Of a stretch of 38,857 nucleotides of DNA, positions 1-38,857 are shown one piece after another. The position numbers were made by a program, and so were the translations under genes. Under the pieces are notes generated by a model. The model searched no databases. It saw nothing but the letters and a program-made list of their open reading frames with translations, and was not told the origin of the DNA. This stretch comes from a virus (Duplodnaviria > Heunggongvirae > Uroviricota > Caudoviricetes). The DNA lies in IMG/VR virus record IMGVR_UViG_2636415906_000002; one strand, 5' to 3'. How positions within the stretch are numbered: the stretch's first letter is position 1; each line of letters begins with the position of its first letter.

Positions 1-893
1 TTTAATACCTCTTTGTTTACTGGGGTTAATATCTGAGATGGTAGTTCTGAAAGATTCTCTTGTTCAAGTATATGTTGAAAGCTTTTATTCATCATTATGA
101 TGTTAAAAATCTCATTTACTATTAGTAGGTTGGTTTTTATGAATTTTGAGTTGTTATAAACAGATTTATGTTCAGCGATACTATTTTCATAAAGCTCAAT
201 CAACTCCTCTGCAGTCATCCTTTTTGATGGTTTGTGATAATAAAATCCGGCTGCTTTTGCACCTTTATTCCCAACTGTTCTTTGATTTAGAATGTGTTTT
301 ATCTTTATAATGTCCCGACTTTTTATTAATTTTTTATCATATGCTTCGGTAAGAATATCTTGTGCTTCCTCAGTTTCACATCTTGCAAATTGCACTGCGA
401 GATACAGAGGCAAATTACCCCGTTCGACTGCTGAGAGAAGTTTATGCTCTCCCTTATCAAGTAGCATATTAATACTGCTCACCCAGTTCGATGAATATCC
501 AGTAATCTCACTTATTTCGGAGTCTGAAAGTCCTCTGATTTTCATGTCTTTAATCACCTGTAATAACTCATTAGAACGTGGTCTTCTCCTTGCAATGTTT
601 TCAACTAAACTCATAACGTAAGCATCTTCTTCTGATACATCTCTTATAATTGCTGGAATAATAGTTTCACCTAATGCAACGAGAGCCTCTATTCTCCCTT
701 GACCACAAATTAAAGCATATTTGAAATCGCCTTCATCAATAGCTCTTACGCTTATTGGCTTGCTTAATCCTCTTTTTTTTATGCTTTCCTTTATTTCTTC
801 ATGCACTACCTTATTTCTTGTTCGTGGGTTAAGAAATTTTATTTTTGCAATCTCAATTTGAATTATTGGGAATTCATTTTTTTCAGGCAGCAT
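1..893 (-). CDS. ParB/RepB-like N-terminal nuclease-domain protein (partial; C-terminus beyond window start)
   Basis: Manual reverse-complement translation from ATG 893..891 (RBS GAGGGA upstream) stays open to the window edge (about 297 codons); N-terminus IQIEIAKIKFLNPRTRNKVVHEEIKESIKKRGLSKPISVRAIDEGDFKYALICGQGRIEALVALGETIIPAIIRDVSEEDAYVMSLVENIARR fits the ParB/Srx fold with a GQGR arginine motif; AT-rich; start overlaps stop of upstream recombinase by 11 nt. Absent from ORF track because it has no in-window stop. Confidence 0.55.
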   Translation of the reverse strand, partial: MLPEKNEFPIIQIEIAKIKFLNPRTRNKVVHEEIKESIKKRGLSKPISVRAIDEGDFKYALICGQGRIEALVALGETIIPAIIRDVSEEDAYVMSLVENIARRRPRSNELLQVIKDMKIRGLSDSEISEITGYSSNWVSSINMLLDKGEHKLLSAVERGNLPLYLAVQFARCETEEAQDILTEAYDKKLIKSRDIIKIKHILNQRTVGNKGAKAAGFYYHKPSKRMTAEELIELYENSIAEHKSVYNNSKFIKTNLLIVNEIFNIIMMNKSFQHILEQENLSELPSQILTPVNKEVL

Positions 894-2439
894 ATAGTTC
901 CCTCACTTTCATGCGAGTAATAATTTGTAGAAGTTTATCAAGATTATCAAATCTATAGAGATCTAATCGAATGTTGTTTGTTTCCGTCATGCACATTTTA
1001 TTATATTCGTTTTCAATCTTTGGTATGATATAAAAATCAAGAGGTGAAATATTTTGTGAATTCATTCGTATAACAATTGTTATGTCTGCTTTCTGTGAGT
1101 TATCAAACCGGACTTTCCATCTAAGTTTACCTGATTTCATATGTATGCATTTAGTAACAAGGACGGAAATTAAAAACTCATCATTGATGTAAAGCATTGG
1201 GGCATATTTATACTCGTCTATATGACAGTTACTTTTTAAAATTTCACCCTTAAAATCCTCAATTATCTCTGAGTAAAATGATCTTAGTGCTTCATTTATT
1301 TTGAGATAGCTGTAATCATGTTCTGGCTTATAACCAATCAAAGTATATGCTCTTAAAAGACCACCAAATCGGGTTCTATAAACAGAAGATGAAGGGCCTG
1401 TATCATCTTCATCAATGATAAAGCCTGATAGTTTTCCATTAGATTCTAATTTTTGTTTTAGTTTTTCTAATAGATCTTCATTAGTCAAATGAATGGATCG
1501 GAGCTGAATTATTTCTTGAGCTTTATTGTATTTTTTCTTTGAAATAATAGGTTTATATGCCTTGTCACATCTAACCCATTCATGTTTGGGGTTTTTTACA
1601 AGCCTACTTTTTAATTTAGATGAGGTTTTGTTATATATGTTGTTTCCAATATATTTTTCATTTGTCAAAATTTGATGTATTTTTGCACGAGTCCATAATG
1701 TTCCATTTTCTGCAGGTATGTTCTGTTCATTTAATCTCTCAGCAATAATGAATTCTGGGACGTTATTATCTATAAAGAGATCATATATTCTATTTACAAT
1801 TTTTATTTCATTTTTTGGTCCCGGAATTAATATTACCCTATCTGTTTGAATACTCTTTCTTTTGCGGAAACTCAATATTTCTTTAGCTATGCCATTTTCG
1901 TCTACTAAAAGACGTCTCAGCCCATAACCAGCCATACCGCCTTGATGATAACCAAGCTTTATTAAATTTACTTGCCCTATAAATACCTTTTCAGATAGAT
2001 TCCTGCTGTGATATGCAGCACTAGATCTTTTTATATTCAGTATAACAGAGGACTCTAAAGGGAAATCTTTAGTGGGTATAGGTTCGGAACAATATATAAG
2101 ATCTACACCATTTCTCTCAAATAGAAAGGAATAATATGCCGCTTCATCACTATTTTGAAAACGACCAAAACGGCTCACATCATAAAATAATACAGCCTGT
2201 ATATCTATTTTCTTTTGTTCTACATCGCTAAGTAACTGCTGCAAAGAATGCCTGCCTACGATACTGACTCCGCTCTTACCTGCATCATCGTAGGTATAAG
2301 CGATTTCCATATTGTTCTTTTCAGCATAATCTTTGATATATTCGGACTGATTATGTAAAGAATATTGCTGATGGTCGGTAGACATCCTCAAGTACTGCGC
2401 GACCCTAACTCTATGATTTTTGTCATTTTCGCTAGCCAT
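883..2439 (-). CDS. large serine recombinase (resolvase-type catalytic domain + recombinase domain)
   Basis: 518-aa ORF; N-terminal VAQYLRMSTDHQ catalytic-serine motif and DDAGKSG...R pattern of resolvase domain, then GYHQGGMAGYGLRR recombinase-domain signature; strongly AT-rich. Confidence 0.7.
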   Translation of the reverse strand: MASENDKNHRVRVAQYLRMSTDHQQYSLHNQSEYIKDYAEKNNMEIAYTYDDAGKSGVSIVGRHSLQQLLSDVEQKKIDIQAVLFYDVSRFGRFQNSDEAAYYSFLFERNGVDLIYCSEPIPTKDFPLESSVILNIKRSSAAYHSRNLSEKVFIGQVNLIKLGYHQGGMAGYGLRRLLVDENGIAKEILSFRKRKSIQTDRVILIPGPKNEIKIVNRIYDLFIDNNVPEFIIAERLNEQNIPAENGTLWTRAKIHQILTNEKYIGNNIYNKTSSKLKSRLVKNPKHEWVRCDKAYKPIISKKKYNKAQEIIQLRSIHLTNEDLLEKLKQKLESNGKLSGFIIDEDDTGPSSSVYRTRFGGLLRAYTLIGYKPEHDYSYLKINEALRSFYSEIIEDFKGEILKSNCHIDEYKYAPMLYINDEFLISVLVTKCIHMKSGKLRWKVRFDNSQKADITIVIRMNSQNISPLDFYIIPKIENEYNKMCMTETNNIRLDLYRFDNLDKLLQIITRMKVRELYAA

Positions 2440-2609
2440 GCACGAAACCTCATGGATGATTCAATACAATGTAGTGGATAAAATTGATCAAATTTCAACC
2501 GAATTCAACTGTTTTATCATTGATTAGAGCGAATTTGGTAGATCTTCGAGGTGTATGATAATCGAGAAGAGATGTGAATTATTTAGCTGATATGACCGAC
2601 AGCTTTCGT

Positions 2610-2659
2610 TATGTGGACTCAATGTCCCCATTTGTAAATGGCTATGCTTAGTCCACATA
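2610..2659. promoter_or_regulatory. 10-bp perfect inverted repeat TATGTGGACT / AGTCCACATA with 30-bp spacer in the integrase - recombinase intergenic region
   Basis: read directly from sequence (2610..2619 and 2650..2659); lies upstream of the serine recombinase start. Confidence 0.3.
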
Positions 2660-2721
2660 GGTTAATGGTGTGATTATTAATTCTTTAACTAAATCAAGAT
2701 AGTTAATCCATCATGGGAGAG

Positions 2722-3951
2722 TTATGCGGCAATAACTTTGCATTTTTGAGACGAAACATAGTCACTCCACCATTGCATGAGAACCACCCGTTCAGTGAGA
2801 TACTCTGCACGATTGTAGGCTGCAATTATTTCATCTTTCTTCGAGTGGGCAAGGGCGGCTTCTAAGACATCAGTCCTAAACTTGCCAGACTCCTCAGCAG
2901 CCGTTCTAGCAATGGATCGCATACCGTGAGCTACAAGCTCACCTCCGAAACCCATACGGATTATGGCCGCATTAGCTGTTTGTTCATGCATGTGATTGAG
3001 TGGAGCTTTGATACTGGGGAACACCCACTCTCTATGCCCGCTGATGACTTTCATTAAATCCAAAACTCGCAAAGCTTCTTTGCTCAGTGGAACTTTGTGA
3101 GGCTTCTTCATTTTCATAAACTCCGCCGGGATGTTCCACATGCCAGTTTCAATATCAATATCTGACCATCTTGTGCGAACAGCTTCACCTGGGCGAACCC
3201 ATGTGAGAAGTTGCCACTCAATCAGTAGCCTTGTTTCCAAACGGATAGAAGCATTGTTTAGAGCAACCAAGAAGCGAGGGAGTTCGGAAGGGGGTAATGC
3301 TGGCATATTCTGTTTTTTTGGCTTGCTGAACCGTTGCCCCAGGTTGTCTGCCGGGTTGAATTCTATGAGTTCTTCTGTTGCTGCATAGCGGAAAATTTCA
3401 TTCAGGCGGGATATGATGCGGCGAAGTGTTTCAAGGACACCTCGTTTTTCTATGGGTTCTAAATGCTGTTTAAGCATTTTAGGGCGAATCTCCTTAATTG
3501 GGGTATCACCCAATGTGGAAAAGATATTTCTCTCTAGGCTTCGCCAGATGTCGTTAGCATGATCTTGGGAGATGCCTGACGTTTTGACTTTCTCATCAAG
3601 CCACTTCTTGGCTACTGCTTGAAATGTATGTTCCGTGGCATCTTTCAGTGCATTGGCTTTTTGGTTGTTATGAACTTGGGGGTCTATACCATTTGTAAGC
3701 AACGACAAGTATTCATCACGTAAAGCTCGTGCCTTCGCAAGTGTAAGGTGAGGATAGGTTCCTAAGCTCACCTTAGTTCGCTTTTTGGTCACAGGCACTG
3801 CATATCTGAAATACCAATTTTTCTTCCCTCCCTTCGCCAGGGGAGCGATTCGCAACAGCAAACCATCGCCGTCAAAAAGGTTAACCTCTTTTTCGGCAGG
3901 TTTGGTGCTTTTGATTTCAGTGTCAGTGAGCTTCTTAGCGATTTTGGCCAT
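2722..3951 (-). CDS. tyrosine integrase, P4/CP4-57 IntA family
   Basis: ORF 2722..4032; probable true start ATG at 3951 giving MAKIAKKLTDTEIK...FDGDGLLLRI...WYFRY, the typical N-terminus of P4-family integrases; C-terminal catalytic region (GMRSIARTAAEESG...AYNRAEYL); sits directly downstream of an ssrA 3-prime-end copy and terminator. Confidence 0.85.
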   Translation of the reverse strand: MAKIAKKLTDTEIKSTKPAEKEVNLFDGDGLLLRIAPLAKGGKKNWYFRYAVPVTKKRTKVSLGTYPHLTLAKARALRDEYLSLLTNGIDPQVHNNQKANALKDATEHTFQAVAKKWLDEKVKTSGISQDHANDIWRSLERNIFSTLGDTPIKEIRPKMLKQHLEPIEKRGVLETLRRIISRLNEIFRYAATEELIEFNPADNLGQRFSKPKKQNMPALPPSELPRFLVALNNASIRLETRLLIEWQLLTWVRPGEAVRTRWSDIDIETGMWNIPAEFMKMKKPHKVPLSKEALRVLDLMKVISGHREWVFPSIKAPLNHMHEQTANAAIIRMGFGGELVAHGMRSIARTAAEESGKFRTDVLEAALAHSKKDEIIAAYNRAEYLTERVVLMQWWSDYVSSQKCKVIAA

Positions 3952-4049
3952 GTTTGGGACCCTCGATTTTAGGACCCATCTTCGTGGGTCCCATTCAGGG
4001 TGCCATAACTCGTAGTTCTCAGCAATTCTCACTAGACTACAATAGACGT

Positions 4050-4082
4050 AAAAAAGCCCGCAGAGCTTGTGCTGTGCGGGCT
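4050..4082 (-). terminator. intrinsic terminator (ancestral ssrA-downstream hairpin, now left at attL)
   Basis: minus-strand AGCCCGCA - loop - TGCGGGCT followed by TTTTTT. Confidence 0.5.
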
Positions 4083-4113
4083 TAGTAGACTTTACTGAAC
4101 TTCAGTACATCAA

Positions 4114-4162
4114 TATTTGGTGGAGCTGGCGGGAGTTGAACCCGCGTCCGAAATTCCTACAT
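4114..4162. repeat. attL: 49-bp direct repeat (45 nt of ssrA 3-prime end + 4 nt), identical to 37794..37842
   Basis: TATTTGGTGGAGCTGGCGGGAGTTGAACCCGCGTCCGAAATTCCTACAT present at both positions; flanking bases diverge on both sides. Confidence 0.85.
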
Positions 4163-4247
4163 ACCATTTTCACTATAGCAAAAACATTAACTTGCGTTTA
4201 AAATCAGTAAGTTAGTATTATCTTGTGTTTGTCCGTTTTACTCATTT

Positions 4248-5294
4248 TTAATGTTCTGTCGCCAATCTGTCGCCATTGTAGGTCAACGAAGGTTGAGCCT
4301 TCCCTTTGTTTGTTACAATTTCATCAAAGATAGCTGGATTATTATCTTTCAGTAATCTTGCTAGTATAATGATTTGCCCAGACGAGCCATCATCCTTGAA
4401 TGAAAGGAAATTATCGGTAATATCAAGAATATCAATGGTAAATTTGAAGTAGGTTTCAATTGTATCGCCAAGTTCAATGCTGGACATGAAGTTAGTAATC
4501 ATTTCATATCCATCAAAGTATAAAGTTGCATGTTCATTTAACTCCATGGGAGTTAGGCAAAGCATTCGATTAAGTTCGGATAAGTGTTTTTCTATTGAAT
4601 GAAGAGATTGCATTTGACGGATTAAAACTTCGGCAAACTGAGAGCCACGATTAGATGAATGTATCTTCTCTAGGTTTTTTAGTATATCAACCCAGTGATT
4701 ATTTACTTCACGTATGTATTCTTTATCTGTATTTTTAGGCCGTCCCTTCTCTGGTGAGCTATTTATGAAAATATATCTATATAGATGTATTGGGTAGTTT
4801 ATTTTATAACTTATCTCTTTAGTACCATAATGACGTTCGCGTTTAATGGTTTTGTTAGGTAAATTGGTGAAATAATCAGTAACGAACTTTAGATGGCTAT
4901 AGTAGCTATCAGATAGATTCTTTTGCTTGGTTTCCTCAATTTGTCGGTTTGTTTGAACTGTGCGGTGTATGTTTGCTACGACAGCAACAAATGGTATGGA
5001 CAAAGAAAGTAAGGCGATAGGAAGCTTGCTAATTGCAATGAAATTATTAAAGCCCTCACTATCAAATTGAGGGGAATGTCCAAGCCAGGAAAATATACCA
5101 AAGTATATCGCTGAAAATACAGGAATCCTAAGTGATTGTTTAAATAAGTATTGACTTGTTAATGGCCTTTCATCCATGTTAAAGCCTTTTTTTGATACGC
5201 ATAGATATAATTCAAGGCATATATATAAAAAATATATTATGATAAGTAAGTACGATATCCATGGGTATTGTGGGATATAGTTATTAACAAGCAC
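4248..5294 (-). CDS. membrane-anchored protein of unknown function (att-proximal prophage cargo)
   Basis: 348-codon ORF with GTG at 5294 overlapping int stop by 11 nt (alternative ATG at 5177 gives 309 aa); 2-3 N-terminal hydrophobic helices then about 240-aa soluble domain with no motif I recognise; markedly AT-rich. Confidence 0.55.
   Translation of the reverse strand: MLVNNYIPQYPWISYLLIIIYFLYICLELYLCVSKKGFNMDERPLTSQYLFKQSLRIPVFSAIYFGIFSWLGHSPQFDSEGFNNFIAISKLPIALLSLSIPFVAVVANIHRTVQTNRQIEETKQKNLSDSYYSHLKFVTDYFTNLPNKTIKRERHYGTKEISYKINYPIHLYRYIFINSSPEKGRPKNTDKEYIREVNNHWVDILKNLEKIHSSNRGSQFAEVLIRQMQSLHSIEKHLSELNRMLCLTPMELNEHATLYFDGYEMITNFMSSIELGDTIETYFKFTIDILDITDNFLSFKDDGSSGQIIILARLLKDNNPAIFDEIVTNKGKAQPSLTYNGDRLATEH
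4256..4276. repeat. tandem CTGTCGCCA 9-mers (candidate integrase arm-type sites, P-arm side of attP)
   Basis: CTGTCGCCA at 4256..4264 and 4267..4275; same 9-mer recurs at 37730..37738 and inverted at 37702..37710 on the other side of the att core. Confidence 0.3.
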
Positions 5295-6324
5295 TTTCTA
5301 ATTTTCTCCATCCAAGGTTAGCAAGAGGATTTTTGGTTACAGCATCTTCCAGATGGTCGGGAGCGAAGTGGGCGTAAATCATTGTCATTTTTATATCGAC
5401 ATGGCCCAGAATATCGCGCAGCACCAGTATGTTTCCGCCATTCATCATAAAGTGACTTGCAAATGTATGTCGTAATACGTGTGTGCATTGCCCTTCTGGT
5501 AGCTCGATACCAGCTCGTTTTACCGCACGTTCAAAAGCTTTCCTACAAGGTGTAAATAATTTTCCCCTATTCTTAGGCAGTTCTTCATATAAATCCTTTG
5601 AAATAGGCACTGTTCGGTTTTTCTTTCCTTTAGTCTTGGTATAAGTGATACGGTATTTTGATACCTGATGACTCTGTAGGTTTTCGGCTTCGCTCCAGCG
5701 TGCGCCGGTGGCCAAGCATATTTTTGCAATCATCAGCAGACTGGGGCTTTGAGAATCAGCACAGGCATCCAGCAGACGTTTAATTTCTTCCGGGGTCAGG
5801 AACGCCAATTCACCCTCAGCAATTTTAAATGTTGGCAGCCCAGCAAGCGGGTTGGGGGCTGACCAGTGGCCCAGCTTTTTCAGTGTACCAAAAACAGATG
5901 ATAGGTTGCGCTGTTCAAGATTTACCGTGCGGGGCTTAACGGGCGACATAAGCGTGCCATCTTCATTTCGTACTTCACCTTTTAACCGTGCTTCGCGGTA
6001 TTTCGTAAACTCACCAGCTGTCAGTTCTGAGGCGATGGGATCGCCTAGACCATTACAGATAATTCTAAGTTTCGCCATGAGGCGCTTGGGGTCTGCGAGT
6101 GTTTGACCATACAGGGAATACCACAGCTCAATTAATTCTGATAGATGTCGCCGATCTTCCTTTTCCCCTAGCCATGGTTTTTTGTTCACTTCTTCCATTG
6201 TGAAGCTTTCAAACGCAATGGCTTCGCCTTTGGTAGCAAATTGCTTACGCACGCGCTTACCATTGCGTCCATTGGGATAGCACTCACACAACCATTTTCC
6301 GTTCGGCTGTTTTCTGATGGTCAT
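5284..6324 (-). CDS. int: P2/186-type tyrosine integrase
   Basis: 346 aa; LATGARWSEAENL ... HVLRHTFASHF ... IKMTMIYAHF catalytic R / HxxR / Y pattern; positioned next to attL and downstream of repressor as in P2. Confidence 0.9.
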   Translation of the reverse strand: MTIRKQPNGKWLCECYPNGRNGKRVRKQFATKGEAIAFESFTMEEVNKKPWLGEKEDRRHLSELIELWYSLYGQTLADPKRLMAKLRIICNGLGDPIASELTAGEFTKYREARLKGEVRNEDGTLMSPVKPRTVNLEQRNLSSVFGTLKKLGHWSAPNPLAGLPTFKIAEGELAFLTPEEIKRLLDACADSQSPSLLMIAKICLATGARWSEAENLQSHQVSKYRITYTKTKGKKNRTVPISKDLYEELPKNRGKLFTPCRKAFERAVKRAGIELPEGQCTHVLRHTFASHFMMNGGNILVLRDILGHVDIKMTMIYAHFAPDHLEDAVTKNPLANLGWRKLESAC

Positions 6325-6327
6325 AAG

Positions 6328-6966
6328 TTAGAGGTTCTTGATTACTTTGACTGCACGTCCTACGACTTCCACATCATCTACAGAACATTCAAATGAAGTG
6401 TCATCTTGGTTAACTACTATTTTGTTTCCGGGTATGCGCGCAATTTTGACGATGCTTTTAACTCCGTCCATATCGACTAACCAGAAGCCATTACTGACTT
6501 GTTTAACAGACGTATCCACTACAAAGCTATCATTAGCTGTTTTAACAAATAAAGCGTTGGATGAGTCACCATCGAGCAGGCTGCTATCAAGAAGAATTTC
6601 ATCACTTGGCTGCAGTTCGCCGTTCTTCAGTTCAACACGTTTGATGCTAGGAGCAACGATCTTAGAAAGTGGTCTTACAGTGACGGGAGGTTCATTTTTG
6701 AGATTTGTTTCTTCGTTCTCACACGCATACATATCTCCTTGACCAGTAGCCAGCCATAGAAGGGAAGCTCCTGTTTCAAGGGCACATTGGATTACCCATT
6801 CGGCAGGAAAGCTATCCCTTAAGTATCTGTTAGCCATAGTGCTTTTTGATACTTCCAGATGTTCGCAGAGCTGCTGTCGTGAGCTGAAGTTGTAAGCCTT
6901 AATAAGCCTATTAATCGCATCGCGCCCACCACTATCATTCCCCGCCTTGATTAAACTCATAATCAA
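6328..6966 (-). CDS. cI: immunity repressor, 186 CI-like
   Basis: 212 aa; N-terminal HTH-like region (SSRQQLCEHLEVSKSTMANRYL) and C-terminal domain; divergent from apl/cII across an operator-rich intergenic region; cotranscribed with int. Confidence 0.75.
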   Translation of the reverse strand: MIMSLIKAGNDSGGRDAINRLIKAYNFSSRQQLCEHLEVSKSTMANRYLRDSFPAEWVIQCALETGASLLWLATGQGDMYACENEETNLKNEPPVTVRPLSKIVAPSIKRVELKNGELQPSDEILLDSSLLDGDSSNALFVKTANDSFVVDTSVKQVSNGFWLVDMDGVKSIVKIARIPGNKIVVNQDDTSFECSVDDVEVVGRAVKVIKNL

Positions 6967-7062
6967 ACCTCTTGACGCATATAAAAAGTGATCTTAATAT
7001 CCATTTATGGTTTGAAAAGCAAAACCAAACCACATAAAACAAGATAAAACGAAACCAAACTA
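6964..7062. promoter_or_regulatory. operator region: four CAAACC/GGTTTG half-site copies around the early promoter
   Basis: CAAACC at 6964, inverted TGGTTTG at 7008, CCAAACC at 7024 and CCAAAC at 7054, flanking the -35/-10 elements. Confidence 0.3.
6972..7000 (+). promoter_or_regulatory. candidate sigma70 early lytic promoter (pR-like): TTGACG - 17 nt - TAATAT
   Basis: -35 at 6972..6977, -10 at 6995..7000, directed toward apl/cII. Confidence 0.45.
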
Positions 7063-7076
7063 AGAGATACTGCACT

Positions 7077-7319
7077 ATGAGTACTGATATTTCAATTCGT
7101 GTACCAAAAGAGATGGCAACGCCTGCTGAGTTCGCGGAATGGGAAGGTATCTCCCGCGGCTCCGTGTATCAAAAAATTCACCATGGTCAGCTTGCTAAAT
7201 ACATGGTCAAGAAAGAAAAAAACAAAGGCCGCGTAAGCCTGCGTTATTTAATGTACAAAACCGATCAGGTCCGTGAATCCCTCGGTCATTCCAACTTCCG
7301 CGTCATTGTTGGTAAGTAA
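7077..7319 (+). CDS. Apl/Cox-type small DNA-binding excisionase / lysis-lysogeny regulator
   Basis: 80-aa first gene of the rightward early operon, divergent from cI; position and size as 186 Apl / P2 Cox. Confidence 0.65.
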   Translation: MSTDISIRVPKEMATPAEFAEWEGISRGSVYQKIHHGQLAKYMVKKEKNKGRVSLRYLMYKTDQVRESLGHSNFRVIVGK

Positions 7320-7351
7320 GTTCAATTATGAGAACTTTCTAAGGGGGTAGC

Positions 7352-7861
7352 ATGTTTGATTATAAGATTTCCAAACACCCGCATTTTGATGAAGCCTGTA
7401 GAGCTTTTGCACTTCGTCACAATATGGCGAAGCTGGCAGAACGTGCAGGAATGAATGTCCAGACTCTGCGAAACAAACTCAACCCAGATCAACCGCATCA
7501 GCTCAATGCGCCAGAAATCTGGCTGCTTACCGATCTGACTGAAGATTCAACGCTGATAGATGGTTTTCTGGCACAGATTCACTGCCTGCCATGTGTACCG
7601 ATTAATGAGGTAGCAAAAGAGAAACTGCCGCATTACGTCATGAGTGCAACCGCAGAGATCGGGCGTATTGCTGCAGGTGCGGTATCTGGCAATGTAAAAA
7701 CCAGTGCAGGTCGTCGTGATGCTATCAGCAGCATTAACTCTGTAACACGACTGATGGCGCTGGCTGCTGTTTCATTGCAGGCCCGTTTACAGGCTAACCC
7801 GGCGATGGCGAGTGCAGTTGATACCATGACTGGCCTTGGTGCTTCATTCGGTTTGCTGTGA
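7352..7861 (+). CDS. cII: CII-like lysogeny establishment regulator
   Basis: 169 aa, same length and position as 186 CII; RBS AAGGGGG before ATG. Confidence 0.7.
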   Translation: MFDYKISKHPHFDEACRAFALRHNMAKLAERAGMNVQTLRNKLNPDQPHQLNAPEIWLLTDLTEDSTLIDGFLAQIHCLPCVPINEVAKEKLPHYVMSATAEIGRIAAGAVSGNVKTSAGRRDAISSINSVTRLMALAAVSLQARLQANPAMASAVDTMTGLGASFGLL

Positions 7862-7868
7862 GGTGTTT

Positions 7869-8165
7869 ATGCTGACGAAAGAACCATCATTTGCATCGTT
7901 GCTGGTAAAACAAAGCCCGGCAATGCACTACGGTCACGGCTGGATCACGGGTGAGGATGGAAAACGCTGGCATCCATGTCATTCACAAGATGAATTGCTG
8001 TCTGAATTGACCACGAGGAAACGGAGAAAGTCCAAATGTATGGGGCAGAAAGTGAAGTGGTTTATCAGTTTCGTTACAGAGGGGAGAGTTATTCAGTACC
8101 TGAAGATGATTTGCTCTGTTGCTATCCGTCATTGTCGGGCGATGGCAGTTACTTTTTCACGTTAA
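7869..8165 (+). CDS. hypothetical early-operon protein
   Basis: ATG at 7869 with RBS GAGGTG; overlaps the next ORF in a different frame. Confidence 0.4.
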   Translation: MLTKEPSFASLLVKQSPAMHYGHGWITGEDGKRWHPCHSQDELLSELTTRKRRKSKCMGQKVKWFISFVTEGRVIQYLKMICSVAIRHCRAMAVTFSR

Positions 8166-8260
8166 AGGATGGGACGTTTTTACGGGGAGAGCAGGTTAAA
8201 GAGACGATACGAAAAAATGTATCTCCTCTTGAGCGTTACCGTAAGAACAAAGAACGATAG
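8036..8260 (+). CDS. hypothetical early-operon protein
   Basis: 74-aa ORF with RBS GGAGAAAG; overlaps 7869..8165 by 130 nt in another frame, so only one may be real. Confidence 0.3.
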   Translation: MYGAESEVVYQFRYRGESYSVPEDDLLCCYPSLSGDGSYFFTLKDGTFLRGEQVKETIRKNVSPLERYRKNKER

Positions 8261-8282
8261 CTGCGTTTGGGGGATATGAAGT

Positions 8283-8624
8283 ATGGCAATTAATGGCGCT
8301 GCAGCAACTGTTCCATTAAGCCCCGGTGAACGCCTGAATGGACTTAATCACATTGCGGAGTTAAGGGCGAAAGTTTTTGGCCTGAATATTGAGTCAGAGC
8401 TTGAGCGGTTTATTAAAGATATGCGTGATCCACGGGATATCAATAATGAACAAAATAAACGGGCACTGGCTGCCATATTCTTTATGGCAAAAATTCCAGC
8501 TGAACGTCATAGCATCAGCATTAATGAGCTGACCACTGACGAAAAGCGGGAGCTGATTAAAGCAATGAATCATTTTCGTGCAGTGGTGAGCTTATTTCCC
8601 AGACGGCTAACCATGCCGAATTAA
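8283..8624 (+). CDS. hypothetical early-operon protein
   Basis: 113-aa ORF, ATG start, co-directional in early operon. Confidence 0.5.
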   Translation: MAINGAAATVPLSPGERLNGLNHIAELRAKVFGLNIESELERFIKDMRDPRDINNEQNKRALAAIFFMAKIPAERHSISINELTTDEKRELIKAMNHFRAVVSLFPRRLTMPN

Positions 8625-8691
8625 CCAACTAATGAAATTAATGGCGTAAACCCGCCGGGCATCCCTTTATCTAAATTCAGGAGAATTGATT

Positions 8692-8925
8692 ATGCGTAAT
8701 ATTGAAACCATCACGACTAAAACCGGACCGGATGATGCAGGGCTTAATATTTTACTGACAGAGGCTCGTCTGGAAGAACGCCGGGCAAGGGCTGAAGCAA
8801 TGGCAGCTCGCCTTGATAGCCTGGCGTGTCATATCACATCCCGCCAACTAAACCACGTCGAAGCGGCAGAACTGCTGCGTGTGACTGCTGAAGCAATCCA
8901 GAACGAAGCGCAGGAGATCCACTGA
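8692..8925 (+). CDS. hypothetical early-operon protein
   Basis: ATG 8692 with RBS CAGGAGA; stop overlaps next start (TGATG). Confidence 0.5.
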   Translation: MRNIETITTKTGPDDAGLNILLTEARLEERRARAEAMAARLDSLACHITSRQLNHVEAAELLRVTAEAIQNEAQEIH

Positions 8926-9152
8926 TGGCTGATGCAATGGATCTCGTACAGCAGCGAGTTGAAGAAGAACGCCAACGTCATATCCGTGCTGCCCGTGCCA
9001 AAACGCCGGGCGTGTCCCGCGTGCTTTGCGTTGAGTGTGAAGCGCCAATTCCGCCAGCACGCCGCCGTGCCATTCCGGGTGTGCAGCTTTGCATTACCTG
9101 TCAGGAAATCGCAGAGCTGAAAGGCAAACATTACAACGGAGGTGCTGTATGA
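8925..9152 (+). CDS. TraR/DksA-family C4 zinc-finger protein
   Basis: 75 aa with CVECEAPIP...CITCQE four-cysteine motif; translationally coupled to dam (ATGA overlap). Confidence 0.65.
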   Translation: MADAMDLVQQRVEEERQRHIRAARAKTPGVSRVLCVECEAPIPPARRRAIPGVQLCITCQEIAELKGKHYNGGAV

Positions 9153-10006
9153 GCACCATCCTGAAATGGGCGGGAAATAAAACCGCCATTATGTCCGAAC
9201 TGAAAAAACACCTTCCTGCTGGCCCGCGACTGGTTGAACCTTTCGCGGGTTCCTGTGCTGTGATGATGGAGACGGATTACCCCAGCTATCTGGTTGCGGA
9301 TATTAATCCTGATTTAATCAACCTCTATAAAAAGGTTGCCTCTGATTGTGAATCGTTTATATCTCGCGCCAGAGTTTTATTTGAGATCGCAAACAGGGAG
9401 GTGGCTTATTACAACATAAGGCAGGAGTTTAATTACTCCACTGAAATTACTGATTTCATGAAAGCGGTATATTTCCTGTATCTCAATCGTCACGGTTACC
9501 GTGGTTTATGTCGCTATAACAAGAGCGGGCATTTCAACATTCCCTACGGTAATTATAAAAATCCGTATTTTCCTGAAAAAGAAATTCGCGCATTTGCAGA
9601 GAAAGCCCAGCGTGCAACGTTTATCTGCGCAAGCTTTGATGAAACGCTGGCGATGCTGCAGGTGGGGGATGTGGTGTATTGCGATCCGCCGTATGACGGT
9701 ACGTTTTCCGGCTATCACACTGATGGTTTCACTGAAGATGACCAGTATCACCTGGCATCCGTTCTTGAACATCGGTCATCAGAAGGACATCCGGTCATTG
9801 TTTCTAACAGTGATACATCCCTGATCCGTTCGCTGTATCGCAATTTTACTCACCACTACATCAAGGCAAAACGCAGCATCGGTGTAGCAGCTGGTGAGAG
9901 TAAATCTGCAACAGAAATCATCGCTGTTTCCGGGCCGCGCTGCTGGGTGGGATTTGATCCTTCGCGTGGCGTGGATAGTTCTGCCGTGTACGGAGTGCGT
10001 GCATGA
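9149..10006 (+). CDS. dam: DNA adenine methyltransferase (Dam / D12 class)
   Basis: [15 protein letters not shown] and DPPY motifs; RBS GGAGG; start at 9149 inside ORF 9089..10006. Confidence 0.85.
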
Positions 10007-12417
10007 GCCATGCTGATATGAACAACTGCAGCGGCTTTAACAAGGTCGCCGCAGCATTCTCATGGAACAGCCCGAAAAAGGCCATTAACCCTTATCTGGA
10101 CCCGGCGGAAGTTGCGCCGGTTTCTGCGCTTTCAAACCTGATCACTCTGTACGCTACCGATAACGAGCAGGAACAACTGCGCCGCGAGGCACTGAGTGAT
10201 CAGGTCTGGGAGCGTTATTTCTTTAATGAATCCCGTGATCCTGTCCAACGCGAAATGGAGCAGGATAAGCTCATTAGCCGGGCAAAGATGGCGCATGAGC
10301 AGCAGCGTTTTAATCCAGACATGGTCATTCTGGCTGACGTCAACGCCCAGCCTTCCCATATCAGCAAGCCGCTGATGCAACGTATTGAATATTTCAGCAG
10401 CCTGGGCAGGCCAAAGGCTTATTCCCGCTATTTGCGTGAGACGATTAAGCCATGTCTGGAACGACTGGAGCATGTACGCGACAGCCAGCTATCTGCATCT
10501 TTTCGTTTTATGGCAAGCCATGAAGGGCTGGACGGTCTGCTGATCCTGCCTGAAATGAGTCAGGATCAGGTGAAACGCCTGTCTACCCTTGTCGCTGCGC
10601 ATATGAGCATGTGTCTTGATGCCGCTTGTGGTGATTTGTACGCCTCCGATGATGTTAAGCCAGAAGAAATCCGCAAGACATGGGAAAAGGTGGCTGCAGA
10701 AACCCTGCGACTGGATGTCATACCGCCTGCGTTTGAGCAACTCCGCCGGAAAAGAAACCGCCGCAAACCTGTGCCTTATGAACTCATTCCGGGTTCGCTG
10801 GCGCGTATGCTGTGCGCCGACTGGTGGTATCGGAAATTATGGAAGATGCGTTGCGAATGGCGGGAAGAGCAGTTGCGTGCTGTCTGCCTGGTCAGCAAAA
10901 AAGCATCTCCCTATGTCAGCTATGAAGCCGTGATGCATAAACGTGAGCAGCGCCGTAAGTCGCTGGAGTTTTTCCGTTCTCATGAACTGGTGAACGAAGA
11001 CGGCGACACGCTGAACATGGAGGATGTGGTAAACGCCAGCAGCAGCAACCCGGCGCATCGCCGCAACGAGATGATGGCCTGTGTTAAAGGCCTGGAGCTT
11101 ATCGCGGAAATGCGTGGTGACTGCGCCGTTTTCTACACCATCACCTGTCCGTCACGTTTCCATTCCACGCTAAATAACGGCAGGCCAAACCCGACCTGGA
11201 CAAACGCGACGGTAAGACAAAGCAGCGATTATCTGGTCGGCATGTTTGCTGCATTTCGTAAGGCTATGCACAAAGCCGGGTTGCGCTGGTATGGCGTGCG
11301 GGTGGCTGAGCCGCATCATGACGGCACAGTTCACTGGCACCTGTTGTGTTTCATGCGCAAAAAAGACCGCCGCGCCATTACTGCATTGTTGCGTAAGTTT
11401 GCCATCCGAGAAGACCGCGAGGAGCTGGGCAATAACACGGGGCCACGCTTTAAGTCTGAGCTGATAAACCCGCGCAAAGGAACGCCGACAAGCTACATTG
11501 CGAAATATATCAGTAAGAATATTGACGGGCGTGGTCTGGCTGGCGAGATCAGTAAGGAAACGGGTAAATCCCTGCGTGATAACGCTGAATACGTTAATGC
11601 CTGGGCGTCTCTGCATCGTGTTCAGCAATTCCGCTTCTTTGGCATTCCGGGGCGTCAGGCTTACCGTGAACTGCGATTGCTGGCTGGTCAGGCGGCAAGG
11701 CAACAGGGTGACAAAAAAGCAGGTGCGCCGGTACTGGATAACCCGCGCCTTGATGCCATCCTGGCTGCTGCTGATGCTGGTTGTTTTGCCACCTACATCA
11801 TGAAGCAGGGCGGCGTACTGGTTCCCCGCAAATATCACCTCATCAGAACCGCTTATGAAATCAACGAAGAGCCAACCGCCTATGGCGATCACGGTATTCG
11901 TATTTATGGCATCTGGTCACCCATTGCAGAGGGCAAGATCTGCACTCATGCAGTGAAGTGGAAAATGGTTCGTAAGGCCGTTGACGTTCAGGAGGCGGCA
12001 GCCGACCAGGGCGCTTGCGCCCCTTGGACTCGTGGCAATAACTGTCCCCTTGCTGAAAATTTGAACCAACAGGAGAAAGATAAATCAGCTGATGGGGACC
12101 CCAGAACGGACATTACCAGCATGGATGACAAGGAGTTGCACGATTACCTGCACAGTATGAGCAAAAAAGAGCGCCGGGAACTGGCAGCAAGGTTATGCCT
12201 GGTGAAACCGAAACGGCGTAAAGACTACAAACAGCGAATTACAGACCATCAGCGACTGCAGCTCGTGTATGAGCTGAAGTCCAGAGGATTTGATGGCAGC
12301 GAGAAAGAGGTCGATTTACTCCTTCGCGGAGGCAGTATTCCGTCAGGAGCAGGCCTGCGTATCTTCTATCGGAACCAGCGTTTGCAGGAAGATGATCAGT
12401 GGCGGAACCTGTATTAA
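10003..12417 (+). CDS. A: replication initiation protein A (rolling-circle nickase, P2 gpA family)
   Basis: 804-aa protein in the P2 A position, translationally coupled to dam (ATGA overlap). Confidence 0.9.
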
Positions 12418-12510
12418 TTACGCGGGTTAACAATTCGTGCTCTTAATAATACCAGGCATATCAGGCTGATGAACGTAAAAAAATCGTTTTACATCAGTAA
12501 GATTATTATA

Positions 12511-12530
12511 TACTGTAAATATAAACAGTG
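12511..12530. promoter_or_regulatory. LexA operator (SOS box) TACTGTAAATATAAACAGTG overlapping a candidate promoter (-35 TTTACA 12488..12493)
   Basis: perfect CTGT-N8-ACAG with AT-rich spacer, about 40 nt upstream of the ATG at 12572. Confidence 0.65.
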
Positions 12531-12571
12531 GTTATGCATACAGCATTGCGTGTGGTGTCATAGGAGGAAAG

Positions 12572-12760
12572 ATGCAGGACTATTTTTTGGAGTCTTTGAA
12601 GCTCCAGCGCATTGATTTTTTTCTTAAGCTTGTAGCGGCTAGTGAGTGTAGTGATGAAGAGAAGGGGCTGGCTCTGCAGTGGGTTTCTGAATTGACTGAT
12701 GAACTCATGGCAAAAATCAGAACCCACGAATACAACCGCTCAATGGATGTCATCAGCTGA
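12572..12760 (+). CDS. Tum-like antirepressor N-terminal segment (62 aa)
   Basis: RBS AGGAGGA; first gene downstream of the LexA box; overlaps the upstream extension of the DinI-like ORF in the +1 frame. Confidence 0.45.
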   Translation: MQDYFLESLKLQRIDFFLKLVAASECSDEEKGLALQWVSELTDELMAKIRTHEYNRSMDVIS

Positions 12761-12770
12761 GGTGACTTTT

Positions 12771-13004
12771 ATGCGCATTGAAATAATGATCGATAAAGAG
12801 CAGAAGATTAGCCAGTCTACCCTGGACGCCCTTGAATCCGAGCTTTACCGCAATCTGCGCCCCCTGTATCCCAAAACGGTAATTCGCATTCGCAAAGGTA
12901 GCTCTAACGGTGTGGAACTAACCGGACTGCAACTGGACGAAGAAAGAAAACAAGTGATGAAAATTATGCAGAAGGTGTGGGAAGACGACAGCTGGCTGCA
13001 TTAA
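12771..13004 (+). CDS. DinI-like protein (equivalent to the C-terminal half of a 186 Tum-type antirepressor)
   Basis: MRIEIMIDKEQKISQSTLDALESELYRNLRPLYPKTVIRIRKGSSNGVELTGLQLDEERKQVMKIMQKVWEDDSWLH resembles DinI; ATG 12771. Confidence 0.7.
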   Translation: MRIEIMIDKEQKISQSTLDALESELYRNLRPLYPKTVIRIRKGSSNGVELTGLQLDEERKQVMKIMQKVWEDDSWLH

Positions 13005-13138
13005 GAAACGTTGCTGGCGTCTGAACTTGCTTCTGGCGTCAGCAAGGTTGAACAACGAGCCCTTGCGAGGCGTTAGCTCTGTAGTGCATGTCTATGCCGC
13101 ATGAGATCGCATGATCGTTTGAGGATCGTTTTTGCTAA

Positions 13139-13164
13139 GGCCCGCCAGAACTGGCGGGCTTTTG
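13139..13164 (+). terminator. intrinsic terminator after the Tum-like module
   Basis: GCCCGCCAG-AA-CTGGCGGGC followed by TTTTG. Confidence 0.5.
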
Positions 13165-13208
13165 CGTAGATCATGCAGGTGCATGAAAACCACTACATAA
13201 AGCGGGCA

Positions 13209-13227
13209 GGCGTGGCGGGGATACGAG
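13209..13227. other. cos-like cohesive-end site GGCGTGGCGGGGATACGAG
   Basis: matches from memory the first 13 nt of the 186-type cos (GGCGTGGCGGGGA...), at the expected position before the portal-terminase block. Confidence 0.4.
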
Positions 13228-13321
13228 CGCGCGCTGAGATATGAATTAGTAATAGTTGTTTTAATCTATCTTGTTAAGTAAATTAACGATCAACCCATGG
13301 TCATGTCTAGGGAATGATGAT

Positions 13322-15103
13322 ATGAATTTTGATGCAACTCCTTTAAATATTAAAAATATACTTTCTGTTAAACAGCGTTATGTGATTCCACGGAATCAAC
13401 GAGAATTTAGTTGGGAAAAGTTACAACTTGATGAATTGTGGCAAGACATAATAAGAAATATAAAATTAAATCCCAAAGGGGATGACTTTGAATTCAATGA
13501 GTACTTTATTGGTACAATTGTATTGTCTGGTGCTGACAGTGATAATGTTTTGGAGATTGTTGATGGTCAGCAGCGTTTCAGTGTTATTACAATTCTACTT
13601 TCTTTAATTTCTAGGTTTTTAAGAAAAAATGGGAAGGCCGAATTTGCTGATGATATTTTTAAAACATATATCGTAACCGCAAATCAGACGTTCAATAGAA
13701 ATTCTGTCAGTTCTAATGGCGACTCAGTAGTTGAGAAGCTTTCTAAAAATAGTGACAGGGCTTTTTTTAAACTAAAATTCCAAGATAGAGTTGAGCATAA
13801 AGCTGATGTGACTTGCGATGAAGATAAAAAGATTCAATATGCTGGGTTGTATTTAAGTAGAAAGCTAGGAAAGAAAGCATTATGTTCTTCTTTGTTGCGT
13901 GACGGTGCAGTAAAGTATAAAAAGGAAGATTACCTTTTTTGCTTGAATGCCGTTTACAATATGGTTACTAATTATCTTAAATTAGTAAGGATATCAGTAG
14001 GCAAGGAAGATGACGCGTATGATATTTTCGAGGTTTTGAATGCAAGGGGAATAAACTTAAGCTCCCTTGATCTGATTAAAAATAAAGTTTTCCAGAGTTG
14101 TATTGAAACATATCCAATAGATAAAGCCAAAGAGAAATGGGATTATATTACTAATTGCATCGAAGCTAGAGATAGTAACGCTACAATGGTTGATTATGTC
14201 AGGTGTTGGTGGCTTTCTAAGTTTAATTATATAGGTGAAGATCAACTATACCGTGCCTTTAAAAGAGAGATAAATGATGGTGTTTATGGATTAACTGCAA
14301 TTTCATTTTTGGATGAGTTGCATAAAGATGTTGATTTATATTGTAAGATAATTTCTCCAGATATTGATGATTGGCCTCAACAGGATCAGCGAGATATTTA
14401 CAATTCACTTAAAGCATTTGAAATATTCAATGTTTCAATCCCTCGCCCATTCATTTTGTCATTATTAAGAAAAAGAAGAGATAAATCTAGAAGTCTTTCG
14501 CAAAAAAGTTTAATAGAGTGTCTAATGTGTTTAGAGAGATTCCACTTTAGATTTAATGCTATTTGCCGATTAAGACCCTCTGGCATAGACGCCAAGTATT
14601 CAGTATTAGCAGTAAGCCTTGATAAAGCTACTAATAAACGTAGTATCGAATCAACCATTAGTGAAGCAATAGCATACTTTTCTGCGAAAAGTCCAAATGA
14701 AAAAGTATTCAATGAGGCATTTGTTAAAAATTTATTTTATACAAATAAAAAAGCCTCCCAGCGTAAGCTCATAATGTATATTTTTGAACGTTTTGAAAAG
14801 AAATTGCGAGGAACTAATGAGTTAAAATTAGACTTAGTTTCACTCGAGCATATTGGTGCACAAAGTAGTTTTGACTCAGAGGTTGTTGGATTAATGGGGA
14901 ATCTTCTTCCTCTTTGCTTTACTTTGAATGAATCATGTAAAAATGATAGCTTAAGTAAAAAAATAAACGAGTATAAGAAGTCAAACCTTAAGGTGGTTAA
15001 TGAGTTTATTGATGAGTATTCATCTAACGATGAGGAATGGAATGCCCAAAAAGTTCAGATTAGAACATTATCTATGTCAGCGAAGGCCTATAATATAATC
15101 TAA
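13322..15103 (+). CDS. DUF262/DUF1524 two-domain nuclease, GmrSD/BrxU-like type IV restriction-type defence protein
   Basis: 593 aa from ATG 13322; N-terminal DGQQR motif (13562..13576) typical of DUF262 ParB-like NTPase domain; C-terminal LEHIGAQ ... GNLLPL ... NESCKN His-Me finger-like motif (E509/H510 at 14846..14851); AT-rich; own terminators on both sides. Confidence 0.7.
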   Translation: MNFDATPLNIKNILSVKQRYVIPRNQREFSWEKLQLDELWQDIIRNIKLNPKGDDFEFNEYFIGTIVLSGADSDNVLEIVDGQQRFSVITILLSLISRFLRKNGKAEFADDIFKTYIVTANQTFNRNSVSSNGDSVVEKLSKNSDRAFFKLKFQDRVEHKADVTCDEDKKIQYAGLYLSRKLGKKALCSSLLRDGAVKYKKEDYLFCLNAVYNMVTNYLKLVRISVGKEDDAYDIFEVLNARGINLSSLDLIKNKVFQSCIETYPIDKAKEKWDYITNCIEARDSNATMVDYVRCWWLSKFNYIGEDQLYRAFKREINDGVYGLTAISFLDELHKDVDLYCKIISPDIDDWPQQDQRDIYNSLKAFEIFNVSIPRPFILSLLRKRRDKSRSLSQKSLIECLMCLERFHFRFNAICRLRPSGIDAKYSVLAVSLDKATNKRSIESTISEAIAYFSAKSPNEKVFNEAFVKNLFYTNKKASQRKLIMYIFERFEKKLRGTNELKLDLVSLEHIGAQSSFDSEVVGLMGNLLPLCFTLNESCKNDSLSKKINEYKKSNLKVVNEFIDEYSSNDEEWNAQKVQIRTLSMSAKAYNII

Positions 15104-15111
15104 TATATATT

Positions 15112-15138
15112 GGGCGCTTATGTTAAGCGCCTTGTTTC
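15112..15138. terminator. bidirectional intrinsic terminator between the convergent cargo gene and portal gene
   Basis: GGCGCTTA-TGT-TAAGCGCC hairpin followed by TTGTTTC. Confidence 0.5.
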
Positions 15139-15148
15139 ATAATCATTT

Positions 15149-16183
15149 TTAACAGTTTAAGGCATAAGTTTTAAAGTTAACTACTTTCTCACCAAGCCAG
15201 TGATTTAGTTCCTTTAGTCGTTTCTGCAATGGTATTAACTCATTACGAACAAAAACGAGACTGGCCTTCTCCACATCCCCAAACCCCCCAACATTATTCG
15301 GCAAAATTCCCATCATCTGCGGCGGTACGCGGTGTGCAGCCATCATGTCGTCCCGGCTCACGTTCTTGATGTTCAGAAATTCATCTTTCGCTGCGACTTC
15401 TGACAACGGGATGATCTGAAGCCCGTCCTTTTTGCCGTTAGGCGAGTACATAAACAGGTTGCGGAAGTTGCCAGGGCCTTTGGCGCTTTTCATCGCGTTG
15501 CGGAGGTTGTTCACATCTTCCTGGTTCTGCGCGGCGTCGGTCATATACATGATGAAGCCTGCATGACTGCCGTTAATGTAATACTTGCGGCGGAACAGCG
15601 TGGCAGACTCGTTGAGCAGGGCGGATGGAATAGCAGAAAGATAACCGGGCAGGCCGTAGATCTCCTGGTTGATGTCCGGTTCCATCAGATGAAAGATGCT
15701 GCCTTTCGTGAACTGATATGGCTGCGTGGTCATACCGTATTGCACAAACCAGTAGGTATCCAGGTCTAACCCGCGTCGGGTGTATTTTGCCAGGGCAGGT
15801 TCAAGGGCGATAACTTCACCGAAGCGGTTCGTGCGTTTCTCCAGGTAGGCGTTACCAAATACCAGATAGTCCTGCACAAAACGCGAAAAAGCCTGCTGGC
15901 TGAGCAGCGGATGAGGGATGTAGGTGCTGGTCAGAATGTTGCACTTTACTGCAATCGGGGAACTATGATGAACGGCAGCGCGGAAGGTGCGCGCCAGTCC
16001 GTCAAAGCTGACGGGCGGCTCATACCAGCGGTCCATCTGTACGCATTCCACATAATCCAGCAGTTCTCGGCGGTCCAGAACAGGAACGGGATCGCCGAAG
16101 CTGAATGCTTCGGCTGTAGTTTGACTTTTAAGCTGGATCTGTTTCGTCGCCGCAGCGCGGTTCTTCTTACTCTTTCCCATCAA
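15149..16183 (-). CDS. Q: portal protein
   Basis: 344 aa; P2 gpQ position and size, overlaps terminase stop. Confidence 0.9.
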   Translation of the reverse strand: MMGKSKKNRAAATKQIQLKSQTTAEAFSFGDPVPVLDRRELLDYVECVQMDRWYEPPVSFDGLARTFRAAVHHSSPIAVKCNILTSTYIPHPLLSQQAFSRFVQDYLVFGNAYLEKRTNRFGEVIALEPALAKYTRRGLDLDTYWFVQYGMTTQPYQFTKGSIFHLMEPDINQEIYGLPGYLSAIPSALLNESATLFRRKYYINGSHAGFIMYMTDAAQNQEDVNNLRNAMKSAKGPGNFRNLFMYSPNGKKDGLQIIPLSEVAAKDEFLNIKNVSRDDMMAAHRVPPQMMGILPNNVGGFGDVEKASLVFVRNELIPLQKRLKELNHWLGEKVVNFKTYALNC

Positions 16184-17946
16184 AAAATCTCCACAATATT
16201 GCTGGTATTGGCGGATTCGCCCTGCAGCGGTTCGTTAAACAGTGCGTGCATCGTTGCCCAGGCCAGATCGGCGTGGCTGGCTTCTTCGCTGCGGCTGGCT
16301 TCATAGGTCGGGCGGTTGCCACTGGCGGTGGTGGCGCGACGGATTGCCATAAAGGACTGCGCTATGTCGGTGTGTCCGGCGTCAAACTCCAGACGGCGGT
16401 GGCTGATAATGTCGTAGGCCTTGAGTACCAGGGCGTTTTTAACGTTGGGGTTGTAGACAAACTCCCGGACGGCAGGAAAAAACGCTTTCACGTTCTCGTA
16501 AACCCCGTGACCAACGCCGGTTGAGTCGATACCGATATAGGTCACGTTGTACTGTTCGGTCAGTTTTTTGATGGCGTCAGCCTGGGCGCGGAAGTCCATT
16601 CCGCGCCACTGGTGACGCTCAAGAATGCGGAACTTACCGCCCGGCACGGCTGGCGGCGCCACCACCACGCATCCGGCGCTGTCGCCGTTCTGCGTACCTT
16701 TCGCCGGGTCATATCCGATCCACACTTCGCGCCAGCCAAACGGGCGCAGCGCCAGTGCATGAAAGTCGGTCCAGACTTCCCAACTGTCCACCATGCACGC
16801 CTGCAGCTCGCTGAGCGGGAACACGGACGCGAGATCGTCCACAAACTCGCACATCAGCAGGTTCTGGTATTCGTCCGGGCTGTACTCCATGCGCAACTGG
16901 TCAAGGTCGAACAGGTTACAGCCGCCGCGCACCGCATCTTCCACGGTGACTATCTGGCGGTATTGCCCGTCTGCGCACAGCAGGCCGGGGGCCAGATTGC
17001 TGTGGGACAGGTCGATGTCCACCTTGTCGGCCTTGTTGCGCCCACGGTTGAACAGCGCACCGGACCAGAACGGATAAGCACTGTGGGTCAGGCTGGATGG
17101 CGTGGAAAAATAGGTTTGTCGCCATTTTTTGTGAATAGCCATACCGGAAGCCACTTTGCGCAGCTCCTGGAATTTCGGTATCCAGAAATATTCATCCAGA
17201 TACAGGTTGCCGTGGTAACTCTGGGCAGTGCGGGCATTGGTGCCGAGGAAATACAGTGTGGCCCCGTTGGGAAGCACCATCGGATCGCCTTTCAGCTCCA
17301 CCTCCACTTCTTTGGCAAAGTCGATGATGTACTGTTTGAAGACGTGGGCCTGTGCCTTGCTGGCGGAAAGAAAAATCTGGTTACGTCCGGTAAGCAGAGC
17401 GTCAATCAGGGCTTCACGGGCAAAGTAAAAGGTCGCGCCGATCTGGCGTGACTTCAGCAGATTGCGGATGCGGTTGGTTTTTCCGGCTTCCCACCAGTGG
17501 CGCTGGTAGTTGAACATGGAGGAATGGAAGATTTCTTCCAGCTTCTCAATCTGTTCATCGGTGAAGACATTCTTTTCCGGCTGACGGCGCGGGCCTTTGT
17601 TGCGGTTGGCGACGTTAGGGTTTAAGTCGGCTTCGTTGCCGCCATTGTTAAACTTGCCGATCCGCGCGTGGCGTTCCGACTGGCGCGCCAGCAGGTCAAT
17701 CTCTTTGAAATCTTTCCCTTCTTTGTGCTCCTTCATAATGAGCTGGCAGTAGCGTGCGGCGGTGGTGAGCTGCATCTGATCCAGCGGCCCATAGTCACCC
17801 CACTTGTCGCGTTTTTTCCAGCTGTGAACGGTTGCAACTTTCTCGCCCAGCATTTCAGCAATGCGGGCTACGCGGTATCCCTGAAAGTACAGCAGCATGG
17901 CCTGCCGACGGGGATCGAGATCTGCGGGTGTCAGTGTGGTGTTCAT
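16180..17946 (-). CDS. P: terminase large (ATPase) subunit
   Basis: 588 aa; P2 gpP position, divergent from O. Confidence 0.9.
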   Translation of the reverse strand: MNTTLTPADLDPRRQAMLLYFQGYRVARIAEMLGEKVATVHSWKKRDKWGDYGPLDQMQLTTAARYCQLIMKEHKEGKDFKEIDLLARQSERHARIGKFNNGGNEADLNPNVANRNKGPRRQPEKNVFTDEQIEKLEEIFHSSMFNYQRHWWEAGKTNRIRNLLKSRQIGATFYFAREALIDALLTGRNQIFLSASKAQAHVFKQYIIDFAKEVEVELKGDPMVLPNGATLYFLGTNARTAQSYHGNLYLDEYFWIPKFQELRKVASGMAIHKKWRQTYFSTPSSLTHSAYPFWSGALFNRGRNKADKVDIDLSHSNLAPGLLCADGQYRQIVTVEDAVRGGCNLFDLDQLRMEYSPDEYQNLLMCEFVDDLASVFPLSELQACMVDSWEVWTDFHALALRPFGWREVWIGYDPAKGTQNGDSAGCVVVAPPAVPGGKFRILERHQWRGMDFRAQADAIKKLTEQYNVTYIGIDSTGVGHGVYENVKAFFPAVREFVYNPNVKNALVLKAYDIISHRRLEFDAGHTDIAQSFMAIRRATTASGNRPTYEASRSEEASHADLAWATMHALFNEPLQGESANTSNIVEIF

Positions 17947-17992
17947 GGCACAAACCTACAGCCTTGAATGAAGGCTTTCCCCGCCTGCGGTT

Positions 17993-18010
17993 TGTGTGGT
18001 TGTCGGTACA
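17993..18010. promoter_or_regulatory. Ogr/B-type late-promoter activator site TGT-N12-ACA (P/O divergent region)
   Basis: TGTGTGGTTGTCGGTACA in the 142-bp P-O intergenic region. Confidence 0.5.
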
Positions 18011-18088
18011 AATACCGCGCATTGTTTCACTGCCCCCATCACCGCAACCATAAGGCTCCAGTAAGTTTTTTCTAACGGAGCACGGCTC

Positions 18089-18922
18089 ATGACAGTGAAA
18101 GCAAAGCGTTTTCGCATCGGGGTGGAAGGTGCCACTACCGACGGACGCGAAATCCAGCGTGAATGGCTGGAACAGATGGCAGCCAGCTACAACCCGGCGG
18201 TGTATACCGCGCTGATTAACCTTGAGCACATCAAGTCTTATCTGCCGGACAGCACCTTTAACCGCTACGGCAAGGTGACGGCGCTGTTTGCTGAAGAAAT
18301 CACGGAAGGTCCGCTGGCAGGCAAGATGGCGCTGTATGCCGACGTTGAGCCAACGGAGTCCCTGGTGGAACTGGTGAAAAAAGGCCAGAAATTATTCACC
18401 TCTATGGAAGTCAGCCCGAAGTTCGCTGATACGGGCAAAGCCTACCTGGTTGGCCTGGCTGCCACTGATGATCCTGCCAGTCTGGGCACGGAAATGCTGA
18501 CATTCAGCGCCAGTGCAGCCCATAACCCGCTGGCAAACCGCAAGCAGAATCCTGCCAATCTCTTTACCGCTGCAGAGGAAACGGTGATCGAACTGGAAGA
18601 AATCCAGGACGACAAACCGTCCCTGTTTGCCCGCGTCACGGCGCTGTTTACCAAAAAAGAGCAGTCCGATGACGCCCGGTTCTCTGATGTGCATAAGGCC
18701 GTGGAGCTGGTCGCCACTGAGCAGCAGAACCTGAGCGCACGCACCGAAAAATCCCTGTCTGAGCAGGAAGAACGCCTGTCTGAGCTGGAGACTGCCCTGC
18801 AGGCACAGCAAACCGCCTTTAACGAACTGGTGAATAAGCTGAGTCATGAAGACAGCCGCCAGGACTACCGCCAGCGTGCAACAGGCGGTAACGCCCCCGC
18901 TGACACTCTGACCAATTGCTGA
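18089..18922 (+). CDS. O: capsid scaffolding protein
   Basis: 277 aa, RBS GGAG, P2 gpO position. Confidence 0.85.
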   Translation: MTVKAKRFRIGVEGATTDGREIQREWLEQMAASYNPAVYTALINLEHIKSYLPDSTFNRYGKVTALFAEEITEGPLAGKMALYADVEPTESLVELVKKGQKLFTSMEVSPKFADTGKAYLVGLAATDDPASLGTEMLTFSASAAHNPLANRKQNPANLFTAAEETVIELEEIQDDKPSLFARVTALFTKKEQSDDARFSDVHKAVELVATEQQNLSARTEKSLSEQEERLSELETALQAQQTAFNELVNKLSHEDSRQDYRQRATGGNAPADTLTNC

Positions 18923-18937
18923 TGGAGCACAAACCTG

Positions 18938-19996
18938 ATGAAGAAGAATACCCGCTTTGCTTTTAACGCTTACCTGCAGCAACTGGCACGTCTGAACGGT
19001 GTGGCAGTTGAAGAACTGTCCAGCAAGTTCACTGTAGAGCCGTCTGTGCAGCAGACGCTGGAAGACCAGATCCAGCAGTCCGCCGCTTTCCTGACGCTGA
19101 TTAACGTCACGCCAGTGACTGAGCAGTCCGGTCAGCTGCTGGGGCTGGGTGTTGGCAGCACCATTGCCGGAACCACTGACACCACCGCGAAAGAGCGTGA
19201 ACCTGTCGATCCGACGCTGATGGTCGATGTGGAATACAAATGCGAGCAGACCAACTTTGACACGGTGCTGACCTACGCGAAGCTGGACCTGTGGGCGAAG
19301 TTTCAGGATTTCCAGGTGCGTATCCGTGACGCCATCGTGAAACGTCAGGCACTGGACCGCATCATGATCGGCTTTAACGGCGTGAAGCGTGCGAAAACCT
19401 CCAACCGTAGTGAAAACCCGCTGCTGCAGGATGTGAACAAAGGCTGGCTGCAGAAAATCCGTGAGGATGCACCGGATCACGTCATGGGCAGCACCACCAC
19501 GGGCGGTGAAACCACTCCGGGTGCGGTGAAAGTCGGGAAAGGTGGCGAATATGCCAACCTGGACGCTGTGGTGATGGATGCCGTCAATGAGCTTATCGAC
19601 GTGGTTTACCAGGACGATGACGATCTGGTGGTGATTTGCGGTCGTGAACTGTTGTCTGACAAGTATTTCCCGCTGGTCAACAAAGAGCAGGAAAACAGTG
19701 AAAAACTGGCTGCCGATATGATCATCAGCCAGAAACGCATGGGTGGCCTGCAGGCCGTGCGTGCGCCGTTCTTCCCGCCGAATGCGCTGCTGATCACCCG
19801 TCTGGATAACCTGTCCATCTACTGGCAGGAAGACACCCGCCGCCGTTCAGTTATCGACAACCCGAAACGTGACCGGATTGAAAACTTTGAATCCGTTAAT
19901 GAAGCCTATGTGGTTGAGGACTACCGCTGCGCCGCACTGGTGGAAAACATCCAGATTGGTGATTTCAGCGCCGCCGCAGCCGAAACCGGAGCGTAA
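18938..19996 (+). CDS. N: major capsid protein
   Basis: 352 aa, P2 gpN position. Confidence 0.9.
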   Translation: MKKNTRFAFNAYLQQLARLNGVAVEELSSKFTVEPSVQQTLEDQIQQSAAFLTLINVTPVTEQSGQLLGLGVGSTIAGTTDTTAKEREPVDPTLMVDVEYKCEQTNFDTVLTYAKLDLWAKFQDFQVRIRDAIVKRQALDRIMIGFNGVKRAKTSNRSENPLLQDVNKGWLQKIREDAPDHVMGSTTTGGETTPGAVKVGKGGEYANLDAVVMDAVNELIDVVYQDDDDLVVICGRELLSDKYFPLVNKEQENSEKLAADMIISQKRMGGLQAVRAPFFPPNALLITRLDNLSIYWQEDTRRRSVIDNPKRDRIENFESVNEAYVVEDYRCAALVENIQIGDFSAAAAETGA

Positions 19997-19999
19997 TCC

Positions 20000-20650
20000 A
20001 TGAGCCTGAGTCCCGCACGGCAGCATCGCCTGCGCGTTCAGGCTGAACAGGCCGCCCGCGAGGGCGGCAGTGTTCGCCACGCATCGGGCTATGACCTGAT
20101 GCTGCTGCAACTGGCGGAAGACCGCCGCCGTCTCAAGGGCGTTCAGTCCACGGTCAAAAAAGCGGAAATCAAGGTGGAGCTGCTGCCGAAGTACGCCGCC
20201 TGGGCAGAGGGTGTCCTGGCTGCCGGAGGCGCTCAACAGGATGACGTGCTGATGTACGTGATGCTGTGGCGCATTGATGCCGGAGATTATGCCGGGGCGC
20301 TGGAGATCGGGCGTCATGCCCTGCGTCATGGCTGGGTGATGCCGCTGGGTAACCGCAACGTGCAGACCGTGCTGGCAGAGGAAATGGCAGACGCCGCGCA
20401 GAGCGCAATGCTTGCCGCCACCGGCTTTGATGCCGATCTGTTGTTGCAGACGCTGGAGCTGACAGACGGTCTGGATATGCCGGACCAGTCACGGGCGCGT
20501 CTGCATAAAGCGATTGGCGCTGTCCTGAGTGAAAGCAATCCGGCTTCCGCCCTTAATCATCTCAACCATGCGTTACAGCTTGATCCCCGCTGTGGCGTGA
20601 AAAAAGACAAACAGCAGCTGGAGCGCAGACTGCGCAATGACAGCCGCTGA
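20000..20650 (+). CDS. M: terminase small (endonuclease) subunit
   Basis: 216 aa, P2 gpM position. Confidence 0.85.
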   Translation: MSLSPARQHRLRVQAEQAAREGGSVRHASGYDLMLLQLAEDRRRLKGVQSTVKKAEIKVELLPKYAAWAEGVLAAGGAQQDDVLMYVMLWRIDAGDYAGALEIGRHALRHGWVMPLGNRNVQTVLAEEMADAAQSAMLAATGFDADLLLQTLELTDGLDMPDQSRARLHKAIGAVLSESNPASALNHLNHALQLDPRCGVKKDKQQLERRLRNDSR

Positions 20651-20745
20651 CAGAACGTGCCCCCGCGCACGGGCGGCACGGGGTGGCGAAAGGCACTGCC
20701 ACATCAAAACCCCGTCCACCGCCCTCTATTTCAGGAGAAAGCAGC

Positions 20746-21210
20746 ATGAAGTTTGTTGCGCCAGAACAGGCACCGGAACAGGCGGAAATCATCAGAAATA
20801 CGCCGTTCTGGCCTGATGTGGACCTGTCGGAGTTTCGCAGTGTCATGCGCACTGACGGCACGGTGACGCAGCCGCGTTTAAAGCAGGTTGCGCTGTCGGC
20901 AATTTCGGAGGTCAACGCAGAGCTGTATGAGTTTCGCAGACGTCAGCAGATGCTGGGGTATGTGTCGCTGGCTGAGGTTCCGGCGGAACAGCTGGACGGC
21001 AAAAGTGAGCGCATTCAGCACTATTTCAACGCGGTTTACTGCTGGGCACGCGCCATGCTCAACGAACGATACCAGGACTATGACGCCACGGCATCCGGTG
21101 TGAAGCGAGGCGAGGAACTGGCGGAATCCAGCGGTGATTTGTGGCGTGACGCCCGCTGGGCTATCAGCCGGGTGCAGGATGCGCCGCACTGCACAGTGGA
21201 GCTTATCTGA
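20746..21210 (+). CDS. L: head completion / stabilisation protein
   Basis: ATG 20746 with RBS AGGAGAAAG inside ORF 20683..21210. Confidence 0.85.
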   Translation: MKFVAPEQAPEQAEIIRNTPFWPDVDLSEFRSVMRTDGTVTQPRLKQVALSAISEVNAELYEFRRRQQMLGYVSLAEVPAEQLDGKSERIQHYFNAVYCWARAMLNERYQDYDATASGVKRGEELAESSGDLWRDARWAISRVQDAPHCTVELI

Positions 21211-21413
21211 TGAAAGTGCGTGCGCATCAGTATGACACGGTGGACGCGCTTTGCTGGCGTCATTACGGGCGCACGCAGGGTGTCACGGAGCAGGTACTGA
21301 AGGCAAATCCGGGGCTTGCCGAATATGGCCCCTTTTTACCTCACGGGCTGCAGGTGGAGCTGCCGGACATTCCGACCACCACCACCGTGCAGACCGTCCA
21401 GCTATGGGACTGA
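21210..21413 (+). CDS. X: tail protein X
   Basis: 67 aa, ATGA overlap with L. Confidence 0.8.
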   Translation: MKVRAHQYDTVDALCWRHYGRTQGVTEQVLKANPGLAEYGPFLPHGLQVELPDIPTTTTVQTVQLWD

Positions 21414-21416
21414 ATT

Positions 21417-21632
21417 ATGACGCTTGAGCGAATCAGCGCCTTTATCACGTACTGCATCGCCGTTGTGCTGGCCTGGCTGGGCGATTTGTCCATCAAGGAT
21501 GCCTCAACGCTGGGCGGCCTGATGATTGGTGTGCTGATGCTGGCTATCAACTGGTACTACAAACACAAAGCCTACCAGCTTCTGCGCGACGGGCAGATCT
21601 CGCGGGAGGACTATGAATCCATCAATCGTTAA
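21417..21632 (+). CDS. holin, two-TM pinholin-like
   Basis: 71 aa with two hydrophobic helices, directly upstream of and overlapping a SAR endolysin. Confidence 0.6.
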   Translation: MTLERISAFITYCIAVVLAWLGDLSIKDASTLGGLMIGVLMLAINWYYKHKAYQLLRDGQISREDYESINR

Positions 21633-22125
21633 ACGCTGCCTTGTCGGGGCCGTGCTGGCTATTGCTGCCACGCTGCCGGGTTTTCAGCAGCTTCACACCT
21701 CCGTGGAGGGGCTGAAACTGATTGCCGATTACGAAGGCTGTCGTCTGCAGCCGTATCAGTGCAGCGCGGGCGTCTGGACCGACGGCATTGGTAACACGTC
21801 AGGCGTCATTCCTGGCAAAACCATTACGGAACGACAGGCAGCAGAAGGACTGATTTCCAACGTGCTGCGTGTGGAGCGGGCGCTGGAAAGGTGTGTGAAA
21901 CAACAGCCGCCGCAGAAGGTATATGACGCTGCGGTGTCGTTTGCCTTCAACGTGGGAACGGGCAATGCCTGCAGTTCCACGCTGGTGAAATTACTCAATC
22001 AGCGGCGCTGGGCGGATGCGTGCCGACAGTTGCCGCGCTGGGTTTATGTAAAAGGTGTGTTTAATCAGGGGCTGGATAACCGCCGTGCGCGGGAGATGGC
22101 CTGGTGTTTACAGGGAGCAAACTGA
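21613..22125 (+). CDS. SAR endolysin, T4-lysozyme (GH24) family
   Basis: N-terminal signal-anchor-release helix LVGAVLAIAATLPG; catalytic E-x8-D-x5-T triad in EGLKLIADYEGCRLQPYQCSAGVWTDGIGNT. Confidence 0.8.
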   Translation: MNPSIVKRCLVGAVLAIAATLPGFQQLHTSVEGLKLIADYEGCRLQPYQCSAGVWTDGIGNTSGVIPGKTITERQAAEGLISNVLRVERALERCVKQQPPQKVYDAAVSFAFNVGTGNACSSTLVKLLNQRRWADACRQLPRWVYVKGVFNQGLDNRRAREMAWCLQGAN

Positions 22126-22126
22126 A

Positions 22127-22504
22127 ATGAAAAAGAAATTAATCAGCGGGCTGTTTCTGATGTTATGGATGGCGCTGTTAATCGCCGCAATGGTGTATCC
22201 GCAGGGGATTTTTCCGGTACTGGCAGCGTCCGGCGTTTGGGTAGCCTGTTTGCTGACATGGGCGGTAATTCCGGTAGCACTGGCTGCGTTAATTAAGAAT
22301 GGCCCGCTCTGGCAGGAGTTGAGGGCATCTTTGCTGAAGACAATTACCCGAAAAGAAAACGTATTTATCAGCTGGGTGATGCGATTGCTGATTGTCGTAA
22401 GTCTCGCCTGGACGGAGTGGGCTATTACCCTGGTCTTTTATCTACTGACCGTTATTGCCTTCTGGATCACCCGTAATCAGATGGCGCAACAGGTAGCAGC
22501 ATGA
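22127..22504 (+). CDS. lysA: LysA-like membrane protein
   Basis: ATG 22127 (RBS GGGAGC) inside ORF 22055..22504; hydrophobic. Confidence 0.65.
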   Translation: MKKKLISGLFLMLWMALLIAAMVYPQGIFPVLAASGVWVACLLTWAVIPVALAALIKNGPLWQELRASLLKTITRKENVFISWVMRLLIVVSLAWTEWAITLVFYLLTVIAFWITRNQMAQQVAA

Positions 22505-22929
22505 ACCGGTTGCTGCTGGGTGTGCTGGCGTTATTACTGACGGCGCTGGGCTGGCAGACGTGGCGGCTGGCTGATGCCAGCCAGACCATCAGCACGCAGG
22601 CAGACGAGCTGCAGAGCAAAAGCCAGGCGCTGGCAAAGAGCAACAACCAGCTTATCAGCCTGTCCATTCTGACTGAAACTAACAACCGGGAGCAGGCGCG
22701 GCTCTATGCCGAAGCAGAACAGACCAGTGCACTGCTGAGACAACGACAACGCCGGATTGAGGAACTGAAACGTGAGAACGAGGATTTACGCCGCTGGGCT
22801 GATACTCCTTTGCCTGCTGACATTATCCGGCTGCGGGAACGTCCGGCACTCACCGGAGGTGCAGCTTACCGTCAGTGGTTGTCCGCGAGTGACGCCGTGT
22901 CAGCTGGATCAGGCAGCGCCACACAATAA
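22501..22929 (+). CDS. lysB: i-spanin (Rz-like)
   Basis: N-terminal TM helix then coiled-coil-like region. Confidence 0.7.
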   Translation: MNRLLLGVLALLLTALGWQTWRLADASQTISTQADELQSKSQALAKSNNQLISLSILTETNNREQARLYAEAEQTSALLRQRQRRIEELKRENEDLRRWADTPLPADIIRLRERPALTGGAAYRQWLSASDAVSAGSGSATQ

Positions 22930-23062
22930 CGGTGATCTGAACGCATTGCTGGATGAAACGGAGGCCGCCTGGGCGGTCTGTGCAGACAAAGTGGACATGA
23001 TTATTGCGTGTCAGGAGCGAAACAGTGAACAAACCACAATCCCTGCGCCACGCCCTCAATAA
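22772..23062 (+). CDS. lysC: o-spanin lipoprotein (Rz1-like), embedded in the +1 frame of lysB
   Basis: signal peptide with LSGC lipobox (LLCLLTLSGCGN); starts inside lysB. Confidence 0.6.
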   Translation: MRTRIYAAGLILLCLLTLSGCGNVRHSPEVQLTVSGCPRVTPCQLDQAAPHNNGDLNALLDETEAAWAVCADKVDMIIACQERNSEQTTIPAPRPQ

Positions 23063-23456
23063 AGCAGTGCCTTATGTCCGTAATAACCCGGACAAACTGC
23101 ATCTGTTTGTGGATAACGGTTCGCTGGTTGCCACCGGGGCCAGCTCCATGTCATGGGAGTACCGCTACACCCTTAACGTGGTGATTGAAGATTTCAGCGG
23201 CGACCAGAATCTGCTGATGGCCCCGGTTTTGCTGTGGCTGCGGGATAACCAGTCTGATGCCATCAATAACCCGACGTTACGGGAAAAGCTATTCACCTTT
23301 GAAGTGGATATTCTGCGCAACGATGTCTGTGATATCAGCCTGAACCTGCAGCTGACGGAGCGTGTGCTGGTCAGCACTGACGGAAGTGTGTCGAGCGTTG
23401 AAGCGATAACGGAACCCGATGAACCTGAAGAAATGTGGACGGTGAAACGTGGCTGA
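23025..23456 (+). CDS. R: tail completion protein
   Basis: GTG 23025 with RBS AGGAG; P2 gpR-like N-terminus. Confidence 0.8.
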   Translation: MNKPQSLRHALNKAVPYVRNNPDKLHLFVDNGSLVATGASSMSWEYRYTLNVVIEDFSGDQNLLMAPVLLWLRDNQSDAINNPTLREKLFTFEVDILRNDVCDISLNLQLTERVLVSTDGSVSSVEAITEPDEPEEMWTVKRG

Positions 23457-23895
23457 ACTGCAGAAAGTAGACGACTGGCTGAGTGCCTTGCTGGCGAATC
23501 TGGAGCCAGTCGCAAGAAGCCGCATGATGCGTCAGCTGGCGCAGGAACTGCGCCGGACACAGCAACAGAACATCAGGATGCAGCGCAATCCAGATGGCAG
23601 CAGTTATGAGCCGCGCAGAGTAACAGCACGCAGCAAAAAGGGGCGCATCAAACGTCAGATGTTTACAAAGCTGCGCACCACAAAATACCTGAAAACTGCC
23701 GCCAGCGCCGACTCTGCCAGCGTGCAGTTTGAAGGCAAGGTGCAGCGCATTGCCCGCGTTCACCATTACGGCCTGCGAGATCGCGTCAGTCGTAAGGGAC
23801 CGGAGGTGCGTTACGCAGAGCGTCGCCTTCTGGGTGTAAATGATGATGTTGAGGCAATGACCCGCGACATGATTCTGCAATGGCTGGCGGGGTGA
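23449..23895 (+). CDS. S: tail completion protein
   Basis: 148 aa, P2 gpS position. Confidence 0.8.
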   Translation: MAELQKVDDWLSALLANLEPVARSRMMRQLAQELRRTQQQNIRMQRNPDGSSYEPRRVTARSKKGRIKRQMFTKLRTTKYLKTAASADSASVQFEGKVQRIARVHHYGLRDRVSRKGPEVRYAERRLLGVNDDVEAMTRDMILQWLAG

Positions 23896-23899
23896 TCTT

Positions 23900-23917
23900 T
23901 GTATCAGCACTGATACA
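23900..23917. promoter_or_regulatory. Ogr/B-type late-promoter activator site TGT-N12-ACA (pV)
   Basis: TGTATCAGCACTGATACA, a perfect 18-bp palindrome, upstream of V. Confidence 0.5.
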
Positions 23918-23963
23918 AGTTGCAGCACTGCCGCCTTTCTTCCCCTGATGGCAACCTTTCCCT

Positions 23964-24542
23964 ATGAACGCACAATTAACCGAAATCATGCGCCTTATCA
24001 CCAACCTGATCCGCACAGGGGTAGTCACCGAAGTGGACAGGGAAAACTGGCTTTGCCGGGTGAAAACGGGCGAGCTTGAAACCAACTGGATCAGCTGGCT
24101 GACGCTGCGTGCCGGGAATGCCCGTACATGGTGGCGACCATCGGAAGGTGAGCAGGTGGTGCTGCTGAGTCTGGGCGGCAATCTGGAAACCGCCTTTGCG
24201 CTGCCCGCTGTCTATTCGAATCAGTTCGCACCACCGTCGACGTCGGCGGACGCCTGCGTGACAGAACATCCTGACGGTGGCTGGTTTGAATACGAACCCG
24301 CCACCGGGCGCTGGTATGTCAGGGGCATCAAATCAATGGTCATTGAGGCTGCTGACAACATCACCATGAAAACCAGTGAGTTTGTACTGGAGGCTGACCG
24401 CACGCGCATTAACAGCGAAGTGGTGATCAATGGTGGCGTTACCCAGGGCGGCGGAGCGATGAGTTCTAACGGGATCGTGGTTGATGCGCATCAGCATACT
24501 GGCGTCCTGAAAGGCGGCGATACAACCGGAGGCCCGGTATGA
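23964..24542 (+). CDS. V: baseplate spike / assembly protein
   Basis: 192 aa, P2 gpV position. Confidence 0.85.
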   Translation: MNAQLTEIMRLITNLIRTGVVTEVDRENWLCRVKTGELETNWISWLTLRAGNARTWWRPSEGEQVVLLSLGGNLETAFALPAVYSNQFAPPSTSADACVTEHPDGGWFEYEPATGRWYVRGIKSMVIEAADNITMKTSEFVLEADRTRINSEVVINGGVTQGGGAMSSNGIVVDAHQHTGVLKGGDTTGGPV

Positions 24543-24898
24543 CGCTTTATAGCGGGATGAACAATACCAGCGGCAAAGTCATTACTGATATTGATCATCT
24601 GCGCCAGTCGGTGCGGGACATTCTGCTGACACCGCAGGGTAGCCGCATTGCCCGCCGGGAATATGGTTCCCTCCTGTCGGTTTTAATAGATCAGCCACAA
24701 AATCCGGCATTACGCCAGCAGGTCATGTCGGCAGTGTATGTGGCGCTGAGTCGCTGGGAGCCACGGCTGACGCTGGATTCCATCACCATCAACAGCAACT
24801 TTGACGGTTCTATGGTGGTGGAGCTGACCGGGCGGCGGAATAACGGTGTGCCTGTGTCCCTTTCCGTATCAACAGGAGCAGAGAATGGCAGTGATTGA
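24539..24898 (+). CDS. W: baseplate protein (GPW/gp25 family)
   Basis: 119 aa, ATGA overlap with V. Confidence 0.85.
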   Translation: MTLYSGMNNTSGKVITDIDHLRQSVRDILLTPQGSRIARREYGSLLSVLIDQPQNPALRQQVMSAVYVALSRWEPRLTLDSITINSNFDGSMVVELTGRRNNGVPVSLSVSTGAENGSD

Positions 24899-25793
24899 CC
24901 TTTCGCAGTTGCCTGCACCGCAGATTGTGGATGTGCCGGACTTTGAGACGCTGCTTGCCGAACGCAAGGCCCAATTTGTTGCGCTTCATCCAAAAGATGA
25001 GCAGGAAGCCGTGATCCGCACGCTGGAACTGGAATCTGAACCCGTCACTAAATTGTTGCAGGAGAACGCTTACCGTGAGTTGCTTCTGCGCCAGCGCATT
25101 AACGAAGCCGCGCAGGCGGTGATGGTGGCTTACGCGATGGGCGGCGATCTTGACCAGCTCGCTGCCAACTACAACGTGACACGCCTGACGGTGACGCCTG
25201 CTGATAATGATGCTGTGCCGCCCGTTGCAGCTGTGATGGAAAGCGATGAAGCGTTACGCCTGCGTGTGCCTGCAGCCTTTGAAGGGCTTTCTGTTGCGGG
25301 GCCAACTGCAGCTTATGAATTTCATGCCCGAAGTGCCGACGGTCGGGTAGCGGATGCCAGTGCAACCAGCCCGGCACCTGCAGAGGTGGTGCTGACTGTC
25401 CTTAGCCGCGAAGGCGATGGAACTGCAGAAAAAGACCTGCTGGACGTGGTGGAAAAAGCTCTGAACAGTGAGAACGTCCGCCCGGTGGCTGACCGTCTTA
25501 CGGTTCGCAGCGCAGAAATCATCCCGTATCGCGTGGAAGCCACCATTTTTCTCTATCCGGGACCGGAAGCAGAGCCGGTAATGGCAGCGGCAAAAGCCAG
25601 TCTGCAGAAGTACATTGCCAGCCAGACGAGGCTTGGTCGGGATATTCGCCGTAGCGCCATCTTTGCTGCTCTGCATGTTGAGGGTGTTCAACGTGTGGAA
25701 CTGGCTTCTCCGCTGGCGGATGTGGTCCTGAACAAAACACAGGCGGCATCATGTACGCAGTGGAGCGTAACCAACGGAGGAACGGATGAATAG
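24885..25793 (+). CDS. J: baseplate wedge protein
   Basis: ATG 24885 with RBS AGGAG; 302 aa as P2 gpJ. Confidence 0.85.
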   Translation: MAVIDLSQLPAPQIVDVPDFETLLAERKAQFVALHPKDEQEAVIRTLELESEPVTKLLQENAYRELLLRQRINEAAQAVMVAYAMGGDLDQLAANYNVTRLTVTPADNDAVPPVAAVMESDEALRLRVPAAFEGLSVAGPTAAYEFHARSADGRVADASATSPAPAEVVLTVLSREGDGTAEKDLLDVVEKALNSENVRPVADRLTVRSAEIIPYRVEATIFLYPGPEAEPVMAAAKASLQKYIASQTRLGRDIRRSAIFAALHVEGVQRVELASPLADVVLNKTQAASCTQWSVTNGGTDE

Positions 25794-26391
25794 TCTGCTG
25801 CCACCGGGTTCAACTTCACTGGAGCGCCGACTGGCGCAAACCTGTAGCGGGATTTCTGATCTGCAGGTGCCGCTGCGTGACTTGTGGAATCCGGCTACCT
25901 GTCCGGTCAGCTTCCTGCCTTATCTCGCCTGGGCGTTCTCTGTGGATCGCTGGGACGAGGGCTGGACAGAAAGCGTCAAGCGCCAGGTGGTGAAGGATGC
26001 TTTTTATATTCATCAGCATAAAGGGACCACCAGTGCCGTGCGGCGGGTGGTGGAGCCGTTCGGATTCCTGATCCGCATTATTGAGTGGTGGCAGACCGGA
26101 GAAACACCGGGCACGTTTCGCCTGGATATCGGCGTGCAGGACCAGGGCATCACTGAAGATACCTATCTGGAACTTGAGCGACTGATAAGCGATGCCAAAC
26201 CATGTAGCCGCCACATGATCGGCATGTCCATCAATCTGCAGACCAGCGGCCCGCATTGGGTGGGAGCCGCCAGCTATCTTGGCGAAGAAATCACGATCTA
26301 TCCGTATATCAACGAAACGATTATTTCCGGTGGCACCGCGCATGAAGGCGGGGCGGTCCATGTTATTGACACAATGAGAGTGAATCCATGA
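25786..26391 (+). CDS. I: baseplate / tail-fibre anchoring protein
   Basis: 201 aa, P2 gpI position. Confidence 0.8.
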   Translation: MNSLLPPGSTSLERRLAQTCSGISDLQVPLRDLWNPATCPVSFLPYLAWAFSVDRWDEGWTESVKRQVVKDAFYIHQHKGTTSAVRRVVEPFGFLIRIIEWWQTGETPGTFRLDIGVQDQGITEDTYLELERLISDAKPCSRHMIGMSINLQTSGPHWVGAASYLGEEITIYPYINETIISGGTAHEGGAVHVIDTMRVNP

Positions 26392-27746
26392 GCACAAAAT
26401 TTTATACCCTGCTGACGGATATTGGCGCGGCGAAACTTGCCAGCGCCGCCGCGCTCGGTGTGCCGCTAAAAATTACCCATATGGCGGTGGGCGATGGCGG
26501 TGGAGTATTGCCAACGCCGGACGCAAAGCAGACGGCACTGGTAAATGAGAAACGCCGGGCTGCGCTGAATATGCTTTATATCGACCCGCAGAACAGCAGC
26601 CAGATTATTGCCGAACAGGTGATCCCTGAAAACGAGGGCGGTTGGTGGATACGTGAAGTGGGCTTGTTTGATGAGTCCGGGGCATTGATTGCCGTGGGCA
26701 ACTGCCCGGAAAGCTATAAGCCGCAACTGGCTGAAGGTAGCGGGCGCACTCAGACCGTGCGCATGGTGCTGATTACCAGCAGCACGGACAATATCACCCT
26801 GAAAATCGACCCTGCTGTAGTGCTGGCAACCCGCAAGTATGTGGATGACAAGGCACTGGAGCTGAAGGTGTACGCGGATGATCAGATGGCAAAACATCTT
26901 GCCGCACCGGACCCGCATTCACAGTACGCGCCAAAAGCCAGCCCGACATTTACCGGAACCCCCAAAGCGCCAACGCCAGCGGCGGGGAATAATACCACGC
27001 AGGTTGCGACCACTGCGTTTGTACAGGCGGCACTGACGGCCCTTATTAATGGTGCGCCAGCCACGCTGGACACGCTGAAAGAAATAGCCGCAGCCATTAA
27101 CAATGATCCGAATTTCAGTACCACCATTAACAATGCGCTGGCACTAAAAGCACCGTTGTCGAGTCCGGCACTCACCGGAACGCCAACAGCCCCCACGGCG
27201 GCGCAGTCGGTCAACAATACACAGATTGCCACTACGGCTTTTGTGAAATCGGCGATTGCAGGAATGGTGGGTTCTGCACCTGCTGCACTGGATACACTGA
27301 ACGAACTGGCGGCGGCACTGGGGAATGATCCGAACTTTGCCACGACAATGCTTAATGCGCTGGCAGGTAAACAACCGCTGGACAATACGCTTACCAATTT
27401 GAGTGGAAAGGATGTAGCTGGTCTTCTCACATACCTTGGTTTAAGAGCAAGCGGGCAGTACACCGATAATTTGTTATTTACAGGTCCTGATGGTCTTAAG
27501 ATTCAGGTGTTTCGCCGGACGCTCGCAAATTTGACTACTGTTGGTGTAGTAAATTCTGTGCCAGTGACTTTCCCTGTCCCGTTCCCTGTTAATTGCTGGG
27601 GCGTTTTTTCTACCAAATTAACATGGGTTCAGATAACTAACTCATGCGAGTGGGTAAGCAATACAGGATTTACCGCTCAGGTCATGATGAATATTGCTGT
27701 AAATACAAACACCTCAGACGCTATGTTTTTAGCTATAGGATATTAA
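26388..27746 (+). CDS. H: tail fibre protein: constant N-region (residues 1..350) + currently expressed variable C-terminus
   Basis: 452 aa; two about 70-aa tail-fibre repeats (26943..27155, 27165..27374); invertase crossover site inside the gene at codon 350. Confidence 0.85.
   Translation: MSTKFYTLLTDIGAAKLASAAALGVPLKITHMAVGDGGGVLPTPDAKQTALVNEKRRAALNMLYIDPQNSSQIIAEQVIPENEGGWWIREVGLFDESGALIAVGNCPESYKPQLAEGSGRTQTVRMVLITSSTDNITLKIDPAVVLATRKYVDDKALELKVYADDQMAKHLAAPDPHSQYAPKASPTFTGTPKAPTPAAGNNTTQVATTAFVQAALTALINGAPATLDTLKEIAAAINNDPNFSTTINNALALKAPLSSPALTGTPTAPTAAQSVNNTQIATTAFVKSAIAGMVGSAPAALDTLNELAAALGNDPNFATTMLNALAGKQPLDNTLTNLSGKDVAGLLTYLGLRASGQYTDNLLFTGPDGLKIQVFRRTLANLTTVGVVNSVPVTFPVPFPVNCWGVFSTKLTWVQITNSCEWVSNTGFTAQVMMNIAVNTNTSDAMFLAIGY
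27424..27449. repeat. invertase crossover site 1 (hix/gix-like): TTCTCACATACC-TT-GGTTTAAGAGCA
   Basis: 26-bp imperfect palindrome inside H; core dinucleotide TT at 27436..27437. Confidence 0.5.
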
Positions 27747-27747
27747 T

Positions 27748-28188
27748 ATGAATCGTTTTGTGTTCAGTCCATCTGAGTCCCGTTTTTATGCCATCGAGTG
27801 GCAGGCTGATTATGTTGATAATAATTGTTGGCCACATGATGCCATTAACGTTAGTGACAGCATTTATTATGAGTTTTCCGGCACTCCCCCTACAGGTAAG
27901 CAACTTATAACTTTAAATAACATGCCAGCATGGGGTGATATTCCTCCACCTACACGAGAAGAATTAATTGTCGCTGCTGATGTGGAGAAGCAAAAAAGAA
28001 TAGATTTAGCCAATGATTACATGAACGGTAAGCAATGGCCTGGTAAAGCAGCTATTGGTCGTCTGAAAGGTGAGGAACTGGCACAATATAATTTGTGGCT
28101 GGATTATCTGGACGCACTGGAGCTGGTCGATACCGCCAGTGCGCCAGATATTGAATGGCCTACGCCTCCGGCAGTTCAGGCCAGATGA
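27748..28188 (+). CDS. G: tail fibre assembly chaperone
   Basis: 146 aa directly after H. Confidence 0.8.
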   Translation: MNRFVFSPSESRFYAIEWQADYVDNNCWPHDAINVSDSIYYEFSGTPPTGKQLITLNNMPAWGDIPPPTREELIVAADVEKQKRIDLANDYMNGKQWPGKAAIGRLKGEELAQYNLWLDYLDALELVDTASAPDIEWPTPPAVQAR

Positions 28189-28762
28189 CATCTGGCGCGG
28201 TGCTGGTATCAGTTGCCGTCACCGCGTCAATGTAATCCAGTACAGCGTTAAGGCTGGTTGTTTCTGCCTGCGTCAGTTTACGTCCGGCCTGCAATTTCAG
28301 CTGAATCAGACTGATTGAAGCCATTGCAGTATCAATCAGTGACTGGCGCTGTGCTTCTGCTGCATCTACTGCGGCGCTATGCTGTGCTTCGGTATCCGTC
28401 ACCCATTTCTCACCATCCCATTTATCGTATGGCGTTAACGGGGCGATAGTGGTTGTATTATCAGGGTAATCACCCGGAGCTGTGATTTCTTTTGATTCTC
28501 CTGTTTCGGTGCTAAAGACGATTTCACCGCGATGGTCTGGCACATATTCCCATGAGTTAAAATCTACAGATCGGCAGATTGCATAACCAGCTTTGTATGT
28601 GCCAGGGGCATCTAAACAGGAATATGCAGGGATACCGACACCAACGGCAAGATATTCAGTTGATGTGGAAATATATTCCCGTGTTTCGCCATCATAGTTA
28701 TAGACGGTAATATTCCCCGCCTTTGTAGCAATAAACTCGCTATTTAATACAGCGTTATCCAT
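28160..28762 (-). CDS. alternative tail fibre assembly chaperone (inverted cassette)
   Basis: 200 aa on minus strand, convergent with G, coupled TAATG to the alternative fibre cassette. Confidence 0.7.
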   Translation of the reverse strand: MDNAVLNSEFIATKAGNITVYNYDGETREYISTSTEYLAVGVGIPAYSCLDAPGTYKAGYAICRSVDFNSWEYVPDHRGEIVFSTETGESKEITAPGDYPDNTTTIAPLTPYDKWDGEKWVTDTEAQHSAAVDAAEAQRQSLIDTAMASISLIQLKLQAGRKLTQAETTSLNAVLDYIDAVTATDTSTAPDVIWPELPEA

Positions 28763-29304
28763 TATGCAGCCCTCACGATATAGTTAAATGCAATATTCCG
28801 TGGACGGGTTTCATTTATCCCATATGCTGTTGTTCTCTGATTCCCGACAAAATATCCATTTGGATTAGAAGATACAGAATAATCATCAAAATCAAGTGGG
28901 CTATCAGCACCCGGCGTCAGGCTTGCAATATATCCTCTTCCCATAACTTCTGATGCTGGTATTTCTTTTGTACGATAATCACTAACTCTGAAGAGCTGCC
29001 CTTGGTGGGTGTGTGATTCCACTCCTCCATTCTGAAGACTTAGCAAGGCACGTACAGCATCAATACCACGCCCGTCATCCCAGCCACGAATAAACTCACC
29101 ACGTAAATCAGGCAATTTATTTGTCGGATAAGCCTTTGCCAGTTCCGGGTATTCTTCAGCAGAAAAAGCGGCACCGTTGCATTTCAGCCAGCCTGTTGGC
29201 GGAGTGGCTGAAGGCCACGGAACAGGCACCCCAACCGGTAATGCAGAGCCTTCTCCCAAACCAACGTTTAAGAAAATGCAGAGGTAACAGCTAACTGGCA
29301 TCAT
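28762..29304 (-). CDS. alternative tail-fibre C-terminal cassette (promoterless; fused to H codons 1..350 only after inversion)
   Basis: minus-strand ORF passing through crossover site 2 in the same codon phase as H at site 1; conserved fibre C-terminal motifs PVGVPVPWP...GW..CNG...YP.L...RGEFIRGWDDGRG. Confidence 0.65.
   Translation of the reverse strand: MMPVSCYLCIFLNVGLGEGSALPVGVPVPWPSATPPTGWLKCNGAAFSAEEYPELAKAYPTNKLPDLRGEFIRGWDDGRGIDAVRALLSLQNGGVESHTHQGQLFRVSDYRTKEIPASEVMGRGYIASLTPGADSPLDFDDYSVSSNPNGYFVGNQRTTAYGINETRPRNIAFNYIVRAA
29251..29276. repeat. invertase crossover site 2 (hix-like): TTCTCCCAAACC-AA-CGTTTAAGAAAA
   Basis: 26-bp imperfect palindrome; core AA is the reverse complement of site-1 core TT, i.e. 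inverted configuration. Confidence 0.5.
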
Positions 29305-29331
29305 CTCCGGTTTTTATTCAGGGGGATGATC

Positions 29332-29898
29332 ATGCTTATTGGCTATGTACGCGTGTCAACAAATGACCAGAACACCGATTTGCAACGCAATGCACTGAAC
29401 TGTGCGGGATGTGAGCGGATTTTTGAGGATAAAATCAGTGGCACCAAGTCCGACAGACCGGGGCTGAAAAAGCTGCTCAGGACACTATCGGCAGGAGACA
29501 CGCTGGTTGTCTGGAAGCTGGACAGACTGGGGCGCAGTATGCGGCATCTTGTTACGCTGATAGAAGAGCTGCGCCAGCGTGGCGTGAATTTCCGAAGCCT
29601 GACTGACAGTATTGATACCAGCACCCCAATGGGCCGTTTCTTTTTTCATGTCATGGGTGCCCTGGCTGAAATGGAACGCGAACTGATAGTTGAACGTACC
29701 AGGGCGGGGCTGGCTGCAGCTCGTGCTAAAGGCAGAGTAGGTGGACGCCGTCCTAAGTTGACCAGCGAACAGTGGTCACAGATTGGGCGTTTACTCGAGG
29801 CCGGAGAATCAAGACAGCGTATTGCACTGATTTTTGATGTAGGCGTTTCTACCATTTATCGAAAATTTCCGGCAAATAAGAACAATAAATCTCCCTGA
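29332..29898 (+). CDS. DNA invertase, Gin/Cin/Pin/Hin-family serine recombinase
   Basis: MLIGYVRVSTNDQNTDLQRNAL...DTLVVWKLDRLGRS...MGRFFFHVMGALAEMERELIVERT - near-identical architecture to Gin/Hin from memory; catalytic Ser in VRVSTNDQ. Confidence 0.9.
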   Translation: MLIGYVRVSTNDQNTDLQRNALNCAGCERIFEDKISGTKSDRPGLKKLLRTLSAGDTLVVWKLDRLGRSMRHLVTLIEELRQRGVNFRSLTDSIDTSTPMGRFFFHVMGALAEMERELIVERTRAGLAAARAKGRVGGRRPKLTSEQWSQIGRLLEAGESRQRIALIFDVGVSTIYRKFPANKNNKSP

Positions 29899-29946
29899 AT
29901 CAGCTTTATTTTGATTATCCCTGAAAGCAGACAAATACCGTCATTT

Positions 29947-29964
29947 TGTGTGAATAACGGTACA
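29947..29964. promoter_or_regulatory. Ogr/B-type late-promoter activator site TGT-N12-ACA (pF)
   Basis: TGTGTGAATAACGGTACA upstream of FI. Confidence 0.5.
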
Positions 29965-30040
29965 ACTGCGCTTAGCTGTTTGTCAGGCACAATCACTTCA
30001 ACATAGGGTGAAGCCTAATCCAATCAGGAGGTTCGCCACT

Positions 30041-31213
30041 ATGGCTCAGGATTACCACCACGGGGTGCGCGTTGTTGAAGTCAACGAAGGCACCCGATCC
30101 ATTACCACGGTGAGCACCGCCATCGTGGGTATGGTCTGCACGGGCGATGATGCCGATGCAAAAATGTTTCCTCTTAATAAACCCGTGCTGATCACTGATG
30201 TGCTGACTGCCAGCGGTAAAGCGGGTGAGTCAGGCACGCTGGCCCGTTCGCTGGATGCCATCGCTGACCAGGCAAAACCCGTGACCGTTGTTGTGCGTGT
30301 GCCGCAGGGTGAAACGGAAGAAGAAACCACGACCAATATCATCGGAGCAGTGACCGCTGAAGGTAAAAAAACAGGCATGAAAGCCCTGTTATCTGCCCAG
30401 TCACAGCTCGGCGTTAAACCGCGCATTCTCGGCGTGCCAGGTCACGACACGAAGGCGGTAGCTACTGAGTTGCTGAGCGTGGCGCAAAGCCTGCGTGGAT
30501 TTGCTTACCTGTCAGCGTATGGTTGCAAGACAGTGCAGGAAGCAATCACTTACCGTGAAAACTTCAGTCAGCGTGAAGGAATGCTGATCTGGCCCGACTT
30601 TACTGGCTGGGACACGGTGCTGAATGCCGAAGCAACGGCTTATGCCACCGCCCGTGCGCTTGGTCTGCGCGCCAAAATTGACGAGCAGACCGGATGGCAC
30701 AAAAGCCTGTCCAACGTGGGCGTTAACGGTGTCACCGGAATTTCTGCAGATGTGTTCTGGGATCTGCAGGACCCGGCAACCGATGCAGATCTGCTGAACC
30801 AGAACGACGTCACCACGCTTGTGCGTAAAGACGGTTTCCGCTTCTGGGGTTCCCGCTGCCTGAGTGATGACACGCTCTTTGCCTTCGAAAACTACACCCG
30901 CACGGCGCAGGTGCTGATGGACACGATGGCAGAAGCACACATGTGGGCGGTGGATAAACCGCTTAACCCGTCGCTGGCCCGCGACATTATCGAAGGTATC
31001 CGCGCCAAAATGCGCAGCCTGGTCAGTCAGGGCTATCTCATTGGTGGTGATTGCTGGCTGGATGAGTCGGTGAACGACAAAGACACGCTGAAAGCCGGAA
31101 AACTCACCATCGACTACGACTACACGCCAGTGCCGCCACTTGAAAACCTGATGCTGCGTCAGCGCATCACCGATCAGTACCTGGTGAATTTCGCCAGCCA
31201 GGTCAGCGCGTAA
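30041..31213 (+). CDS. FI: contractile tail sheath protein
   Basis: ATG 30041 with RBS AGGAGG inside ORF 30008..31213. Confidence 0.9.
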
Positions 31214-31222
31214 GGGGACAAC

Positions 31223-31738
31223 ATGGCTTTACCACGCAAATTAAAACACCTGAACCTGTTTAACGACGGGAACAACTGGCAGGGGATCGTTGAGTCGCTG
31301 ACGCTGCCGAAATTTACCCGCAAATATGAGAAGTATCGCGGCGGCGGAATGCCGGGTGCGGTGGATGTGGATCTGGGGCTTGATGACAGTGCGCTGGACA
31401 CAGAATTTTCCATTGGTGGTACTGAATTGCTGCTGTTTAAACAGATGGGTAAAGCCACGGTGGATGGCATCCAGCTGCGCTTTACCGGCTCTATTCAGCG
31501 TGACGATACCGGGGAAGTGCAGGCCGTGGAGCTTGTCGTGCGTGGACGTCACAAAGAAGTGGATTCCGGCGAGTGGAAGACGGGCGAAAGCAACACCACC
31601 AAAGTGACCAGTACCAACAGCTACGCGAAGCTGACTATAAATGGTGAGGTGCTCTATGAAGTGGACCTTATCAACATGGTGGAAATTGTGGACGGTGTGG
31701 ACCTGATGGAAGCGCACCGCAACGCCCTCGGCCTCTGA
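31223..31738 (+). CDS. FII: tail tube protein
   Basis: 171 aa directly after sheath. Confidence 0.9.
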   Translation: MALPRKLKHLNLFNDGNNWQGIVESLTLPKFTRKYEKYRGGGMPGAVDVDLGLDDSALDTEFSIGGTELLLFKQMGKATVDGIQLRFTGSIQRDDTGEVQAVELVVRGRHKEVDSGEWKTGESNTTKVTSTNSYAKLTINGEVLYEVDLINMVEIVDGVDLMEAHRNALGL

Positions 31739-31792
31739 TGTATCTGAACGGCGCGGGATACCGCGCCAGAACCCAATTTACAGGACAGCAAA

Positions 31793-32095
31793 ATGAGCGA
31801 TAAGCAGACTGAAAAGACTATTCAACTGGATACCCCCATCAAGCGCGGTAAAACAGAAATCACCGAAATTGTGCTGCGTAAACCGCAGTCCGGTGCGCTG
31901 CGCGGTACACGCCTGCAGGCCATTATGGATATGGATGTAAACGCGATGATGACCGTGATCCCCCGCATCTCCAGTCCGGCACTGACTGCACAGGAAATTG
32001 CAGAGATGGACCCGGCAGATCTCACTGCCATGTCGGTTGAGGTTGTCACTTTTTTGTTGAAGAAGTCGGTGCTTGCCGGTTTACCGACAGCCTGA
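31793..32095 (+). CDS. E: tail assembly chaperone E (zero-frame product)
   Basis: 100 aa between tube and tape measure. Confidence 0.75.
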   Translation: MSDKQTEKTIQLDTPIKRGKTEITEIVLRKPQSGALRGTRLQAIMDMDVNAMMTVIPRISSPALTAQEIAEMDPADLTAMSVEVVTFLLKKSVLAGLPTA

Positions 32096-32229
32096 CGGTT
32101 GACGATCTGGTGGCAGATATCGCCACCATTTTTCACTGGCCGCCATCCGTTACTGACGTTATGCCGCTGACCGAAGTGCTGGAATGGCGGTATAAAGCGA
32201 TTCAGAGAAGCGGGGCCAACGATGAGTGA
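31793..32229 (+). CDS. E: E+E' fusion by programmed -1 ribosomal frameshift at T_TTT_TTG (32050..32056)
   Basis: slippery heptamer in phase; -1 frame stays open to TGA at 32227..32229, overlapping T start. Confidence 0.6.
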
Positions 32230-35200
32230 TAACAACCTGCGTCTGCAGGTCATTCTTAATGCGGTTGACAAGCTCACCCGCCCATTTCGATCTGCGCAGG
32301 CCAGTTCAAGAGAACTGGCTGCTGCTGTCAAAAAATCCCGCGATGCAATAAAGCAGCTTGATCAGGCCGGGAGCAGTCTGGACAGCTTCCGAAAGCTGCA
32401 GGCAGAAAATCAGAAATTAGGCGACAGGCTGAACTATGCCCGCCAGCGTGCAAATTTGCTCAGTCAGGAACTGGGAGCGATGGGGCCGCCTTCGCAACGT
32501 CAGGTTGTTGCTCTGGGCCGTCAACGGCTGGCTGTTCAGCGCCTGGAAGAACGCCAGAAAAAGCTGCAGCAGCAGACGGCGCTTGTGCGTGCTGAACTGT
32601 ACCGGGCGGGAATTTCTGCGAAAGACGATGCGGGAGCAACTGCCCGTTTAGCCCGTGAAACATCACGTTATAACCAGGAGCTTTCGAAACAGGAGGCGCG
32701 GCTGAAGCGACTGGGGGAAGCTCAGCGCAGGATGAATGCAGCGCGTGCCAGTTATGCCCGTTCGCTGGAGGTGCGTGATCGTATTGCAGGTGCCGGAGCC
32801 ACCACCACGGCTGCAGGGCTGGCAATGGGTGCGCCAGTGATGGCGGCAGTAAAAAGCTATACCAGCATGGAAGATGCCATGAAAGGTGTGGCAAAGCAGG
32901 TCAATGGTCTGCGTGACGATAATGGCAACCGCACTGCACGTTTTTATGAAATGCAGGATGCCATCAAGGCTGCCAGCGAACAGTTGCCGATGGAAAACGG
33001 TGCGGTGGACTTCGCTGCACTGGTTGAAGGTGGTGCGCGCATGAACGTCGCAAACCCTGACGACAGCTGGGAAGATCAGAAACGTGACCTGCTGGCCTTC
33101 GCCAGTACGGCAGCAAAGGCGGCAACAGCCTTTGAGCTGCCAGCGGATGAACTGTCAGAAAGTCTGGGGAAAATCGCCCAGCTCTACAAAATCCCCACCC
33201 GCAATATTGAACAGCTCGGTGATGCGCTGAACTATCTGGATGATAACGCCATGTCGAAAGGGGCAGACATCATTGATGTGATGCAACGTCTGGGCGGTGT
33301 GGCTGACCGTCTGGATTATCGTAAAGCGGCGGCGCTGGGTTCCACCTTCCTGACACTGGGCGCTGCGCCAGAGGTTGCAGCCAGTGCAGCAAACGCGATG
33401 GTGCGTGAATTGTCCATTGCCACCATGCAAAGCAAGAGTTTCTTTGAAGGGATGAATCTGCTGAAACTCAATCCTGAAGTGATTGAAAAGCAGATGACGA
33501 AGGATGCGATGGGAACCATCCAGCGCGTGCTGGAGAAGGTAAACGCGCTGCCGCAGGACAAGCGCCTGTCTGCCATGACTATGTTGTTTGGTAAAGAGTT
33601 TGGCGATGACGCGGCGAAACTGGCAAACAACCTGCCGGAACTGCAGCGTCAGTTAAAACTGACAGCGGGCAATGATGCGCTCGGCTCCATGCAGAAAGAA
33701 TCCGACATTAACAAGGATTCACTTTCTACGCAGTGGTTGCTGGTCAAAACCGGAGCGCAGAACACCTTCAGCAGCCTGGGCGAAACGCTGCGCCAGCCGC
33801 TGATGGATATTCTGTACACGGTGAAAAGCGTCACGGGGGCGTTGCGTCGCTGGGTGGAAGCTAACCCGGAACTGACAGGCACACTGATGAAAGCATCGGC
33901 TGTTGTGGCTGCGGTTACCGTCGGCCTCGGCACCTTAGCGGTGGCGCTGGCTGCAGTGCTGGGGCCGCTGGCAGTGATCCGTCTGGGATTCTCTGTGTTG
34001 GGTATCAAAACGTTATCTTCCGTTACGGCAGCAGTAACTCGAACCAGCAGCGCGTTGTCCTGGCTGGCCGGCGCACCACTGGCACTGCTGCGACGCGGGC
34101 TTGCTTCATCGGGCAACGCCGCAGGTTTACTTACTGCGCCGTTGTCGTCTTTGCGCCGCACGGCATCACTGACGGGAAATGTCCTGAAAACTGTAGCAGG
34201 TGCGCCGGTTGCACTTTTGCGGTCTGGATTATCCGGTTTACGTGCTGTTGCTGTGATGTTTATGAATCCTCTGGCGGTACTGCGCGGTGGACTGGCCGCC
34301 GCAGGCACGGTGCTGCGAGTACTGGCATCTGGTCCACTGGCGATGCTGCGCGTTGCCCTGTATGCCATATCTGGTCTGTTAGGTGCTCTGCTCAGTCCGA
34401 TAGGTCTTGTGGTTACTGCACTGGCGGGCGTGGCGCTGGTTGTCTGGAAATACTGGCAACCCATCACCGCATTTCTCGGTGGCGTGGTGGAAGGATTCAA
34501 AGCGGCGGCAGGTCCCATCAGTGCAGCGTTCGAACCGCTTAAGCCCGTGTTCCAGTGGATTGGCGACAAAGTGCAGGCGCTGTGGGGCTGGTTTACTGAT
34601 CTGCTGACGCCCGTTAAGTCGACCTCTGCCGAACTGCAGAGCGCAGCGGCAATGGGGCGGCGATTCGGGGAGGCACTGGCGGAAGGGCTGAATATGGTCA
34701 TGCATCCGCTGGACTCCCTGAAATCCGGCGTTTCCTGGTTGCTGGAGAAGCTCGGCATTGTCAGTAAAGAGGCCGCAAAGGCAAAACTGCCGGAAAGCGT
34801 GACGCGTCAGCAACCTGCGACGGTGAATGCAGACGGTAAAGTGATGATGCCATCGGGTGGTTTTCCATCATGGGGATATGGCTTTGCGGGGATGTATGAC
34901 AGCGGCGGGTATATCCCGCGCGGGCAGTTTGGCATCGTCGGTGAAAACGGGCCGGAAATTGTTAACGGCCCGGCAAATGTGACCAGCCGGAGAAATACAG
35001 CTGCACTGGCTGCCGTTGTTGCCGGAATGATGGGCGTTGCTGCCGCGCCAGCAGAGCTTCCACCGTTGCACCCTTTGGCACTTCCCGCGAAAGGTGGAGA
35101 AGCAATTGTGAGTCGCGCAGCCACTGTGCCGCTCGTTCAACGGATTGAGGCACCGACGCAGATCATCATTCAGACGCAGCCAGGACAAAGTGCGCAGGAT

Positions 35201-35299
35201 ATTGCGCGGGAGGTGGCACGCCAGCTTGATGAACGTGAACGCAGGCTGAAGGCAAAAGCCAGGAGTAACTACAGCGATCAGGGGGGATACGACGCATGA
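32222..35299 (+). CDS. T: tail tape measure protein
   Basis: 1025 aa; internal Ala/Leu/Gly-rich tandem repeats of about 21 aa. Confidence 0.9.
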   Translation: MSDNNLRLQVILNAVDKLTRPFRSAQASSRELAAAVKKSRDAIKQLDQAGSSLDSFRKLQAENQKLGDRLNYARQRANLLSQELGAMGPPSQRQVVALGRQRLAVQRLEERQKKLQQQTALVRAELYRAGISAKDDAGATARLARETSRYNQELSKQEARLKRLGEAQRRMNAARASYARSLEVRDRIAGAGATTTAAGLAMGAPVMAAVKSYTSMEDAMKGVAKQVNGLRDDNGNRTARFYEMQDAIKAASEQLPMENGAVDFAALVEGGARMNVANPDDSWEDQKRDLLAFASTAAKAATAFELPADELSESLGKIAQLYKIPTRNIEQLGDALNYLDDNAMSKGADIIDVMQRLGGVADRLDYRKAAALGSTFLTLGAAPEVAASAANAMVRELSIATMQSKSFFEGMNLLKLNPEVIEKQMTKDAMGTIQRVLEKVNALPQDKRLSAMTMLFGKEFGDDAAKLANNLPELQRQLKLTAGNDALGSMQKESDINKDSLSTQWLLVKTGAQNTFSSLGETLRQPLMDILYTVKSVTGALRRWVEANPELTGTLMKASAVVAAVTVGLGTLAVALAAVLGPLAVIRLGFSVLGIKTLSSVTAAVTRTSSALSWLAGAPLALLRRGLASSGNAAGLLTAPLSSLRRTASLTGNVLKTVAGAPVALLRSGLSGLRAVAVMFMNPLAVLRGGLAAAGTVLRVLASGPLAMLRVALYAISGLLGALLSPIGLVVTALAGVALVVWKYWQPITAFLGGVVEGFKAAAGPISAAFEPLKPVFQWIGDKVQALWGWFTDLLTPVKSTSAELQSAAAMGRRFGEALAEGLNMVMHPLDSLKSGVSWLLEKLGIVSKEAAKAKLPESVTRQQPATVNADGKVMMPSGGFPSWGYGFAGMYDSGGYIPRGQFGIVGENGPEIVNGPANVTSRRNTAALAAVVAGMMGVAAAPAELPPLHPLALPAKGGEAIVSRAATVPLVQRIEAPTQIIIQTQPGQSAQDIAREVARQLDERERRLKAKARSNYSDQGGYDA

Positions 35300-35781
35300 T
35301 GATGGTGCTGGGATTGTACGTGTTTATGCTGCGCACCGTTCCGTATCAGGAACTGCAGTATCAACGCAGCTGGCGACATGCGGCAAACAGTCGGGTAAAC
35401 CGACGTCCGTCCACGCAGTTTCTGGGACCGGAAAACGACATGCTGACGCTTTCCGGTGTTCTTATGCCGGAAATAACAGGCGGCAGGCTGTCGTTGCTGG
35501 CACTGGAGCAGATGGCAGAACAGGGGAAAGCATGGCCCCTGATTGAAGGCAGCGGCACGATTTACGGCATGTATGTGATTGAGGGACTGAATCAGACTAA
35601 AACGGAGTTTTTCCGCGACGGTATGCCGCGCCGGATTGAGTTCACCCTGTCGCTCAAACGAGTGGATGAATCCCTGTCCGATATGTTCGGTGATCTCAGT
35701 GCGCAACTGAATAATCTGCAGGACACGGCAACGTCTGCCTTAAGCGATATCAGTAAAACGGTGGGAGGGCTGCTGTCGTGA
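35296..35781 (+). CDS. U: tail protein U
   Basis: 161 aa, ATGA overlap with T. Confidence 0.85.
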   Translation: MMMVLGLYVFMLRTVPYQELQYQRSWRHAANSRVNRRPSTQFLGPENDMLTLSGVLMPEITGGRLSLLALEQMAEQGKAWPLIEGSGTIYGMYVIEGLNQTKTEFFRDGMPRRIEFTLSLKRVDESLSDMFGDLSAQLNNLQDTATSALSDISKTVGGLLS

Positions 35782-36878
35782 ATTTCAGCTCAGAACTGCT
35801 TAACAAAGGCAACAAAACTCCCGCATTCAGCATCAGTATTGAGGGCAGGGATATCACCACTGTGCTGGATAACCGCCTGATGAGTTTGACGCTGACGGAT
35901 AACCGGGGCTTTGAAGCGGACCAGCTTGATCTGGAGTTGGATGACGCTGACGGAAAAATCGTGCTGCCGCGCCGTGGTGCGGTCATTACGCTGGCGCTGG
36001 GCTGGAAGGGGCAGCCGCTTTTCCCGAAAGGGGCATTCACAGTGGACGAGATTGAATACACTGGCGCACCGGACCGCCTGACTATCCGGGCGCGAAGTGC
36101 TGATTTTCGGGAAACGCTGAATACCCGCCGTGAAAAATCGTGGCATAAGACCACCGTCGGGGAAGTGGTGAAGGAAATAGCCGCGCGGCACAAGCTGAAG
36201 ATGGCACTGGGTAAAGACCTGTCGGATAAGCCCGTGGAGCATATAGACCAGACTAATGAGAGTGACGGCAGTTTTCTGATGCGGCTGGCGCGACAGTACG
36301 GTGCCATCGCGTCGGTGAAAAATGGCAATCTGTTATTCATCCGGCAGGGGCAGGGCAAAAGCGCCACTGGTAAACCTCTGCCAGTGATCACTATCACACG
36401 CAAGGACGGCGACAGTCACCGCTTTACCCTGGCAGATCGCGGAGCCTACACGGGCGTAATTGCCAGCTGGTTGCATACCCGCGAACCTGCGAAGAAAGAA
36501 AGCACCACGGTGAAGCGTAAGCGCAGAACTAAGAAGCAGAAGAAAGAGCCAGAAGCGAAGCAGGGCGATTACCTGGTGGGTACGGATGAAAACGTGCTGG
36601 TACTTAATCGCACTTATGCCAACCGGAGCAACGCCGAACGAGCGGCGAAAATGCAGTGGGAACGCCTGCAACGCGGCGTTGCGTCATTTTCGCTACAACT
36701 GGCAGAAGGGCGGGCAGATCTCTACACGGAAATGCCTGTGAAGGTCAGTGGTTTTAAACAGCCGATAGATGATGCGGAATGGACCATTACGACTCTGACA
36801 CATACCGTCAGCCCGGATAACGGTTTTACAACCAGTATTGAACTCGAAGTGAAGATTGATGATCTTGAAATGGAATAA
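35778..36878 (+). CDS. D: tail protein D (late control D family)
   Basis: 366 aa, last tail gene before ogr. Confidence 0.85.
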   Translation: MNFSSELLNKGNKTPAFSISIEGRDITTVLDNRLMSLTLTDNRGFEADQLDLELDDADGKIVLPRRGAVITLALGWKGQPLFPKGAFTVDEIEYTGAPDRLTIRARSADFRETLNTRREKSWHKTTVGEVVKEIAARHKLKMALGKDLSDKPVEHIDQTNESDGSFLMRLARQYGAIASVKNGNLLFIRQGQGKSATGKPLPVITITRKDGDSHRFTLADRGAYTGVIASWLHTREPAKKESTTVKRKRRTKKQKKEPEAKQGDYLVGTDENVLVLNRTYANRSNAERAAKMQWERLQRGVASFSLQLAEGRADLYTEMPVKVSGFKQPIDDAEWTITTLTHTVSPDNGFTTSIELEVKIDDLEME

Positions 36879-36946
36879 AGTGTTCTCAATATTGATATTT
36901 TGTGTATCATTACAATGATTCTGATAGCAAAGGTAGGGATCTGGAT

Positions 36947-37165
36947 ATGATGAATTGTCCAAAGTGTGGTCATGCGGCACACACAAGGAGCAGTTTTCAA
37001 GTAACTGAAAGCACCAAAGAGCGTTACTGCCAGTGCCAAAATATTAACTGCGGGAGCACTTTTGTTACTCATGAAACAGTGGTCCGGTTTATTGTGACAC
37101 CCGCACTGATTGCTACTGCTCCTCCACATCCATTGCCAGGTGGTCAGGGGCATATGAATTTTTGA
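36947..37165 (+). CDS. ogr: Ogr/Delta zinc-finger late-gene transcriptional activator
   Basis: 72 aa MMNCPKCGHAAHTRSS...CQCQNINC...HPLPGGQG, the Cys4 pattern of P2 Ogr. Confidence 0.85.
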   Translation: MMNCPKCGHAAHTRSSFQVTESTKERYCQCQNINCGSTFVTHETVVRFIVTPALIATAPPHPLPGGQGHMNF

Positions 37166-37172
37166 GAAAGAG

Positions 37173-37195
37173 AACCTGCTACGGCAGGTTTTTAT
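37173..37195 (+). terminator. intrinsic terminator after ogr
   Basis: AACCTGC-TACG-GCAGGTT followed by TTTTA. Confidence 0.5.
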
Positions 37196-37674
37196 TCATC
37201 TGGGATCTCACCCGTTTCAAGAAAATGTATAAAGCCAGGCTCATCTATGATGATTGTGCCTTTCATCCTGGCTGCCGATACTTTTGATGGGCCTGCATTG
37301 TAACCGCAACAGAGCATCTGAAGGCTTTGGGTTACAGAGGTTCTTACCGTTAATCCTTGTTCATTCGCCTTATCAACCAATCTTTCTTTATCTGCTTTCT
37401 TAAATCCGGTGAAACACACATCGAATGTATTTTTTTTCGGACCAGACTGCTTAGTGAGATGTGAGTAGCTTTCGGGGAGGAATGACGCGCATTCCTGAAT
37501 GGCTTGTTCTGGTGAATCGTACTGTTTAAGAATGCGGTCTTTTCGGAAGGTTTTTATTCGATCGGTGTTCTTACAAATGCCCTGTATATGATTTTCGCTA
37601 TAACTGATGCTCTGTATAGAGTGAACACCGATACGACCATTTGCATTGATGTAAACAAAGTGAAGTTCTTCCAT
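37192..37674 (-). CDS. small WYL-like + BRCT-domain protein (att-proximal prophage cargo)
   Basis: 160 aa, RBS AAGAGG; C-terminal FDVCFTGF...GLTVRTSVTQ...LCCGYNAGPSKVSAARMKGTIIIDEPGFIHFLETGE aligns by eye to the LigA-type BRCT domain; N-terminal RIGVHSIQS...TFRKDRI resembles a WYL-domain core. Confidence 0.6.
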   Translation of the reverse strand: MEELHFVYINANGRIGVHSIQSISYSENHIQGICKNTDRIKTFRKDRILKQYDSPEQAIQECASFLPESYSHLTKQSGPKKNTFDVCFTGFKKADKERLVDKANEQGLTVRTSVTQSLQMLCCGYNAGPSKVSAARMKGTIIIDEPGFIHFLETGEIPDE

Positions 37675-37700
37675 GTGAAACCTCTTTGCATGATTTCAAG

Positions 37701-37739
37701 ATGGCGACAGGCAAGATGGACGCAAAAGTCTGTCGCCAT
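37701..37739. promoter_or_regulatory. 10-bp perfect inverted repeat ATGGCGACAG - N19 - CTGTCGCCAT upstream of the BRCT gene (candidate operator / integrase arm sites)
   Basis: read directly; shares the CTGTCGCCA 9-mer with 4256..4275. Confidence 0.35.
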
Positions 37740-37758
37740 TTTGCCGCCACTACCAAAG

Positions 37759-37787
37759 AAAAAGGGGCTACGCTTTCACGTAACCCC
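37759..37787 (-). terminator. intrinsic terminator for ssrA supplied by the prophage arm
   Basis: minus-strand GGGGUUACG-UGAAAG-CGUAGCCCC followed by UUUUU, 11 nt past the tmRNA 3-prime end. Confidence 0.55.
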
Positions 37788-37793
37788 TTGATT

Positions 37794-37842
37794 TATTTGG
37801 TGGAGCTGGCGGGAGTTGAACCCGCGTCCGAAATTCCTACAT
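37794..37842. repeat. attR: 49-bp direct repeat overlapping the 3-prime end of intact ssrA
   Basis: identical to 4114..4162. Confidence 0.85.
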
Positions 37843-38160
37843 CCTCGGTACTACATGCTTAGTCAGTCTTTACATTCGCTTGCCAGCTGCGGACGGACAC
37901 GCCACTAACAAACTAGCCTGATTAAGTTTTAACGCTTCAACCCCAGGCAGGGCTTCCACGCGATCTCTTTTGGGTTTGACCTCTCTTGATCCCCGTCCTA
38001 AGAGCGGAGGCTAGGGAGAGAGGGCTCTAAGCAGGTTATTAAGCTGCTAAAGCGTAGTTTTCGTCGTTTGCGACTATTTTTTGCGGCTTTTTACGAGGCC
38101 AACCGCCCCTCGGCATGCACCTTGGGTTTCGCAAATCCCGTCGAATCCAGAATCAGCCCC
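37798..38160 (-). ncRNA. ssrA: tmRNA (SsrA), 363 nt
   Basis: reverse complement reads GGGGCUGAUUCUGGAUUCGACGGG ... tag-reading-frame region ... GGGUUCAACUCCCGCCAGCUCCACCA, matching enterobacterial tmRNA from memory. Confidence 0.95.
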
Positions 38161-38374
38161 AATGTGTAAAGGTAAGTATACCAGATTTATGAGCGCCATG
38201 ACCAGCCTCAATGGCGTTATCGTTAAAGATTTAGCACCCATGTAGCCTGATTTTTATTCGATTAAGCAATGGGATGGCAACATTTGTGTCGGATGTGATA
38301 GCCAATAAGATGTTCATTCGCGCCGCCGGAGAGGGAGGCGCGGTGAGGAACTGGTCAATAATTGGAGTGCAGGT

Positions 38375-38857
38375 TTAACGGTGGGCGTTTTTCATGATAC
38401 GTGCTTTATCCACCTGCCATTCGCGTTCTTTGATATCTGAACGTTTATCGTGCTGTTTTTTACCTTTGGCGACGCCGATTTTCACTTTGCACCAGGCATT
38501 TTTCCAGTACAGGGAGAGCGCCACTACGGTATAGCCTTCTCGATTGACGCGACCGTACAATGAGTCCAGTTCGCGTTGGTTGAGAAGTAACTTGCGGGTA
38601 CGGGTAGGATCGCACACCACATGCGTGGAGGCCACGGCCATTGGCGTGATGTTAGCGCCAAACAGAAATGCCTCTCCGTCACGCAGAAGGACGTAGCTGT
38701 CGCTGATATTGGCTTTTCCTGCGCGCAGGGATTTAACCTCCCAGCCTTGCAGGGCAAGTCCCGCTTCGAACTCTTCTTCGATAAAGTATTCGTGACGGGC
38801 GCGCTTGTTAAGCGCGATGGTCGCTGAACCAGGTTTATGTGCTTTTTTCTTCGTCAT
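38375..38857 (-). CDS. smpB: SsrA-binding protein SmpB
   Basis: 160-aa [51 protein letters not shown]... essentially the E. coli SmpB sequence; start codon at window end. Confidence 0.95.

Follow-up and report, generated by a model that had tools for sequence, protein, structure and literature searches.

Genes carried by prophages as cargo include lambda rexAB, P2 old/tin/fun and K139 glo, and the hotspots at which P2 holds such cargo are known (PMC9122126, PMC13586616). BRCT domains of the LigA/RFC1 type bind DNA ends with a 5'-phosphate; for the BRCT region of RFC1, these are 5'-phosphorylated dsDNA ends. In phages, one counterpart of a free-standing BRCT domain is subunit B of the T5-like split NAD+ ligases (PDB 9hu3_B; phrog_3498), which contributes its LigA-type BRCT in trans. 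WYL domains, in turn, bind ssDNA in CapW, PafBC and DriD (PMC11662680, PMC11804915, PMC12041258), in CapW through a pocket with residues S144, R164, R168 and R184 (PMC11662680), while one WYL protein binds c-di-GMP (PMC11880434). The WYL survey by Makarova, Anantharaman et al. 2014 (PMC4012209) names BRCT among the domains combined with WYL, but only as a list entry, with neither a function nor a genomic context nor a link to phages, and a full-text literature search for BRCT and WYL in connection with prophages, defence or exclusion found no functional study. As to where cargo resides, the int-att and int-primase regions of P2 are reported to be minor defence hotspots (PMC13586616); keyword searches of that paper gave no match for the ogr-att slot.

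Here, we analyse a gene in exactly this slot, at one end of a P2-like prophage in a 38.9-kb stretch of viral DNA (38,857 nt; hereafter the window). It encodes a small cytoplasmic protein with two domains, a WYL-type barrel and a BRCT.

Results

Locus and selection

The 160-codon minus-strand ORF with a good ribosome-binding site that had been called in the first-pass annotation is present as described (Table 1). Because the 49-nt att repeats lie at 4114-4162 and 37794-37842, it is the final prophage gene before attR. The terminator upstream of it serves the rebuilt 3' end of ssrA, and the hairpin is kept across genera with compensatory changes. A promoter search between this terminator and the ATG found no sigma-70 consensus promoter, so that expression of the gene in the lysogen is something we infer.

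Table 1. Features of the WYL-BRCT locus and of the att regions, in window coordinates
Feature	Position	Strand	Remark
WYL-BRCT CDS	37192..37674	-	ORF with ATG start, 160 aa
WYL-like Sm/SH3 beta-barrel, residues ~3-52	37519..37668	-	
BRCT domain, residues ~84-155	37210..37425	-	Invariant T89-G90 and K131 (phosphate-pocket positions)
Shine-Dalgarno AAGAGG	37681..37686	-	6 nt ahead of the ATG; read from the sequence
ogr	36902..37165		Ogr_Delta match, E=1.5e-20; converges with the WYL-BRCT gene
Hairpin shared by ogr and the convergent WYL-BRCT gene	37173..37190	.	Probable bidirectional terminator
Second, inverted 10-mer copy (CTGTCGCCAT on the minus strand)	37701..37710	-	E. coli lineage only
Tandem TGGCGGCAAA-ATGGCGACAG	37730..37749	-	Kept across genera; includes one inverted-repeat arm
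Intrinsic terminator	37762..37789	-	Between ssrA and the WYL-BRCT gene; from the phage arm
attR core	37794..37842	.	49-nt repeat of 4114-4162; overlaps the ssrA 3' end
ssrA (tmRNA)	37798..38160	-	
Two tandem 10-mer copies, one with 1 mismatch	4256..4276	+	Beside the attL core

The protein is matched over its full length by PHROG 2561 (E=2.5e-77). Purifying selection on the gene is evident from dN/dS values of 0.11-0.17 in comparisons with copies from E. coli phages and of 0.07 with Plesiomonas, the synonymous sites of the other intergeneric pairs being saturated. Degraded prophages retain the gene as well (loci L052, L059 and L060), a retention at the prophage end that may just reflect position.

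Domain architecture

The N-terminal domain is an Sm/SH3-like five-stranded barrel to which solved WYL domains are the most similar structures, and its invariant or near-invariant residues are Y8 and T42-F43-R44-x-D46 of the KTFRKDRI motif. What had been proposed as a WYL core thus holds at the level of the barrel fold and of the near-invariant FRxDRI motif, but not as a Pfam match of the protein itself, which does not hit PF13280 at E<=10; the model matches 4 of 49 close and 24 of 59 distant relatives (best 1.2e-8). Searched against the PDB, the N-terminal profile returned PafBC alone and not significantly (E=1.8), so the WYL assignment required the structure. Only the arginine of the FRxDRI motif has an evident counterpart in the CapW ssDNA pocket (R44 is near-invariant, and R47 is present in the consensus). 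No conserved basic residues were found in barrel strands 2-3, and the RWHVR-type arginines of CapW have no visible equivalent. With the pocket kept only in part, the ligand of the barrel may not be ssDNA.

A flexible linker of ~30 residues joins the barrel to a LigA/RFC1-type BRCT domain, which had been recognized by eye and is borne out here by its invariant residues and by the beta-alpha-beta-beta-alpha-beta-alpha fold of the family, which typically spans ~75-95 residues. Pfam PF00533 scores 19.5 bits for the protein itself against a cutoff of 21.3, is matched by 35 of the 49 relatives at E<0.01 (best 2.1e-6), and the family profile finds the BRCT domains of RFC1 and LigA at 4e-5. T89, G90 and K131, which do not vary among the 49 sequences, line up with FTG and AGPKK in yeast RFC1, so the phosphate-binding S/T-G ... 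K pocket appears to be kept at the sequence level. Identity is just 20-25%, so the domain is not a recent capture of host LigA.

The absence of HTH and enzymatic domains, also noted in the first-pass annotation, is confirmed: profile searches matched no HTH family, the barrel begins directly at the N terminus and is followed by the BRCT, and no enzyme, membrane or DNA-sequence-reading domain was detected in the protein. Compared with CapW, BrxR, DriD and PafBC, it has no wHTH before the barrel and no WCX after it; lacking both, it cannot be a transcription factor of their kind. Compared with LigA and RFC1, its BRCT is the terminal domain of a 160-aa protein without adenylation, OB, Zn-finger or clamp-loader modules. 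It shares with T5-like subunit B the small size, the phage origin and the LigA-type BRCT, but subunit B has no WYL domain, and the prophage analysed here encodes no partner ligase subunit.

Several database labels were considered and rejected. PHROG 2561 and some RefSeq phage records carry the name NAD+-dependent DNA ligase, yet LigA models match only with their last ~100 positions (TIGR00575, 549-650 of 652; phrog_3869, 533-651 of 656). None of an adenylation domain with the KxDG lysine, an OB fold, a Zn finger or an HhH domain was found, and 160 aa are too few for a ligase catalytic core. The label DEDDh exonuclease in phage Cartapus traces to NF004719, which is matched only in its BRCT tail (229-307 of 331) and scores 25.9 bits for our protein against a cutoff of 389. 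The PADLOC family PDC-S48 matches the BRCT at 1.8e-7, and down to 1.9e-13 for relatives, but the match is confined to positions 335-406 of 411 (~322-406 across relatives) and is likewise limited to the BRCT in 10 longer relatives: the C-terminal ~70 residues of PDC-S48 resemble this domain, whereas the remainder has no counterpart. Matches to SspE cover only the BRCT or a short stretch. Apart from the BRCT-only hit to PDC-S48, the protein matched no known defence family.

Longer relatives

Do relatives of the protein carry the output domain that it lacks? Among the top 150 representatives, 59 are longer proteins, in which Pfam gave BRCT and WYL only and no fused enzymatic domain; their extensions are either TM segments or soluble domains of no known family. 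TM helices, belonging to several unrelated families, are predicted in 40 of the 59, as opposed to none of the 49 stand-alone WYL-BRCT members. The latter figure is the useful control; shuffling gave no information on the TM calls, given the hydrophobic composition of the extensions. About a quarter of the distant relatives are predicted TM fusions. In some marine bacteria, a 'DGYAAGW...WTQG' partner domain is fused or adjacent to the WYL-BRCT module; this domain, looked for in the window and at all loci, is absent here. A structurally similar protein of 162 aa is found in Vibrio phage SSP002, which has been described as lytic; if that holds, it would favour a function in the DNA metabolism of the phage itself over the competition role proposed below.

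Repeats flanking the att cores

The 10-bp perfect inverted repeat reported upstream of the ribosome-binding site has no mismatch, with ATGGCGACAG at 37701-37710 and CTGTCGCCAT at 37730-37739, but it is better explained as part of a set of probable integrase arm-type sites. An alignment of the upstream regions from seven loci, together with a motif search, delimits the conserved tandem (Table 1). The window holds three exact copies of the 10-mer, all ~55-115 bp from an att core; allowing <=1 mismatch, there are 9 copies against 2.75 expected, a number reached in 0 of 100 shuffles. Across attP, the copies at 4256..4276 are the putative counterparts of these arm sites. The alternative that the repeat acts as an operator or a regulatory hairpin was considered and rejected, since the 10-mer flanks both att cores and just the tandem form is kept across genera.

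Distribution and genomic neighbourhoods

Among public assemblies, 1857 indexed blocks contain the identical protein, and 2652 relatives exist among protein cluster representatives. As the gene occurs in ~3% of complete E. coli genomes (175/5426), was found by tblastn in 28 phage records compared with 479 for the gpD homologue, and has a GC content of 41.6% in a prophage of 51%, it is accessory and not core. The records of Fels-2, RE2010 and SopEPhi, compared with positions 36900-37800, show similarity in the att part alone and thus do not have it. It is also missing from Klebsiella phage Kp4865-2, which nevertheless shares Int (100%), CI (99%) and gpD (98%); there, the ogr-att interval holds a retron-type reverse transcriptase (PADLOC RT_VI, 2.5e-18). 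The slot is, in other words, a variable cargo slot with a known defence-type alternative occupant.

In other lineages, the gene follows a repressor gene. In Xenorhabdus and a metagenomic phage, it stands between CI and Int, with 2-35 nt from one gene to the next; CI precedes the gene in Rahnella, in Mannheimia PHL101 (where 4 nt separate the two and an RBS is annotated) and, as an S24-type CI, in Pseudomonas; and Serratia has the order repressor, Flk-like gene, WYL-BRCT gene, Int. Three unrelated types are represented among these repressors (186-type CI, S24 LexA-like CI and a small HTH_3 protein), which points to shared expression and not to a specific physical partnership. Outside prophages, the gene lies directly after a McrB_N-HNH nuclease gene in Pelagibacteraceae and directly after an AbiGi gene in Pseudomaricurvus, and in an integrase-bearing island it is found beside Mrr_cat and DNA methylase genes.

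The first-pass annotation had suggested that the gene forms one sensor and membrane-effector cassette with the membrane-protein gene at 4248..5294, a cassette that spans attP and is split by integration. The geometry behind this idea is correct: both genes point the same way once the phage is circular, with 85+49+119 = 253 bp from the stop of the membrane gene to the ATG of the WYL-BRCT gene. The membrane protein also weakly matches a PADLOC 2TM effector model (8e-5), 2-TM proteins come after int in the CI-gene-Int operons, and of the 13 E. coli genomes in which the membrane gene occurs, at least 7 are also among the WYL-BRCT matches. However, these 13 genomes stand against 175 of the 5426 for the WYL-BRCT gene, and the co-occurrence proposed as a check is not consistent: 80 IMG/VR contigs, many of them >30 kb, carry the WYL-BRCT gene and 9 match the membrane gene, but only 3 are shared. 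In 48 genome loci, no homologue was found within 10 kb, and each gene is phage-borne without the other. Kp4865-2 has the membrane gene (99%) and no WYL-BRCT gene; in 10 of the 10 contexts listed, the membrane gene adjoins an identical Int; the Cartapus and S88 prophages hold unrelated non-membrane proteins of 401/407 aa in the post-int slot; and the Cartapus post-int gene recurs in Salmonella phage RE2010, again without a WYL-BRCT gene. Even when the phage is circular, a terminator parts the two genes. The distribution largely refutes the split cassette, tempting as it was: the genes assort independently and the post-int slot varies, and the reading keeps hardly any probability. What survives is its general form, as many distant relatives have TM segments fused to the WYL-BRCT module, although these are not homologous to the membrane gene.

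Discussion

From fold and location, we tentatively propose, with confidence a little short of even, that the gene is an autonomous single-gene cargo encoding a lysogen-expressed binder of DNA structures for phage-phage competition, with a function independent of the membrane gene across attP. P2-like phages (Peduoviridae) and some other temperate phages would carry it as a 'moron' in the lysogeny or att-flanking part of their genomes. The protein would be made in the lysogen, here by read-through from ssrA or from an unrecognised promoter, and in other lineages presumably by co-transcription with the CI repressor. Its target would be a DNA structure and not a sequence, most plausibly ssDNA next to a 5'-phosphorylated duplex end, a structure that gaps, resected ends and the intermediates of rolling-circle replication or of cos ends can offer. 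Its use to the prophage would lie in superinfection exclusion or defence against other phages: the protein would either occupy or sequester these intermediates, so that end sealing or replication is blocked, for instance, or recruit a host factor through its BRCT. In being optional, of lower GC and placed in the repressor/integrase/att region, the gene resembles lysogen-expressed cargo beside repressors and att sites, and its replacement by a defence-type gene, the retron-type RT, in a sister phage resembles known prophage cargo.

The position of the gene immediately 3' of the repressor gene in many lineages would also suit a sensor of DNA damage or replication stress that tunes the lysis-lysogeny switch by acting on CI, Int or the switch region. 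WYL regulators do sense ssDNA after damage (PMC11662680, PMC11804915, PMC12041258), and in Roseobacter prophages cI/BRCT modules replace quorum-sensing modules (2026 preprint 10.64898/2026.07.02.736140) and are assumed in that preprint to sense DNA damage. We regard a switch sensor as rather unlikely: the adjoining repressors are of three unrelated types, of which those of the S24 type already sense damage via RecA, ~94% of P2-like phage records do without the gene, some copies have no repressor nearby and sit beside HNH, AbiGi or Mrr genes, many relatives are membrane-anchored, and the protein has no domain that reads DNA sequence.

Alternatively, a protein that binds nicks, gaps or ends could serve the phage's own DNA transactions by recruiting or assisting LigA or repair proteins of the host, be it on injected cos ends, on the strand-exchange products of Int or on rolling-circle intermediates, in analogy to the separate BRCT-bearing subunit of the T5-like split ligases. 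This is unlikely for a gene that is sporadic among near-identical phages, gives way to a retron-type RT in a sister phage, lies in the lysogenic and not in the early replication operon, and is dispensed with by P2 and 186; moreover, some relatives are TM-fused, and some chromosomal copies lie beside restriction or Abi genes. The same binding could, in a purely inferential scheme, be turned against host immunity: a decoy that covers or sponges the ssDNA and DNA ends made during induction or infection, so that CapW/BrxR-type WYL-controlled immune operons, RecBCD and other end sensors stay untriggered. What the protein shares with CapW/BrxR is the ligand-sensing domain and not the HTH output domain, a CapW-controlled CBASS restricts prophage induction (PMC11662680), and, if expressed from the lysogenic operon as its position suggests, it would be present before induction. 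Yet the ssDNA pocket is conserved only in part, and the restriction/Abi neighbourhoods and TM fusions fit defence better than anti-defence, which makes a decoy very improbable.

Returning to the exclusion cargo, we can extend it to the family only as a speculation that we consider doubtful: WYL-BRCT modules could be a so far unrecognised class of sensors of DNA structure, either effector-less or tethered to the membrane, with which prophages and genomic islands exclude incoming DNA. If so, the stand-alone form would bind to ssDNA/5'-phosphate junctions in the genomes of phages that superinfect or replicate, for example stopping LigA from sealing cos ends, and the TM-fused forms would act likewise on the membrane or translate sensing into damage to it.

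The gene is common yet mislabelled as a ligase or an exonuclease. In P2-like prophages integrated at ssrA, the analysis draws attention to the space between ogr and att as a site for cargo, where a retron-type RT can be found as well, and it corrects the wrong reading of a cassette split across attP. The WYL-BRCT protein combines two types of nucleic-acid-recognising domain without an output domain; its function would reveal how a sensor-only protein acts, be it by sequestration, recruitment or membrane tethering.

Results

The WYL-BRCT gene is a real gene, borne by a P2/186-like prophage of 33.7 kb that is integrated in the 3' end of ssrA. Its coordinates and its ribosome-binding site (AAGAGG, 6 nt ahead of the ATG) are as first read from the sequence. 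It converges with ogr, from which it is separated by a hairpin, and shows a dN/dS of 0.11-0.17 against the E. coli phage copies; for intergeneric homologues, which are ~70% identical, dN is ~0.2 and synonymous sites are saturated.

Coordinates of features in the window and in the comparison loci (L-numbers)
Feature	Location	Strand	Remarks
Second mobile element	883..4032	-	just beyond attL
Large serine recombinase	883..2439	-	Resolvase + Recombinase
P4-type tyrosine integrase	2722..4032	-	Arm-DNA-bind_3 + Phage_int_M
att repeats, 49 nt	4114-4162 and 37794-37842
AT-rich membrane gene	4248..5294	-	left prophage end; probably 4248..5177
One-mismatch copy of CTGTCGCCAT	4256-4265		tandem neighbour of third copy
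CTGTCGCCAT, third copy	4267-4276
Int	5284..6324	-	left prophage end
CI	6328..6966	-	left prophage end
gpA	10003..12417
610-aa ORF	13271..15103	+	between gpA and portal gene
Portal gene	15149..16183
gpD	35778..36878	+	right prophage end
ogr	36902..37165	+	right prophage end
Hairpin	37173..37190
WYL-BRCT gene	37192..37674	-	160 aa
CTGTCGCCAT, inverted pair	37701-37710 and 37730-37739
Tandem TGGCGGCAAA-ATGGCGACAG	37730-37749
Intrinsic terminator	37762-37789
tmRNA (ssrA)	37798..38160	-
Reverse transcriptase, Kp4865-2	L079 (OK490418.1) 45788..46561	+	FMDD motif; PADLOC RT_VI 2.5e-18
401-aa gene, Cartapus	L051 23583..24788	-	annotated 'putative RES protein, NAD+ binding domain'
'DGYAAGW...WTQG' domain	L017 10502..11098; L012 9443..10489; L048 8545..9033
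275-283-aa proteins after int	L065 8504..9355; L068 8522..9349		overlap int stop
210-aa 2-TM protein, Rahnella	L062 7500..8132
AIPR family protein and 469-aa protein, S88	L169 13467..15167 and 24033..25442

The encoded protein is flexible. Its two domains are a barrel of the WYL kind and a BRCT of LigA/RFC1 type in which the phosphate pocket is intact. Both folds, and the absence of an HTH or enzymatic domain, had been proposed in the first-pass annotation, and all three hold. The window protein itself scores 19.5 bits with Pfam BRCT, slightly short of the 21.3 required; BRCT is matched by 35/49 diverse relatives, the family profile hits the BRCT domains of RFC1 (4.2e-5) and LigA (4.9e-5) among solved structures, and residues 85-154 adopt the canonical BRCT topology in an AlphaFold2 model (pLDDT 91.1). 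T89, G90 and K131, the positions of the BRCT phosphate pocket, are invariant in the family and correspond to FTG and AGPKK in RFC1. WYL went undetected by sequence methods in the N-terminus of the window protein; among relatives, Pfam WYL is matched by 4/49 and 24/59 (best 1.2e-8). Residues 1-74, modelled separately (pLDDT 91.4), gave WYL domains as their best structural matches, with PafBC at 6.5 and CapW with ssDNA at 6.2, followed by BrxR (5.9 and 5.8) and DriD with ssDNA (5.4), and generic Sm/Hfq barrels scored lower. Family searches found no HTH and no catalytic domain in the window protein, which belongs neither to the wHTH-WYL-WCX regulators nor to the DEDDh exonucleases, the ligases or PADLOC PDC-S48. 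The label 'DNA ligase' (PHROG 2561 and some RefSeq phages) is wrong, as it reflects a match to the BRCT tail of ligase, and so is 'putative exonuclease' in phage Cartapus, which matches the BRCT tail of that enzyme.

An exhaustive profile search returned 2652 representatives at E<=1e-3, and 59 of the best 150 of these are longer than about 228 aa. The extra part carries predicted TM helices in 40 of the 59 (37 N-terminal, 3 C-terminal; two or more helices in 31/40), drawn from several unrelated TM families; TM helices were called in 0/49 stand-alone members, and no enzymatic fusion was seen among the longer relatives. That membrane anchors were joined to the module repeatedly and independently speaks against a soluble transcription co-factor and suggests that the TM-fused relatives act at, or through, the membrane. 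Another recurrent partner is a soluble domain of ~200 aa with the motifs LIAxFxDGYAAGW, LDIKLTP, WTQG and ...LLQTG, which is fused N- or C-terminally to the WYL-BRCT module or encoded by an adjacent gene. This domain is absent from the window and has no Pfam or PADLOC match.

By its genomic settings, the gene belongs to the part of the genome concerned with lysogeny or to that around att. In ssrA-type phages of enterobacteria its place is the ogr-att interval, the same as in the window. P2-like phages of Xenorhabdus, Rahnella, Serratia, Brenneria, Hafnia, Parasalinivibrio, Mannheimia and metagenomes carry it in the lysogeny operon, directly 3' of the repressor and usually ahead of int, and the intergenic gaps are a few nucleotides long. 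When the window phage is circular, CI is followed by Int, cargo, attP and the WYL-BRCT gene, again in the same orientation. In Pseudomonas prophages it follows an S24 (LexA-like) repressor. Outside prophages, the gene before it encodes an McrB_N-HNH nuclease in a member of the Pelagibacteraceae and, in Pseudomaricurvus, an AbiGi protein; in a SUP05-type bacterium it sits on an integrase island adjoining Mrr_cat and a DNA methylase. The gene is optional cargo: by tblastn, 28 phage records contain it vs 479 with a gpD homologue, and its GC content is 41.6% vs 51% for the prophage. In the Klebsiella sister phage Kp4865-2, which shares Int, CI, gpD and the membrane gene with the window, a retron-type reverse transcriptase of 257 aa replaces it in the ogr-att slot.

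Three E. coli chromosomes (L052, L059, L060) contain degraded prophages at ssrA, whose large internal deletions have taken out the tail and tape-measure genes, but in which an intact, identical WYL-BRCT gene is kept beside ssrA; ogr is kept in L052 and L060, and L059 has a KAP NTPase insertion. Where Xenorhabdus-type phages (L065, L068) have the operon CI, WYL-BRCT, Int, the protein encoded after int has two TM helices at its N-terminus and a C-terminal part rich in Lys, Glu and Ile, and the Rahnella 2-TM gene lies directly 3' of the WYL-BRCT gene; none of these 2-TM proteins has a Pfam or PADLOC match.

The first-pass annotation had further proposed that the gene and the membrane gene, which lies in the int-att slot, form one sensor-effector cassette that integration splits. 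Their distance in the circular form, put at ~250 bp, is 253 bp. In the public gene calls the membrane gene (34% GC) starts at an internal ATG (MDERPL...), giving a protein of 309 aa. One TM segment is clearly predicted in it, and immediately upstream of this lies another hydrophobic stretch; the protein has a weak PADLOC 2TM-effector match (8e-5) and no Pfam or PDB match. An identical Int is accompanied by the membrane gene in 10/10 contexts among the matches listed. The WYL-BRCT gene and the membrane gene do not travel together: they occur in 175/5426 and 13/5426 complete E. coli genomes, respectively, and IMG/VR holds 194 contigs with a WYL-BRCT relative and 9 with the membrane protein, of which 3 are shared with the best 80 of the 194 (many >30 kb). 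Kp4865-2 has the membrane gene (99%) with an identical Int and a 99% CI, and an HMM search found no WYL-BRCT gene there; Cartapus and the prophage of E. coli S88 have the WYL-BRCT gene, but unrelated non-membrane proteins of 401/407 aa after int. Since each gene occurs in phages without the other, the two att-flanking slots vary independently. The split-cassette model thus fails the refutation test set for it, which leaves the most striking part of the original claim without support. The Cartapus int-att gene is found in only 11 E. coli genomes, and Salmonella phage RE2010, which has no WYL-BRCT gene, carries an identical copy; the product of the Cartapus gene has no Pfam match at E<=0.01 and is 30% identical to SPbeta YopC (RefSeq: RES domain-containing) and 47% to its SopEPhi counterpart.

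The inverted repeat upstream of the gene is present as described. Its 10-mer, CTGTCGCCAT, has exactly three copies in the 38.9-kb window, and the distance to an att core is about 55-115 bp for each of these and for the one-mismatch copy. The tandem TGGCGGCAAA-ATGGCGACAG is conserved at homologous loci of six other genera or lineages, even where the att site differs, and the inverted partner occurs only in the E. coli lineage. Such a layout is what would be expected of the arm-type sites of a tyrosine integrase to either side of the attP core. An operator of the WYL-BRCT gene is disfavoured, as the 10-mer stands beside both att cores and only the tandem is conserved. A conserved intrinsic terminator between ssrA and the gene comes from the phage arm and completes the rebuilt ssrA; between it and the gene there is no sigma-70 consensus promoter.

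The second mobile element lies directly outside attL, which indicates that the ssrA site is occupied in tandem by two elements; in other genomes, integrases with nSTAND/SIR2 or YobI-ATPase genes behind them are found at this position. The 610-aa ORF, a GmrSD/SspE-like nuclease by its matches to the DUF262 protein 9jfl_B (8e-9) and the SspE N-terminus, is located in gpA-gpQ, the main P2 defence hotspot according to a recent survey (PMC13586616). In P2-like prophages, the same survey gives two minor defence hotspots, int-att and int-primase, and keyword searches of it did not find the ogr-att slot. The S88 prophage has an AIPR family protein among its tail/baseplate genes, and its gpA-portal hotspot is occupied by a hypothetical protein of 469 aa; just past its attL lie a PD-(D/E)XK nuclease, a GIY-YIG protein and a DUF262 protein.

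Discussion

What could a protein with two sensing domains do for a prophage? RFC1 uses its BRCT domain to bind 5'-phosphorylated DNA ends, and on this basis the WYL-BRCT protein may do the same. The WYL proteins CapW, PafBC and DriD bind ssDNA (PMC11662680, PMC11804915, PMC12041258), which makes ssDNA a candidate second ligand; however, only one of four residues of the CapW ssDNA pocket is evidently kept, and one WYL protein has c-di-GMP as its ligand (PMC11880434). We tentatively favour a role in phage-phage competition or exclusion, in which the protein would be made in the lysogen, bind a DNA structure joining ssDNA with a 5'-phosphorylated duplex end, and either occupy such intermediates or recruit a host factor.

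Other readings appear weaker. A damage sensor for the lysis-lysogeny decision seems rather unlikely; a 2026 preprint presumes that cI/BRCT modules in Roseobacter prophages are damage-responsive regulators (10.64898/2026.07.02.736140). That the protein helps the DNA metabolism of the phage itself is doubtful, even with a structurally similar 162-aa protein in Vibrio phage SSP002 in its favour, and an anti-defence decoy would be quite improbable. Least probable is the cassette split across attP, with Kp4865-2, Cartapus and S88 all speaking against it.

The WYL+BRCT combination was listed without comment in 2014 (PMC4012209), and our literature searches on WYL-BRCT proteins found no functional study. 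The gene is best described as prophage hotspot cargo that combines two known sensing domains without an output domain: widespread, mislabelled and mechanistically puzzling.
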